Notes under the pieces: generated by a model | What the model saw: only the letters and a program-made list of their open reading frames with translations | Database searches by the model: none | Told to the model about the DNA's origin: nothing | Program-made: the position numbers and the translations under genes | IMG/VR virus record: IMGVR_UViG_2698536618_000024 | Span: 1-23,689 of that record | DNA: 23,689 nucleotides | Source: a virus | Lineage: Duplodnaviria > Heunggongvirae > Uroviricota > Caudoviricetes | Reading direction: 5' to 3' (one strand) | Part shown: piece by piece, positions 1-23,689 of the stretch | Layout: the number at the start of each line of letters is the position of its first letter | How positions within the stretch are numbered: the stretch's first letter is position 1

Positions 1-606
1 ATGGCTAAACCAGCGCGAAGGAAATGCAAAATCTGTAAGGAATGGTTTCACCCGGCATTCTCAAATCAGTGGTGGTGCAGCCCGGAACACGGAACTAAAT
101 TAGCGCTCGAACGACGAAATAAAGAACGCGAAAAGGCGGAAAAAACAGCAGAGAAGAAACGACGACGAGAGGAGCAGAAACAGAAAGATAAAATTAAGAT
201 TCGAAAACTCGCCTTAAAGCCCCGCAGTTACTGGATTAAACAAGCCCAACAAGCCGTAAACGCCTTCATCAGAGAAAGAGACCGCGACTTACCATGTATC
301 TCGTGCGGAACGCTCACGTCTGCTCAGTGGGATGCCGGGCATTACCGGACAACTGCTGCGGCACCTCAACTCCGATTTGATGAACGCAATATTCACAAGC
401 AATGCGTGGTGTGCAACCAGCATAAAAGCGGAAATCTCGTTCCGTATCGCGTCGAACTGATTAACCGGATCGGGCAGGAAGCAGTAGACGAAATCGAATC
501 AAACCATAACCGCCATCGCTGGACTGTCGAAGAGTGCAAGGCGATCAAGGCAGAGTACCAACAGAAACTCAAAGACCTGCGAAATAGCAGAAGTGAGGCT
601 GCATGA
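1..606 (+). CDS. ninG: NinG (Rap-like recombination-associated protein)
   Basis: 201 aa translation matches my recollection of lambda NinG almost residue for residue ([10 protein letters not shown]...[16 protein letters not shown]...[14 protein letters not shown]); ATG is at window position 1. Confidence 0.9.
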
Positions 607-809
607 CGTTCTCAGTAAAAACCATTCCAGACATGCTCGTTGAAGCATACGGAAACCAGACAGAAGTAGCACGCAGACTGAAATGTAGTCGCGTTACGGT
701 CAGAAAATACGTTGATGATAAAGACGGGAAAATGCACGCCATCGTCAACGACGTTCTCATGGTTCATCGCGGATGGAGTGAAAGAGATGCGCTATTACGA
801 AAGAATTGA
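603..809 (+). CDS. ninH: NinH small DNA-binding protein
   Basis: 68 aa; [65 protein letters not shown] matches recalled lambda NinH; ATGA overlap with ninG stop. Confidence 0.85.
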
Positions 810-1458
810 TGGCAGCAAATACCGAAATATTTGGGTAGTTGGCGATCTGCACGGATGCTACACGAACCTGATGAAAAAACTGGAGACGATAGGATTCGAC
901 ACCAAAAAAGACCTGCTTATCTCGGTTGGCGATTTGGTCGATCGCGGTACAGAGAACGTCGAATGCCTGGAATTAATCACATTCCCCTGGTTCAGAGCTG
1001 TACGTGGAAACCATGAGCAAATGATGATTGATGGCTTATCAGAGCGCGGAAACGTCAATCACTGGATGCTTAATGGCGGTGGCTGGTTCTTTAATCTCGA
1101 TTACGACAAAGAAATTCTGGCTAAAGCTCTTGCCCATAAAGCAGATGAACTTCCGTTAATCATCGAACTGGTGAGCAAAGATAAAAAATATGTCATCTGC
1201 CACGCCGATTATCCTTGTGACGAATACGAGTTTGGAAAGCCAGTTGATCATCAGCAGGTAATCTGGAACCGAGAACGAATCAGCAACTCACAAGACGGGA
1301 TCGTGAAAGAAATTAAAGGCGCGGACACGTTCATCTTTGGTCATACGCCAGCAGTGAAACCGCTCAAATTTGCCAACCAGATGTATATCGATACCGGCGC
1401 AGTGTTCTGCGGAAAGCTCACATTGATTCAGGTACAGGGAGAAGGCGCGTGGGCATAA
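787..1458 (+). CDS. ninI: PPP-family Ser/Thr protein phosphatase (lambda PPase-like)
   Basis: Metallophosphatase motifs GDLHG, GDLVDRG and GNHE visible in translation; start placed at [23 protein letters not shown] (ATG 787), not the ORF-track start at 712, because the upstream extension overlaps ninH and is not phosphatase-like. Confidence 0.9.
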
Positions 1459-1967
1459 GAGAACTAAACCTCACCAAAGAACAGCATGAGTGGCTGAATG
1501 GCTGGCTTGAACTGTGGGGCGCATGGGTTTATTCAGGTCGTCTGGAAAAGCGCATGAGCAGCGTAATAGCGAAGTTCATGGAGAGCGTAGAGCCGGGAAG
1601 AGTTATGACAAGACCAATGTGCAATGATGATGATGGAATGTTGATTTCTCAGGTCGTCGATTCCGTCATGTACATTGACAAGAAAGCCTTTGGCATCCTC
1701 CTCAGCTACTACGCTCATGGTTCATCTAAGCGAGCAATTGCATCCTACTATCACGCGACTGCAAAGCCACGCAAGATGTGTGGACGTGGTGGCGAGGGAT
1801 GGAGAAAACCTTCACTGGCAACCTGTAGAAACGAAATTGACGACATCCTGAAAGCGTCGTTATTTGTTTTGTACCAGCCAATGCAAAATGCTTTCAAAAT
1901 GCGTAAACGTGTTGAGAAAGTTAAGCATGTTGCTGTTAAAAGTCTTGACATGCAATTAGCCATTTAG
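1449..1967 (+). CDS. Late-gene antitermination protein Q (non-lambda, QuuD/phage-82-like type)
   Basis: Position immediately after nin genes and before lysis genes; N-terminal [12 protein letters not shown]...[12 protein letters not shown] resembles the recalled E. coli DLP12 QuuD pattern (ERWGAWAANN...RPQCCDDDAMII); GTG start overlaps phosphatase stop. Confidence 0.75.
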
Positions 1968-1974
1968 CCATAAT
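1945..1974 (+). promoter_or_regulatory. Candidate late promoter PR' with overlapping repeated TTAGCCA motif (possible Q-binding/qut element)
   Basis: TTGACA at 1945-1950, 18-nt spacer, CATAAT at 1969-1974; ATTAGCCA/TTAGCCA/ATTAGCA copies at 1955-1962, 1964-1970, 1973-1979, between and over the -35/-10 elements. Confidence 0.4.
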
Positions 1975-1984
1975 TAGCAGGTAA

Positions 1985-2026
1985 GCTGCCGTTAGTGACT
2001 CTTAAGTTGCAACGGTGGCTTTTTTT
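1985..2026 (+). terminator. Intrinsic terminator-like hairpin (tR'-like) downstream of Q
   Basis: GCTGCCGTT (1985-1993) pairs with AACGGTGGC (2011-2019), 9 bp including two G-U pairs, 17-nt loop, then a 7-T run 2020-2026. Confidence 0.4.
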
Positions 2027-2030
2027 ATTT

Positions 2031-2105
2031 GGGTCAGTCGTATAAAGGTCATTACGGAAGGCTGTTAACCTTCTTATCGTGGTTCGAGTCCACGCTGTCC
2101 CGCCA
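2031..2105 (+). tRNA. tRNA-Asn(GUU)-like gene, possibly degenerate
   Basis: Hand-folded cloverleaf: anticodon stem GAAGG/CCTTC, loop CTGTTAA (anticodon GTT), T-arm CGTGG-TTCGAGT-CCACG, discriminator G plus encoded CCA; acceptor stem has one U-U mismatch (4:69) and D-stem only 3 bp. Confidence 0.5.
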
Positions 2106-2110
2106 AATAT

Positions 2111-2186
2111 GCTGGTTTAGCTCCAATGGTAGAGCGGTCGCCTTGTAAGCGAATGGGTAGCGGTTCAAGTCCGTTAACCAGCACCA
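2111..2186 (+). tRNA. tRNA-Thr(UGU)-like gene
   Basis: Hand-folded cloverleaf: perfect 7-bp acceptor GCTGGTT/AACCAGC, D-arm GCTC-CAATGGTA-GAGC, anticodon loop CTTGTAA (anticodon TGT), T-arm AGCGG-TTCAAGT-CCGTT, discriminator A, encoded CCA; acceptor ends resemble recalled E. coli tRNA-Thr. Confidence 0.6.
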
Positions 2187-2408
2187 TAACTGAGCCGTAG
2201 CCACTGGCTATCCTGAATTCATCAGTGATAGTTATGCTGCGGCCTTCTACACATGACCTTCGTGAAAGCGGGTGGCAAGAGGCTGCGCTAACAACCTCAT
2301 GCCGTTTTGCCCGTGCATATCGGTCACGAACAAATCTGATTACTAAACACAGTAGCCTGGATTTGTTCTATCAGTAATCGACCTTATTCCTAATTAAATA
2401 GAGCAAAT

Positions 2409-2424
2409 CCCCTCAATGAAGGGG
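2409..2424 (+). promoter_or_regulatory. Stem-loop immediately upstream of holin start, covering the likely Shine-Dalgarno (sdi-like)
   Basis: CCCCT (2409-2413) pairs with AGGGG (2420-2424), loop CAATGA; ATG follows at 2431. Confidence 0.35.
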
Positions 2425-2430
2425 TAGAGC

Positions 2431-2634
2431 ATGTACCGTATGGACAAAATCAGAGAATGGTTCAGTTATAGTTTCGGAGGACTGACTGCGATGGGTGGCA
2501 TTCTCTCCCTGAATGACTGGGCTGTCATCATTGGTATTCTTTGTACTGTCGGCACATTTGGCATCAACTGGTACTACAAGCGCAAAGAGCGCGAGGACAG
2601 ATTGAATGGCAATGTCACCGGTACTACGAAATAG
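2431..2634 (+). CDS. Holin, pinholin-like, with dual start motif (Met1/Met4)
   Basis: 67 aa with two hydrophobic segments and charged C-terminus; N-terminus MYRMDKI resembles the recalled phage 21 S dual start (MKSMDKI); directly precedes a SAR endolysin. Confidence 0.7.
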
Positions 2635-3109
2635 CGTAATAGCGGCGATAAGTGGCGGGGCTATTGCTATAGCATCTGTGTTAATCACTGGACCAAGTGG
2701 TAACGATGGCCTGGAAGGTGTCAGCTACATACCATACAAAGATATTGTTGGTGTATGGACTGTATGCCACGGACACACCGGAAAAGACATCATGCTCGGT
2801 AAAACGTATACCGAAGCAGAATGCAAAGCCCTCCTGAATAAAGACATTGCCACGGTCGCCAGACAAATTAACCCGTACATCAAAGTCGATATACCGGAAA
2901 CAACGCGCGGCGCTCTTTACTCGTTCGTTTACAACGTGGGTGCTGGAAATTTCAGAACATCGACGCTTCTTCGCAAAATAAACCAGGGCGATATCAAAGG
3001 CGCATGTGATCAGCTACGTCGCTGGACATATGCTGGCGGTAAGCAATGGAAAGGTCTCATGACTCGTCGTGAGATTGAGCGTGAAATCTGTTTGTGGGGT
3101 CAGCAATGA
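2606..3109 (+). CDS. SAR endolysin (T4-lysozyme-like GH24 muramidase with N-terminal signal-anchor-release domain)
   Basis: N-terminal Gly/Ala-rich weakly hydrophobic segment ([22 protein letters not shown]) followed by E-x8-D-x5-T catalytic spacing ([17 protein letters not shown]); near-identical to my recollection of phage 21 R. Confidence 0.9.
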
Positions 3110-3573
3110 ACAGAGTAACCGCGATTATCTCCGCTCTGGTTATCTGCATCGTCGTCTGCCTGTCATGGGGTGTTAATCATTACCGTGATAACGCCATCGC
3201 CTACAAAGAACAGCGCGACAAAAATGCCAGAGAACTGAAGCTGGCGAACGCGGCAATTACTGAGATGCAGATGCGTCAGCGTGATGTTGCTGCGCTCGAT
3301 GCAAAATACACGAAGGAGTTAGCTGATGCGAAAGCTGAAAATGATGCTCTTCGGCGCAAGCTTGATAATGGTGGCAGGGTGCTCGTCAAAGGAAAATGCC
3401 CTGTGCCATCCTCAGACGAAACCTCCAGCGCCTCCGGCATGGGCAATGATGCCACCGTCGAACTCTCTCCAGTTGCTGGACGAAACGTTCTCGGTATCCG
3501 GGACGGAATTATCCGCGACCAAACAGCACTAAGAACGCTTCAGGAATACATCAGGACGCAATGCCTTCGATGA
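3106..3573 (+). CDS. Rz: Rz i-spanin
   Basis: N-terminal TM segment ([18 protein letters not shown]), coiled-coil-like body, strong resemblance to recalled lambda Rz; ATG 3106 overlaps endolysin stop (ATGA). Confidence 0.85.
3326..3532 (+). CDS. Rz1: Rz1 o-spanin lipoprotein, embedded in the +1 frame of Rz
   Basis: Lipobox LIMVAGC then Pro-rich PPAPPAW; resembles recalled lambda Rz1; fully nested within Rz. Confidence 0.8.
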
Positions 3574-3747
3574 TAGCGATAATTTTACTCATCATCCTTC
3601 ACATCTGGCTCTGTAGGCAGGGTGGTGAACACTTCTGGAGTGAATCCGGATTAAATATCTCATTGCTGATGCTTGATATTGAGCATCTGGCGCGCGGTAA
3701 GGGGCTGTGTTGAGATAAGAGCCAGTCATTACAAACACCAGGATTTA

Positions 3748-3770
3748 GCCTCGCATTCGCGGGGCTTTTT
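3748..3770 (+). terminator. Intrinsic terminator-like hairpin in the post-lysis spacer
   Basis: GCCTCGC (3748-3754) pairs with GCGGGGC (3759-3765) with one G-U, loop ATTC, then TTTTT 3766-3770. Confidence 0.4.
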
Positions 3771-4043
3771 ACATCTGCAGTAAACCGCGCATCGCAGCGC
3801 GTAACAATCCCGAGTCTTTCAGAAAGCTGAGCCTGAGAACTGCCGTATATGGTGGCGACCATCTCGGGGCGGCTTTTCTGTGCGAAACCGGAATTTATTC
3901 TTGGCAACCAGTTACGGCAGTACCACGAAACAACCCAAGCCAGTAAGTGGGGAAATAACACTGGCAGCCACTGAAAGATGAACCTCCTGCCTTATGGCAA
4001 AAAAGATTCTTTGTGGTGGCGGACTGATGGAAAGACATCGGTT

Positions 4044-4078
4044 ATTGCAGAGACCATTCAATGAGTGGTCTCTGCAAT
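4044..4078. repeat. 13-bp perfect inverted repeat with 9-bp spacer
   Basis: ATTGCAGAGACCA (4044-4056) / TGGTCTCTGCAAT (4066-4078), read directly; ~65 bp upstream of the ORF starting at 4142. Confidence 0.7.
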
Positions 4079-4141
4079 GGCTTATACCCTGCACGGGATA
4101 ACTTAACTGATATCCCTTTTAACGGATAAGCGGAGCCAACA

Positions 4142-4384
4142 ATGGCAGAGATTATTCCCATGACTGAAGAACAGAAATTCCAGTTAGAGATTTACAAGCT
4201 GGTCATGAACCAGAACGCAGCCGCAGAGGAAGCATTTCAGTTCATTGGCACTGACGAACTGAAGCTTGAGCTATTCAAAATTCACTTCCAGTCAGGTGGT
4301 GCTAATTCGGATATCACGATCCGCACATTCGAAGCGGTGCGTAAATCGAAGGAAGCGTTAGACCTGTTTACTACCGGAGCATGA
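4142..4384 (+). CDS. Hypothetical small acidic protein (80 aa) upstream of terminase
   Basis: Clean ORF with GGAG-type RBS context, protein-like helical composition; same position and size as the small orf80 that I recall preceding gene 3 in P22; no function recognised. Confidence 0.55.
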   Translation: MAEIIPMTEEQKFQLEIYKLVMNQNAAAEEAFQFIGTDELKLELFKIHFQSGGANSDITIRTFEAVRKSKEALDLFTTGA

Positions 4385-4385
4385 T

Positions 4386-4565
4386 GTGAGCCGCGTAATC
4401 AATTTGGGTAAGGAGAAGAAATTCCCAATTACTCAAGAGCTATACGAGCGGCTGGAAAGCGTCATCCATGATTACGATGGTGAAATCAGTTTATGCGAGG
4501 CGATTGGCACACTTGAATTGCTGAAGCAGTCATTGATTGAAGGCGCGAAAGAGTCCTCAGCCTGA
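4386..4565 (+). CDS. Hypothetical small protein (59 aa, GTG start), translationally coupled to the upstream ORF
   Basis: Not in the supplied ORF track (below 60 aa). GGAG sits 6 nt upstream of GTG 4386; stop of the upstream ORF (4382-4384) is 1 nt before the start; translation VSRVINLGKEKKFPITQELYERLESVIHDYDGEISLCEAIGTLELLKQSLIEGAKESSA is protein-like. Confidence 0.35.
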   Translation: MSRVINLGKEKKFPITQELYERLESVIHDYDGEISLCEAIGTLELLKQSLIEGAKESSA

Positions 4566-4582
4566 AATGACAATTAAGTGAG

Positions 4583-5011
4583 ATGAATATGGCGACTGAA
4601 CCAAAAGCTGGTCGCCCCTCTGATTATATGCCGGAGGTGGCTGACGATATCTGCTCGTTGCTTTCTTCTGGCGAAAGTCTGCTGAAAGTATGTAAGCGTC
4701 CTGGTATGCCGGATAAGTCCACTGTTTTCCGCTGGTTGGCAAAGCATGAGGATTTTCGCGACAAGTACGCGAAGGCAACTGAGGCACGAGCTGATTCTAT
4801 TTTCGAAGAGATATTCGAAATTGCTGACAATGCGATTCCAGATGCTGCTGAGGTGGCAAAGGCAAGACTTCGCGTTGATACCCGCAAATGGGCGCTGGCC
4901 CGAATGAATCCCCGTAAGTATGGCGACAAGGTAACTAACGAGCTTGTCGGCAAAGACGGCGGCGCAATCCAGATTGAAACATCACCGATGAGCACTCTAT
5001 TCGGAAAATGA
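4583..5011 (+). CDS. Terminase small subunit
   Basis: 142 aa ORF immediately upstream of and overlapping (ATGA) the large terminase; N-terminal region looks HTH-like; family assignment by position and size only. Confidence 0.75.
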   Translation: MNMATEPKAGRPSDYMPEVADDICSLLSSGESLLKVCKRPGMPDKSTVFRWLAKHEDFRDKYAKATEARADSIFEEIFEIADNAIPDAAEVAKARLRVDTRKWALARMNPRKYGDKVTNELVGKDGGAIQIETSPMSTLFGK

Positions 5012-6423
5012 CCTCGATTAATCCTATCTTTGAACCGTTCATTGAGGCGCATCGCTACAAAGTCGCCAAAGGCGGTCGAGGTAGCGGTAAATCATGGGCA
5101 ATTGCGAGACTGCTTGTTGAGGCGGCACGTCGGCAGCCTGTGCGTATTCTTTGCGCTCGTGAACTGCAAAACAGTATCAGCGATTCGGTAATCCGGTTGC
5201 TTGAAGATACCATCGAGCGTGAAGGGTATTCGGCTGAGTTTGAAATTCAGCGTTCTATGATTCGTCATCTCGGAACGAATGCTGAGTTCATGTTCTACGG
5301 CATCAAAAACAACCCGACGAAGATTAAATCGCTAGAAGGTATTGATATCTGCTGGGTGGAGGAAGCGGAAGCGGTAACGAAGGAATCATGGGATATCCTG
5401 ATACCAACCATCCGCAAGCCGTTTTCCGAAATATGGGTGAGCTTTAACCCTAAGAACATCCTCGACGATACCTATCAGCGATTCGTTGTAAATCCTCCCG
5501 ATGATATTTGCCTGCTGACGGTGAACTACACTGACAACCCGCATTTTCCTGAAGTTCTCCGTCTGGAGATGGAAGAGTGTAAACGCAGAAATCCGACACT
5601 GTATCGTCACATCTGGCTTGGTGAGCCAGTAAGCGCAAGTGATATGGCAATCATCAAACGTGAATGGCTTGAAGCCGCAACCGATGCGCACAAGAAACTC
5701 GGATGGAAAGCGAAAGGTGCTGTTGTCTCTGCGCATGACCCATCAGATACAGGGCCAGATGCTAAAGGTTATGCATCGCGTCACGGTTCGGTAGTTAAGC
5801 GCATTGCCGAAGGTCTGCTGATGGACATCAACGAGGGTGCTGACTGGGCTACTTCGCTGGCGATTGAAGACGGCTCTGACCACTACCTGTGGGATGGTGA
5901 TGGTGTTGGTGCCGGGCTACGCAGACAGACAACGGAAGCGTTCTCCGGCAAGAAAATCACCGCCACGATGTTCAAGGGCAGCGAATCGCCATTCGATGAA
6001 GATGCGCCATATCAGGCCGGAGCATGGGCTGATGAAGTCGTACAGGGCGACAATGTTCGCACTATTGGCGATGTATTCCGCAATAAGCGAGCGCAATTCT
6101 ATTACGCGCTGGCTGACAGGCTGTATCTGACATATCGGGCGGTTGTCCACGGTGAGTATGCAGACCCCGACGACATGCTGAGCTTCGACAAAGAAGCGAT
6201 AGGCGAGAAGATGCTGGAGAAGCTGTTTGCAGAACTGACGCAGATTCAGCGCAAATTCAATAACAACGGGAAGCTGGAGCTTATGACTAAGGTCGAAATG
6301 AAGCAGAAGCTCGGTATTCCATCTCCTAACCTGGCTGATGCGCTGATGATGTGTATGCATTGCCCGGAGTCGGCTGCGCAACCCGACTATTCCAGTTACT
6401 CAATTCCTTGTGGTGTAGGTTGA
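5008..6423 (+). CDS. Terminase large subunit (ATPase/nuclease)
   Basis: Walker A-like KGGRGSGKS near N-terminus, 471 aa, directly upstream of portal. Confidence 0.9.
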   Translation: MTSINPIFEPFIEAHRYKVAKGGRGSGKSWAIARLLVEAARRQPVRILCARELQNSISDSVIRLLEDTIEREGYSAEFEIQRSMIRHLGTNAEFMFYGIKNNPTKIKSLEGIDICWVEEAEAVTKESWDILIPTIRKPFSEIWVSFNPKNILDDTYQRFVVNPPDDICLLTVNYTDNPHFPEVLRLEMEECKRRNPTLYRHIWLGEPVSASDMAIIKREWLEAATDAHKKLGWKAKGAVVSAHDPSDTGPDAKGYASRHGSVVKRIAEGLLMDINEGADWATSLAIEDGSDHYLWDGDGVGAGLRRQTTEAFSGKKITATMFKGSESPFDEDAPYQAGAWADEVVQGDNVRTIGDVFRNKRAQFYYALADRLYLTYRAVVHGEYADPDDMLSFDKEAIGEKMLEKLFAELTQIQRKFNNNGKLELMTKVEMKQKLGIPSPNLADALMMCMHCPESAAQPDYSSYSIPCGVG

Positions 6424-6424
6424 T

Positions 6425-8623
6425 ATGGCAGAAAAAAAGATGACTGACTGGCATCGCAAGGTGCTGTGCAACTTTGATAATGCCTGGTCAGCAACGCAGG
6501 ATATGCGTAAGCAGATTATTGAGGCTCAACGTTTCGTCCGGGTGTCCGGCGCACAGTGGGAAGGCAGCACAAACGCTGGTTACTCATTTGATGAAGGCAG
6601 GTTTGAGCATTACCCGCGCTTTGAACTGAATAAGATTGCCCGTGAATGTGATCGCATCATTGGCGAGTATCGACAGAATCGCATCAGCGTTAAATTCAGG
6701 CCGAAGGATGACAAGGCATCGGAAGCGTTAGCCGAAAAGATGAACGGCAAATTCCGCGCTGATTATCAGGAAACATCCGGTGGCGAAGCGTGTGATAACG
6801 CATTTGATGATGCTGTAACGGGCGGATTCGGTTGTTTCCGCATGTGTGCTGATTACGAAGATGAAATGGATCCGAGTAACGAGCAGCGACGCATCAGCCT
6901 TCTTCCTGTTTACGACCCGGCGACATGCGTCTTCTTCGATCAGGACAGCAAGCAATATGACCGCTCTGATGCCATGTGGGCTATGGAAATGTTCTCCATG
7001 ACGCCTAAAGCGTTCGAGGCTGAATACCCTGATTCCACCGTGGCAAGCATTTCTCGTGATGACACTGGTACTCAGTATGACTGGTCAACGCCTGACGCCA
7101 TCTATGTTGGACGCTACTACGAAGTCCGCATAGAGAAGGTGAAGCTCACAGCATGGCGTAACCCTGTCAGCGGAGAAACGGCAATCTATGACGAAGAGCA
7201 AATCAAAGATATTGTCGACGAGCTGACCGATGGTGCATTCGAACTGATTGGCGAGCGAACGGTGAAGAAACGCCGAGTTTATTGCGGTCTTCTGTCTGGC
7301 GCTGAATGGCTGGAAGAACCGAAGCGTATTCCGGGCGAACATATTCCTCTCATCCCGGTATATGGGCGTCGTTCATTTGTTGATAATCAGGAGCGAATCG
7401 AAGGCCACGCAGCAAAAGCGATGGATGCACAGCGTCTTGAGAACCTGATGGTTTCCATGATTGCAGATAACGCTACTCAGGCTGGCGGCGATGGCATTCC
7501 TATCGTGGATGTTGATTTCATTCCCGGTCCATTAATGAATCACTGGGCAGAGAGGAATAAGAAAAGACCTGCAGTTCTTCCCATGACCAGCAAGAAGGAC
7601 AAAAACGGAACGGTCATTTCAGAGGCTCAGGTTGCTGGCTGGACACCTCCGACACAAATGCCTCCTGCTCTTGCTGGGCTATTGCAGTACACCGGAACGG
7701 CTATTCAGCAAATTACAGGTGCGTCGCAGCTTGAGAACATGCCGAGCAACGTCGCTACCGATACCGTTGATAGCATCTTTAACCGGATGGACACGCAGTC
7801 CTATATCTACATGGACAACATGGCTAAATCCATGCGCCGTGCTGGCGTCGTGTGGCTTTCTATGGCTCGTGAAGTCTATGGCAGCGATACGCCAATGCGC
7901 ATCGTTAATGAGGATGGCAGCGATGACGTGGCGCTGATGACTGGTGAAGTGGTTGACCGTCAGACAGGGAAGGTTATCGCGCTTAACGACCTTTCGCAGG
8001 GTAACTATGAAGTGACTGTCGATGTCGGTCAGTCGTTCGCTACTCGCCGTGATGCAACGGTTAAGTCGTTGCTTTCCATGCTGGCACTTATCCCGCCAGG
8101 AACGTCGAAGCATGACCTTGTATCGTCGATGATTCTCGACAATATGGACGGCGAAGGGATGGGCGACCTTAAAGAATACAACCGCAATCAGTTGCTTCTG
8201 TCTGGCGTTATTAAGCCGAGAACACCAGAAGAACAGCAGATGGTTGAGCAGGCGAAACAACAACAGGCCAGTCAGCCGGATCCGGCTATGGTTGCTGCGC
8301 AAGGTCAGCTTCTTGCTGGTCAGGCTGAATTGCAGAAAGCGCAGAACGAACAGGCAGCCATTCAGGTTAAAGCATTCCAGGCACAGACTGATGCTCAGGT
8401 TGCAGCGGCAAATGTTGTGAAAATCCTCGCATCTGCCGATAGCCAGCAGAAATCTGATATCCGCGAGGCTCTGAAACTGCTCGGACAGTTCCAGCAACAG
8501 CAAGGAGACAATGCCCGTGCTGATGCGGAGCTTGTCCTGAAAAGTCAGGCACAGGGCCATGCGCAGCGCATGGACATCAGCAGCATCCTGCAAAAATCAA
8601 CTCAGCAACAACCACAGCAGTAA
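6425..8623 (+). CDS. Portal protein, P22 gp1-like
   Basis: 732 aa; segments DYEDEMDPSNEQRRISLLPVYD, KRRRVY, GEHIPLIPVYG, PEEQQMVEQAKQQQASQPDPAMVAAQGQLLAGQAELQKAQN and RMDISSILQ match recalled P22 portal including the Gln/Ala-rich C-terminal segment. Confidence 0.95.
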   Translation: MAEKKMTDWHRKVLCNFDNAWSATQDMRKQIIEAQRFVRVSGAQWEGSTNAGYSFDEGRFEHYPRFELNKIARECDRIIGEYRQNRISVKFRPKDDKASEALAEKMNGKFRADYQETSGGEACDNAFDDAVTGGFGCFRMCADYEDEMDPSNEQRRISLLPVYDPATCVFFDQDSKQYDRSDAMWAMEMFSMTPKAFEAEYPDSTVASISRDDTGTQYDWSTPDAIYVGRYYEVRIEKVKLTAWRNPVSGETAIYDEEQIKDIVDELTDGAFELIGERTVKKRRVYCGLLSGAEWLEEPKRIPGEHIPLIPVYGRRSFVDNQERIEGHAAKAMDAQRLENLMVSMIADNATQAGGDGIPIVDVDFIPGPLMNHWAERNKKRPAVLPMTSKKDKNGTVISEAQVAGWTPPTQMPPALAGLLQYTGTAIQQITGASQLENMPSNVATDTVDSIFNRMDTQSYIYMDNMAKSMRRAGVVWLSMAREVYGSDTPMRIVNEDGSDDVALMTGEVVDRQTGKVIALNDLSQGNYEVTVDVGQSFATRRDATVKSLLSMLALIPPGTSKHDLVSSMILDNMDGEGMGDLKEYNRNQLLLSGVIKPRTPEEQQMVEQAKQQQASQPDPAMVAAQGQLLAGQAELQKAQNEQAAIQVKAFQAQTDAQVAAANVVKILASADSQQKSDIREALKLLGQFQQQQGDNARADAELVLKSQAQGHAQRMDISSILQKSTQQQPQQ

Positions 8624-8713
8624 TTAACCCATAACGTGCAATGGCTGTCTTTATGAGGCCTGGCACCCTATTGCCTTCCGATGGGCTGAACATCGAGTAA
8701 ACAGGGGTAACAA

Positions 8714-9607
8714 ATGGACCAGATGGCAGAAAACACACCAGAAGTTGAAATCGAAACCGACGCGTCAGAGCAGATTCCTGATGATGTCGAACTGGCTGAA
8801 GAAGTCGAAACAGAAGATGGCAGTGAGTCCTCCGGCAATAATGCAGAGGAAGCTACTGAAACTGATGACGACGAATCAGAACAGGAATTCTACTTTGGTG
8901 ACGAAAAGCTGGATTCGCCAACCAGCGAAGATGGCGCAGAGCATGGACTGGTAAAACACCTGCGCAAGACGATTAAAGAGAAAGACCGTGAGCTGAAAGA
9001 GCTGATGCGTCAGTCTCAGAAACCCGTCGAGCAGCAGCCGGTAATCACTCAACCACCGCGAATGCCAAAACTGGATGATGAGGACATCGGTTTCGATGAA
9101 GAAATCTACCAGCAACGCATGGCTAAGTGGGCAGAGGATAACGGCAAGTACCAGCAACAGGAGATGGCTCGCAAGCAGAAGGAGCAGGAGCTTCAGGCTG
9201 CCTATCAAGAGCGATTATCCAAATATCAGCAACGTGTTAAGGCTCTCAAAGTTCCTGGCTATCAGGAAGCTGAGCAAGCCGTACTCGAGGAAATCCCCAT
9301 CGAGACACAAAACGCGATCCTGTTTGAGTCAGAGAAGCCGGAAATCGTTGTTCTGGCACTCGGTCGCAACGCTGAACTGCGCAAGCAACTGGCAGAAGCT
9401 ACCAACCCCGTAGCAATTGGTCGTCTGCTGGAACGTATCGAATCGAAGGCCAGAATCATGCCAAAAGCAAAAACCACGGCAGCCACAACCCCGACAGTTA
9501 AGGGGAGCAACGGCGCAGTAATCAACAACCTCGGCAAATTGAAAGCCAAGGCGCTGGAAACTGGTGACTGGACGCCGTATTTCGCCGCTAAAAAGGCAAA
9601 AAAATAA
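8714..9607 (+). CDS. Scaffolding protein
   Basis: 297 aa, highly acidic N-terminus, charged helical body, basic C-terminus; between portal and coat as in P22 (gp8). Confidence 0.8.
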   Translation: MDQMAENTPEVEIETDASEQIPDDVELAEEVETEDGSESSGNNAEEATETDDDESEQEFYFGDEKLDSPTSEDGAEHGLVKHLRKTIKEKDRELKELMRQSQKPVEQQPVITQPPRMPKLDDEDIGFDEEIYQQRMAKWAEDNGKYQQQEMARKQKEQELQAAYQERLSKYQQRVKALKVPGYQEAEQAVLEEIPIETQNAILFESEKPEIVVLALGRNAELRKQLAEATNPVAIGRLLERIESKARIMPKAKTTAATTPTVKGSNGAVINNLGKLKAKALETGDWTPYFAAKKAKK

Positions 9608-9625
9608 CCTATCGGAGCATTAAGC

Positions 9626-10879
9626 ATGGCTAACCAATTAGCAAAAGACCTTGAAATCATGTTCGAAAACTACGTTGAAGGCTTTGAGGCCGCCTGCGTA
9701 GTTTCCCGTAACGCTAAAAAATTCCGTCCCGGTGATACAGCAATGCAGCGAGCAGGTGATGTTCTGTATCGTCCGCAGCATTACCACATGAACATTGAGG
9801 AAGGCCTAGACCTCAGCGGCAAAACGCCAACAGCACTGGTTCAGCGCCTTGTTCCTTCTGTGTTCAAGGAACCGAAAAACATTCTGTACACTCTGGATGC
9901 GCGTGAAATGCGTGACCCGGAACATAAAACTGAAGCTGGTCGAGCCGCAGGTATGCGCCTTGCTGCACAGATTGACTCTGACCTGATTTCCATGGTCACG
10001 CAGCGTGCTACTAACGTGGTCGCAATTCCTGCCTCAGAAAATGGCTCACGGGGCCTTGCCTTGTGGAATGGTGCGGCAGATATTGATGCCACCATGACGG
10101 CGATTGGTGTACCTCAGGGTATCAACCGTCGCTCTTTCTGGAACCCCTTCAACTACAAAGACCTTGCTGGCGAGCTTGGTCACCGTGCCTATGCTCAGGG
10201 CGCAACCCTGACAGCATACGAAAAAGCGCAGATCCCTCCGGTTGCGTCCTTTGATAGCTACAAGACCGATATTTCTGGTCGATTACCGAAAGGAAGCACT
10301 GAATCCTTGACAGTATCAGGCCAACCTGAACACAAGGTTGAAGCGAAAGATTCAAATGGTATGCCAGTTGATAACCGACAGGGGACTATTACGGTATCTG
10401 CATCTGGCTTGCAGGTTGGTGATGCGTTCACCATTGCCGGTGTGAATTCCGTACACCAGATCACAAAAGATACCACCGGTCAACCGCAGGTATTCCGTGT
10501 TCTGGCTGTTAGCGGAACTACCGTAACAATTTCTCCAAAGATTCTCCCTGTTGAAAATACTGATGTTGCGAGTCGTCCATATGCAAACGTCGATGCCAAA
10601 CCGGCAGAATCAGCAGCAATCACCATTCTCAACAAGAACGCAGCACCGGCTAACCTATTCTGGGCTGATGGTTCTGTTGAACTGATGTACGGCAAACTGG
10701 CATTCCCGACTGGTCAGGGGCCACAGGTAATGACAGCAACCACCGAGCAGGGCGCTACGCTGATCATGTCTTACGCCTTCGACCACATCAAAGGCGTAAC
10801 CACTGCACGTTTCACCACTCTGTACGGTTGCTCTGTACTGGTTCCTGAATATACGGGCATCGTTATTGCCGGGCAGTAA
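9626..10879 (+). CDS. Major capsid (coat) protein, P22-like/Sf6-type
   Basis: 417 aa following scaffold, GGAG RBS, followed by a strong terminator; size and position match P22 gp5; no close sequence match to P22 gp5 was recognised, the Sf6-type label is from context. Confidence 0.85.
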   Translation: MANQLAKDLEIMFENYVEGFEAACVVSRNAKKFRPGDTAMQRAGDVLYRPQHYHMNIEEGLDLSGKTPTALVQRLVPSVFKEPKNILYTLDAREMRDPEHKTEAGRAAGMRLAAQIDSDLISMVTQRATNVVAIPASENGSRGLALWNGAADIDATMTAIGVPQGINRRSFWNPFNYKDLAGELGHRAYAQGATLTAYEKAQIPPVASFDSYKTDISGRLPKGSTESLTVSGQPEHKVEAKDSNGMPVDNRQGTITVSASGLQVGDAFTIAGVNSVHQITKDTTGQPQVFRVLAVSGTTVTISPKILPVENTDVASRPYANVDAKPAESAAITILNKNAAPANLFWADGSVELMYGKLAFPTGQGPQVMTATTEQGATLIMSYAFDHIKGVTTARFTTLYGCSVLVPEYTGIVIAGQ

Positions 10880-10884
10880 TTTTG

Positions 10885-10910
10885 GTGGGGCTTCGGCCCC
10901 ATTTTTATTG
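10885..10910 (+). terminator. Rho-independent terminator after coat gene
   Basis: GGGGC-TTCG-GCCCC hairpin (10887-10900) followed by ATTTTTATT. Confidence 0.65.
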
Positions 10911-10920
10911 GGAGAAGACA

Positions 10921-11109
10921 ATGGCACGAACAATGCTCTATAAGCCTGGCAACATGATCACCTGTGGTCAGTTTGCTGTCGATTACATCATTGTTGATGA
11001 CGAAGAAGTTAAATCTCACCTGAAAAAAGGTTGGGTAAAAACTCCTGAAGAAACCGCAACGAAGCAAAAAGTGGCTAAGGCGGAAGAAGATGGCGAAAAC
11101 GAAGGGTGA
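10921..11109 (+). CDS. Hypothetical small protein (62 aa) between coat and gp4
   Basis: ATG 10921 preceded by GGGAGAAG; the ORF-track start at 10882 lies inside the terminator hairpin and is rejected; corresponds positionally to the small gene I recall between coat and gp4 homologues in Sf6-like phages. Confidence 0.45.
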   Translation: MARTMLYKPGNMITCGQFAVDYIIVDDEEVKSHLKKGWVKTPEETATKQKVAKAEEDGENEG

Positions 11110-11551
11110 TCTCGTTCTAAAGGCTTTACGAAAAGCCGGGCTGTATTCCAATGCCACGTTGACAGATGCTGACCCTCAGGCAATTGAAGATGCCATTAAT
11201 GACCTCGAAGACATGATGGCAGCATGGCAGGCGAAAGGTATCGAGCTTGGGTATCAGTTTGCTGATACAGAAAACGGCATCATGCCGTTACCTGACGATG
11301 ATTCAGGTATCCCTGCATGGGCAAATGATGGCGTCGCTTTGAAACTCGCTGTGCAAGTGTGCATGGATAACGTCATTCAGCCGTCAGACGCTCTCCTTAC
11401 CGCTGCTGACAGTGCATATCAAACAATCTGTATCGCTTTAACCAAAATACCACCACTTGAGCGGCGAAATGATATGCCTCGCGGTAGTGGTAACAAAAGC
11501 GCGTTTACGTGGAATCGGTTTTACATCGAGAAAGATGATCCGAGTACGTGA
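11090..11551 (+). CDS. Tail accessory / head-completion protein, P22 gp4-like
   Basis: N-terminus KTKGDLVLKALRKAGLYSNATLTDADPQAIEDAINDLEDMMAAWQ resembles recalled P22 gp4; position after coat. Confidence 0.85.
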   Translation: MAKTKGDLVLKALRKAGLYSNATLTDADPQAIEDAINDLEDMMAAWQAKGIELGYQFADTENGIMPLPDDDSGIPAWANDGVALKLAVQVCMDNVIQPSDALLTAADSAYQTICIALTKIPPLERRNDMPRGSGNKSAFTWNRFYIEKDDPST

Positions 11552-11560
11552 GGTGAATAA

Positions 11561-12979
11561 ATGCCGATTCAGCAACTTCCGCTCATGAAAGGTGTCGGCA
11601 AAGACTTTCGAAACGCCGACTATATCGACTATCTGCCAGTGAATATGTTGGCTACCCCCAAAGAAATCCTCAACAGCAGCGGATATCTTCGCTCATTCCC
11701 TGGCATTGCCAAACGTTCTGATGTGAACGGTGTATCGCGCGGCGTCGAGTACAACATGGCGCAGAATGCTGTTTATCGCGTGTGTGGTGGCAAGCTCTAC
11801 AAAGGGGAAAGTGAAGTCGGTGACGTCGCCGGAAGTGGTCGTGTATCAATGGCGCATGGTCGGACATCACAGGCGGTAGGCGTTAACGGGAAACTGGTCG
11901 AGTATCGCTATGATGGCACGGTTAAAACCGTCTCAAACTGGCCTGCAGACAGCGGATTCACTCAGTATGAGTTAGGCTCAGTCCGCGATATTACACGCTT
12001 ACGTGGGCGTTATGCGTGGTCAAAAGACGGCACTGATTCATGGTTCATCACTGACCTTGAAGACGAATCTCATCCTGACCGTTACAGCGCACAATATCGT
12101 GCCGAGTCTCAGCCTGACGGAATCATCGGCATCGGAACATGGCGAGACTTCATCGTCTGCTTTGGTTCATCGACGATTGAATATTTCTCCCTGACTGGTG
12201 CAACCACCGTTGGTGCTGCTCTGTATGTCGCACAGCCATCGCTGATGGTGCAGAAAGGCATTGCCGGGACTTACTGCAAAACGCCATTCGCTGATTCTTA
12301 TGCGTTCATCAGCAATCCGGCAACAGGTGCGCCGTCTGTATATATCATCGGCTCCGGTCAGGTATCACCAATCGCCAGCGCGAGCATTGAGAAAATACTA
12401 CGCTCCTACACTGCTGATGAACTGGCTGATGGCGTGATGGAATCGTTGCGGTTTGATGCTCATGAGTTGCTGATTATTCACCTGCCGCGCCATGTTCTTG
12501 TTTACGACGCATCTTCAAGCGCCAATGGTCCGCAATGGTGTGTGTTGAAAACAGGCCTGTATGACGATGTGTACCGCGCTATCGACTTCATTTACGAAGG
12601 CAATCAGATAACGTGCGGCGATAAGCTGGAGTCCGTGACCGGGAAATTGCAATTCGACATCAGCAGCCAGTACGACAAGCAACAGGAACACCTGCTGTTT
12701 ACTCCACTATTCAAAGCGGATAACGCCAGAGTGTTCGACCTTGAGGTTGAATCGTCAACTGGCGTTGCGCAGTATGCTGACCGCCTTTTTCTCTCTGCAA
12801 CCACTGACGGCATCAATTACGGGCGTGAGCAGATGATTGAGCAGAATGAACCGTTCGTTTACGACAAACGCGTTTTGTGGAAGCGAGTAGGGCGCATCAG
12901 GAAAAATGTCGGCTTCAAATTGCGCGTTATCACGAAGTCACCTGTCACTCTGTCTGGCTGCCAGATAAGGATTGAGTAA
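11561..12979 (+). CDS. Tail accessory protein, P22 gp10-like
   Basis: 472 aa; N-terminus [49 protein letters not shown] matches recalled P22 gp10. Confidence 0.9.
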
Positions 12980-13827
12980 TGGCGGATTCGAATCTCAATG
13001 TGCCGGTAATCATCCAGGCTACGCGGCTCGACACATCAGTCCTTCCACGCAATATCTTCTCGCAGTCATATCTGCTGTACGTTATCGCACAGGGTACTGA
13101 TGTTGGTAACGTGGCGAACAAGGCCAACGAGGCCGGACAGGGCGCTTATGACGCACAAGTCAGGAACGATGAGCAGGATGTGATTCTGGTCGATCACGAA
13201 ATTCGACTGGCATCAGCTGAAGCGAAGATTCAGGACCACGAAACAAGGATCACTAACGCAGAATCGGCGATAGTCGGCCTTGATTCCCGATTAACGACAG
13301 CAGAAAACGATATTGATTATCTGACTGATGAAGTTATCGCCATTCAAAACACGCTTTCAGACCATGAAACGCGCATTGATGCTCTGGAGTATGCCACTAC
13401 TCGCAAAAAGTCAGAGGTTGTTTACTCTGGCGTATCTGTAACCATCCCGACAGCGCCGACCAACCTTGTTAGCCTGCTGAAAACGCTCACGCCGTCATCC
13501 GGGACGTTGGCACCATTCTTCGACACTGTTAACAACAAGATGGTTGTGTTCAACGAGAACAAAACCTTGTTCTTCAAGCTGTCGATCGTCGGGACGTGGC
13601 CCAGCGGAACCGCCAACAGGTCAATGCAGCTAACCTTTTCCGGCTCTGTTCCTGACACGTTGGTCAGCAGTCGTAATGCGGCGACAACAACCGACAACAT
13701 CCTGTTAGCTACGTTCTTCAGCGTGGATAAAGACGGTTTTCTTGCCACAAATGGCAGTACGTTAACCATTCAGTCAAATGGTGCGGCGTTTACTGCCACA
13801 ACCATCAAGATAATCGCGGAGCAGTAA
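12979..13827 (+). CDS. Tail needle, P22 gp26-like, with extended C-terminal domain (Sf6-type knob)
   Basis: N-terminus [43 protein letters not shown] matches recalled gp26; 282 aa versus 233 aa recalled for P22; C-terminal ~130 aa Ser/Thr/Asn-rich and not coiled-coil-like. Confidence 0.85.
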
Positions 13828-14282
13828 TGATTCAGTTCAAACCAACGCGAAACATCGACCTGATCGAAGCAGTCGGAAATCACCCTGACATTATTGCCGG
13901 GAGCAACAACGGTGATGGATACGATTACAAGCCTGAATGCCGTTACTTTGAGGTGAACGTGCACGGTCAGTTTGGCGGCATTGTTTACTATCAGGAGATT
14001 CAGCCGCTGACATTCGATTGCCACGCCATGTACCTGCCAGAGATTCGCGGCTTCAGCAAGGAAATCGGGCTGTCGTTCTGGAGATACATTCTGACTAACA
14101 CCACCGTTCAGTGCGTCACATCGTTCGCTGCACGCAAATTCCGTCACGGGCAGATGTACTGCGCAATGATTGGCCTTAAGCGTGTAGGAACCATCAAGAA
14201 ATACTTCAAAGGCGTGGATGACGTGACATTTTACAGTGCTACACGCGAAGAACTAATCGACTTCCTGAATCACGGGAGATAG
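13827..14282 (+). CDS. P22 gp14-like protein
   Basis: 151 aa ORF in the gp14 position between tail needle and ejection proteins, coupled by overlapping TAATG. Confidence 0.7.
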   Translation: MIQFKPTRNIDLIEAVGNHPDIIAGSNNGDGYDYKPECRYFEVNVHGQFGGIVYYQEIQPLTFDCHAMYLPEIRGFSKEIGLSFWRYILTNTTVQCVTSFAARKFRHGQMYCAMIGLKRVGTIKKYFKGVDDVTFYSATREELIDFLNHGR

Positions 14283-14284
14283 CC

Positions 14285-14977
14285 ATGTTATATGCATTTA
14301 AGCTGGGCAGAAAACTGCGCGGCGAGGAACCTTATTGCCCTGAAAAAGGCGGGAAAGGTGGCAGCTCTGATAAAAGCGCAAAGTATGCAGCAGAAGCTCA
14401 GAAGTATGCCGCAGACCTGCAAAATCAGCAGTTCAACACCATCATGAATAACCTGAAGCCGTTTACTCCTCTGGCTGATAAGTATGTCGGCAGCCTCGAA
14501 AACTTATCGTCTCTGGAGGGGCAAGGTCAGGCACTTAACCAGTATTACAACTCTCAGCAGTATAAAGACCTTGCAGGTCAGGCTCGCTATCAGAGTCTGG
14601 CGGCAGCGGAAGCAACAGGTGGATTGGGTTCCACCGCAACCAGTAATCAGTTAGCAACAATCGCACCAACGCTTGGTCAGCAATGGCTATCTGGACAAAT
14701 GAACAATTACAACAACCTGGCAAATATCGGTCTTGGCGCTCTTCAGGGGCAGGCAAACGCCGGGCAAACATATGCCAACAACATGAGTCAGATTTCACAG
14801 CAAAGCGCGGCGCTGGCTGCGGCAAACGCCAACCGACCGTCAGCATTGCAGCAGGGGGTTAGTGGTGCTGCATCCGGTGCGCTTTTGGGTGGTGGCATAG
14901 CCAGTGCTCTCGAGCTATCAACTCCGTGGGGTGCTGGTATTGGTGCTGGTCTTGGTCTGCTTGGTTCACTGTTTTAA
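14285..14977 (+). CDS. Ejection (internal virion) protein, P22 gp7-like
   Basis: 230 aa; MLYAFKLGRKLRGEEPYCPEKGGKGGSS...QKYAADLQNQQFNTIMNNLKPFTPLADKY and Gly-rich C-terminus match recalled P22 gp7. Confidence 0.9.
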   Translation: MLYAFKLGRKLRGEEPYCPEKGGKGGSSDKSAKYAAEAQKYAADLQNQQFNTIMNNLKPFTPLADKYVGSLENLSSLEGQGQALNQYYNSQQYKDLAGQARYQSLAAAEATGGLGSTATSNQLATIAPTLGQQWLSGQMNNYNNLANIGLGALQGQANAGQTYANNMSQISQQSAALAAANANRPSALQQGVSGAASGALLGGGIASALELSTPWGAGIGAGLGLLGSLF

Positions 14978-14987
14978 GGGTTAATCA

Positions 14988-16403
14988 ATGGCTACGTGGC
15001 AACAGGGTATTAATTCTGGTGGGTTTCTTGCTGGCATCGGTGCGCAAAATGAGAATGCGCCAAAGGCAAGCGACATTAACGCAACGCTTGGTCTGATCCG
15101 CGAAAACAATGAACTGGCTCGATCAGGCGCAAATAACGTTGGTCTGACCGCGTTACGTGGTCTGGCTGGAGTTGCTGATATTTATAAGCAGGAACAGCAA
15201 CAGAAAGCTATTAGTGCGTTCAATAAGGTTCACGCTGATGCATGGGCTTCTGGTGATCCATCGGGACTATTTAAGTTTGCCCAGGAAAATCCAGCGTTTG
15301 TTGCACAGGCACAACAGGCGTTTTCCGGTCTTAATGAGCAGCAACGCAACGATATGGGCGATTTAGCCATGAGGGCTAACGTCGCTCTTTCTCAGGGACC
15401 GGAAGCCTACAGTAAATTCATTACTGACAACAAGGACAGGTTAAATCGTGTGGGTGCGAATGCTGACTGGATGATTCAGACAGGTATTCAGAATCCAGAG
15501 CAGCTATCACACATGCTGACTACTATGTCTCTCGGTGCGCTTGGACCAGAAAAGGCGTTTGCTGTTCAGGATAAGATGGCTGGTCGTGAAATTGACCGAG
15601 GCAGGCTGGCAGAGACAATCCGCAGCAATCAGGCTGGCGAGGCACTTCAGGCGAGAGGGCAAAACCTTTCCTATCAGTCAGCAATGACTGGGCACAATAT
15701 CGCAGCACAACGCTTGGCTCTGGATCAGCAAGAGTTCGGGTTTAAGATGCAGCAAGCGCAGGAAAAGGCTCAGCAGTTGATTAGCGAAGCACCTAAGCTG
15801 TCAGTAAACATGGAAAAAGGCATCGAGACGGCTGTAAACAATGCCACAGCATCATCAAACTCAGCCAATTCTATGAGTGCACTTGCTCAACAGTTCAGAG
15901 CAGAAAAACCAACGACAGGTTTGTTCGGTAACGCACAGAACATGTTCGCAAAACTTACCGGAAGCGATACGACATTGCGTGATTTGCGCATTCGCCAAAA
16001 TGCCCTTGTTAACAGTCAGGTTCTTAAATTCCTACCTCCCGGCCCAGCAACGGATAAAGACGTTGAGATCGTTCGACAGGGTGCGCCAACTGACATGGAT
16101 AACCCTGAGACGGTCGCAAGATGGCTTGATGCAATGGCAAACCTTGAGCGACGAAACGCGCAGTTTAATGAGTTTAAAGCCGAGTGGATGAGCGCGAATG
16201 GCAACCCTGGACAATCGCGTAATGGCGGTCAGATATTGGGGTTGGATGTTAAAAAAGGTGAATCATTGGGGAGTGCCGTTAAGCGGTATATGTCAATGAA
16301 TACTGACGCAGCGCCAGCACAAGATTCGACACCTTCAGGTGAACCACGGAATCAGGTTGGATCATATACCTCAAAATCAGGCATTCAATTTACGGTGGAA
16401 TGA
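14988..16403 (+). CDS. Ejection protein, P22 gp20-like
   Basis: 471 aa, [19 protein letters not shown]-terminus, same size and position as P22 gp20. Confidence 0.9.
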
Positions 16404-18241
16404 TGAAAGTAACTGCAAACGGTAAGACATTTACCTTTCCTGATGGTACGAGCACCGAAGATATTGGAACCGCCATTGATGAGTATTTTGCTGGTCAGGC
16501 TGTTCAGCAACAAACAGTTAATCAGGACAATAATGCACCAACACGGGAAGAACCATCATTGATGCAACAAGCTGGCGATTGGATCACTGGTGGTCAAAGT
16601 GCAGGGCAAATTGCAGAACAGGCTGGTCGTGGTCTGGTAAACATACCATTTGACGTATTGCAGGGTGGCGCAAGTCTGATTAATGCAATCAGTCAGGGGC
16701 TTGGTGGGCCAAAAGTTTTGGATGATGTTTATCGTCCAGTAGACAAACCGACAGACCCATACGCACAAGCCGGTGAAACAATTGGTGGGTATTTAGTTCC
16801 AGGAGTTGGAACGGCAGGAAGCATGGCTATTGGCTCACTGGCAGAGGCCGCAAATCAGAAAGGCGATTTCGCACAAAATGCAGCTAAAAATGCCGGAGTT
16901 AACCTTGCCGCTCAGGGTGTTCTTTCCGCAGCAGCAAAGGGAATAGGGCGTGGAATAACGGCTATAAAAGGTGATATTGCGCCAGAAGTGGCGAAGAAAA
17001 TTGCCACATCAGAATCGATGGGCGTGACACCAATGACATCTGATGTTATCCCGCCGAAAAATGCTTTCACTCGCGGCCTTACTCAGGATGCCGAGGGGGC
17101 TTTGCTCGGGACGGGCTCAAAGCGAGCAGAGCAATATGCAACGCGTAGTAAGCTGGTAAGCAATTATTTTGACCGTTTTGGTGAGTACAACCCTGATGAT
17201 GTGGTGAAATCTCTGACCACCACGTTAAGGGGGCGGAAGGATGCTGCTGGCGCTGTTATCAATGACGTCACCAATAAAATGGGTAATGCCGCAGTTGATA
17301 CCACAAATACCATGAATGCTCTGAATACAGCGATCGCAAGACAGGAACGACTTGGGACGTCTGCCAATCAAAGCCTGCTTACATCCTTGCGTAACCTGCG
17401 TGAAGAATTAGCAAACCCTGCAACTGATTTGGATGTTACGTTTGATCTCTTGCGTCAGCACAGAACAGCATTTAGATCTAATGTTCAGGGAGATGCTATG
17501 GTCTTCCCCAACCAGGCAAAAGCAGCTACCAATATGGTAGAGAATGCAATGTCAAAAGACCTTCGTAACGCAGTTGCTAAAAACCTCGGTGCATCAGACG
17601 CAGCAAAATACCTTAAAGCAAATTCCGATTATGCAAACGTTTATAATAAGGTGCTTAATAAAAACATTGCCAACAAGCTCAACAAGGCAAGCAGTGAAGC
17701 CAGTCCTGAACTTATAAATACCGTTGTATTAAGCAGAAAACCATCTGACGTGAAACGAATCTGGAGCGCATTGGATGATAAAGGGAAAGATGCTATGCGT
17801 GCAGCTTACGTCAGCAAAATAGCGGAAAAGGCCGGTGACTCTCCAGCCAAGTTCATCACTGAAGTTAATAAGCTGAAATCTCAGTCAGGCGGTGAAATTT
17901 ACAACACTATTTTTTCTGGAAAGCACATGAAAGAGCTTGATGCTCTTCATGAAGTTCTACAGCAAACAGCAAGGTCAGACACCGCAAATGTAGTAACTCA
18001 GACGGGGCAATCGCAAGCCAACAGGATAAGGACGATTGGCGCAACTGCGACTCTTGGTGTATCAATGGGGCTTGAGGCTGGTTTCGGTGCAATCATGCGC
18101 TTGTATGAGTCCAAAGCAGCAAGGAATGCTCTCTTACGTTTGGCAAACACCAAAGCAGGAACACCAGCCTATGAAAGAGCGCTAAATAATGCTGCAAATG
18201 CCGTCAGGCCGCTGTTTGCTACTGAGGCAACACAGCAGTAA
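16400..18241 (+). CDS. Ejection protein, P22 gp16-like
   Basis: 613 aa; N-terminus [32 protein letters not shown] matches recalled P22 gp16. Confidence 0.9.
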
Positions 18242-18265
18242 CGTATGGGAAATTGGATTCAATCG

Positions 18266-18655
18266 CTAACATTTTCTTTTTACTTTCCCAACAAAAGCTT
18301 TGGTTGAATCCATATTTCCATAACCGGAAATGGTTTTTGACATTAAAACTGTTCCAGTAGGATGTATTACCCATGAGTCGATAACGCGTTGAGTTTCGCC
18401 ATTCGCGCCGATTCCTATGATGGAGTTTTTAGACAATGCTTTGTAAGCCATGCCGCCCGCATCTGTCCCAGAATATGTGATGCTGGCATCTTCACCGCTT
18501 GTCTTAATGATGAATGTTCCACTAAAACCATCTTCTTCCGGATGGAAATTATTTCGTTCTGAATAGCTTATTCCGCGCATATCTCCAACGACCCAGCACT
18601 CTGCTGTAGCCCCAAAAGATATGAATAAGAACATAGCAGCAAGAAATTGCTTCAC
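18266..18655 (-). CDS. Hypothetical secreted/periplasmic protein (about 129 aa with Sec signal peptide)
   Basis: Start reassigned to GTG at 18655 (minus strand): AAGGAGG lies 5 nt upstream and the product begins MKQFLAAMFLFISFGATA/ECW, a classic n-h-c signal peptide with AXA site; the ORF-track extension to 18871 is antisense to the neighbouring plus gene and not protein-like. Confidence 0.55.
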   Translation of the reverse strand: MKQFLAAMFLFISFGATAECWVVGDMRGISYSERNNFHPEEDGFSGTFIIKTSGEDASITYSGTDAGGMAYKALSKNSIIGIGANGETQRVIDSWVIHPTGTVLMSKTISGYGNMDSTKAFVGKVKRKC

Positions 18656-18685
18656 ACCAACCTCCTTAGTTTTGCGCAGGATACC

Positions 18686-19051
18686 ATGAAAAAAGTTAAC
18701 ATTGGAAACGTACCAAAAATGCTCGTTCCGCTCTTTGAGAGCGGTACAATTGTGTTTTGCAGAGACTTTCCAGAATGGCAACGCCTGCATCAAAAACTTG
18801 GCGTGGACGTGCAGGACTCGGATGCCAACGGAGCGTCTCATACAATGAGCAGCGAGAATGGTGTTTTGCATGTGATAGGTGTGTTCAATGGCAAACTATC
18901 TACTATTGCCCATGAGTGCGCTCACATGGCATTCGATATCTGCTCAAGGGTCGGCGTTGATGTTGAACCAGGAAGAGCCAACGAGACTTACTGCTACTTA
19001 ATGAGCAGGCTTGTTGAGTTCTGCGAGCGACATATCAAAAAGCCGGAGTGA
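18686..19051 (+). CDS. Hypothetical protein with HEXXH zinc-binding-type motif (about 121 aa)
   Basis: Translation contains STIAHECAHMAFD (HEXXH at nt 18910-18924) in a hydrophobic context typical of zincin active-site helices; start at ATG 18686 to avoid overlap with the divergent secreted-protein gene; family not identified. Confidence 0.5.
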   Translation: MKKVNIGNVPKMLVPLFESGTIVFCRDFPEWQRLHQKLGVDVQDSDANGASHTMSSENGVLHVIGVFNGKLSTIAHECAHMAFDICSRVGVDVEPGRANETYCYLMSRLVEFCERHIKKPE

Positions 19052-19058
19052 ACCGGCT
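19036..19058 (-). terminator. Intrinsic terminator for the minus-strand small gene, overlapping the 3' end of the HEXXH gene
   Basis: AGCCGG-AGTGAA-CCGGCT hairpin (19041-19058); the A-run 19036-19040 on the plus strand gives a U-run after the stem on the minus strand. Confidence 0.4.
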
Positions 19059-19064
19059 TGATTA

Positions 19065-19244
19065 TTACTTTTTGCTGTCTGGAGTTCGCTTATCTAATAC
19101 CCAGCCATGACCTGGCTTTGTTGTTGGTGGAAGTCTTTCGTTGTCCTTGACGGTGGCAAAATTATCTTTCTTACCGCCGCGTGGGCCAACTTCTTGGTAT
19201 ATTCCGCCGTTTTTTCCTGTGTTTTCACCTGGTTTTTTCGCCAT
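19065..19244 (-). CDS. Hypothetical small protein (59 aa), Gly/Lys/Pro-rich
   Basis: MAKKPGENTGKNGGIYQEVGPRGGKKDNFATVKDNERLPPTTKPGHGWVLDKRTPDSKK; GAGG RBS 7 nt upstream of ATG 19244; own terminator downstream; pattern loosely resembles small YjzC-like proteins as I recall them (unverified). Confidence 0.5.
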   Translation of the reverse strand: MAKKPGENTGKNGGIYQEVGPRGGKKDNFATVKDNERLPPTTKPGHGWVLDKRTPDSKK

Positions 19245-19335
19245 GATATACCTCAACATACACCCGTTATTGGGCGATTAAATATTGATCTCATTTTATA
19301 AGTAGTCAATATGGCCCAGGTAAATGCAAAAATTA

Positions 19336-19358
19336 ACCCACCGTCAGGTGGTTTTTTT
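19336..19358 (+). terminator. Rho-independent terminator (first of two in tandem upstream of tailspike)
   Basis: CCACC-GTCA-GGTGG (19338-19351) followed by TTTTTTT 19352-19358. Confidence 0.5.
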
Positions 19359-19409
19359 GTACAAATCCTTCAGCCAGTACATAACTACTGACAGATAACC
19401 AACGCAACG

Positions 19410-19433
19410 ACCCAGCTTCGGCTGGGTTTTTTT
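19410..19433 (+). terminator. Rho-independent terminator (second of tandem pair)
   Basis: ACCCAGC-TTCG-GCTGGGT (19410-19427), 7-bp stem with tetraloop, then TTTTTT 19428-19433. Confidence 0.6.
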
Positions 19434-19491
19434 ATGCCCAAAATTCACCGTGGCCACGCTGCGGCGATTCATTGTATCTGGAGCAAATTAA

Positions 19492-21288
19492 ATGACAGAC
19501 ATTACAGCCAATGTGATCGTATCGATGCCTTCGCAACTTTTCACTATGGCGCGTTCTTTTAAAGCTGTAGCCAATGGCAAAATTTATATCGGTCAGGTTG
19601 ACACTGACCCGGTAAATCCTGAAAACCAGATCCCTGTATATCTGGAACGAGAAGATGGCTCTCATGTTCAGGTGGCGCAGCCAATAGTTATCAACGCTGC
19701 TGGATATCCGGTATATAACGGGCAGATCGCCAAGTTCGCAACTGTACAGAATCACTCCATGGCTGTATATGATGCGTATGGCGCACAACAATTCTATTAT
19801 CCTGATCTACTGAAATATTCTCCAGACCAGTTAAGGGCTGAGCTTTCTGGCCCTGATGGCGCATCTCTGGTTGGTTATGGAGGCACAACCGTAAAGATTG
19901 AGCTGGAGATCTTGAAAGCTACACATGATTCATTAATTGATAAAACAGGATTTAACGCTATTGGCCGCTTTCTCAATCTTTCAGAGCTTCGCTCCTGTGT
20001 TCCAGAGGAGGCAGGGCAGATTGTATACGTAGCATCAGCAGCTAGCACTACACATGCTGAAAACCACCTTGGTGGCGGCTTTTTCGAGTCTGTTGATAAC
20101 ATTCAGGCGTGGGCTGACGATGGTGGAATTGTAATCAAGCCAGAAACTGGAACGATGGTATGGAGACGAATTAATTTTACCACTTACGACATGCAATTTT
20201 GGGGGGTGAAACCTGACGGAGTCACAGATAACGCAACAGCTATAACTCTTGCAACTAACTTTGCCCGCTCAAACAAATGCATTCTAGAGGCTCCTGCTGG
20301 AAACATAAATACATCAAAAACAATCCCAATTTATGACAATATGGGAATTAGAGGACAGGGAAAGGCTGAAGCGACAGTTTTTTATAAAACAACAAATGAC
20401 AAAATAGATCTCACAAAAAATGGAGAAGTAATTCTTCAGGTGGATGCATTATGTGCTTTTATACCAAAGCAATGGGATCTAACAGATAACTCAATGAGTT
20501 CATTTTGTGTTAACGGTAGAGTTGAAAACTGCATGTTTAGAAGGCTTGGCTTAACACAAGAAAACGTAGATTCTTATAGAAATTATTACGGACTGTTTTT
20601 AGGAAAATCAGCAGCACCAGTTATCAGACAGTCAATTTTTGAATGTGCTTATATCGGATGCTTCTCTTATGTGCCGTTCTCTGGCGTAATGGAAATGGTC
20701 GGTTTCCCACAATATCCAGGTAAAGGATATGCTGGAGTTTTATTTGAAGATTTTAGGGATGGTCAAATAAAAGTAATAGGCACTTCTATGGATATGCGCC
20801 TTGTTCAGGTTAACGGTTACCAGTTGTCATTTAGAATGTCAGGAATGCAATATACCACCATGACCAATTGTACTGCTGAAAACTGCACGCCAATGGATGG
20901 GGAGTCAATTTGCTATGCATTTGATTTTGTAAATCCGTATTGCATTGTCATGAATACTTGTGCAACAGAATTTGTTAAGGGTGGGCAACTTCGTGTTAGC
21001 GTTCAGGGAAACCCATCATTCAGACCATCTATTATTGTCAATGGCTTTCTGCCAATTGAACAACAAAGCCCGGTAGTGCAAACACCTATAATAGATATTG
21101 ATAATGGTGGCGTAGTTGAAATGAGTGTCATATTAAATGGTGGAGATTGGGCTATAAATCCATCTGCTGCAAATTTAACCGCACCAAGAGCAAGCGGAAA
21201 TGGGTTGAAAGCAAGGTTAATAGGTGTAAACGGGTCGCCTGTTTCGATCTGGAGCGTGTCTTCTGGCGCAGATGTGAAGGAGTTCTAA
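19492..21288 (+). CDS. Tailspike protein: conserved P22-type N-terminal head-binding domain plus divergent receptor-binding domain
   Basis: First ~115 aa ([11 protein letters not shown]...[58 protein letters not shown]) match the recalled P22 gp9 N-terminal domain; remainder unlike P22 and markedly lower in GC by eye. Confidence 0.9.
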
Positions 21289-21326
21289 CAATAGAAACAT
21301 TGACATAGCTAATGTGTTAATCTAAC

Positions 21327-21354
21327 CTGCCGGGAAATTCAACCATTCCGGCAG
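21327..21354 (+). promoter_or_regulatory. Inverted repeat in the leader of the acyltransferase gene
   Basis: CTGCCGG (21327-21333) / CCGGCAG (21348-21354), 7-bp perfect inverted repeat with 14-nt spacer, ending 4 nt before ATG 21359. Confidence 0.3.
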
Positions 21355-21358
21355 AGTT

Positions 21359-22468
21359 ATGAATAATAAAGGCAATATAATTCAAAGTCTTACATCGTTG
21401 AGAATGTTTGCAGCCCTTGGTGTTTTCGTTAGTCACCTTGGGTTATTATCTCAATCATCTATTGGCATGTTTAATACTGCGGCAAAGTATTTTTTTAACG
21501 GTTACATAGGTGTAACGTTTTTCTACATTCTTTCAGGTTTCATTATAAACTATAGCTTCACAAATCATATAAAAAAAGAGAGATTTAGCAATAAAGATTT
21601 TATTGTATACAGGATTGCAAGAATATTCCCTGTGCATATAGTGGCGCTTATTTGTTTTATTTTAATATTTATGCATGGTAAGGGTATTGATGGTATTAAT
21701 AATGGAGTGCTTATTTCAAATATATTATTACTACAATCATTTATTCCATTACAGGATTATTACTTTTCCTTTAATTCCGTTTCATGGAGCATCTCATGTG
21801 AGATGTTTTTCTACGTTGCATTTTGCTTATTAACAAGGCTAAAGACAAAGCATTTAACTTGTGTGCTGTTATTTGTGCTTGCGATTAATTTTTATTATTT
21901 AATTAATCCACCATCAGCTATATCACAGCATTGGTTGTTTTATATAAATCCATCATTTAGAATTGGCGATTTCATTATAGGAATGCTGATCTGTAGGGTG
22001 TTTATTAATAGTGATGTAAAAATCAACTATACTGTTTGCAGTATACTTGAGATCGCATCGGTGTTGTCATTGTTTTTGACAATATATGTAGCAACAAACT
22101 ATATCACATATATGAACATAAAATATGATGTTCTATATATCCCTTGCATGGCGTTTATAGTTATTGCATTTGCTTTTAATGGTGGCGTCTTATCTAAGAT
22201 ACTTAAAAATAGATTTATGGTTTTGCTTGGTGAGGCCTCTTTCTCATTTTACATTTTCCATTGGATGATAATACAGGTAATAACTAAGATATTAAACCCT
22301 GACACTGATAATTTGTATGAGATGTTAATGTATATAGCATTTTCTTTATTGGTTTCTATTATTGTATCAATAATCTCATTCAAGGTTATAGAAGTGCCTT
22401 CAAATAAAATAATAAGAGGTTATTGGAGAAAGTTTAGAGGTGATAAATTAACTGCGAAGTGTAGTTAG
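21359..22468 (+). CDS. Integral-membrane acyltransferase family 3 protein; candidate O-antigen acetyltransferase (Oac-like serotype-conversion gene)
   Basis: 369 aa, hydrophobic multi-pass throughout, N-terminal region SLRMFAALGVFVSHLG typical of acyltransferase-3 proteins, strongly AT-rich; sits between tailspike and int, the position I recall for oac in Sf6 and gtrABC in P22. Confidence 0.75.
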   Translation: MNNKGNIIQSLTSLRMFAALGVFVSHLGLLSQSSIGMFNTAAKYFFNGYIGVTFFYILSGFIINYSFTNHIKKERFSNKDFIVYRIARIFPVHIVALICFILIFMHGKGIDGINNGVLISNILLLQSFIPLQDYYFSFNSVSWSISCEMFFYVAFCLLTRLKTKHLTCVLLFVLAINFYYLINPPSAISQHWLFYINPSFRIGDFIIGMLICRVFINSDVKINYTVCSILEIASVLSLFLTIYVATNYITYMNIKYDVLYIPCMAFIVIAFAFNGGVLSKILKNRFMVLLGEASFSFYIFHWMIIQVITKILNPDTDNLYEMLMYIAFSLLVSIIVSIISFKVIEVPSNKIIRGYWRKFRGDKLTAKCS

Positions 22469-22516
22469 AGTTATTTTATAGTTCCTCTTGGTTATTTTAT
22501 TGCAAATATATTTAAT

Positions 22517-22550
22517 TGATGAAAAGGTGGATCACTCCACCTTTTCATCA
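22517..22550. repeat. 15-bp perfect palindrome overlapping the integrase stop codon
   Basis: TGATGAAAAGGTGGA (22517-22531) - TCAC - TCCACCTTTTCATCA (22536-22550); the int stop (TGA on minus, 22532-22534) lies in the loop. Confidence 0.7.
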
Positions 22551-23689
22551 AGCCAATCCGCCCACCACTGCATCATTTCTCTGCGCTTATCGAGATACTG
22601 AGCATGGTTGTAAATTCCGCGCACAGATCCGCCGTTGGCATGTGCCAGTTGCACTTCAATAGCGTCGGCAGGCCATTCGTGCTCGTTCATAATCGTGCTG
22701 AATTCATGTCTGAATCCGTGACCGCTTTCCAGACCCTCATAGCCGATTTGTTTGATCACAAGCAATACCGCGTTCTCGCAGATTGGCTTCTTCTTATCGT
22801 TGCGCCCGGCAAAAACAAACTCTGATACTTGTTTAGTGATTGAGCTTAGTGTAGTGAGAAGTTCAACCACCTGGTCTGACATCGGGACCACATGAATTTT
22901 GCGTCCCTTCATCACATTGGCGTCAATGGTGATAATCCTGTTTTCAAAATCGACGTTCTTCCATTGCATGGAACGAAGCTCTTTCGTTCTTAGGGCTGTA
23001 TAGCGTAAAACCTTGGTGGCAATGAGCGATACGATACTTCCTGAAAATGTTGCCAGTGCTTTGTTGAATGCCGGGATCTGGTCTGCAGGTAAAAACGGGA
23101 AGTTCTTCTTGCGGTATCCCTTCATGGCGTCAGCAAGGTCAGGTGCCGGGTTATATTTAGCCCTTCCTGTGACAATAGCGTAACGAAAAACCTCGCCGCA
23201 TCTTCTGCGGGCTTTATTGGCTCGTTCCATTGCACCGCGATCTTCAAATCTGCGGATTACTTCCAGCAGTTGCATCGGCTCTATATCCTGAATCTCAAGA
23301 CCGCCGATGATGGGCAAAATGTCGTCATCAAACATTTTGGCAAGTTCAGTTGCATAGCCTACTGACCAGACTTGCTTCTTGTGCTCGTACCATTCCTTGT
23401 AAATGGCGCTAAAGGAATTGTTGTTAGACGAAGCCTTTTTCGCTTTTACCGGATCGATGCCAACCGAGATGTCTTTCCTCGCGGTCCATGCTTTATCTCT
23501 TGCCTCCTGCAAAGTCATTAGCGGATATTTTCCGACGGTCAGGATTTTCTCCTTACCGTCAATCTTGTAGCGAAGCTGCCATACCTTTTTCCCTGATACA
23601 GGGACATAAAGGTACAGGCCATTACCATCGAGTAGGCGGTATGGTTTTTCTTTCGGCTTAGCTGCTTCAATCTGCTTAACGGTGAGCAT
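22532..23689 (-). CDS. int: Tyrosine integrase (P4-type arm-binding N-terminus)
   Basis: 385 aa; N-terminus MLTVKQIEAAKPKEKPYRLLDGNGLYLYV typical of P4-family integrases; C-terminal HGFRHEF and GIYNHAQY boxes fit the tyrosine recombinase H-x-x-R...Y motifs; start codon is the last 3 nt of the window, so a longer N-terminus cannot be excluded. Confidence 0.9.
   Translation of the reverse strand: MLTVKQIEAAKPKEKPYRLLDGNGLYLYVPVSGKKVWQLRYKIDGKEKILTVGKYPLMTLQEARDKAWTARKDISVGIDPVKAKKASSNNNSFSAIYKEWYEHKKQVWSVGYATELAKMFDDDILPIIGGLEIQDIEPMQLLEVIRRFEDRGAMERANKARRRCGEVFRYAIVTGRAKYNPAPDLADAMKGYRKKNFPFLPADQIPAFNKALATFSGSIVSLIATKVLRYTALRTKELRSMQWKNVDFENRIITIDANVMKGRKIHVVPMSDQVVELLTTLSSITKQVSEFVFAGRNDKKKPICENAVLLVIKQIGYEGLESGHGFRHEFSTIMNEHEWPADAIEVQLAHANGGSVRGIYNHAQYLDKRREMMQWWADWLDEKVE

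What the first reader, a model, noticed from the sequence alone, without database searches (positions are those of the whole stretch)
2031..2186. Two phage-borne tRNA-like genes directly after the Q terminator, one with non-canonical features
Hand folding gives a tRNA-Thr(UGU)-like gene with a perfect acceptor stem but C at position 14, and a tRNA-Asn(GUU)-like gene with a U-U mismatch in the acceptor stem and a 3-bp D-stem. Both encode CCA. They sit where Stx phages carry ileZ-argN-argO upstream of stx, so they would be expressed with late genes; the Asn-like one may be a pseudo-tRNA or have a non-canonical role.
Basis: seen in the sequence. Interest (0 to 1): 0.45.

Follow-up and report, generated by a model that had tools for sequence, protein, structure and literature searches.

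The report
Known phage tRNA-Asn/tRNA-Thr late-leader pair
These are two genuine tRNA genes (asparagine and threonine) that many lambda-like and P22-like phages of E. coli, Shigella and Salmonella carry just ahead of their late genes; they are already annotated and published, and the threonine one has recently been shown in a near-identical phage copy to help phages get past a bacterial defence that destroys the host's own tRNA.

Summary
ARAGORN and Rfam both call tRNA-Asn(GUU) at 2031-2105 and tRNA-Thr(UGU) at 2111-2186, right after the tR' terminator and ahead of the holin gene. The pair is not new. The same 168 bases are annotated in phage SfI and described in its 2013 paper. The pair is also annotated in Sf6 ("similar to phage 21"), BTP1 and 369 of 5426 complete E. 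coli genomes. The idea that Asn is a pseudo-tRNA is not supported. Across 124 viral copies, stems keep pairing through changes on both sides while U4·U69 stays, and E. coli glyT has the same D-arm. Late genes use ACA 3.1 times and Asn codons 1.4 times more than an E. coli gene sample. [quoted passage not shown] A 2026 preprint shows that the HK446 tRNA-Thr, 75/76 identical to this one, rescues phages from OLD. Most likely these are late-expressed supply tRNAs that also replace cleaved host tRNAs. That second role is inferred for Asn.

The parts
1449..1967 (+). Q late-gene antiterminator gene (phage 21 type)
   Evidence: Pfam PF06530 Phage_antitermQ, 90.3 bits. The Sf6 homologue is annotated 'similar to phage 21 Q'.
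1945..1974 (+). PR' late promoter (TTGACA, 18-nt spacer, CATAAT)
   Evidence: Promoter scan gives 11 of 12 consensus matches. The same site is annotated as PR' in Sf6.
1983..2030 (+). tR' intrinsic terminator: hairpin 1983-2021 running into a U tract that ends at 2030
   Evidence: RNA fold -20.2 kcal/mol, z -3.6, 0 of 200 shuffles fold as well. Annotated as tR' in Sf6. The simple terminator scan missed it, probably because it has an inner stem and a bulge.
2031..2105 (+). tRNA-Asn(GUU) gene with encoded CCA, G73, G1-C72, conserved U4·U69 and U13·U22
   Evidence: ARAGORN. Rfam RF00005 55.3 bits. 100% identical to the annotated SfI gene. 6 pairs changed on both sides among 17 variants.
2111..2186 (+). 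tRNA-Thr(UGU) gene with encoded CCA, A73, G1-C72, C2-G71, non-A at position 14 and G27·A43
   Evidence: ARAGORN. Rfam 61.2 bits. 75/76 identical to the HK446 tRNA-Thr. 7 pairs changed on both sides among 22 variants.
2431..2634 (+). Holin gene, the first protein-coding gene of the late operon that the tRNAs precede
   Evidence: Pfam PF16080, 75 bits, followed by lysozyme, Rz and terminase.

Best explanation
[quoted passage not shown] They are the long-known tRNA pair that phage 21, Sf6, SfI, BTP1, HK446 and many lambdoid or P22-like prophages carry in the leader of the late operon.

How they are made (inferred from the layout and from general knowledge of tRNA processing): they start one base after the tR' U tract and have no promoter of their own. 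They are therefore made in quantity only when Q lets RNA polymerase from PR' read through tR'. The precursor would then be cut out of the late transcript by the host tRNA-processing enzymes (RNase P and 3' trimming). The CCA is encoded, as I recall it is in all E. coli tRNA genes.

What they do, in two parts that do not exclude each other:
1. Supply. Late genes use ACA about three times, and Asn codons about 1.4 to 2 times, as often as E. coli genes. ACA depends on tRNA-Thr(UGU), which is a single-copy gene in E. coli as I recall.
2. Replacement. [quoted passage not shown] The phage copies differ from the host copies at the mapped recognition and cleavage positions, so they would keep late translation going when the host copies are cut.

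What is shown here: gene calls, conservation, covariation, codon bias and sequence differences.

What is shown by others: the HK446 tRNA-Thr, which differs from this one only at position 26, rescues OLD-sensitive phages when expressed from a plasmid.

What is inferred: that Thr matters at its native late-expression level, and the whole replacement role for Asn.
For: Gene calls: ARAGORN and Rfam.

Already annotated or published:
- Sf6 annotates the pair as 'similar to phage 21'.
- SfI is 100% identical over 168 nt. Its paper describes the tandem Asn(GUU)/Thr(UGU) genes downstream of Q and names Sf6, ST64T, PS3 and p21 as carrying one or both (PMC3636060).
- 369 of 5426 complete E. coli genomes carry it, with tRNA-Thr and tRNA-Asn annotated under nearly all listed matches.

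Selection for tRNA structure across 124 IMG/VR copies plus phage records:
- Asn: 6 pairs changed on both sides, covariation score 0.150 against 0.047 in shuffles (0 of 500 reach it), 90% of cells paired against 36-54% when partners are slid.
- Thr: 7 pairs changed on both sides (0 of 500), 95% of cells paired.

Identity elements read from the sequence: Thr has G1-C72, C2-G71, G35 and U36. Asn has G34, U35, U36 and G73. That these are the ThrRS and AsnRS determinants is my recollection of the E. coli literature.

Codon use: ACA is 17.1 per 1000 in late genes against 5.4 in 42 E. coli genes (3.1-fold, p 6e-14). Asn codons are 52.9 against 37.6 per 1000 (p 2.5e-6), and reach 63-81 per 1000 in the gp26-like, gp7, gp20, gp16 and tailspike genes.

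Defence link:
- AriB targets, the UAAUC|A cleavage site, and the escape changes U39->A, A41->C and U16->C come from PMC12409363.
- The window Thr reads U36-A-A-G39-C40-G41 and the window Asn reads U36-A-A-C39-C40-U41. E. coli thrU reads UAAUCA and asnT reads UAAUCC.
- OLD cleaves E. coli Thr(UGU) after nt 27-29, and the HK446 tRNA-Thr gives 'strong counter-defense' (bioRxiv 10.64898/2026.07.10.737580).
- HK446 carries the same pair in the same place. Its Thr is 75/76 identical to the window's, and positions 27-31 read GUCGC against ACUGA in the host.

Recurrence of the Asn(GUU)-Thr(UGU) pairing in other phage backgrounds: P1, Cyrano, Klebsiella phage Mulock, and JLK-2012, which adds Gly(UCC), another OLD target.
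Against: - There is no tRNA-Lys(UUU) here. Lys is the primary target of the one PARIS system studied, and Thr with or without Asn was not tested without T5 tRNA-Lys. This pair alone is therefore unlikely to defeat that system.
- In the OLD work a single viral Thr did not rescue lambda or relieve OLD toxicity. HK446 also has a protein inhibitor, Oad2, and the authors themselves doubt that the tRNA is its main counter-defence.
- Those rescues used plasmid expression. Here the tRNAs appear only after Q acts, which is later than the defence triggers.
- The absence of U39 is weak evidence, because the 31-39 pair varies among tRNAs. The P1 tRNA-Asn keeps the exact UAAUC|A site.
- AGA, AGG and AUA are more enriched in the late genes than ACA, yet no tRNA for them is carried. 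Codon supply alone does not predict which tRNAs are carried.
- No expression, charging or cleavage data exist for this exact locus.
- The thermodynamic MFE fold of the unmodified Thr sequence is not a cloverleaf.
Confidence: 0.72

Rival explanations
1. Codon supply only. The two tRNAs exist solely to raise decoding capacity for ACA and AAC/AAU in the highly expressed late genes. Any insensitivity to defence nucleases is an accident of sequence divergence.
For: ACA is the third most enriched codon in late genes, 3.1-fold over the E. coli sample, and Asn codons are 1.4- to 2-fold enriched. The SfI paper reports the same ACA bias, 17.3% against 7.1%. Placement at the head of the late operon fits a need during bulk virion synthesis.
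Against: AGG, AGA and AUA are more enriched but have no phage tRNA here. As I recall, E. coli K-12 has four tRNA-Asn genes, so Asn supply is an unlikely bottleneck. A near-identical Thr (75/76) has a measured counter-defence effect while E. coli Thr(UGU) expressed the same way has none, so extra supply alone does not explain that result.
Confidence: 0.2
2. The Asn-like gene is a decaying pseudo-tRNA or a tRNA-like element with a non-decoding role.
For: It has a U4·U69 mismatch in the acceptor stem, U13·U22, and C9. A few rare variants lose the CCA or a base of the acceptor stem.
Against: One sequence makes up 92 of 124 viral copies. Three lineages have swapped pairs 5-68, 6-67, 7-66, 28-42 and 29-41 on both sides while keeping U4·U69. 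U8, A14, G18-G19, the UUCGA T-loop, U33, A37, G73 and CCA are all present. The same D-arm occurs in E. coli glyT. Asn persists where the neighbouring Thr is chimeric or degenerate.
Confidence: 0.04
3. The tRNAs act mainly as RNA-processing punctuation. RNase P and 3' trimming would detach the tR' leader and create a defined 5' end for the late mRNA, and decoding would be secondary.
For: The first tRNA starts one base after the tR' U tract, and this junction (TTTTTTATTT|GGGTC) is the same behind at least two different tR' types.
Against: Lambda and many relatives have the same downstream leader without any tRNA, from my recollection of the lambda sequence. The anticodons GUU and UGU never vary among the family variants collected; for Asn the search pattern fixed the anticodon, for Thr it did not. 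The HK446 Thr works in trans from a plasmid.
Confidence: 0.03
4. The tRNAs compensate for a host tRNA gene disrupted by prophage integration. The OLD preprint floats this idea for HK446.
For: Temperate phages often integrate into tRNA genes. The window ends with an integrase gene.
Against: The genes lie about 20 kb from int, in the late leader behind a terminator, so they would be poorly expressed in a lysogen. The same pair sits in phages with different integrases and attachment sites; SfI, for example, integrates in thrW, a different gene from thrU. The sequences are only 54/76 (Thr) and 48/76 (Asn) identical to the host genes.
Confidence: 0.01

Closest known systems
tRNA-Asn/tRNA-Thr pair of phages 21, Sf6, SfI, BTP1, SPN9CC and HK446 (lambdoid and P22-like late-leader tRNAs)
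   Same: Same two anticodons, same order, same 5-nt spacer and same position between tR' and the holin gene. Identity is 100% to SfI over 168 nt, 98.8% to Sf6 and BTP1, and 75/76 plus 75/75 to HK446.
   Different: Nothing of substance. The window's Thr has G26 where Sf6 and HK446 have A26. The G26 form is also common, at 14 of 109 Thr(UGU) genes called across the loci held.
Nuclease-resistant viral tRNAs: T5 tRNA-Lys/Thr/Asn against PARIS AriB, and T4, Bas32, Bas33 and HK446 tRNA-Thr(UGU) against P2 OLD
   Same: Same isoacceptors as two of the three AriB targets and the lead OLD target. The window tRNAs differ from host tRNAs at position 39 and in the 27-31 strand. All phage Thr(UGU) genes compared (window, HK446, P1, Cyrano, Mulock, T5) share C31-G39 where E. 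coli has A31-U39.
   Different: This is a two-gene set in a temperate phage, expressed late, with no tRNA-Lys, rather than a large early array. Resistance of these exact molecules to cleavage has not been measured; the northern blot in the preprint was on Bas32.
ileZ-argN-argO cluster of Stx phages such as 933W
   Same: Same slot, downstream of Q/PR'/tR' and ahead of the late genes, and the same codon-supply rationale.
   Different: Different isoacceptors (Ile and Arg for AUA, AGA and AGG), and they are followed by stx. The sequences are unrelated.
P1/P7 tRNA-Asn and tRNA-Thr (with tciABC and a tRNA annotated Met, anticodon CAT)
   Same: Adjacent Asn(GUU)-Thr(UGU) genes with a 2-nt spacer. The Thr is 62/76 identical to the window's, with the same C31-G39 and T-arm. 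JLK-2012 joins the lambdoid pair to tciA and tciB as P1 does.
   Different: The P1 Asn is a different sequence (45/76), with a canonical D-arm, a fully paired acceptor stem and a UAAUC|A site. The P1 Thr has a canonical A14 D-loop and a C27-G43 pair.

Membership tests
Bacterial elongator tRNA (Rfam RF00005) | Cloverleaf that scores above the curated threshold of the tRNA covariance model and is called by a dedicated tRNA finder | tested here: met
   55.3 bits (Asn) and 61.2 bits (Thr) against a gathering score of 29. ARAGORN calls both.
Bacterial elongator tRNA (Rfam RF00005) | Stems maintained by compensatory change among homologues | tested here: met
   Asn has 6 pairs and Thr 7 pairs changed on both sides. 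Covariation scores are exceeded by 0 of 500 shuffles and collapse when partners are slid.
Bacterial elongator tRNA (Rfam RF00005) | Conserved tertiary nucleotides: U8, A14, G18-G19, U33, purine 37, T-loop UUCRA | tested here: inconclusive
   Asn has all of them. Thr has all except A14. The base after the D-stem is C here and U or G in other copies, never A, and is followed by AA. Either A14 is truly replaced, or the variable base is an extra nucleotide and the next A serves as A14. Sequence alone cannot decide.
Bacterial elongator tRNA (Rfam RF00005) | Aminoacylation by the cognate synthetase, and use in translation | not testable with these tools
   The identity elements I recall for E. coli ThrRS (G1-C72, C2-G71, G35, U36) and AsnRS (G34, U35, U36, G73) are all present in the sequence. 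Functional rescue by the HK446 Thr implies that it decodes.
Lambdoid/P22-like late-leader Asn-Thr tRNA module (phage 21, Sf6, SfI) | Located between the Q-dependent terminator tR' and the lysis cassette, on the late strand | tested here: met
   Q 1449-1967, PR' 1945-1974, tR' 1983-2030, tRNAs 2031-2186, holin from 2431. The layout matches that annotated in Sf6.
Lambdoid/P22-like late-leader Asn-Thr tRNA module (phage 21, Sf6, SfI) | Sequence homology to the described genes | tested here: met
   100% identity to SfI, and 98-99% to Sf6, BTP1, Kapi1 and SPN9CC.
Defence-evading viral tRNA (anti-PARIS / anti-OLD) | Same anticodon as a host tRNA that a defence tRNase cleaves | tested here: met
   Thr(UGU) is cleaved by AriB and OLD, and Asn(GUU) by AriB (PMC12409363; bioRxiv 10.64898/2026.07.10.737580).
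Defence-evading viral tRNA (anti-PARIS / anti-OLD) | Substitutions at the mapped recognition or cleavage positions relative to the host tRNA | tested here: met
   Both lack U39 (Thr has G39, Asn has C39) and differ at position 41. Neither has U16. Thr differs at all of positions 27-31. This is weak evidence, because these positions also vary among tRNAs for unrelated reasons.
Defence-evading viral tRNA (anti-PARIS / anti-OLD) | Measured resistance to cleavage, and rescue of infection | not testable with these tools
   Rescue is reported for the HK446 Thr (75/76 identical) expressed from a plasmid. There are no data for the Asn, for native expression, or for cleavage of these molecules.
Pseudo-tRNA / tRNA-derived relic | Loss of conserved positions and stem pairing without compensation; erratic conservation | tested here: not met
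   True relics do exist next door in relatives: the ST64T second tRNA and the JLK-2012 chimeric Thr are not called by ARAGORN. That shows what decay looks like in this slot.

The most novel reading that the evidence does not exclude
The pair is a compact anti-tRNase cassette. Both tRNAs, not only Thr, would be nuclease-insensitive replacements for host tRNAs that rival mobile elements destroy. For Asn, the features would be C39 in place of the U39 of the AriB motif, G1-C72 in place of the weak U1-A72 pair that CdiA-CT(EC869) needs, and perhaps the strictly conserved U4·U69 mismatch. Placing the cassette at the head of the late operon in about 7% of E. coli genomes would then be an adaptation to PARIS- and OLD-type immunity carried by P4 and P2. 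Under this reading the conserved oddities (U4·U69; the variable base before A14 and G27·A43 in Thr) are escape marks rather than tolerated defects.
Probability: 0.3. Interest if true: 0.5.

Novelty: already known. Interest (0 to 1): 0.22.

Why it matters
As a discovery it matters little. The genes are annotated in hundreds of records and were described in print for SfI in 2013. That paper cites earlier reports of one or both genes in phage 21, Sf6, ST64T and PS3.

Three smaller points have some value:
[quoted passage not shown] - The HK446 tRNA-Thr used in the 2026 OLD study belongs to this widespread module. It is accompanied in HK446 by an unannotated tRNA-Asn that the study does not mention.
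- The SfI paper's negative result on Asn codon bias appears to have tested the wrong codon (CAA). AAC and AAU are in fact enriched in the late genes here.

Tried and rejected
- Pseudo-tRNA reading of Asn: rejected on conservation, covariation and the glyT-like D-arm.
- Integration-compensation reading: rejected on position, on low identity to the host genes and on differing attachment sites.
- Simple terminator scan: did not report tR'. Folding the stretch showed the terminator.
- MFE folding of single sequences: Asn folds close to a cloverleaf, Thr does not. I did not count this against Thr, because it ignores modifications and tertiary contacts, and because the covariance model and covariation both support the cloverleaf.
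- Literature searches with 'tRNA-Asn' and 'tRNA-Thr' mostly returned mitochondrial genome notes. I found no paper that links the lambdoid Asn/Thr pair to PARIS.
- The genome-contig scan for the Asn D-arm and anticodon arm gave only 7 species-level hits, all Enterobacterales or probably mis-binned MAG contigs. It added host range but little new variation.
- An anti-PARIS reading for all phage Asn genes: weakened because the P1 Asn keeps the exact UAAUC|A site.
- Whether Q avoids ACA codons so that it could be made during tRNA-Thr depletion: it has one ACA and five Asn codons, which is low but not zero, so this is not informative.

Full report
**1. What is in the sequence**

ARAGORN finds two tRNA genes in the 23,689-base window: tRNA-Asn(gtt) at 2031-2105 and tRNA-Thr(tgt) at 2111-2186, both on the + strand. 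The Rfam tRNA model matches both over its full length. Asn scores 55.3 bits and Thr 61.2 bits, against a gathering score of 29. The finding's coordinates are therefore exact; the order is Asn first, then Thr.

- The Thr acceptor stem is fully Watson-Crick, and the base after its D-stem is C rather than the usual A14.
- Asn has U4·U69 in the acceptor stem and a D-stem of three pairs plus U13·U22.
- Both genes encode CCA.

**2. Context**

- The upstream ORF (1449-1967) is a Q antiterminator (PF06530).
- A PR'-like promoter lies at 1945-1974, with 11 of 12 consensus matches.
- A strong hairpin at 1983-2021 (-20.2 kcal/mol, z -3.6) runs into a U tract that ends one base before the Asn gene. This is tR'.
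- Downstream come the holin, lysozyme, Rz and terminase genes, then a P22-type tailspike, an oac-like acyltransferase and an integrase.
- The best phage matches to the whole window are phiv205-1, CUS-3 and Kapi1, so it comes from a P22-like prophage.

No promoter separates tR' from the tRNAs. Transcription from PR' therefore reaches them only by read-through of tR'.

**3. The pair is already known**

- The 168 bases around the two genes are 100% identical to phage SfI, where both genes are annotated. They are 98-99% identical to Sf6, BTP1, Kapi1, SPN9CC and others.
- The Sf6 record annotates PR', qut, tR', tRNA-Asn and tRNA-Thr in this order and calls the tRNAs 'similar to phage 21'.
- The SfI paper found the pair with tRNAscan-SE 'downstream of gene Q'. 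[quoted passage not shown]
- Among complete RefSeq E. coli genomes, 369 of 5426 carry the pair, and tRNA-Thr and tRNA-Asn are annotated under nearly all listed matches.
- One genome per species gave hits only in Enterobacterales: Escherichia, E. albertii, Shimwellia, Phytobacter and Mixta. Two further hits are MAG contigs that are probably mis-binned.

**4. Are they functional or decaying?**

I collected 124 copies from IMG/VR using a pattern that fixed only the Asn anticodon arm and T-arm, and re-called tRNAs on every locus held.

*Asn.*
- One sequence accounts for 92 of the 124 copies.
- Among 17 distinct full-length variants, six pairs change on both sides (5-68, 6-67, 7-66, 28-42, 29-41, plus the U4·U69 position itself in two singletons). 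The covariation score is 0.150 against 0.047 in shuffles, reached by 0 of 500. Pairing falls from 90% to 36-54% when partners are slid.
- U4·U69 is kept in three lineages whose neighbouring acceptor pairs were swapped. It is a conserved feature, not damage.
- U13·U22 is invariant. The whole D-arm (C9, G10-C25, U11-A24, A12-U23, U13·U22) is the same design as in the E. coli tRNA-Gly(UCC) gene glyT. The '3-bp D-stem' is therefore within normal host practice.

*Thr.*
- Among 22 variants, including the P1 and Cyrano homologues, seven pairs change on both sides (0 of 500 shuffles) and 95% of cells are paired.
- The base after the D-stem is C in most copies, U in five copies and G in one, never A, and it is always followed by AA. 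Either A14 is truly replaced, or this is an unconstrained extra base and the next A acts as A14. Sequence cannot settle this.
- G27·A43 is fixed in the lambdoid lineage and is C-G in P1 and Cyrano.

*What real decay looks like in this slot.* The second tRNA of ST64T has a ruined anticodon arm. The JLK-2012 and E. albertii 'Thr' is a chimera of the phage 5' half with the E. coli thrU 3' half. ARAGORN calls neither the ST64T gene nor the copies of the chimera whose anticodon stem is broken, as in JLK-2012 and E. albertii; it does call the one copy that keeps an intact thrU 3' half. In those same genomes the Asn is unchanged.

**5. What they are for: supply**

In the late genes (holin to tailspike, 5502 codons) ACA is 17.1 per 1000, or 27% of Thr codons. 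In 42 E. coli K-12 genes it is 5.4 per 1000, or 10% of Thr codons. That is a 3.1-fold difference (p 6e-14) and makes ACA the third most enriched codon. Asn codons are 52.9 against 37.6 per 1000 (p 2.5e-6). In the gp26-like, gp7, gp20, gp16 and tailspike genes Asn reaches 63-81 per 1000 and ACA up to 30 per 1000.

The SfI paper's statement that there was no bias for Asn tested 'CAA', which is not the codon read by anticodon GUU.

Supply is therefore a real part of the explanation. It is not a sufficient one: AGG, AGA and AUA are more enriched and have no phage tRNA here.

**6. What they are for: replacing cleaved host tRNAs**

[quoted passage not shown] All three share the motif U36-A-A-U39. 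U39->A abolishes cleavage of tRNA-Lys, A41->C reduces it, and U16->C impairs it. The T5 versions of the three tRNAs together neutralise PARIS (PMC12409363).

*OLD.* A July 2026 preprint shows that P2 OLD is a tRNase that depletes Thr(UGU), Gly(UCC), fMet, Val(UAC) and Pro(UGG), cutting after nt 27-29. [quoted passage not shown] E. coli Thr(UGU) expressed the same way does not (10.64898/2026.07.10.737580).

*The link to this window.* I fetched HK446. Its RefSeq record annotates no tRNA. ARAGORN nevertheless finds the same Asn-Thr pair between PR'/tR' and the holin gene. The HK446 Asn is identical to the window's, and the HK446 Thr differs only at position 26 (A instead of G). The window's Thr is thus, to within one purine, a molecule with a published counter-defence phenotype.

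*Sequence comparison with the host genes.*

| tRNA | Positions 36-41, window | Positions 36-41, E. coli | Other differences |
|---|---|---|---|
| Thr(UGU) | U-A-A-G-C-G | U-A-A-U-C-A (thrU) | Positions 27-31 read GUCGC against ACUGA in the host |
| Asn(GUU) | U-A-A-C-C-U | U-A-A-U-C-C (asnT) | G1-C72 against U1-A72 in the host |

- All six phage Thr(UGU) genes compared share C31-G39 where the host has A31-U39.
[quoted passage not shown] It needs G73 plus a weak pyrimidine1-purine72 pair, and a G1-C72 variant of tRNA-Gln is a poor substrate (PMC9071432). The phage Asn has G1-C72.

*The pairing recurs elsewhere.* P1 and Cyrano have adjacent Asn-Thr genes. Klebsiella phage Mulock has Asn-Phe-Thr-Arg behind its terminator. 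JLK-2012 has Asn-Thr-Gly(UCC), and Gly(UCC) is another OLD target.

**7. Limits of the defence reading**

- There is no tRNA-Lys here, and Lys is the main AriB target. Thr with or without Asn was not tested without Lys.
- A single viral Thr did not rescue lambda or relieve OLD toxicity. HK446 also has the protein inhibitor Oad2, and the authors themselves hesitate to call its tRNA a counter-defence.
- The rescue experiments used plasmid expression. Here the tRNAs appear only after Q acts.
- Lack of U39 is weak evidence on its own, and the P1 Asn keeps the exact UAAUC|A site.

For Asn the replacement role is therefore an inference. I put it at roughly 0.3.

**8. Verdict**

The feature is already known and annotated, so interest is low. 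The residual value is threefold:
- A concrete, testable explanation for why this particular pair (Asn GUU plus Thr UGU) rides at the head of the late operon.
- HK446 carries an unannotated tRNA-Asn next to the tRNA-Thr that was tested against OLD.
- The Asn codon-bias check in the SfI paper used the wrong codon.

Noticed in passing
L129 (HK446, NC_019714) 10098-10172 and 10178-10253: [quoted passage not shown] The 2026 OLD preprint describes HK446 as encoding a single tRNA-Thr(UGU).
   Followed up: yes
L004 (JLK-2012) 1587-1740; L135 (E. albertii) about 5553-5706: In this module variant the 'Thr' is a chimera: the phage-type 5' half joined to the 3' half of E. coli thrU, often with a broken anticodon stem that ARAGORN does not call. 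It is followed by a tRNA-Gly(UCC) nearly identical to host glyT. This looks like recombination with the host thrU-tyrU-glyT-thrT operon. Gly(UCC) is also an OLD target.
   Followed up: partly
L005 (ST64T) about 1585-1665: The second tRNA position in ST64T holds a degenerate tRNA-like sequence with an altered anticodon arm, not called by ARAGORN. The Asn gene next to it is intact and identical to the window's.
   Followed up: partly
L006 (Klebsiella phage Mulock) 1501-1820; L137 (Mixta) about 5313-5497: The same Asn gene heads larger or different arrays: Asn-Phe-Thr-Arg(UCU) in Mulock, and in Mixta an Asn followed by a Phe-like sequence that ARAGORN does not call. In Phytobacter (L133) it stands alone before a terminator. 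The slot behaves as an expandable tRNA cassette anchored by Asn.
   Followed up: partly
L002 674-748 (E. coli glyT) compared with window 2038-2055: The D-arm of the phage Asn (UCGUAUAAAGGUCAUUAC) closely resembles that of E. coli tRNA-Gly(UCC) (UCGUAUAAUGGCUAUUAC), including C9 and U13·U22.
   Followed up: yes
L007 (P1) 2425-2578 and 3511-4295; L004 (JLK-2012) 1909-2501: In both P1 and the lambdoid phage JLK-2012 the Asn-Thr tRNAs are followed by tciA and tciB. The tRNAs and the tci genes may travel together as a larger unit.
   Followed up: no
window 2270-2308: A lambda-like hairpin (GGCAAGAGG...CCUCAUGCC) followed by GUUUUG lies between the tRNAs and the holin gene. In HK446 the stem is perfect (GGCAGGAGG/CCUCCUGCC). 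The fold is not better than shuffles here (z -0.95), so its status as a second terminator is open.
   Followed up: partly
window 21359-22468 (+) and 19492-21288 (+): An Acyl_transf_3 family protein (oac-like O-antigen acetylase candidate) lies between the P22-type tailspike and the integrase. This suggests a serotype-converting P22-like prophage.
   Followed up: partly
window 18266-18871 (-): A 201-aa ORF on the opposite strand, between the ejection-protein genes and the tailspike, has no Pfam match and a high ACA content (30 per 1000).
   Followed up: no
L131 to L137 (genome-contig hits): Two of the seven species-level hits are MAG contigs assigned to Segatella copri and Collinsella. They carry an enterobacterial phage tRNA pair, which probably reflects binning contamination.
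   Followed up: no

Follow-up and report, generated by a model that had tools for sequence, protein, structure and literature searches.

The spacer that follows the lysis cassette at positions 3574–4141 of the window (the 23,689-nt stretch of viral DNA analysed here) would, on comparison with related phages and at a probability that we put at roughly 0.7, be the scaffold of a docking region with two slots for accessory genes, in which slot 1 has been deleted, slot 2 is empty and the internal loop of a terminal hairpin (hairpin C) has been closed. The window is a CUS-3/Sf6-like prophage of the P22 type, and its gene order places the spacer within the late operon, with Q (1449–1967), holin, endolysin and Rz upstream and the terminase downstream. 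An earlier note, made from the letters of the window, had described an ORF-poor spacer here and had drawn its limits correctly, from the end of Rz to the start of the DUF2560 gene (Table 1). For this genome the consequence would be small, in that the lost accessory gene is dispensable and the striking palindrome comes from a mutation, private to this genome, in a hairpin that is otherwise common. The comparison showed the same conserved leader and the same kind of 3′ hairpin around at least 24 different cargo genes, in phages that span six or more enterobacterial genera.

The suspicion that something is missing at a position where lambda has bor and P22 has additional ORFs was borne out by comparative alignment. 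In particular, relatives match the region as two arms placed around a gene of the Rha, KilA-N or T5orf172/GIY-YIG type, and in every close relative a cargo gene separates both arms at exactly this point. The cargo of slot 1 falls into 24 clusters and is mostly antirepressor-like (Rha, KilA-N, ANT or T5orf172); those representatives that were scanned matched Phage_pRha, KilA-N, ANT, T5orf172/MUG113 and HNH_3, and several had no Pfam family. In the window, homology to the left arm stops at 3886 and homology to the right arm begins at 3884, the two overlapping in the 3-bp microhomology GAA, and the window lacks 654 bp that the closest prophage has (in the prophage of E. coli 81EVA the flanks read ...GTGCGAA^CAGGCTC... 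and ...GATAAT^GAAACCGG..., with the caret at the boundary). The missing segment took with it the cargo gene, its ribosome-binding site, a hairpin 3′ of that gene (hairpin B) and the 3′ strand of the leader. Of the earlier proposal that a gene had decayed here, the loss of a gene stands, but what is left is a clean deletion and a truncated 5′ leader rather than a pseudogene. A search for the junction itself in 50,697 phage records, 5,426 E. coli genomes, GTDB (one genome per bacterial species), IMG/VR and the JGI metagenomes found no other copy; the sole match to a 21-mer of the junction, in a Clostridia MAG, has no homology to the window and was set aside as a chance match. With a polarity (deletion as opposed to ancestral absence) that rests on parsimony, the alignments indicate that the gene of slot 1 was lost by deletion and that the spacer is an emptied accessory-gene slot in a region that is itself ordinary. 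The 9-mer CATTACAAA, which lies upstream of the slot-1 cassette, also opens hairpin B (CATTACAAAGCCCATCTACGGGTGGGCTTGATAATG), located 3′ of the cargo in relatives, and phage SEN22 passes from the CATTACAAA point directly into hairpin B.

Table 1 Features of the spacer and of its immediate neighbours (window coordinates)
Feature	Position	Strand	Remarks
Rz	ends 3573	+	PF03245
50-aa ORF	3561–3713	+	hydrophobic N-terminus; overlaps the Rz stop; PHROG 11822, E = 3.6e-35
CATTACAAA	3727–3735	+	5′ half of a module-terminal hairpin, upstream of the slot-1 cassette; sole copy in window
Intrinsic terminator A (predicted)	3747–3770	+	8-bp stem (6 G-C pairs), 4-nt loop, T run
Truncated leader copy	3786–3886	+	model positions 1–99 of ~130
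Leader GCGC hairpin	3786–3801	+	
Leader S1	3809–3814 with 3863–3868	+	CCCGAG pairs with CTCGGG
Leader anti-SD stretch	3816–3826	+	CTTTCAGAAAG
Leader clamp, 5′ strand	3828–3835	+	TGAGCCTG
Leader AGAA/TTCT	3836–3839 with 3876–3879	+	
Leader GCCG/CGGC	3842–3845 with 3870–3873	+	
Leader apical GGT-GGCG-ACC	3851–3860	+	
Deletion junction	3884–3886		GAA microhomology (3 bp), leader to right arm
Right arm	3884–4141	+	mosaic unannotated block common to P22-like podoviruses and HK97-like siphoviruses
Very conserved core	3930–4049	+	precedes slot 2
35-codon ORF	3994–4101	+	internal ATG at 4027 is the start of P22 orf25 and Sf101 gp64
Second cargo slot	4039–4063		usual empty state; inserts in relatives
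Hairpin C	4040–4082	+	module-terminal; contains the inverted repeat 4044–4078
Hairpin D	4095–4120	+	GGGATA-N10-TATCCC then TTTT; terminator-like
DUF2560 gene	4142–4384	+	first gene after the spacer; PF10834, E = 2.6e-42

The leader that is truncated at the junction is intact in relatives, where it spans about 110 nt, closes with a Shine-Dalgarno sequence and an ATG that are common to all of them, and is 72–98% conserved 3′ of the lysis genes in phages of Escherichia, Salmonella, Klebsiella, Enterobacter, Hafnia and Providencia. A leader profile (nhmmer) matched the window at 3786–3885 with E = 4e-28 and stopped at model position 99; no second copy in the window was detected with this profile, so the conserved core at 3930–4049 is not a detectable leader paralogue. 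Among 126 leader copies, that of the window alone is missing the half that reads CAGGCTCA...AAAGG...ATG. The deletion removed the sequences with which the clamp and the anti-SD stretch pair, leaving no clamp 3′ strand, Shine-Dalgarno sequence or ATG, and the window copy accordingly falls short of a complete leader (GCGC hairpin, S1, clamped long hairpin, buried Shine-Dalgarno sequence and ATG). The fragment alone folds no better than shuffled sequences (z = −1.0).

In intact leaders the minimum-energy helix contains the Shine-Dalgarno sequence. The consensus structure (RNAalifold, with pair counts) was paired in 92.5% of cells, as compared with at most 53% when partners were slid, and changes on both sides were found at 15 pairs, 8 of which lie in terminator A; the long leader helix is so conserved that it offers little covariation. 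S1 occurs in relatives as the complementary variants CCCGAG/CTCGGG, CGAGAG/CTCTCG, CCGAGAG/CTCTCGG, AGAGAG/CTCTCT and CCAAGAGC/GCTCTTGG, and as CCTAGAG/CTCTGGG with one G-U pair; these variants come from few independent lineages, ~20% of shuffles contain a Watson-Crick run of at least 6, and the list was made by script, with reverse-strand self-matches discarded, as MAFFT does not keep the two main types of leader in register and so precludes a column-wise count. Scanned against Rfam 15 at E up to 1, nine related loci gave nothing above threshold except a tRNA, a consensus scan of the plus strand of the window and of the intact leaders returned no σ70-like promoter, and literature searches yielded no account of the hairpins, of the leader or of any RNA at this position downstream of the lysis genes. 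The conserved RNA-like elements that frame the slot appear to be undescribed.

Upstream of the leader, a terminator-like hairpin had been placed at 3748–3770; it is present at 3747–3770 (AGCCTCGC-ATTC-GCGGGGCT, then TTTT(T)), folds at −14.2 kcal/mol (z = −3.4; 0 of 200 shuffles were as stable) and covaries among relatives, with changes on both sides at 8 of 8 stem pairs in 46 relatives and 90.5% of cells paired. The matching site is annotated as a terminator in epsilon34 (Rho-independent), HK639 and HK106. With its G+C-rich stem-loop, U run and compensatory changes, the element is an intrinsic terminator by its features, termination itself being predicted. Terminator A resembles Rho-independent terminators in its G+C-rich 8-bp stem, tetraloop, T run and covarying pairs, whereas in hairpins B and C (the latter in its common form) the stems are long and interrupted, and hairpin D has a weak stem of 6 bp with a 10-nt loop. 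As B and C also lack a U tract, they are not canonical terminators.

The 13-bp perfect inverted repeat reported at 4044–4078 (ATTGCAGAGACCA / TGGTCTCTGCAAT) is real. It extends to arms of 17 nt and lies within hairpin C, which as plus-strand RNA forms a 20-bp stem at 4040–4082 (−31.4 kcal/mol, z = −9.6). Only two perfect inverted repeats of at least 13 bp with close arms occur in the 23.7-kb window, where simple arithmetic gives ~0.02 expected by chance. In relatives hairpin C has a 2×2 internal loop, and all 67 of the other collected copies are interrupted; a change of GA to TG at 4073–4074, found in this genome only, closes the loop and yields the perfect stem. The earlier note had held that its view would fall if the repeat were absent from all related phages. 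On that point the outcome was divided: the perfect form is indeed absent (there was none in 337 E. coli records, IMG/VR or the JGI metagenomes), but the imperfect form is widespread. Hairpin C is part of a family of module-terminal hairpins, consisting of an outer stem, a 2×2 loop and a 10-bp inner stem directly before ATGGCTTATACC, of which there are 19 distinct variants; these are paired in 93.9% of cells, as compared with at most 50% when partners were slid, and 6 pairs change on both sides. The window's copy agrees with the family in position and in both stems, and it alone has its internal loop closed.

Closure of the loop may have come about by quasi-palindrome correction templated by the opposite arm. 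As expected of such correction, the substitutions at 4073–4074 are adjacent, and after each of them the formerly mismatched base complements the opposite arm exactly; the event is seen in a single genome, and two independent substitutions or an unseen donor allele are possible. T7 and lambda have intercistronic RNase III processing hairpins (R1.1-type and sib). Hairpin C is like these in architecture only: it measures ~20 bp, has a small internal loop and would lie between the cistrons of a long late transcript, and the window's copy is an uninterrupted 20-bp duplex.

The right arm matches 200 phage records, with 93–97% identity in HK97, HK140, mEp234, N7 and others, and carries no annotated feature in them; its breakpoints fall at 3907, 3914, 3960, 4039/4063 and 4076. 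Within it, the core is 98.5–99.7% identical among ~54 distinct relatives, as compared with 89–97% for Rz and 91–99.6% for the DUF2560 gene, a degree of conservation that could reflect recent spread rather than function. Inserts of 130–1300 bp with ORFs of their own occupy slot 2 in 21 of the 68 collected copies. Hairpin D lies just upstream of the ribosome-binding site of the DUF2560 gene (GGAG at ~4132–4135) and folds at −9.1 kcal/mol (z = −1.8); it is annotated as a terminator in phage Ayreon and is 98–100% identical in Stx phages.

We propose that lambdoid phages of enterobacteria keep a docking region in the late operon that separates the lysis cassette from the head genes and whose order in relatives is Rz, the 50-aa ORF, terminator A, leader, cargo 1, hairpin B, core, optional cargo 2, hairpin C, hairpin D and DUF2560, and that a 654-bp illegitimate deletion over the GAA microhomology emptied slot 1 in the window. 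The elements of this scaffold would work in cis, at the level of RNA, on the late transcript that Q antiterminates. Terminator A would stop transcription that lacks antitermination, and expression of the cargo is assumed to depend on read-through of this terminator; the intact leader would hide the cargo's Shine-Dalgarno sequence; and the terminal hairpins would function as barriers at the 3′ end or as sites of processing and, in the DNA, as common flanks for the swapping of cargo by homologous recombination. The leader remnant in the window would have no cargo left to regulate. More tentatively, and with the odds leaning against it, the leader (probably a pseudoknot, or a switch between two states, in which the Shine-Dalgarno sequence is buried) might together with the terminal hairpins constitute an undescribed and widely shared 'expression socket', a set of cis-acting RNA elements with which enterobacterial lambdoid phages would plug exchangeable antirepressor-like genes into the late operon. 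Were this true, the leader would be a new class of structured regulatory RNA absent from Rfam, of which the window holds a naturally truncated copy. The shared flanks would offer a testable explanation of how cargo genes get swapped, and the buried ribosome-binding site one of how potentially toxic antirepressor-like genes are restrained in a strongly transcribed late operon; the deletion and the closed hairpin loop of the window are natural mutants of leader and hairpin, respectively.

The docking region shares with known moron positions (P22 rha, the HK97 KilA-N gene, lambda bor) its place on the map between lysis and packaging genes, its neighbours (Rz upstream, DUF2560/orf80 and the terminase downstream) and, in relatives, its cargo families. 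The classical moron, as Juhala et al. reportedly defined it in 2000, consists of a promoter, a gene and a terminator. Unlike a moron, the slot of the window is empty and so adds no extra gene, and the relatives differ in their cargo; moreover, one structured leader, ribosome-binding site and start codon are common to all cargoes, and the consensus scan found no promoter belonging to the cargo in the window or in the relatives' leaders. Because no cargo promoter was found, the cargo units are not textbook morons. The element downstream of the cargo in relatives is hairpin B, without a U tract, and in the window it has been deleted. Antirepressor-type genes under RNA control include P1/P7 c4-ant, P22 sar-ant and Gifsy-1 IsrK-anrP, and in IS10 the ribosome-binding site is occluded by fold-back. 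The docking region is similar to these in that its cargo (Rha, KilA-N, ANT) is of their functional class and in that the predicted stablest fold of the leader buries the Shine-Dalgarno sequence; in contrast to them, the leader would act in cis, with no detectable antisense partner and no match in Rfam.

Several other readings of the spacer can be weighed against a docking region. A perfect 13-bp palindrome ~500 bp upstream of the small terminase gene invites the view that the repeat is a DNA site, either pac or another element recognised by terminase, or else the operator of a dimeric regulator, both of which the earlier note had listed, but we consider this highly improbable. The perfect form is private to this genome, and relatives break the dyad at two positions instead of conserving it at the level of DNA; the commonest variant (GAGGCCA/TGGTCTC) pairs solely as plus-strand RNA, via G-U, and P22 has the compensatory GAGGCCA/TGGCCTC. 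On these sequences the repeat is probably not an operator. Nor would it be a pac site, because the same block, hairpin included and 93–97% identical, lies upstream of three unrelated packaging systems (Sf6-type TerS, PF20901; P22 gp3-type TerS, PF16677; and the HK97 HNH/cos module), which is at odds with specificity for a cognate small terminase. The pac of P22 is moreover a 22-bp asymmetric sequence within the TerS gene (PMC9611059). The terminal hairpins might instead be recombination sites of a dedicated cassette exchange that recognises folded DNA, as integron attC sites do: hairpin bases coincide with cargo boundaries, the 2×2 loop is conserved over hairpin classes with different stems, and slot 1 has a half-hairpin upstream and a full hairpin downstream. 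Nevertheless, no dedicated recombinase is linked to the region (the sole integrase in the window is of the ordinary phage type with an arm-binding domain), the attC core GTTRRRY was not seen on reading the hairpin by eye, many mosaic breakpoints in the block lie away from the hairpins, and the length of the flanks suffices for ordinary homologous recombination, and we regard such an exchange as very unlikely.

It also seems unlikely that the core, possibly with hairpin C, encodes an independently expressed small regulatory RNA, even though its conservation exceeds that of most flanking protein-coding sequence, otherwise unrelated phage types carry it (never annotated), a stable hairpin stands at its 3′ end, and c4 and IsrK are precedents for RNAs beside antirepressor-type genes. 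The best match in an Rfam 15 scan of the window (E up to 10; c4, IsrK and others included) was Proteo-phage-1, at 16.8 bits against a gathering threshold of 42 (E = 6.8); no σ70-like promoter was found on either strand, the folding z of the core is only −1.4, hairpin C has no U tract, and sequence variation is too low for a covariation test. The small RNA envisaged earlier thus gained no support from these scans, although the core at 3930–4049 may still qualify. To attribute the conservation mainly to protein coding, by the 50-aa or 35-aa ORF of the plus strand or by a 120-aa antisense ORF, strikes us as quite improbable. The 50-aa ORF, overlooked earlier because the cut-off had been set at 60 aa, has an intact reading frame in 44 of 45 homologues and a match in PHROG, and its equivalents are annotated as CDS (Sf6 gp65, epsilon34 gp67 and RefSeq WP_021520328). 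However, a Pfam search with it returned no family, its variable sites by codon position (11/6/13) give a weak coding signal in which a third-position excess is not clear, and an IS element interrupts it in phage SEN22. The spacer is ORF-poor as described, with its gene-free part at 3714–4141 (~430 bp), and this part stays non-coding should the 50-aa ORF prove to be real. The two antisense ORFs that reach 60 aa (3599–3961 and 3912–4094, minus strand), which the earlier note had called implausible, have no Pfam or PHROG match and cross the deletion junction or mosaic breakpoints. A search for tRNA and tmRNA found none within the spacer, the only tRNAs being at 2031–2186. The 35-codon ORF is probably not a gene: it has no upstream Shine-Dalgarno sequence and no match in Pfam or PHROG, and its conservation is limited to the first 15 codons, after which relatives run through unrelated sequence to early stops, leaving the C-terminal part unconserved as protein. 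In ST64T and L, a 36-bp deletion fuses this ORF in frame to DUF2560 (orf118), with the loss of hairpin D.

The spacer between the lysis genes and the DUF2560 gene of the window, part of a P22-like (Lederbergvirus) prophage closest, within the phage collection, to CUS-3, phiv205-1 and Kapi1, is ordinary: a mosaic intergenic scaffold from which the cargo has been lost. Because of the flanking gene order (Q and lysis genes upstream, terminase downstream), the spacer is placed within the Q-dependent late operon. The observations of the earlier note were confirmed, each feature being found where it had been placed, and its interpretation was partly supported. In particular, a terminator scan called the terminator hairpin (z = −3.4 versus shuffles), the 23.7-kb window contains just one other such repeat besides the 13-bp perfect inverted repeat at 4044–4078, and the antisense ORFs dismissed as implausible genes have no family match. 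The note overlooked a 50-aa plus-strand ORF of uncertain coding status: of 45 homologues 44 keep it intact, but variable sites are distributed 11/6/13 over the codon positions. (Note that phage L has tRNAs at the same place as the window's tRNA pair.)

Features of the window and of related loci (window coordinates unless a locus handle is given)
Feature	Position	Remarks
NinG, phosphatase, then Q-type antiterminator	1449–1967 (antiterminator)	Start of gene run leading to spacer
tRNA-Asn (GTT) and tRNA-Thr (TGT)	2031–2186	Between Q antiterminator and holin genes
Holin, endolysin, Rz	3094–3573 (Rz)	Directly 5' of spacer
Left arm	3538–3886	Megablast homology
50-aa ORF	3561–3713	Plus strand; PHROG 11822; annotated in relatives
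Leader element 1: terminator A	3747–3770	RNAalifold, pair counts
Leader element 2: small GCGC hairpin		RNAalifold, pair counts
Leader element 3: long hairpin, TGAGCCTG/CAGGCTCA, AGAA/TTCT, GCCG/CGGC, apical GGT-GGCG-ACC		RNAalifold, pair counts
Leader element 4: lower extension CTTTCAGAAAG/CTTTCTAAAAG		RNAalifold, pair counts; Shine-Dalgarno buried in predicted fold
Right arm	Start 3884 (3907 or 3914 in some lineages)	Megablast homology
DUF2560 gene	4142–4384	First after spacer; then 59-aa ORF
Small terminase (TerS), Sf6-type	4583–5011
Large terminase, portal, further putative virion-gene ORFs, tailspike, O-antigen acyltransferase, integrase		Beyond TerS
Terminator A plus ~110-nt leader, relatives	L004:4156–4346; L012:1202–1322; L007:296–477	81EVA prophage; HK639; HK97; also L016, L017, L018–L136
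Slot-2 inserts, examples	L026:1118–1545; L071:9176–10492; L074:6818–7219; L124:8138–8266

Megablast searches of phages and complete E. coli genomes split the region in every case into two pieces, or arms, separated in the subject by 500–650 bp. The cargo at this position (slot 1) is a KilA-N gene in E212 and E. coli 81EVA, a Rha gene in Sf101 and E. coli 1190, and a T5orf172/MUG113-type gene, annotated as GIY-YIG, in epsilon34 and HK106. The nearest relative, the 81EVA prophage, is 100% identical to the window at 3500–3886 and 98.5% identical from 3884 on; its flanks read ...TTTTCTGTGCGAA|CAGGCTCATCTTTCTAAAAGGTAAGACGCTATG... on the left and ...GGGTGGGCTTGATAAT|GAAACCGGAATTT... on the right, and the junction in the window reads ...GTGCGAAACCGG..., a comparison that indicates a 654-bp deletion in the window across a 3-bp microhomology. 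No contiguous match to a 96-bp query spanning the junction was found among 50,697 phage records and 5,426 E. coli genomes, and exact junction patterns were not found in GTDB (one genome per bacterial species), IMG/VR or JGI metagenomes; the sole 21-mer match was rejected as chance, having no homology to the window. The deletion is one of two mutations private to the window, the other being a perfected palindrome.

The 140-nt stretch that starts with terminator A and ends at the junction (72–98% identity) is found 3' of lysis genes, mostly unannotated, in phages of Escherichia, Salmonella, Klebsiella, Enterobacter, Hafnia and Providencia, as well as in Stx phages. A pattern scan of IMG/VR yielded 119 loci. 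Of 126 copies of this leader, all but one run on into CAGGCTCA, a short spacer, the Shine-Dalgarno AAAGG and an ATG; the window is the sole exception, and its match to the leader profile is confined to positions 1–99. The proteins that follow the common ATG are wholly different (24 clusters). In all, phages from six or more enterobacterial genera have the leader, and the distinct cargo proteins encoded 3' of it number at least 24. Scanned cargo representatives matched the Pfam families Phage_pRha, KilA-N, ANT/KilAC, T5orf172/MUG113 and HNH_3, and several, including an apparent membrane protein, matched no Pfam family.

Four leader elements are backed by RNAalifold and pair counts. Compensatory changes keep all eight pairs of terminator A among 46 relatives, and 92.5% of leader cells pair overall, versus at most 53% with partners slid; true covariation is sparse in the long helix because it is so conserved. 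In addition, a segment 5' of the long hairpin (CCCGAG, 3809–3814) pairs with the hairpin's internal loop (CTCGGG, 3863–3868), with the variants CGAGAG/CTCTCG, CCGAGAG/CTCTCGG and AGAGAG/CTCTCT, CCAAGAGC/GCTCTTGG in HK97, and CCTAGAG/CTCTGGG, which includes one G-U pair. This pairing would either make a pseudoknot with the long hairpin or form in place of that hairpin's lower half. Intact leaders matched no Rfam family and have no sigma-70-like promoter; we suggest that the leader is transcribed within the late transcript and may limit translation of the cargo. One contig (L018) has two leader copies ~1.1 kb apart (7267–7478 and 8515–8617), the second diverged (AGAGAG/CTCTCT in the segment pairing with the internal loop, GGGGAAA/TTTCCC in the long hairpin), and an ORF follows each; leader–cargo units can therefore stand in series.

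The right arm (3884–4141) is unannotated and 93–97% identical in P22-like phages and in HK97, HK140, mEp234, mEp235 and N7. It too is mosaic: 21 of 68 copies have an insert of 130–1300 bp with its own ORFs (for example 123 aa, 80 aa, or 59 and 246 aa) between 4039 and 4063, at a second cargo slot that the window, like most relatives, leaves empty. Every insert is closed by its own version of a terminal hairpin, and in the window the inverted repeat is the hairpin closing this slot. As plus-strand RNA it folds into a 20-bp stem (4040–4082; −31.4 kcal/mol, z = −9.6), against only −21.6 for the minus strand. Every sequence directly 5' of ATGGCTTATACC has an outer stem, a 2×2 internal loop and an inner stem of 10 bp. 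The inner stems differ: empty slots have GAGRCCA/TGGTCTC, hairpins behind slot-2 cargo have AAGCCA/TGGCTT, and hairpin B, which follows slot-1 cargo, has AGCCCA/TGGGCT. Across 19 distinct variants 93.9% of aligned cells pair, versus at most 50% when slid, and six pairs have changes on both sides; the commonest variant requires a G-U pair, possible in plus-strand RNA alone, and P22 has the compensating GAGGCCA/TGGCCTC.

In the window alone (1 of 68 copies), the internal loop has changed from CA/GA to CA/TG (4073–4074), which lowers the folding energy from about −24 to −31.4 kcal/mol. This perfect form was not found in IMG/VR, in JGI metagenomes or in 337 hairpin-bearing E. coli records, where the best identity, 97.2%, reflects exactly those two mismatches. 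Because both changes copy the opposite arm, this one genome suggests quasi-palindrome correction by template switching.

The earlier note had proposed a pac element, an operator, a decayed gene or a small RNA. The same block precedes an Sf6-type TerS in the window and 81EVA, a P22 gp3-type TerS, with no detectable similarity to the former, in E212 and E. coli 1190, and the HNH/cos module of HK97, which speaks against a pac element for the adjacent terminase; P22 has its known pac site within the TerS gene, as an asymmetric 22-mer (PMC9611059). An operator is not supported, the dyad symmetry of the repeat being unconserved at the DNA level, and a decayed gene does not fit the clean removal of the cargo, which left no pseudogene. 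An Rfam scan, a check proposed with these candidates, matched no family. A small RNA is conceivable in one place, a 120-nt core (3930–4049) that is 98.5–99.7% identical in ~54 distinct relatives, including HK97-like siphoviruses, and is tighter than most flanking coding sequence (Rz, DUF2560); however, promoter and Rfam evidence do not support it. The core lacks a promoter, matches no Rfam family and contains no ORF that convinces.

As a by-product of moderate interest, the comparison brought out the conserved structured leader and the terminal-hairpin family, which have no Rfam entry and no description in the literature searched. In many phages of enterobacteria they flank genes that can be exchanged for one another and are mostly antirepressor-like.

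Several minor observations concern the same region. Leader TCTTTCAG (3816–3826) is the reverse complement of core CTGAAAGA (3971–3980), and GGTGGCG is common to leader (3851–3857) and core (4009–4015); these short shared motifs may be coincidental, may pair with each other inside a single transcript, or may hint at a common origin. A 35-codon ORF at 3994 has no Shine-Dalgarno, and its first 15 codons alone are conserved, relatives having unrelated short tails beyond them; orf118 of ST64T and of phage L (1612–1968 in L009 and L010, respectively) fuses this ORF in frame to DUF2560 through a 36-bp deletion that removed the stop codon and hairpin D (4095–4120). Just 5' of its HNH endonuclease gene, HK97 has an unannotated remnant (L007:1501–1841) made up of the right arm and the initial 82 nt of the DUF2560 gene. 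In SEN22 (L006:285–1432) an IS element lies within the 50-aa ORF, with window positions 3584–3590 apparently duplicated on either side; terminator A and the leader are missing, and beyond the ORF CATTACAAA leads directly into hairpin B. The window's other perfect inverted repeat (22516–22551; 16-nt arms TTGATGAAAAGGTGGA/TCCACCTTTTCATCAA, 4-nt loop) sits between the convergent acyltransferase (21359–22468) and integrase (22532–23689, minus strand) genes and is probably a bidirectional terminator.

Follow-up and report, generated by a model that had tools for sequence, protein, structure and literature searches.

The window (the whole stretch of DNA that was analyzed, 23,689 nt) represents the late region in a prophage of the P22-like, Lederbergvirus type. 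The two small genes described here, hereafter ORF1 and ORF2, lie between the lysis genes and the gene for the small terminase subunit (terS), in the following order.

2606-3573: lysis genes, with Rz at 3094-3573
3747-3766, plus strand: terminator-like hairpin, 3' of the lysis genes and 5' of ORF1
3884-4100, no strand assigned: non-coding conserved boundary segment 5' of ORF1; accessory genes ("morons") are inserted at its right edge in relatives
4132-4135, plus strand: GGAG, Shine-Dalgarno-like, serving ORF1 and located 6 nt 5' of its ATG (read from the sequence)
4142-4384, plus strand: ORF1, 80 aa, Pfam DUF2560; ATG at 4142, TGA at 4382-4384
4376-4379, plus strand: GGAG, Shine-Dalgarno-like, serving ORF2; within the final codons of ORF1 and 6 nt 5' of the GTG
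4382-4388, plus strand: stop-start junction TGA-T-GTG, a putative termination-reinitiation site, whose spacer is the lone T at 4385
4386-4565, plus strand: ORF2, 59 aa, PHROG 3546; GTG at 4386, TGA at 4563-4565
4589-5011 (start at 4583 or 4589), plus strand: terS, Sf6-type small terminase (Pfam Sf6_terminase, E = 7.8e-45)
5008-6423: large terminase gene
6425-8623: portal gene

An earlier note on this DNA had described an 80-aa frame and a GTG-started 59-aa frame separated by 1 nt, each with a GGAG-type ribosome-binding site, and this arrangement was confirmed in the sequence. As that note also stated, ORF2 is missing from the supplied list of open reading frames on account of its size; the default minimum of the ORF lister is 60 aa. 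The gap between the ORF2 stop codon and the terS start at 4589 is 23 nt.

Identity and conservation of the two genes

ORF1 matched the Pfam family DUF2560 (PF10834) with an E-value of 2.6e-42 and 143.3 bits (cut-off, 25), residues 5-76 aligning with positions 1-72 of the 72-position profile, and it also matched phrog_571. The match of ORF2 to PHROG 3546 took in all 59 residues of the protein and all 59 profile positions (E = 5.7e-43). Both are already annotated in well-known phages: ORF1 is Orf80 of P22, HkbM of HK620, and gp67 of Sf6, and ORF2 is Orf59c of P22, HkbN of HK620, and gp68 of Sf6. The suggestion in the earlier note that the first frame corresponds to P22 orf80 was thus correct, as judged from 96% identity and the P22 annotation. 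The identity of ORF1 was 97.5% with the HK620 and Sf6 proteins and 100% with those of PS34, Gally, and SEN22, and that of ORF2 ranged from 88 to 100% across annotated phages (tblastn). RefSeq annotates both genes in Escherichia coli; in 1009 of 5426 complete genomes, a partial match to the ORF1-ORF2 block was found, and 142 genomes contained at least 80% of the block. In some records, including those of BTP1 and PS34 and one record of P22, ORF2 is left unannotated, and the practical message for annotators is that the 59-aa GTG-start gene is real.

ORF1 and ORF2 are genuine conserved phage genes. In 59 unique sequences of the 424-bp ORF1-ORF2 block from IMG/VR relatives, pN/pS in the annotated frames was 0.146 for ORF1 and 0.144 for ORF2, compared with 0.7-3.4 in the other frames. 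Variable sites were concentrated at the third codon position (25, 13, and 49 sites at positions 1, 2, and 3 of ORF1; 14, 10, and 29 sites at those of ORF2). ORF2 is therefore kept as a reading frame in relatives, a point that the earlier note had proposed to check. Homologues that begin with ATG align with ORF2 from residue 1, in support of the GTG start, and the protein contains no internal methionine. The earlier note had also allowed for a match of ORF1 to a characterized protein; the match obtained, DUF2560, is to an uncharacterized family. The GC contents of the two ORFs, 0.457 and 0.467, are ordinary for the window (0.474). No Rfam family matched within 3400-4800, and neither ORF1 nor ORF2 gave a significant NCBIfam match.

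A literature search for orf59c, hkbM, hkbN, PF10834, and the accession numbers returned nothing relevant, and DUF2560 appeared as incidental mentions in two papers. Two reports bear on orf80 of P22: a phage in which orf25, orf80, and pid were replaced is viable (bioRxiv 10.1101/2023.08.15.553423), and P22 lacking orf25 through orf80 forms plaques and lysogenizes (PMC11016777). Under laboratory conditions, P22 needs its copy of ORF1 neither to grow lytically nor to lysogenize. ORF1 and ORF2 are both treated here as accessory genes, with the deletion data covering the homologue of ORF1 only.

Transcription, translation, and the upstream interval

The earlier note had placed the two genes at the head of a terminase operon, and this placement was not supported. 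A scan of 3400-4800 revealed no site resembling a sigma-70 promoter and no terminator 3' of ORF2. In the HK620 annotation, the late promoter, the qut site, and the late terminator are all located upstream of the lysis genes. Because of this late-operon layout and the lack of a promoter-like site in 3400-4800, we infer that ORF1 and ORF2 are internal genes of a single Q-antiterminated late transcript, by homology with P22 and HK620, rather than the first genes of a separate terminase operon. In epsilon34, the annotation gives the counterpart of the 3747-3766 hairpin as a Rho-independent terminator, and Q antitermination would, by analogy with P22 and lambda biology, read through it. In the proposed course of expression, a late transcript originating upstream of the lysis genes would be antiterminated by Q and would extend into ORF1 and ORF2. 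Ribosomes finishing ORF1 would then most probably reinitiate at the weak GTG of ORF2, 1 nt past the stop codon, a step suggested by the 1-nt spacing and by the position of the GGAG inside ORF1.

The junction TGA-T-GTG was found in 68 related loci, among them P22, Sf6, and HK620; most relatives keep the GGAG of the ORF2 start, and a few have GGAA instead. The RNA around the junction showed no unusual structure (z = +0.93), and a hairpin that would sequester the ORF2 start was rejected, the structure being not significant. The anatomy of the junction fits the translational coupling claimed in the earlier note, and the two genes are probably coupled in function as well. It does not appear to be obligatory for ORF2, however: in 15 of 80 close relatives, a 95-aa gene separates ORF1 from ORF2, and ORF2 then begins with an ATG of its own (MTSVVDLG...).

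The interval upstream of ORF1 is itself conserved in part. The 3884-4100 segment showed 91-98% nucleotide identity with P22, HK97, ST64T, Sf6, epsilon34, and HK620, and it contains a terminator-like hairpin on the minus strand (4004 to 3983). A 35-aa ORF at 3994-4101, fused to DUF2560 in Orf-118 of ST64T, was considered and rejected because it had no coding signature, and a 120-aa minus-strand ORF at 3599-3961 had no match in Pfam, PHROG, or NCBIfam. Since mosaic phages share the upstream segment of ~200 bp at the nucleotide level, recombination at module boundaries could account for part of the fixed position of DUF2560 described below.

In the 80 close relatives, the order was Rz, a variable slot, ORF1, the optional 95-aa ORF, ORF2, and TerS. 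The variable slot was either empty or occupied by Rha, KilA-N, HkbL, a GIY-YIG gene, a gene of the Sf6 gp66 family, or a Tad2-like gene. The small terminase gene 3' of ORF2 varied as well: when these relatives and the window were counted together, 35 were of the Sf6 type, 39 of the P22 gp3 type, and 4 of the Terminase_2 family. The lysis-to-terS interval can be regarded as an accessory-gene hot spot, whose occupants are pid, Tad2-like, Sf6 gp66-family, Rha, KilA-N, and GIY-YIG genes and the 95-aa ORF.

Distribution, predicted structures, and possible roles

Full-length DUF2560 occurred in 142 phage records, whereas ORF2 occurred in only 45. In CUS-3, epsilon34, and g341c, nucleotide homology ends exactly at the end of ORF1 and ORF2 is absent; ST64T likewise has no ORF2. 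Divergent DUF2560 members, with 35-44% identity, lie between the lysis genes and terS in ST64T (Orf-118), a prophage-derived Klebsiella phage, and a Proteus phage. Furthermore, in six species-representative prophages (from Symbiopectobacterium, Pantoea, Erwinia, two Pseudescherichia, and an Escherichia sp.) with 34-39% identity, DUF2560 ends 4-12 nt before terS. Pfam scans of four of the terS genes behind it showed that three families are represented: Sf6_terminase, Terminase_2, and GP3_package. The remaining two terS genes are almost the same in sequence as one of these four, a Terminase_2 gene. The window has the same order of lysis cassette, DUF2560, and small terminase gene (Rz at 3094-3573, ORF1 from 4142, and terS from 4589).

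The AF2 model of ORF1 (pLDDT 68.6) consists of four helices at residues 9-22, 26-35, 39-54, and 58-78. The invariant positions of DUF2560 are L15, A27, A28, A31, E43, L44, F45, L73, L75, and F76, a set that, as read from the alignment, is a packing core without catalytic-type residues. Because these positions comprise only Leu, Ala, Phe, and one Glu, ORF1 is unlikely to be an enzyme and is better described as a predicted four-helix protein of ~9 kDa with a binding or structural role. Comparison of ORF1 and ORF2 with the TerS and packaging family profiles of Pfam and PHROG gave no match, and only the next gene matched Sf6_terminase. A possible internal duplication in ORF1 was dropped as marginal, an equal score being reached in 4.6% of shuffles. 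Since the gene is fixed immediately 5' of terS across divergent prophages with three unrelated TerS families, we tentatively suggest, as a reading that falls some way short of probable, that ORF1 is a non-enzymatic binding protein whose role is tied to the packaging module. It would modulate or protect the initiation of packaging, or affect the expression of the packaging genes.

ORF2 behaves differently in its distribution. A profile search collected 210 clusters of the family at 50% identity (E ≤ 0.001), nearly all of 50-65 aa, and each of 60 diverse relatives matched phrog_3546. The one giant match to the profile that was inspected, P0158 (2149 aa), arose through a repeated motif, RRTIIFENDGDLSLTQAIPT, and was judged spurious. 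Members of the family were found in the nin region (in a Providencia phage, and between DUF551 and NinB in a lambdoid contig), in an early-left region close to the integrase gene, at the left ends of both a virulent-type Erwinia phage and an 84-kb contig carrying Thy1 and DNA ligase, near an ERF recombinase gene, amid genes of DNA and RNA metabolism, and, once, between TerL and a Mu-F-like gene. No conserved partner gene of ORF2 was found across the family contexts examined, and tblastn with two distant relatives against the phage collection added no further contexts. The family is represented in temperate and virulent phages alike.

In the AF2 model of ORF2 (pLDDT 67.5), strands at residues 2-6 and 12-16 form a hairpin, followed by helices at 17-29 and 36-58. 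The earlier note had called both products helical-looking; ORF1 is predicted to be all-helical, and ORF2 to combine the hairpin with two helices. The family consensus is MxxVxxLxxxKxFPxxxELxxRIxxxIxEYxGxxSLxxxxGVLELxKxxLI, with G41 invariant. Among otherwise collinear relatives, ORF2 is polymorphic for presence and absence, as a moron would be; no promoter or terminator of its own was found, and its base composition is not atypical. ORF2 is predicted to be a protein of ~6.6 kDa with a beta-hairpin plus two-helix fold. Because members of the family turn up in nin, early-left, early-lytic, and packaging regions without a constant partner, we consider it quite possible, if not yet probable, that ORF2 is a self-contained accessory protein that acts on a host or defense target and not on the terminase. 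The argument from accessory regions is one of guilt by association.

A more specific proposal in the same direction, raised in the earlier note, is that ORF1, ORF2, or both are DNA mimics or anti-restriction or anti-defense proteins. Both are small, acidic, and presumably non-essential; the upstream slot of relatives holds a Tad2-like gene (PF11195) and genes of the Sf6 gp66 family, annotated as anti-CRISPR in one record; and the ORF2 family occurs in early accessory regions, where counter-defense genes are common. The acidity is modest, however, as the earlier note had itself observed. The net charges are -5 for ORF1 (pI 4.72; -6.2 per 100 aa) and -4 for ORF2 (pI 4.81; -6.8 per 100 aa), with 16% and 19% acidic residues, respectively. 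This density is like that of structural and other proteins encoded in the window, such as the product of 8714-9607 (-7.4 per 100 aa; pI 4.68) and a 153-aa protein encoded at 11090-11551 (pI 4.36). Classical DNA mimics such as Ocr and ArdA are far more acidic than either protein. Neither protein matched an anti-defense family in Pfam, among annotated PHROGs, or in the PDB, and no likeness to a known mimic was found with Pfam, a PDB sequence search, or Foldseek, the AF2 models being of moderate confidence. In addition, expression from the late operon would be late for a first line of counter-defense. A mimic or anti-defense role is therefore improbable, and nothing speaks for a DNA mimic. The sole pointer toward counter-defense is the neighborhood, namely the genes of the upstream slot in relatives, which in P22 holds the pid moron.

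We consider it still less likely that ORF2 is a dimeric DNA-binding regulator of the ribbon-helix-helix type (Arc/CopG-like), acting for example on packaging or late expression. The predicted order of strand 12-16, helix 17-29, a Gly-containing turn (DGEIS), and helix 36-58 is compatible with such a fold, and the pattern KxFPxxxELxxRIxxxIxEYxGxxS, in our reading of the alignment, resembles its layout. However, ribbon-helix-helix profiles matched none of 31 close relatives and only one of 60 diverse members (E = 0.18), and Foldseek returned no structure of this type. The additional N-terminal strand 2-6 pairs with 12-16 in an intramolecular hairpin in the monomer model. Further points against this reading are the acidic pI of the protein (4.8) and the location of the invariant glycine midway along helix 2. 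Wider searches were also negative: sequence searches of both families against PDB chains, and Foldseek searches of both models against the PDB and of ORF2 also against BFVD, gave no significant match. Pfam searches with the 31 close and 60 diverse ORF2 relatives gave scattered matches with E-values of 0.02 or worse, and the sole PADLOC match was a weak one of ORF2 to JetB (E = 0.011).

The adjacency of the two genes invites a different reading, in which they work as an obligate unit of two components, either a heterodimer or a regulator with its effector, and the 1-nt spacing sets a fixed proportion of the products. The earlier note had implied such a pairing. Adjacency and the junction are kept in the 68 loci mentioned above, and ORF1 lay upstream in all 80 IMG/VR loci that were found through ORF2. 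The distributions are nevertheless independent. About 100 of the 142 phage records with full-length DUF2560 are without ORF2, as are all six of the distant DUF2560 prophages; no DUF2560 match was found beside any distant ORF2 homologue; and the 95-aa gene splits the two in 15 of the 80 relatives. An obligate unit is accordingly very doubtful. As far as their sequences allow us to judge, ORF1 and ORF2 are separately evolving genes and not an obligate or functional pair. Both genes were known; that they are not a functional pair is what is new here. The simplest history is that DUF2560 next to terS was the ancestral arrangement and that ORF2 was later inserted between them in the lineage of P22, Sf6, and HK620.

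It is least probable that the two ORFs encode functionless proteins and are kept as homologous "linker" DNA between the lysis or accessory module and the packaging module: the block does show 94-97% nucleotide identity between variable upstream cassettes and three TerS families, HK97-type phages do retain just the first 28 codons of ORF1, and the adjacent non-coding segment is conserved likewise, but the protein frames are under purifying selection (pN/pS of ~0.145, against at least 0.7 out of frame), the position of DUF2560 is held at 34-44% amino acid identity where DNA homology is gone, and the ORF2 family survives in unrelated genomic contexts.

We return to two real, separately evolving accessory genes of the late operon, with a packaging-linked binding role for ORF1 and a host- or defense-directed role for ORF2. 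Taken as a whole, this explanation is the one we favor, by a modest degree of belief. A bolder form of it, which we put forward as speculative and rather unlikely, is that DUF2560 is a dedicated leader factor of enterobacterial lambdoid packaging modules and that PHROG 3546 is a widespread stand-alone protein of host takeover or counter-defense. If so, DUF2560 would act at a step that terminases share whatever their small subunit, which would explain why its place is kept 5' of three unrelated TerS families; candidate steps would be the fidelity or initiation of packaging, or protection from satellites or from defenses that sense the terminase. Two modest leads, in model phages that are well suited to genetics, follow from the analysis: a small protein with a fixed position before terS and a possible link to packaging, and a mobile family of small accessory proteins with 210 clusters.

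Comparison with known phage loci

The closest known counterpart is the P22 locus. The genes orf80 and orf59c (NC_002371, 41014-41256 and 41258-41437) share with the window their order, the 1-nt gap, and the GTG start of the second gene, and the pair likewise has lysis genes on one side and the small terminase gene on the other. Orf59c is identical to ORF2 across residues 3-59. The terS gene that follows is of the GP3_package type in P22 but of the Sf6 type in the window. Upstream, rha, orf25, and the pid moron are present in P22 but absent from the window. The absence of a reported defect in the P22 orf80 deletion is hard to square with a packaging role of ORF1.

HK620 (hkbM and hkbN) and Sf6 (genes 67 and 68) resemble the window in both genes, in the junction, and in the downstream Sf6-type terminase; within the aligned part, the window terS and HK620 gene 3 show 100% identity. 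ORF2 is 96.6% identical to HkbN and 91% identical to gp68 of Sf6, where the variant is 63 aa long. The upstream genes are a KilA-N gene (hkbK) and hkbL in HK620, and gene 66 (PF13876) in Sf6. The distant DUF2560 members (34-44% identity) share with ORF1 the core length, the invariant hydrophobic positions, and the slot between the lysis genes and terS; they are without ORF2, and terS either follows directly or is separated by one or two unrelated small genes.

Between its lysis and terminase genes, P22 carries the pid moron (Cenens et al. 2013, PMC3573128), which is a further small accessory gene, is non-essential, and shows that accessory genes insert into this interval. It is absent from the window, and ORF1 and ORF2 are unrelated to it.

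HK97 offers a further parallel in position. Its gp74, an HNH endonuclease, sits directly 5' of the terminase genes and starts just past the 28-codon remnant of ORF1. The role of gp74 in cos cleavage is known. It is unrelated to DUF2560, which, in contrast to this nuclease, has no conserved residues of a catalytic type.

Conserved segment upstream of ORF1

A segment of ~200 bp (window 3884-4100) located upstream of ORF1, the 80-aa DUF2560 gene, showed 91-98% nucleotide identity in P22, HK97, ST64T, Sf6, epsilon34, and HK620. In ST64T, the segment was retained at that identity, yet the DUF2560 protein encoded downstream was only 44% identical. A 35-aa ORF (3994-4101) lies within the segment, but codon-position bias was absent among its 17 variants, and the ORF was disrupted in 3 of them. 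The segment is thus conserved at the DNA or RNA level. The right edge of the segment was the place of insertions in relatives:

between window-equivalents 4100 and 4128, pid locus insertion (P22)
window-equivalent 4039/4041, gene 66 insertion (Sf6)

Accessory genes and mosaicism around ORF1 and ORF2

In relatives, genes of two kinds occupied the slot between the lysis gene Rz and ORF1. One encodes a protein with a Tad2-like domain (PF11195, E 1.7e-24), the other a member of the Sf6 gp66/N4 gp49 family (PF13876); they were located as follows:

phage Huey 1696-2196 and 2431-2811, and Sf6 1911-2291, Tad2-like/Sf6 gp66-family genes

In one record, the PF11195 and PF13876 genes were both labelled anti-CRISPR. 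The presence of Tad2-like and Sf6 gp66-family genes in this slot suggests that the Rz-ORF1 interval accumulates counter-defence genes.

ORF1 itself was reduced to its first 28 codons in HK97, HK022, and related siphophages (93-96% identical, phrog_23132):

window 4142-4225, equivalent to HK97 901-984, 28-codon ORF1 remnant

Because only these 28 codons are left and are followed at once by the HNH endonuclease gene gp74, a mosaic joint must sit inside ORF1. In 15 of 80 relatives, ORF1 was separated from ORF2, the 59-aa GTG-start ORF that follows it, by a 95-aa ORF with no match in Pfam, NCBIfam, or PADLOC:

L059 (one such relative) 2204-2491, one of the 15 loci within L054-L094, 95-aa inserted ORF

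Prophages of Pantoea, Erwinia, and Pseudescherichia carry 88-aa ORFs just 5' of DUF2560, one of them at L107 3657-3923, and a PRYxxxxxVxALKI-like motif was common to these and the 95-aa ORF.

The ORF2 profile search also matched giant proteins of 2,000-5,000 aa, including P0158, P0179, and P0227. The one inspected, P0158 (2149 aa), matched through a repeated motif, RRTIIFENDGDLSLTQAIPT; as the match was driven by this repeat, P0158 was judged spurious and rejected as an ORF2 homologue, a verdict that covers P0158 alone.

Hairpins and small ORFs between Rz and ORF1

The following features were located in the Rz-ORF1 interval:

3561-3713, 50-aa hydrophobic ORF overlapping the 3' end of Rz
3747-3766, plus strand, terminator-like hairpin 3' of the 50-aa ORF
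3599-3961, minus strand, 120-aa GTG-start ORF in the interval that holds pid in P22
4004->3983, minus strand, terminator-like hairpin inside the conserved segment

The 120-aa ORF had no match in Pfam, PHROG, or NCBIfam and is probably not a gene. Judged by position and flanking nucleotide homology, the 50-aa ORF is the counterpart of Sf6 gene 65 and epsilon34 gene 67. In epsilon34, the counterpart of the plus-strand hairpin is annotated as a terminator. For the leftward pid transcript of P22, a 3' Rho-independent terminator has been reported (PMC3573128), and the position of the minus-strand hairpin fits that of this terminator, although pid is absent from the window.

Follow-up and report, generated by a model that had tools for sequence, protein, structure and literature searches.

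The locus analysed here raises the question of what a small protein with an HEXXH motif does in the former immI interval of a P22-like prophage, and whether its position there says anything about its function. The window, i.e., the whole stretch of DNA that was analysed (23,689 nucleotides; IMG/VR record IMGVR_UViG_2698536618_000024), corresponds to the late half of a prophage of P22-like (Sf6/HK620-type) organisation, and an earlier note made from its sequence had read the open reading frame (ORF) in question as a candidate zinc metallopeptidase, possibly an anti-repressor that stands in for Ant. The encoded protein matches HkcC of coliphage HK620 and the product of the P22 ORF between sieA and orf59a at 100% identity, and identical copies are also found in many prophages. 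Although P22 and HK620 serve as model phages, hkcC has been listed without a known function since its naming; together with orf59a it was termed one of the 'genes of unknown function' in the 'ant moron' (PMC2629481). No functional study of hkcC or orf129 was found in the literature searched, and a 2024 study of SieA has no mention of hkcC (PMC10883804). Among 5426 complete E. coli genomes, 131 carry the gene, which RefSeq labels 'hypothetical protein'. Its ORF was left unannotated in several P22 records, and the original P22 sequence (AF217253) has only 72% identity over it.

The best explanation, to which we assign a probability of roughly 0.55, is that HkcC is an accessory, stand-alone and minimal gluzincin-type zinc metallopeptidase with a specific protein target, as suggested by residue conservation and structure prediction. 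The tempting equation of a place in the immI interval with a function in immunity is corrected by the same analysis.

The gene 16-tailspike interval and the hkcC frame

In order, the window contains ninG, a phosphoesterase gene, a Q-type antiterminator gene and two tRNA genes, followed by the lysis genes, an Sf6-type small terminase gene, head, tail and ejection genes, the tailspike gene, an acyltransferase gene and, at the end, an integrase gene. The tailspike carries the P22 head-binding domain. Three small genes, among them hkcC, occupy the gap between ejection gene 16 (16400-18241) and the tailspike gene (19492-21288) (Table 1), and by synteny (gene 16 to tailspike gene 9) the locus is the 'ant moron', so that the 'immunity-region position' of the earlier note is correct. 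The genes mnt, arc and ant themselves are deleted in the window. The conserved block shared with P22 starts 33 bp before the hkcC ATG, at a point where the divergent cassette gene has its ribosome-binding region, extends through orf59a and stops after taking in the last 31 bp of mnt; beyond this remnant the sequence tracks HK620 into the tailspike gene. The remnant contains two terminator-like hairpins (19338-19351 and 19409-19428) and a promoter-like site for orf59a (19309-19281, minus strand), and an Rfam search of the interval returned no RNA family. The ORF of orf59a is extendable to 19259, and a perfect AAGGAGG precedes the GTG start of the 129-aa cassette gene.

Table 1. Features of the interval between gene 16 and the tailspike gene (positions in the window).
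Feature	Position	Strand	Description
Variable cassette gene	18266-18655	-	129 aa, GTG start, Sec-type signal peptide, PHROG 2651 (unknown function)
Shine-Dalgarno AGGA	18678-18681	+	4 nt 5' of the hkcC ATG; direct sequence reading
hkcC CDS	18686-19051	+	121 aa, 13.6 kDa, pI 6.3; member of PHROG 1365
PsieA-homologous region	18686-18716	-	P22-pbi annotation 13861-13891 maps to hkcC nt 1-31
G65-V-F-N-G69	18878-18892	+	End of predicted strand 59-66, directly before the putative active-site helix
H76-E77-C78-A79-H80 (HEXXH)	18911-18925	+	Within predicted helix 71-88; putative Zn ligands H76/H80, putative general base E77
N99-E100-T-Y-C103-Y104	18980-18997	+	Start of predicted helix 100-116; E100 (18983-18985) putative third Zn ligand
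Hairpin AAGCCGG-N6-CCGGCTT	19040-19059		Bidirectional, terminator-like; between hkcC and orf59a; tORF59A annotated in HK620
orf59a / HkcD	19065-19244	-	59 aa, Gly/Lys/Pro-rich, PHROG 3202, weak YjzC-like match
immI remnant	19260-19491		Last 31 bp of mnt; hairpins; promoter-like site

Both ends of hkcC overlap regulatory DNA. A putative PsieA promoter was placed within 85 bp upstream of sieA (PMC10883804), and hence falls inside the 5' end of hkcC; the homologous region of the window points leftward, towards the variable cassette gene, and covers hkcC codons 1-10. At the other end, the stop codon of hkcC sits in the loop of the hairpin that separates it from orf59a.

That the ORF is translated as first proposed, from an ATG preceded by AGGA and with HECAH at residues 76-80, is borne out by comparison. 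M1 matches the N-terminus in 130 of 136 aligned homologues, and among 37 distinct alleles from 80 IMG/VR loci the variant sites are 29 synonymous versus 4 non-synonymous, with 29 of the 33 at the third codon position. The hkcC frame is under purifying selection. A longer version from a TTG start (18647) and a 201-aa antisense ORF (18266-18871) were set aside as mechanical artefacts. HkcC has no signal peptide, transmembrane or hydrophobic segment and, being soluble, should be cytoplasmic.

Conserved residues and predicted fold

HECAH is the sole HEXXH across the six-frame open segments of the window, where 0.55 would be expected by chance (0.004 per 121 aa), and this lone occurrence is not significant by itself. 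Its significance comes from its invariance among divergent relatives: H76 is kept in 136 of 136 homologues that are 25-45% identical to the query, and E77, H80 and E100 in 135 of 136 each; the HEXXH motif is also invariant in alignment A2. On this conservation, the HEXXH of HkcC is judged functional and not a chance match. The downstream Glu residues in which a third ligand had first been sought fare differently, as E100 is conserved and becomes the putative third ligand, whereas E94 is not conserved. C78 and C86 are unconserved as well, which rules out a Cys/His zinc finger. Around E100, Y104 is found in 128, C103 in 112 and N99 in 98 (72%) of the 136 sequences, and upstream of the motif G65 (84%), V66 (82%), F67 (90%) and D/N68 (85%) form a further conserved block; G49 and G90 are likewise strongly conserved. 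In zincins, the Glu of HEXXH is the general base and not a metal ligand. The invariance of E77 although it would not be a ligand therefore favours, by established zincin chemistry, catalysis over a structural metal site. E100 stands exactly 20 residues past H80, giving the pattern HExxH-x19-(N)E.

AlphaFold2 (AF2) models built from 20 sequences (pLDDT 88, pTM 0.83) and from 114 sequences (pLDDT 94, pTM 0.87) have the same topology, namely strands 11-13 and 21-25, helix 28-37, strands 49-56 and 59-66, and helices 71-88 and 100-116. In both, HEXXH lies within helix 71-88, with pLDDT 95-98 in that block; an 11-residue loop then leads to the last helix, which opens with E100. At the level of topology, the helical motif sought in the earlier note is thus predicted, with the invariant Glu, as putative third ligand, at the start of the next helix. 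In the description of the zincin core by Iyer et al. (2017, PMC5512222), a beta sheet and an N-terminal helix precede one helix with HEXXH and another with the Glu, and the predicted topology of HkcC fits this textbook order, including a strand directly before the HEXXH helix, where an edge strand is expected. The conserved GVF(D/N)G strand is where the substrate-binding edge strand of a zincin is expected, and may have that role.

Scans of HkcC against Pfam, NCBIfam and PADLOC yielded nothing above threshold, so that the proposed check against profiles such as M78 and SprT-like produced no curated match, while the weak matches of family members do concentrate on zincin families: SprT-like in 19 of 114 relatives (best E = 1e-4), DUF5700 in 2, and DUF4344, DA1-like, M48 and M50B in 1 each, all sub-threshold. 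Weak lantibiotic matches of HkcC are motif noise. PDB sequence searches with the protein, the 114-sequence profile and three distant members returned only noise at E >= 0.02, and the matches to myroilysin and BMP1 were rejected, as they span just TxxHExxH. With phmmer, HECAH...GRANETYCY aligns to HELTH...GALNEAISD of neutral protease, an alignment that is not significant (E = 0.1) but suggestive, and which places E100 on thermolysin E166. Foldseek against the PDB found nothing below E = 0.1, the sole zincin among the matches listed being SPRTN (6mdx, E = 0.34). Against viral models, it gave 24 matches at E <= 1e-3, most of them unnamed; those listed (to E = 2.1e-3) reach a TM-score of 0.84, and the names SprT-like (2), Metalloprotease and PolyVal metallopeptidase occur among them.

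The motif in its predicted helix, the invariant putative catalytic Glu and E100 at thermolysin spacing thus uphold the candidate zinc metallopeptidase of the earlier note, and HkcC probably belongs to this enzyme class. In the proposed mechanism, H76 and H80, on one face of helix 71-88, would hold Zn2+ together with E100, E77 would activate a water molecule, Y104, one turn past E100, would occupy the place of thermolysin Asp170, and the GVF(D/N)G strand would dock an extended peptide substrate. Its substrates would probably be few and specific, perhaps a single protein, and could come from the host, from a competing element or from the phage. The tetrad H76/E77/H80/E100 makes this a concrete hypothesis testable by mutation.

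Distribution, expression and possible roles

The family to which HkcC belongs is large. An exhaustive profile search collected 477 clusters of relatives (50% identity) at E <= 1e-3, nearly all of them free-standing proteins of 105-140 aa; only two of those seen (P0114 and P0180) have an N-terminal extension, and a few have basic tails. The sole full-length match of HkcC is to PHROG 1365 (E = 1.4e-39; residues 1-121 against positions 3-120 of the 127-position profile), which is labelled "unknown function" and into which all 114 aligned relatives tested also fall. A degenerate DNA pattern search found 120 loci, every one a true family member, while a word-indexed homologue search with the family profile found no annotated relatives. 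With HkcC as its type member, this is a large but uncurated family of minimal proteins that resemble zinc proteases.

Relatives are found in P22-like, lambdoid, siphovirus-like and N4-like phages, and their genes recur either in the late operon or, in the N4-like phages, in what is taken to be the early region. A paralogous clade of about 38-40% identity, with epsilon34 gp70 and Orf129 of phages L and ST64T, is located between the lysis cassette and dec/terS, and the same position is held by mEp044 gene 72, an Enterobacter phage-plasmid gene and genes of several metagenomic contigs. The subfamily just upstream of terS has long Lys/Arg-rich C-terminal tails. Both paralogues are present together in some P22-like phages. 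An obligatory tie of the epsilon34-type paralogue to its DUF2560 (hkbM-like) neighbour was rejected, as the window has such a gene (4142-4384) without an adjacent paralogue. Strictly virulent phages of the N4 type have relatives as well. In Pseudomonas phage phCDa, a rightward block that diverges from the structural genes begins with the homologue, and in Gamaleyavirus coliphages the homologue is among the small genes at the genome end. By synteny with N4, these homologues would lie in the early region.

In the window, hkcC has the same sense as the late operon, the Q antiterminator gene lies upstream, and no dedicated sigma-70 promoter was found for it, Q-antiterminated late transcription being the simplest reading of its expression. 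Deletion of sieA is said to ensure robust tailspike synthesis after induction (PMC10883804), which is consistent with transcription through the gene 16-gene 9 interval. HkcC would thus most likely be made late in lytic growth. In P22, viable deletions span the whole gene 16-gene 9 interval, which is dispensable for plaque formation, so any role of HkcC would be conditional. The gene hkcC is an accessory 'moron' gene.

The neighbours of hkcC differ in constancy. The place to its left is a swap site: of the 80 loci, 12 have sieA there (as in P22), 8 have hkcB (as in HK620), 10 have the 129-aa secreted protein, as does the window itself, and the rest have other genes. To its right, orf59a accompanies hkcC in 69 of the 80 P22-like loci and is not detectable in 11 of 81. 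The pair is found in five backbones, i.e., the P22-like ant moron, L088, the L175 type, and prophages of Klebsiella oxytoca and Rosenbergiella. In the siphovirus-like prophages of the latter two, the pair is flanked by the genes for the tail chaperone and the tape measure; in viral contigs of a third group, tail-chaperone-like genes precede it. HkcC of these three groups is 60-65% identical to the query, and 42% identical in another prophage; Orf59a homologues are at least 55% identical across module contexts, and the shared hairpin is kept in three of these; it is conserved in the distant module copies L088 and L225. The two genes are therefore a conserved convergent module that moves between phage backbones. 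More distant clades (epsilon34-type, N4-type and most others) are without orf59a, and the linkage may reflect functional coupling or mere co-transfer of one recombination block.

A host-directed or counter-defence role is possible but doubtful. Rather unlikely is the more specific idea that hkcC and orf59a form a mobile module whose miniature protease provides proteolytic counter-defence or a self-immunity switch by cutting one particular target, either a defence protein of the host or an effector encoded by a prophage, possibly Orf59a. Virulent N4-like phages would make this protease early, and temperate phages would make it from their late operon. If the target were a host defence protein, a proteolytic class would be added to phage counter-defence; if not, hkcC would be an ordinary accessory gene.

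Also unlikely is that HkcC and the convergently encoded Orf59a act together as enzyme and partner, with the late protease removing or processing Orf59a as an effector of the lysogenic phase, or with Orf59a inhibiting the protease. The conservation of the pair and its hairpin down to 42% HkcC identity speaks for such a partnership, and P22 orf59a lies downstream of mnt, on the strand expressed in the prophage. However, it sits poorly with the loci and clades that carry hkcC alone, and the linkage could equally come from co-transfer.

An SprT/Wss1/Spartan-like DNA-dependent protease, which would clear DNA-bound or cross-linked proteins, e.g., from the phage genome around packaging or after injection, is improbable. 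SprT-like is the commonest weak Pfam match of the family, SPRTN is the one solved zincin noted above, some viral structural neighbours bear the SprT-like name, and the Lys/Arg-rich tails of the terS-adjoining subfamily could bind DNA. The profile matches are nevertheless confined to the HEXXH helix (in two members, 15.7 and 14.0 bits versus a cut-off of 25.6, at profile positions 63-96 of 108), Pfam yields no SprT-like match for HkcC itself, and an hhalign comparison between the family profile and SprT (YggI) of E. coli is negative (probability 4%). HkcC is mildly acidic and without a basic tail, and the 136-homologue alignment contains neither a conserved His downstream of H80 nor a Cys cluster, so that the third His and the zinc ribbon of SprT are both missing and a Glu stands as the third conserved residue. 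The earlier suggestion of a SprT-like or other zincin fold thus holds only loosely.

A virion-associated function, with HkcC cleaving a protein of the virion or of the ejection apparatus, or being itself packaged and injected so that it acts early though made late, appears quite improbable. It would have a precedent in zincin domains of polyvalent proteins, which are packaged or auto-processing (PMC5512222). Moreover, hkcC adjoins ejection-protein genes, its relatives adjoin dec/terS or tail genes, and an early position in N4-like phages would fit a need at the start of infection. Against this, P22-like phages without hkcC assemble normally, the interval is dispensable, and HkcC has no recognisable capsid-targeting signal. 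To our knowledge, HkcC has not been reported among the P22 virion proteins.

It is very improbable that the locus encodes no enzyme, be it non-coding DNA kept for PsieA and the terminator or a protein with HEXXH as a structural metal site: the frequent lack of annotation in P22 records, the promoter over its first 31 nt, the terminator overlapping its stop codon and the absence of a profile match above threshold would agree with this, whereas the third-position bias of variant sites, the hundreds of protein-level relatives, the invariant putative general base and the confident fold prediction all oppose it.

The anti-repressor of the earlier note, an ImmA/IrrE-type protease cleaving C2, Mnt or Arc and replacing the missing Ant, is highly improbable, since the identical HkcC is encoded beside mnt, arc and ant in P22, and the gene occurs together with ant in 30 of the 80 IMG/VR loci. 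The idea drew on the HEXXH and Glu signature of zincins, a size similar to that of M78 domains, the former immI interval and the absence of ant from both the window and HK620, and could further cite one extra family member with a Peptidase_M78 match (E = 0.099, 12.9 bits versus a cut-off of 22) and two viral models named 'IrrE protein' (Foldseek E = 0.04-0.05, TM 0.27-0.44). Peptidase_M78 is, however, absent from the matches of the query (E <= 1) and of 114 members (E <= 0.1). An adjacent XRE/cI-type repressor is the hallmark of ImmR-ImmA pairs; no such gene adjoins hkcC, whose neighbours are the secreted cassette protein gene and orf59a. The late-operon orientation, paralogues next to terminase or tail genes and relatives in virulent N4-like phages without lysogeny argue in the same direction. 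The gene hkcC thus lies in the immI interval yet is not part of the immunity circuit.

HkcC compared with known metallopeptidases

By its putative third ligand, a Glu on the helix after HEXXH, HkcC would fall among the gluzincins (thermolysin-like). Like thermolysin (M4, HExxH...NExxSD), it has this Glu exactly 20 residues after the second His and on the next helix, preceded by Asn in 72% of the family members, and a conserved polar residue at Glu+4 is Tyr104 in HkcC versus Asp170 in thermolysin. In contrast to thermolysin (~316 aa), HkcC has 121 aa, lacks the C-terminal helical domain, the calcium sites and the propeptide, is phage-encoded and predicted to be intracellular, and shows no significant sequence or fold match. 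Closer in size are the minigluzincins proabylysin and projannalysin, stand-alone archaeal zincins of ~100 aa, whose core of a sheet, a backing helix, the HEXXH helix and the Glu helix resembles that predicted for HkcC.

The SprT-like proteins (PF10263; SPRTN, Wss1) differ in having a His as third ligand and, in bacteria, a zinc ribbon, while HkcC has the conserved Glu and neither a ribbon nor a DNA-binding region. The ImmA/IrrE proteins (PF06114, Peptidase_M78, COG2856) are likewise small HEXXH and Glu zincins of mobile elements; HkcC is set apart from them by profile, gene neighbourhood, coexistence with Ant, late-operon sense and relatives in virulent phages. The zincin domains of polyvalent proteins, including the C-terminal domain of ArdC, share the description of their core with HkcC, are phage-borne and have been proposed to function in host conflicts (PMC5512222), but are embedded in giant multidomain proteins, whereas HkcC is free-standing. 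While the gene was already known and named, its zincin assignment and the extent of its family are absent from the databases and papers searched; the family is an uncurated, new family of a known enzyme kind, and not a new kind of system.

Variation within the hkcC family

In the hkcC relatives P0073, P0082, P0150, P0173 and mEp044 gene 72 (L004 3501-4085), the protein continues into a C-terminal tail of 50-70 aa, acidic and then Lys/Arg-rich, which is absent from HkcC itself, and the small terminase gene lies immediately downstream. Several of the Lys/Arg-rich tails of these terminase-adjacent members end in VPR(I/V)xx(F/Y)KR(G/W). The relatives P0114 and P0180 (L087 5001-5852) both have an N-terminal extension of ~165 aa, and Pfam gave no match either to this extension or to the same-strand gene run in which the two proteins are encoded. 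Among the full-length relatives, only P0136 has the catalytic Glu replaced (HKAAH); the protein may be inactive, or the substitution may stem from a sequencing error.

The P22-like phages ST160, SE1Spa, ST-32, UAB_Phi20 and SW-70 each carry two copies of the family, one of the HkcC type and one of the epsilon34/L Orf129 type, and this co-occurrence hints that the two paralogues have different targets.

The hkcC-orf59a pair and the immI scar

In the window (19040-19244, minus strand, for the hairpin and orf59a) and in the related loci L088, L175, L223 and L225, hkcC and orf59a are convergent; the two genes have a conserved hairpin in common and travel together as a pair across unrelated phage backbones. 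Orf59a (59 aa) has a weak YjzC-like match (E = 0.0017), and its gene could be driven from the promoter-like site in the immI scar (table).

Features of the window around hkcC and elsewhere
Feature	Position	Strand	Remarks
tRNA genes Asn-GTT and Thr-TGT	2031-2186	+	follow the Q antiterminator gene and precede the lysis genes
Cassette gene, 129 aa	18266-18655	-	GTG start, perfect AAGGAGG upstream, Sec-type signal peptide, PHROG 2651
Deleted-immI scar	19260-19491		3' end of mnt (31 bp), two terminator-like hairpins, promoter-like site
Promoter-like site	19309-19281	-	within the immI scar
Terminator-like hairpins	19338-19351 and 19409-19428		annotated in HK620 as mnt and ant terminator remnants
Acyl_transf_3 protein, 369 aa	21359-22468	+	between tailspike and integrase

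Accessory genes and the cassette slot

The Acyl_transf_3 gene is probably a lysogenic-conversion gene whose product modifies the O-antigen. A 201-aa antisense ORF (18266-18871, minus strand) covers the first 186 nt of hkcC; it is an artefact that arises when the 129-aa cassette gene is mechanically extended beyond its true GTG start, on the 5' side. The slot of this cassette gene is occupied in P22 by sieA (superinfection exclusion) and in HK620 by hkcB, and since all three genes lie downstream of the same conserved PsieA-type region, the slot seems to be a site where cassettes are exchanged, perhaps one used for exclusion genes.

Follow-up and report, generated by a model that had tools for sequence, protein, structure and literature searches.

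What do a tailspike gene and a membrane acyltransferase gene do side by side in front of a phage integrase, and on which host surface do their products act? The question is raised by the end of a 23,689-nucleotide stretch of DNA (hereafter the window, meaning the whole stretch that was analysed), which holds an E. coli prophage of the P22-like kind with a Lederbergvirus backbone. Three genes lie there:

19492-21288, plus strand: tailspike, 598 aa (ORF calling)
21359-22468, plus strand: AT3-only membrane acyltransferase (AT), 369 aa, with a single Pfam domain and an all-helical AF2 model
22532-23689, minus strand: IntS-type tyrosine integrase of the Sf6/HK620 group (Pfam Phage_integrase, Phage_int_M and Arm-DNA-bind_3)

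The integrase gene belongs to the backbone and bounds the tailspike–AT module; it is 95-97% identical in nucleotide sequence to the int genes of Sf6, HK620 and CUS-3. The attP site lies past the 5' end of int, beyond the window edge. HK620 and Sf6 have their attP core upstream of int, and the layout of the window recurs next to tRNA-Arg (argW) and yfdC in NZ_CP151038.1. No gtr genes were found among the ORFs between the tailspike and int of the window, and the slot thus holds no gtrABC cassette.

A P22-type anchor joined to a foreign receptor-binding domain

The tailspike is chimeric: its head-binding N-terminus is of the P22 type, whereas its receptor-binding domain (RBD) is foreign. It has the following parts:

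19492-19845, plus strand: head-binding (virion anchor) domain of the P22/Sf6 type, codons 1-118, the Lederbergvirus backbone part
19846-19935, plus strand: neck or linker from the anchor to the beta-helix, codons 119-148 (from the identity profile)
19936-21288, plus strand: RBD, predicted right-handed beta-helix of the 'O103' RBP subtype, codons 149-598

The Pfam domain Head_binding (PF09008) matched residues 1-113 at all 113 profile positions (E 1.3e-62), and phmmer aligned residues 1-118 with Sf6 gp14 (7sg7, E 7e-58) and residues 2-117 with the structures of the P22 gp9 tailspike. The N-terminus is that of a P22-like (Lederbergvirus) tailspike, in which the head-binding domain docks the trimer to the tail, and the PDB sequence matches to Sf6 and P22 tailspikes end at residue 117-118. 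A preliminary description of this DNA had recognised the P22-type N-terminus and placed the change to foreign sequence at roughly codon 130. This was close, as similarity to P22 and Sf6 runs to about codon 118 and similarity to phage TL-2011b (Uetakevirus, from E. coli O103:H25) begins at about codon 150 (nt 19937). The linker was only about 50% identical to TL-2011b but 95-100% identical to the P22-like loci L010 and L014, and is common to other P22-like tailspikes with this RBD and not to TL-2011b.

The RBD aligned over 100% of its length with TL-2011b gp48 at 94% aa identity, and over 96% at 51% identity with the tailspike of PAS7 (vB_EcoP_PAS7), a virulent phage with a different anchor but a homologous RBD. 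Both the TL-2011b and PAS7 RBDs have been published as members of the O103 subtype (PMC10408124, PMC11522302), which is defined by at least 30% identity over at least 60% of the RBD together with a serogroup-matched host (Pas et al. 2023). The window RBD falls within this subtype, with one host clone pair lacking the O103 cluster. Its AF2 model (pLDDT 91) gave as best Foldseek match in the PDB the entry 24qi (E 9.5e-16, TM 0.67), followed among the top matches by 6eu4, 7vz3, 8iq9 and 5w6p, all of them phage tailspike depolymerases; Depo32, K2-2 TSP and CBA120 TSP2 are among the matches. The model thus points to a right-handed parallel beta-helix, and PF27114 (Phage_tail_beta) is a precomputed domain on homologues of the RBD. 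The acidic residues E293, E384, E463 and E493 were invariant or nearly so in 48 homologues and correspond to E177, E268, E347 and E377 of PAS7, the active site predicted there in silico (PMC11522302). PAS7 E348 is replaced by N464 in the window tailspike, and TL-2011b likewise lacks the conserved residue at this position. The RBD has dN/dS values of 0.16-0.19 and is predicted to be an O-antigen depolymerase with these conserved acidic residues.

The hosts carrying the module were then compared by O-antigen genotype. The O103 wzx-wzy cluster was present in 8 of the 10 complete E. coli genomes with any module match, compared with 32 of 5426 overall. These O103 genomes include four of the six hosts of the full module (19KM2326N, Z1323CEC0019, GPEC349-628 and GPEC1176), the two hosts of a diverged cassette and the two of a related RBD variant. 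The module hosts WP8-S18-CRE-02 and GSH8M-2, which represent one clone, lack the cluster, and their prophage is a remnant riddled with IS elements. TL-2011b infects O103:H25 and none of the non-O103 commensals tested (PMC4315091). The preliminary description had left the target of the tailspike unknown; RBD homology together with host genotype points to the E. coli O103 O-antigen. Conversely, in about a quarter of the complete O103 genomes (8/32) this RBD family was found in a prophage or remnant, beside an O-antigen-modifying locus. No report of O-acetylation of O103 by a prophage was found in the literature searched.

The acyltransferase and the elements around its gene

Acyl_transf_3 (PF01757) covers AT residues 9-337 at profile positions 2-325 of 326, with 91.8 bits against a cut-off of 31, and AT matched PHROG 3333, 'O-acetyltransferase', with an E value of 9e-81. 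It is 82% identical in aa sequence to TL-2011b gp49. Known AT3 motifs are R/K-X10-H in TMH1, an FFxISG-type motif, RXXR and an invariant Gly (OafA H25, F41, G46, R69/R72 and G202; PMC7448272). AT keeps every AT3 motif described in PMC7448272 and PMC8952252, as R15-X10-H26, F54-F55-Y-I-L-S59-G60, R85-I-A-R88 and G208, and in 49-50 aligned homologues, Sf6 Oac among them, these did not vary; E345 is invariant as well. The AF2 model (pLDDT 86.8) is all-helical with about 10 long helices, a hydropathy scan detected several TM segments, and Pfam found no SGNH domain, so that AT has the architecture of an AT3-only polytopic membrane protein with no fused SGNH domain. The gene is under purifying selection (dN/dS 0.07-0.17).

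The relationship of AT to characterised enzymes is a distant one. Orthology with Sf6 Oac was considered and rejected, given 34% identity over only 82 N-terminal residues and the opposite strand. The best characterised phage enzymes (D3 and g341c types) are about 24% identical to AT, NCBIfam models did not match it, and close full-length similarity to a characterised O-antigen acetylase of the Sf6 Oac, OacB or OafA groups was not found. AT therefore appears, by sequence, to belong to an AT3 lineage (PHROG 3333) separate from these acetylases. Among the phage matches listed, the only close homologues were those of TL-2011b, two records of which are the only Escherichia phage matches named; PAS7 is absent from them.

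The preliminary description was right to place AT in the conversion slot before int, where P22 has gtrCBA and Sf6 has oac. P22 (gene 9, gtrCBA, attP, int) shares the head-binding family and the slot with the window, but converts its host by glucosylation through three opposite-strand genes, whereas the window has a single co-directional gene for a predicted acetyltransferase. Sf6 also has a Lederbergvirus backbone (head-binding domain 79% identical, int 96% identical in DNA) and the order tailspike gp14 (an endorhamnosidase), oac and int, with an AT3-only O-antigen acetylase in the slot of AT. However, Sf6 oac lies on the opposite strand and has a promoter of its own at the int side, while AT is co-directional with the tailspike; Oac has 333 aa compared with 369 for AT; and the Sf6 RBD is unrelated in sequence to that of the window, with a weak fold match (Foldseek, E ~1e-5). 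The substrate of Oac is the rhamnose backbone of S. flexneri, that of AT is predicted to be O103. Acetylation by Oac results in superinfection immunity by hindering the tailspike (PMC9558356). PhiV10 (Uetakevirus), set beside the window by description, combines a tailspike specific for O157 instead of O103 with an AT3 immunity protein, which prevents reinfection by acetylating the O-antigen (Perry et al. 2009 as cited in PMC10408124 and PMC9558356; PMC11854483). Precedents for exclusion by O-acetylation are Sf6 Oac, PhiV10 Oac and BTP1 OafB (PMC9558356; PMC11854483). In TL-2011b the gene order, the strand and an intergenic region of about 70 nt with promoter and inverted repeat are as in the window, but its tailspike (697 aa) has a Uetakevirus architecture with an unrelated N-terminal anchor, and downstream of its cassette lie holin and lysis genes instead of int. 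AT is predicted to be an O-antigen O-acetyltransferase and a lysogenic conversion gene.

The following elements flank the AT gene:

21300-21328, plus strand: candidate sigma-70 promoter of AT, with -35 TTGACA (21300-21305), a 17-nt spacer and -10 TAACCT (21323-21328)
21327-21354, plus strand: inverted repeat CTGCCGG(GAA)-loop-(TT)CCGGCAG, overlapping the -10 and ending 4 nt before the AT ATG
22517-22550, no strand assigned: perfect palindrome with 15-bp arms, TGATGAAAAGGTGGA-TCAC-TCCACCTTTTCATCA, spanning the int stop codon (read from the sequence)

TTGAC and T-A-n-n-C-T were invariant in 14 diverged cassettes, with variation in the 17-nt spacer; a generic promoter scan missed the element because its -10 matches at only 3 of 6 positions. 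It was kept at six loci without an upstream tailspike (L113, L196, L200 and L206-L208) and was missing in L209, where the AT homologue sits within a chromosomal O-antigen operon. We regard it as a candidate promoter-like element that would be independent of the late operon. RNA folding of 21286-21375 gave -24 kcal/mol (z = -4.2 compared with shuffles), and 82.5% of cells paired in register in the inverted repeat, compared with 22-57% when it was slid. Covariation was not above that of shuffles (243/500), since the outer stem is conserved in sequence. The repeat could form an RNA hairpin over the ribosome-binding region or serve as a DNA operator. The palindrome is likely to be a bidirectional terminator for the AT and int transcripts; HK620 has an annotated terminator of its excision transcript immediately downstream of int.

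Proposed role of the pair and alternative readings

We consider that the region is an end of a P22-like prophage of E. coli O103 that probably serves host recognition and serotype conversion, combining O103-specific adsorption with a lysogenic O-acetylation of O103 that blocks superinfection. The data show the gene content and chimeric architecture, the base composition, the transfer of the block, the association with O103 hosts, the conserved motifs and the purifying selection. The steps that we infer, from a glycosidase activity of the tailspike to acetylation at some position on an O103 sugar and exclusion, would be as follows. The head-binding domain would anchor the tailspike to the virion, and the beta-helix RBD would bind the O103 O-polysaccharide and most likely cleave it via the conserved acidic residues, allowing the phage to reach the outer membrane. 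In the lysogen the conserved sigma-70 promoter in front of AT would drive its expression. On the model of Sf6 Oac and PhiV10 Oac, AT would move acetyl from a cytoplasmic donor across the inner membrane and O-acetylate the O103 repeat unit in the periplasm. The acetylated O-antigen would be a poor substrate for related O103 tailspikes and, again by analogy, for the tailspike of the window itself. The lysogen would thereby be shielded from superinfection, and released virions would be spared adsorption to lysogens and debris.

The modification of the O-antigen might instead serve mainly the host (through altered antigenicity, escape from serum or immunity, or protection from unrelated O103 phages), with AT as a moron under host selection; we regard this as unlikely, and it is compatible with exclusion. 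Such a role would fit the presence of intact AT genes in decayed prophages. In 33-6 and 58-3 only a tailspike fragment, AT, gtrCBA and intS are left, WP8-S18-CRE-02 has kept AT within its IS-riddled remnant, and at the L197 loci the tailspike is fragmented and AT intact. The candidate promoter, which implies no dependence on phage late transcription, and stand-alone copies of AT in Aeromonas and Franconibacter favour it as well. However, remnants would be just as likely to keep AT if what the host gains is phage resistance, in intact phages of two genera AT immediately follows a tailspike of the same specificity group, and this layout is that of the proven exclusion systems of Sf6 and PhiV10 (PMC9558356).

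It is improbable that AT acts on another envelope glycan, such as ECA, colanic acid, capsule or peptidoglycan, and that its position next to the tailspike is incidental. AT3 proteins do acylate many substrates (PMC9558356), an AT3-only sequence gives no readout of the substrate and AT lacks a close characterised relative, and two module host genomes lack the O103 cluster. The genomic contexts of AT relatives argue for the O-antigen: a homologue with 50% identity lies within a chromosomal O-antigen cluster of Enterobacter, between glycosyltransferases and gnd, and others adjoin the O-antigen glucosylation genes gtrABC or come after tailspikes or tail fibres. In sister cassettes the slot of AT is filled by gtrCBA; this was observed for AT-less RBD homologues at L017 and L022 (Pfam), at L018, L028 and L031 (ORF similarity) and in APEC20/16. 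The peptidoglycan O-acetyltransferases described in the literature consulted are AT3-SGNH fusions, for example OatA (PMC7448272), whereas AT is AT3-only. The earlier reservation that AT might prove to be related to non-O-antigen acyltransferases was not borne out, as the relatives' loci examined were prophage conversion loci beside tailspikes or gtr genes and one O-antigen cluster, with no peptidoglycan context among them.

Even less probable is that AT creates the receptor, with a tailspike that either needs O-acetylated O103 or acts on it as an esterase, like that of G7C. Esterase tailspikes and acetyl-dependent adsorption are known in E. coli phages (G7C, as cited in PMC8065619), and the C-terminal tip of the tailspike co-segregates with the AT allele. 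Yet the RBD model is that of a beta-helix depolymerase with conserved Asp/Glu clusters and not of an SGNH esterase, and the lytic phage PAS7, outside the listed phage matches to AT, forms plaques on an O103 strain with a homologous RBD. Moreover, one and the same RBD is found next to different AT lineages, gtrABC accompanies a related RBD, and the virions released by a lysogen that made its own receptor would be lost to adsorption.

Base composition and exchange of the tailspike–acyltransferase block

The tailspike–AT pair is a low-GC, horizontally exchanged cassette. The GC content was 0.490 in the backbone (1-19491), 0.449 in the head-binding part of the tailspike and 0.412 in codons 119-598 (GC3 0.32, z = -4.2), below all backbone windows of equal length (minimum 0.437); the lowest values within the tailspike were at 20200-20800. 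In AT it was 0.300 (GC3 0.295, z = -9.3), and in int it returned to 0.475 (GC3 0.53). These values confirmed the low-GC receptor-binding part and acyltransferase of the preliminary description (0.41 and 0.30 compared with 0.49), and the uniform GC across the tailspike that it had named as evidence to the contrary was not observed. GC3 ranged from 0.38 to 0.58 in long backbone ORFs, with the sole exception of the minus-strand ORF 7679-8560 (0.645). This ORF is nested in the 6425-8623 gene. Since GC3 in the pair is low compared with these ORFs, the drop is more than an effect of hydrophobic amino acids. A mere by-product of protein composition (a hydrophobic membrane protein and a beta-helix), with no acquired module, has a negligible chance of being the explanation: Phe, Ile, Leu and Asn, which abound in AT3 proteins, have AT-rich codons, but the GC3 values speak against it, as do a block shared with a phage of another genus at 90% nt identity between unrelated flanks and a composition like that of the O103 O-antigen cluster (GC 0.33 overall, wzy 0.29).

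The shared block is continuous over 2.5 kb (19937-22444) and 90.2% identical in nucleotides to TL-2011b gp48 and gp49. Identity climbs to 98-100% after about 19940-19990 and stays at this level over 19990-20700, and the flanks are unrelated. As TL-2011b is a Uetakevirus with a different tailspike N-terminus, the tailspike–AT pair moves between phage genera. The horizontal acquisition suggested earlier was thus supported, with both genes compositionally foreign and exchanged together between Uetakevirus and Lederbergvirus; the cassette recombines between phage genera at the junction of anchor and RBD.

A further segment was distinguished within the RBD:

21150-21288, plus strand: tailspike C-terminal tip, the last ~45 codons, which travels with the AT allele and not with the RBD body

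The tailspike of the window was 98-100% identical to L010 and L014 up to about 21150 and then abruptly about 70% identical through the tailspike end and AT, which points to a recombination breakpoint near 21150; the tip was 76-85% identical to TL-2011b. In L032 and E. coli 33-6 only the C-terminal fragment of the tailspike and AT are left. An RBD 96-97% identical to that of the window was found joined to a second AT lineage, 65% identical to the window AT and with saturated dS between the two lineages. AT had also diverged more than the RBD from TL-2011b (dS 0.65 compared with 0.25). The tip, promoter and AT would thus form a sub-cassette that is also exchanged on its own. On the other hand, the pairing of RBD and AT persists in diverged cassettes (RBD 54-73%, AT 50-60% identical to those of the window), and their pairwise divergences correlate (Spearman 0.81). 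The linkage is old yet not strict. Of the co-evolving pair proposed in the preliminary description, the correlated divergence stood and a strict partnership did not, and sharing of the RBD between two AT lineages gives no support to strict functional matching of tailspike and modification.

It is possible, if doubtful, that the tip, the invariant promoter, the inverted repeat and AT together are an 'immunity cartridge' that moves on its own and is swapped among O103 phages engaged in an arms race. The two AT lineages might then acetylate different O103 positions and exclude different competing O103 phages, and the hairpin of the inverted repeat might form only in read-through late transcripts and not in those from AT's own promoter, restricting AT translation to lysogeny.

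O103 is among the main serogroups of non-O157 Shiga-toxin-producing E. coli, and O103-specific tailspikes are under development for detection, tailocin retargeting and phage cocktails. If AT acetylates O103, lysogens could resist O103 phages and tailspike-based reagents, and could evade some typing sera yet type as O103 by wzx/wzy PCR. Of three O103 strains tested with PAS7, two showed clearing zones but no plaques, one of these two being of type O103:H25 (PMC11522302), and as a speculation such acetylation could account for this. The result is useful in practice and expected in concept: the module is an uncharacterised, otherwise ordinary case of phage serotype conversion.

Composition of the tailspike-integrase end

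The right end of the window carries three genes:
19492-21288, plus strand: tailspike, 598 aa
21359-22468, plus strand: AT3 membrane acyltransferase, 369 aa, starting 70 nt downstream of the tailspike gene
22532-23689, minus strand: integrase, 385 aa, convergent with the acyltransferase gene

Pfam searches placed a Head_binding domain at tailspike residues 1-113 (E 1.3e-62) and an Acyl_transf_3 domain at residues 9-337 of the 369-aa protein (91.8 bits against a cut-off of 31), and found the arm-binding, central and catalytic domains of the integrase. In matches to PDB sequences, similarity to the Sf6 and P22 tailspikes ended at residue 117-118, so that the P22-type head-binding N-terminus followed by sequence unlike P22, as proposed in the preliminary description, was borne out. 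The low GC content claimed there for the tailspike and acyltransferase region was also confirmed by computation.

Table. Base composition of the window
Region; GC; GC3; comparison with the backbone
Backbone, 1-19491; 0.490; 0.38-0.58 (long ORFs); reference
Tailspike codons 119-598; 0.412; 0.32; z -4.2, under all backbone windows of equal length
Acyltransferase gene; 0.300; 0.295; z -9.3 against backbone windows
Integrase gene; 0.475; 0.53; not applicable

GC changed in two steps, at the receptor-binding domain (RBD) of the tailspike and then at the acyltransferase gene. The backbone GC3 range excludes a nested minus-strand ORF (7679-8560, GC3 0.645) that lies inside another gene. Since GC3 dropped as well, the shift goes beyond a mere amino-acid effect, and the notion that the low GC is purely a compositional artefact is refuted, with virtually no probability left to it.

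The region preceding the tailspike gene contains the following ORFs:
16400-18241: DNA-transfer protein gene (phrog_770)
18266-18871, minus strand: phrog_2651 ORF, unknown function
18647-19051, plus strand: phrog_1365 ORF, unknown function
19065-19259, minus strand: phrog_3202 ORF, unknown function, weakly YjzC-like

The three small ORFs between the phrog_770 gene and the tailspike (18266-19259) occupy the position at which P22 has mnt-arc-ant, and two terminator-like hairpins (19338-19351 and 19409-19428) stand ahead of the tailspike start.

Exchange and linkage of the tailspike and acyltransferase genes

When compared with phage genomes by megablast, window positions 19937-22444 matched a single stretch of TL-2011b, a Uetakevirus whose source was an outbreak strain of E. 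coli O103:H25, with 90.2% identity. This stretch extends from the C-terminal 450 codons of the gp48 tailspike (697 aa) over the intergenic region to gp49, annotated in RefSeq as 'O-acetyltransferase'. The tailspike N-terminus and both flanks of TL-2011b are unrelated to the window, and its cassette is followed by holin and lysis genes. Left of 19937 and right of about 22524 the window matched P22-like phages (HZ41, Louie and Dewey; the int genes of Sf6, HK620 and CUS-3 at 95-97%). The TL-2011b block between P22-like flanks indicates that the RBD and the acyltransferase have moved together from one phage genus to another, and the alignments place the left junction in the neck between anchor and beta-helix. 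A prophage of E. coli 19KM2326N is 99.5% identical, and its tailspike-acyltransferase-intS segment adjoins tRNA-Arg (argW) and yfdC. This layout agrees with HK620 and Sf6, in which the attP core lies on the 5' side of int, and the window is thus arranged as the right end of such a prophage normally is.

Homologues of tailspike residues 119-598 are numerous in Enterobacterales and bear at least three N-terminal anchors (PF09008 head-binding, Tail_spike_N PF18668 and the 697-aa Uetakevirus type); whatever their anchor, all of them have PF27114 'Phage_tail_beta' as a precomputed domain. An alignment scan of genome contigs with the RBD returned only 2 loci, the viral and metagenome scans and contig look-ups being more productive. 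No NCBIfam model matched the tailspike. The AlphaFold model of the RBD, built from 48 input sequences, had a pLDDT of 91, and its best PDB matches in Foldseek were phage tailspike depolymerases with a right-handed beta-helix, headed by Belisarius gp86 (24qi, E 9.5e-16, TM 0.67) and including AS12 gp42, Depo32, K2-2 TSP and CBA120 TSP2. A G7C-like esterase tailspike was rejected because of this fold. Pas et al. group TL-2011b, Ro103C3lw and PAS7 in an 'O103' RBP subtype and predict two clusters of acidic residues in the PAS7 tailspike (PMC10408124, PMC11522302). By alignment, PAS7 E177, E268, E347 and E377 correspond to window E293, E384, E463 and E493, which are invariant or nearly so among 48 sequences. 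The dN/dS of the RBD against its relatives was 0.16-0.19. One 714-aa protein from a Logan contig (P0066) combines PF01757 and PF27114, with 80% identity over 84% of the RBD; this apparent fusion of tailspike and acyltransferase could be due to a frameshift or to an assembly artefact.

The acyltransferase gene had been assigned to the slot that holds gtr genes in P22 and oac in Sf6. The position holds, gtrCBA filling it in P22 and oac in Sf6, but the window gene runs in the same direction as the tailspike gene, which is also the case in TL-2011b, and belongs to an AT3 lineage different from that of oac. We surveyed the slot in viral contigs having an RBD homologue and sufficient downstream sequence.

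Table. Genes downstream of RBD homologues in viral contigs
Gene; loci
Close acyltransferase, same strand, after 70-120 nt; L004, L005/L021, L007, L010, L011, L014, L012/13/16/24, L023, L025
Distant AT3; L019, L027
gtrCBA, opposite strand; L017, L018, L022, L028, L031

Judged from gene content, the slot in these contigs was always occupied by a predicted O-antigen modifier. APEC20/16, an O103 host, contains a P22-like argW prophage (L213, NZ_CP127297.1, locus 5620-11473) with a 598-aa tailspike followed by gtrCBA and intS; this tailspike has just the ~400 nt directly behind the anchor in common with the window RBD. The presence of gtrCBA in place of the acyltransferase implies that O103 prophages use alternative modifiers.

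In pairwise comparisons, identity in the C-terminal half of the RBD correlated with identity in the acyltransferase (Spearman 0.81; 9 cassettes, 36 non-independent pairs), which indicates that the two sequences have been co-inherited for a long time. This speaks for the co-evolving pair suggested in the preliminary description, but the coupling breaks in some cassettes, where a nearly identical RBD stands beside a diverged acyltransferase. The nucleotide profile places a recombination breakpoint at about 21150, in the last ~45 tailspike codons.

Table. Divergence from the window
Cassette; RBD identity; acyltransferase identity; RBD dS; acyltransferase dS
L010, L011, L014; 96-97%; 64.8%; 0.12; 3.7 (saturated)
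TL-2011b; 94%; 82%; 0.25; 0.65

Remnants of such cassettes were also observed. In L032/L054 (IMGVR_UViG_2841640639_000004; L032 6001-8447) a P22-like tailspike has an RBD just 38% identical, and 3' of it lie a 112-codon C-terminal leftover of the window RBD family (71%) and an acyltransferase (68%). This looks like the trace of an exchanged RBD, with the old tip and the acyltransferase staying behind. The O103 hosts 33-6 (L215, NZ_CP050031.1, locus 3196-9480) and 58-3 have a stripped argW remnant, of which torI, a 147-aa piece of the tailspike C-terminus, an intact L014-type acyltransferase, gtrCBA and intS are all that is left; it has the appearance of a domesticated island that bears two O-antigen modifiers. 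Taken together, the breakpoint and these remnants suggest that the C-terminal tip of the tailspike, the intergenic element and the acyltransferase behave as a sub-cassette. Both acyltransferase lineages, that of the window and TL-2011b and that of L014, are found in O103 hosts.

The acyltransferase, its relatives and its expression signals

The acyltransferase is an AT3-only protein without an SGNH domain, and PHROGs assigned it to phrog_3333 'O-acetyltransferase' (E 9e-81). It has the motifs R15-X10-H26, F54-F55-x-x-x-S59-G60, R85-x-x-R88 and G208, invariant in 49-50 aligned homologues; all the motifs that define functional AT3 carbohydrate acetyltransferases (PMC7448272, PMC8952252) are found in it. 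Its dN/dS was 0.17 in comparison with the TL-2011b allele and 0.07 with that of L014. Orthology to a characterised enzyme was ruled out, Sf6 Oac showing 34% identity over 82 residues only. TL-2011b was the sole close relative (82%) among 50,697 phage records, all others being below 36%. No NCBIfam model matched the protein, no PDB sequence matched at E <= 1, and a Foldseek search of the PDB with its AF2 model gave nothing below E 0.33, no solved AT3 structure being found.

The genes found around its relatives suggest the O-antigen as the likely target. In Enterobacter pseudoroggenkampii (L209, JAPMLV010000001.1, locus 2501-3589) a 50%-identical acyltransferase lies inside a chromosomal O-antigen cluster of EpsG (wzy-like), GT4, GT2, acyltransferase, gnd and ugd genes. 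Homologues in Hafnia, Franconibacter and Cedecea (55-61%) adjoin gtrA/gtrB/gtrC genes, that of Cedecea also lying 3' of a myovirus tail fibre, and a 62% homologue in Cronobacter is 3' of a Uetakevirus-type tailspike. No peptidoglycan context was seen among these relatives. That the enzyme acts on another glycan is for these reasons improbable in our judgement. Three loci from E. coli and Escherichia spp. (L197-L199, e.g. CP188181.1; locus 957-4110) contain a broken Tail_spike_N-type tailspike of the RBD family, in 3-4 short ORFs, followed by an intact acyltransferase 60% identical to that of the window.

The following candidate signals flank the acyltransferase gene:
21300-21305: candidate -35 box, TTGACA
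21323-21328: candidate -10 box, TAACCT, in the 70-nt intergenic region, with a 17-nt spacer from the -35 box
21327-21354: inverted repeat CTGCCGG...CCGGCAG, overlapping the -10 box and ending 4 nt before the ATG
22517-22550: perfect palindrome with 15-bp arms across the int stop codon, resembling a bidirectional terminator

A comparison of 14 cassettes, with protein divergence reaching about 50%, showed no change in TTGAC and T-A-n-n-C-T but a variable spacer. The promoter-like element is kept without an upstream tailspike in loci L113, L196, L200 and L206-L208, and both it and the inverted repeat are absent in the Enterobacter locus, in which the homologue lies within an O-antigen operon of the chromosome. 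From this phylogenetic footprint we infer a putative lysogenic promoter of the acyltransferase gene. Neither the conserved promoter nor the palindrome between the acyltransferase and int genes was picked up by a generic scan for promoters and terminators, whose promoter-like matches inside the AT-rich gene were at chance level (14 found, 14.9 expected). Folded as RNA, the inverted repeat gave -24 kcal/mol (z = -4.2). Covariation was not significant (82.5% of cells paired versus 82.2% in shuffles, 243 of 500 of which reached 82.5%) owing to sequence conservation of the outer stem. We therefore claim only a conserved inverted repeat, which may be an RNA hairpin or a DNA operator. If transcription started ~7 nt past the -10 box, the gene's own mRNA would be without the 5' arm and the hairpin would form only in read-through late transcripts. 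Phase variation of the Dam/OxyR type, as in the P22 gtr operon, was dropped, as the intergenic element has no conserved GATC.

O103 hosts and the proposed function of the pair

We located the O-antigen cluster of 19KM2326N by its distance from argW; in the PGAP annotation its wzx and wzy are called 'O103 family', as in GPEC349-628. The same offset missed the cluster in two further hosts, whose genomes are rearranged. In 19KM2326N (L202, NZ_CP151038.1, locus 5733-6613) a family-2 glycosyltransferase gene of the O103 cluster is split into a 540-nt and a 171-nt ORF; its counterpart in GPEC349-628 (L205 5128-6114) is intact at 987 nt. The O-antigen of the 19KM2326N lysogen may therefore be defective or altered.

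A search of all 5426 complete E. coli genomes found the O103 wzx-wzy segment in 32. It was present in 4 of the 6 full-module genomes (19KM2326N, Z1323CEC0019, GPEC349-628 and GPEC1176), in both genomes with the diverged cassette (33-6 and 58-3), and in S56 and APEC20/16, whose tailspike match covers the first 405 nt of the query only. Given the 0.6% background frequency of the cluster, the association of the module with O103 is beyond chance, and we infer that the tailspike's receptor is the O103 polysaccharide. The full-module exceptions were WP8-S18-CRE-02 and GSH8M-2, which we took to be one clone (records of identical length). In the WP8-S18-CRE-02 remnant (L214, NZ_AP022245.1), which borders on pao genes instead of argW, IS3 splits the tailspike and int is truncated; the remnant is riddled with IS1, ISSen4 and IS3, yet the acyltransferase ORF is intact, and GSH8M-2 is identical.

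These results are probably best explained by an O103-specific chimeric tailspike combined with lysogenic O-acetylation of O103 that excludes related tailspikes. The chimeric tailspike of the virion would bind, and probably cleave, the O103 O-antigen; the AT3 enzyme, expressed in the lysogen, would O-acetylate O103 during periplasmic maturation; and the acetylated surface would become refractory to this tailspike and related ones. The model is Sf6 Oac, PhiV10 Oac and BTP1 OafB, which have been shown to make the surface refractory to the tailspike (PMC9558356, PMC11854483). PAS7, a lytic O103 phage, forms plaques on the O103 strain 4215/4, and on NVH-848 (O103:H25) and P11-2315 it produced clearing zones only (PMC11522302, Table 1). 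The recorded TL-2011b host is the O103:H25 outbreak strain NIPH-11060424/NVH-734. It is tempting to speculate that the clearing-only result is linked to O103 acetylation.

The retention of the acyltransferase gene in decayed prophages would fit a moron that mainly benefits the host; this reading is compatible with tailspike exclusion, and we consider it rather unlikely as the main role. Creation of a receptor by the acyltransferase, or a tailspike acting as an esterase, is opposed by the fold and by PAS7 biology and is very improbable.

The annotation of gp49 as an O-acetyltransferase and the near-identical prophages in RefSeq were already known. Our literature search found nothing specific on prophage-mediated O-acetylation of O103 and no chemistry of O103 acetylation, nor did the literature searched contain the Uetakevirus-Lederbergvirus block transfer at nucleotide-breakpoint level, the movement of acyltransferase and tailspike tip as a unit of their own, or the invariant promoter and inverted-repeat element. 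The finding holds little conceptual surprise; it is of practical relevance for phage and tailspike applications against O103 STEC.

Follow-up and report, generated by a model that had tools for sequence, protein, structure and literature searches.

The acyltransferase gene oac and the integrase gene int face each other across a short gap in the stretch of prophage DNA analysed here (23,689 nucleotides in all, hereafter the window), and a perfect inverted repeat lies over the int stop codon. The question raised by this locus is what that palindrome is for. A preliminary description of the sequence had offered three readings: a bidirectional terminator for the two convergent genes, a recombinase- or IHF-type binding site, or a part of attP, which was expected near the 3' end of int. 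The explanation that we find best overall, and consider rather probable, is that the palindrome is a bidirectional terminator of oac and int located at a module seam, and that attP lies upstream of int.

The prophage is P22-like and is integrated at the tRNA gene argW; the window takes in its right-hand part and breaks off at the int start codon. A 201-aa ORF has its ATG at window position 1, and the last base (23689) falls on the int ATG; with both limits on ATGs, the window has the look of a provirus pared back to the limits of its genes. The phage also carries two neighbouring tRNA genes, tRNA-Asn(GTT) at 2031–2105 and tRNA-Thr(TGT) at 2111–2186.

The oac–int junction

The features of the junction, in window coordinates, are as follows.

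21359–22468, + strand: acyltransferase gene oac (369 aa, Acyl_transf_3; Pfam PF01757, E 5.7e-26)
22469–22531: oac–int gap, 63 bp, AT-rich, present only together with this acyltransferase cassette
22516–22531: left arm of the inverted repeat, TTGATGAAAAGGTGGA, 16 nt (coordinates read from the window)
22532–22535: spacer or loop TCAC, 4 nt, in which TCA (22532–22534) is the int stop codon (TGA on the − strand)
22536–22551: right arm of the inverted repeat, TCCACCTTTTCATCAA, 16 nt, coding for the int C-terminus (..LDEKVE)
22532–23689, − strand: IntS-type tyrosine integrase gene int (385 aa; identified by ORF, Pfam and nucleotide comparison)

The oac gene is a cassette between the tailspike gene and int and is convergent with int, whose product carries an Arm-DNA-bind_3 domain (Pfam) at its N-terminus. 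The 63-bp spacing described previously was borne out, oac ending at 22468 and int at 22532. At the nucleotide level oac is 84.6% identical to the O-acetyltransferase gene of TL-2011b as far as window position 22444. This likeness ends eight codons ahead of the stop. Neither E. coli genomes nor phage records yielded another source for 22445–22523, which comprises the last oac codons and most of the gap, and a search of species-representative genomes brought up only distant relatives of oac (27–31% identity). The gap also contains a perfect 10-nt direct repeat, GTTATTTTAT, at 22470–22479 and 22491–22500 (starts 21 nt apart), which may be a matter of chance in AT-rich DNA and which bears no likeness to the argW core or to the GGGTAAAA arm motif considered below.

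The two arms of the palindrome are 100% complementary over 16 nt each, with 4 nt between them. A perfect inverted repeat had indeed been noted at this position, but with arms of 15 bp; the repeat is real, and its right arm reaches 22551, so that the arm length is 16. The int stop codon lies within it, in the 4-nt loop, as described, and the last five int codons make up the right arm. The left arm is composite, the inner 8 nt (22524–22531) being common to other IntS phages and the outer 8 nt (22516–22523) being specific to the oac–int junction. The palindrome is not a chance occurrence, since it is the longest perfect hairpin-type repeat in the window and, out of 200 random sequences of window length generated by a first-order Markov model, not one reached 16 bp. 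The second-longest such repeat, at 4044–4078 (13-nt arms ATTGCAGAGACCA/TGGTCTCTGCAAT, 9-nt loop), is found in a region without an ORF of at least 90 aa, upstream of a possible small ORF starting near 4144.

Folding of both strands, a check that had been proposed with the original observation, gave a strong predicted RNA hairpin in each: −24.1 kcal/mol for the + strand (z −8.5 against dinucleotide shuffles) and −25.0 kcal/mol for the − strand (z −6.9). A comparison with Rfam returned nothing at or above the gathering score at the palindrome, the only matches being generic miRNA-precursor hairpins (17–20 bits against the 50–75 required, E 0.15–0.9). Extrusion of the palindrome as a cruciform was set aside by inference, because convergent transcription puts positive supercoiling between oac and int, and this disfavours extrusion.

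Location of attP

The integrase gene belongs to the IntS/argW recombination module of the KplE1–HK620–Sf6–CUS-3 type, in which attP is upstream of int. Its DNA is 95–97% identical to the integrase genes of HK620, Sf6, CUS-3, N7 and many other phages, and the likeness to the KplE1 (CPS-53)/HK620/Sf6/CUS-3 module extends to the Pfam domains, to an argW gene beside yfdC, to the core sequence, to GGGTAAAA-like arm repeats between the core and the int ATG, and to torI at the other prophage end. The module integrates into argW by way of a 16-nt core, CTGCAGGGGACACCAT, and its intS promoter overlaps attL (PMC2951348). In the HK620 and Sf6 records the attP core is placed some 160 bp ahead of the int start codon, within hkaB/gene 17, and the CUS-3 record has the attL core at the same place.

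A contig (L117) carries the exact IntS protein and is 100% identical to the window in DNA sequence over the 161 nt compared (22440–22600). Its gene order is mlaA, yfdC, tRNA-Arg(CCU) argW, int, acyltransferase and tailspike; between the end of the core CTGCAGGGGACACCAT and the int ATG there are 160 nt, and argW lies 162 nt upstream of int. Repeats of the IntS arm type, which resemble GGGTAAAA and contain TAAA, are found just upstream of int both in L117, where they follow the core, and in HK620. In the complete lysogen NZ_CP151038 the core lies at the 3' end of argW, with a second copy, containing one mismatch, beside torI some 46 kb off; the tailspike, acyltransferase and intS genes are inside this prophage. 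The same three genes are contiguous beside argW in lysogens, and oac and int are not split by integration.

These comparisons show that the attP/attL core lies upstream of int, just outside the window at about 161–176 nt past its end, and that no part of the oac–int gap belongs to it. The window, whose last base belongs to the int ATG, stops about 161 nt short of attL. A search of the window for the argW core (CTGCAGGGGACACCAT/ATGGTGTCCCCTGCAG) gave no match with up to three mismatches allowed. It was thus correct that no sequence like a tRNA 3' end could be recognized, ATGGTGTCCCCTGCAG having no match at that tolerance. The suggestion that the palindrome might be part of an attP at the 3' end of int is refuted by a core about 160 nt upstream of int, and the other location that had been envisaged, beyond the int 5' end and outside the window, is the one found in L117, HK620, Sf6 and CUS-3. 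This corrects, for phages of this group, the expectation that attP adjoins the 3' end of int. A stretch of the gap, GTTCCTCTTGGTTA, that by eye resembles the 5' end of argW was dropped from consideration, the true core being at the 3' end of argW and outside the window.

Could the palindrome nevertheless be a DNA site for a protein, whether an IntS core-type, IHF or regulator site, or belong to an attachment site, primary or secondary? Dimeric DNA-binding proteins typically have sites of perfect dyad symmetry, and an attachment site here would have agreed with the original expectation for attP, but we regard this possibility as extremely improbable. The real core and arm-type sites are upstream of int; the palindrome resembles neither the core nor the GGGTAAAA motif, the sole window copy of which is at 11033; and the IHF consensus WATCAANNNNTTR has no match on either strand of the window. 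With the IHF consensus, core-like sequence and the GGGTAAAA motif all lacking near the palindrome, the recombinase- or IHF-type reading finds no support. Tyrosine-recombinase cores have an overlap of 6–8 bp, which a 4-nt spacer does not fit, and oac and int are still adjacent in lysogens. Moreover, half of the palindrome codes for protein, and this half is the same across the IntS family whatever adjoins it. The palindrome is no part of the KplE1/HK620/Sf6/CUS-3 module: it starts where similarity to the module stops, 8 nt past the int stop.

Comparison with other IntS 3' flanks

Flanking sequences were sorted from 95 IMG/VR stretches with the exact int 3' end, together with phage and E. coli loci. 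Among about 105 alignments to other IntS loci, 88 start at window position 22524, that is, 8 nt past the int stop. Read in the int sense, the stop codon in most IntS phages is followed by UCCACCUU, which forms an 8-bp mini-palindrome with AAGGUGGA; next come AACCACUAUCGAA and a stem that is conserved and roughly 14 bp long, CACAAAGCCUUGCA/UGCAAAGCUUUGUG. The typical flank accordingly reads TCCACCTT+AACCACTATCG... and then the 14-bp hairpin. This conserved hairpin, CACAAAGCCTTGCA-ATCCAG-TGCAAAGCTTTGTG, about 25 nt after the stop, is present in most IntS phages and in CPS-53 of K-12 (at about 1–35 in the HK620 locus L001, at 1525–1565 in the K-12 locus L108 and in columns 61–96 of the flank alignment), and the HK620 record (AF335538) labels it 'terminator for prophage excision transcript', i.e. 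for the int transcript. The window is without it and has the 63-bp gap and the acyltransferase cassette in its place. Comparison thus shows that the cassette replaced the conserved hairpin. The HK620-type hairpin and the palindrome are alike in being directly downstream of, or at, the IntS stop, where both would presumably end int transcripts; they differ in that the former has an imperfect stem of about 14 bp (CACAAAGCCTTGCA/TGCAAAGCTTTGTG) some 25 nt past the stop, whereas the window has an unrelated, perfect 16-bp stem spanning it.

The 16-bp form was found only where int adjoins the oac cassette. Besides the window and L117, these cases are three argW lysogens with an intact int, and three further loci plus one IMG/VR contig in which the intact palindrome stands beside int remnants of 84–131 nt. 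Lysogens with the junction include E. coli 19KM2326N, GPEC349-628 and GPEC1176 and the ERR175738 strain. A 100-nt junction probe detected the junction in 6 of 5,426 complete E. coli genomes, and a search of IMG/VR with the acyltransferase yielded one further copy, as well as cassettes of the TL-2011b type. No intermediate form of the palindrome was found in the acyltransferase searches of species-representative genomes and IMG/VR.

All eight copies of the 16-bp form are identical, so that its covariation cannot be assessed. In the wider IntS family, explicit pair counts show the mini-palindrome to be 95% paired with no compensatory changes, and the K-12 copy is degenerate. The conserved 14-bp hairpin is 81% paired; because its covariation is no higher than in shuffles, we do not claim structure-driven evolution. 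RNAalifold applied to 65 IntS 3' flanks returned trivial structure only, inside the coding part. Three E. coli matches (H32–H34) with seeming similarity back to 22496 proved to be ordinary flanks of the 8-bp type with a stretched alignment.

Anatomy and context of a candidate terminator

The bidirectional-terminator reading is the best supported of the three originally offered, and it is anatomy and context that speak for it: a hairpin on both strands, a core stem followed by a T-tract, and terminators at related positions elsewhere. Judged by its sequence, the palindrome is most likely an ordinary two-way intrinsic terminator candidate between facing genes. Two overlapping terminator-like units can be delimited within it.

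22526–22549, + strand: unit in the oac direction, with core stem GGTGGA/TCCACC (22526–22541) and T-tract TTTTCATC (22542–22549)
22518–22541, − strand: unit in the int direction, GGTGGA-GTGA-TCCACC followed by TTTTCATC (complement of 22518–22525)

Given the perfect dyad, the RNA is the same from either strand: the A-tract GAUGAAAA, a GGUGGA-loop-UCCACC stem and then UUUUCAUC. The core, 6 bp with four G–C pairs, has a predicted stability of −8.0 kcal/mol in the oac direction and −8.9 kcal/mol in the int direction. On both strands the U-tract UUUUCAUC (5 U in 8) follows this core stem, and none follows the full 16-bp stem; the tract is short, interrupted and base-paired within the full stem, and the G+C core extends to only 6 bp. 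The int direction owes its T-tract to the junction-specific outer 8 nt (22516–22523), typical IntS phages having UUAACCAC in its place. The palindrome was not called in a terminator consensus scan of the window. Examined by script, the core stem nevertheless conforms on both strands to the scan's own stem and 5-of-8-T rule, and the scan probably passes over it because it scores the longest stem, here the full 16 bp, and then looks for T's.

The position of the palindrome also suits a terminator. No other strong structure follows the oac stop, with or before it, and the arrangement of oac (+) and int (−), convergent, 63 bp apart and with a single perfect dyad, fits the stem-loop layout of convergent pairs. 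Stem-loops between convergent E. coli genes are presented as a prevalent class of bidirectional terminator in bioRxiv 10.1101/2022.10.23.513370, which cites Ju et al. (2019). As portrayed there, those terminators share with the present locus, a candidate, a convergent pair, a short gap and one symmetric stem-loop; they differ in that here one arm is in coding sequence with the stop codon in the loop.

Hairpins are usual at this place in the IntS family, 68 of the 77 distinct 3' flanks having, within about 100 nt, one with a folding energy of −12 kcal/mol or lower, and in one cassette (L080) a canonical terminator is set directly against the int mini-palindrome. The terminator of the homologous acyltransferase gene in Stx phage TL-2011b likewise consists of A-tract, stem and T-tract, and its hairpin starts some 50 nt past the stop codon. 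It is unlike the palindrome in being canonical, G+C-rich (AAACAGGCAACCCCA...TGGGGTTGCCTGTTTTC) and unrelated in sequence, the two cassettes diverging from window position 22444. Finally, two hairpins upstream of the tailspike gene, at 19040–19059 and 19338–19351, were called terminator-like on both strands and lie between convergent/divergent genes, showing that candidate two-way terminators are used elsewhere in this phage.

Proposed working of the junction

Our working hypothesis is that the palindrome serves mainly, and probably, as the terminator of oac. For this it is well placed: 47 nt separate the oac stop from the outer stem, which therefore stays out of reach of ribosomes. Termination at this point would keep readthrough from oac and the late operon from running antisense into int, so that the palindrome would act as an insulator.

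The int direction is different. The 5' arm of the hairpin consists of the last 16 coding nucleotides of int, with the stop codon in the loop, and the structure is not clear of the terminating ribosome. Because the upstream arm is coding sequence, a ribosome at the stop codon should block folding and would probably suppress termination. A comparable effect is described in PMC4824070, in which the terminator tR2, when placed a few bp after a translated gene, was almost fully repressed. In the int direction the palindrome may be a weak, translation-sensitive terminator at best, or a 3'-end barrier that forms after transcription.

Since the ribosome should suppress termination, a post-transcriptional role is retained as the alternative for the int direction. 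The hairpin could be an element of the int mRNA, either a 3' stem-loop that blocks 3'–5' exonucleases and stabilizes the message, or a double-stranded RNase III target, like lambda sib, that destabilizes readthrough int transcripts. The stop codon in the loop, a stem that is predicted to form in int-sense RNA at −25 kcal/mol, and the expected suppression of co-transcriptional termination by the ribosome (PMC4824070) would all accord with such an element. It also recalls the lambda tI/sib retroregulator, in which an integrase mRNA likewise has a stem-loop at its 3' end. As an account of the palindrome as a whole, however, we consider it very unlikely. Lambda sib acts as it does since attP separates it from int in the prophage: sib and int are on opposite sides of attP, and integration parts them. 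The window hairpin, unlike sib, stays joined to int in phage and prophage alike, and for this reason it cannot tell the two states apart. RNase III usually needs about two helical turns, and a perfect 16-bp stem, shorter than that of sib, is short for this enzyme. In addition, most IntS phages have only 8 bp at the stop codon.

Taken as a terminator, the palindrome provides a concrete candidate for the end of the transcript of a serotype-converting acyltransferase cassette, and an example in which insertion of a cassette would have removed a gene's usual terminator and left a replacement hairpin at the seam. Beyond annotation this matters little.

Origin of the palindrome

The palindrome sits at the seam of the IntS integrase module and the inserted acyltransferase cassette. 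We suggest that its 8-nt extension arose when a nascent strand folded back on the pre-existing mini-palindrome and copied its own other arm. A copying event is the most plausible origin, rather than point mutations, because an unrelated flank would complete eight pairs by chance only about once in 65,000 (4^-8). Derivation from an inverted IntS remnant is less likely, the known remnants being 66–140 nt long as against a symmetry that stops sharply at 16 nt. If proven, a fold-back origin would supply a mechanism for new module junctions in mosaic phages, a modest point.

An origin of this kind raises the possibility that the palindrome is a neutral scar of cassette joining, left by fold-back or template switching on the 8-bp mini-palindrome and without selected function, in which case the ends of oac and int transcripts would lie elsewhere, or would be set by Rho or by colliding polymerases. 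Few genomes carry the junction, which seems to have arisen once (identical copies in 6 of 5,426 E. coli genomes), and the same figure of about 4^-8 points to a copying mechanism and not to selection on point changes. The lack of compensatory substitutions in the family mini-palindrome and the silence of the terminator scan at the palindrome are likewise what a neutral scar would lead one to expect. Against this, a hairpin of −24 to −25 kcal/mol with a U-tract on both strands stands where related cassettes have terminators, and the palindrome has been kept intact in three contexts in which int is truncated to 84–131 nt. An origin as a scar is, besides, compatible with present use as a terminator. 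We therefore think it possible, though doubtful, that the palindrome is a scar and nothing else, and prefer the bidirectional terminator.

A further reading goes beyond termination. The mini-palindrome at the IntS stop might be a recurrent seam for cassette exchange, and the 16-bp form the footprint of the fold-back that captured the acyltransferase cassette, the site being then a hotspot of DNA-level recombination as well as a terminator. Many independent junction types fall within 0–10 nt of the IntS stop. We think this reading unlikely, and leave it open because junctions cluster at 0–10 nt, IntS remnants share one start base, and the extension is complete at 8 of 8 positions, for which the chance is about 1 in 65,000. 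If it were true, the hairpin at the int 3' end would shape phage mosaicism.

The remnants are pieces of the IntS 3' end, 66–140 nt long, that occur in phages and prophages with other integrases, among them Sf101, mEp234, Stx2 phage 1717 and prophages at torT and paoD, and all begin 8 nt past the old stop (equivalent to window 22524–22662). They were located at 4233–4316 in L103, at 4233–4364 in L102 and at about 2201–2269 in L105, L106 and L107, and their recurrent inner break points correspond to window positions 22589/22592, 22616–22620 and 22662. The remnant in L103 abuts a lambda/HK022-like attP arm.
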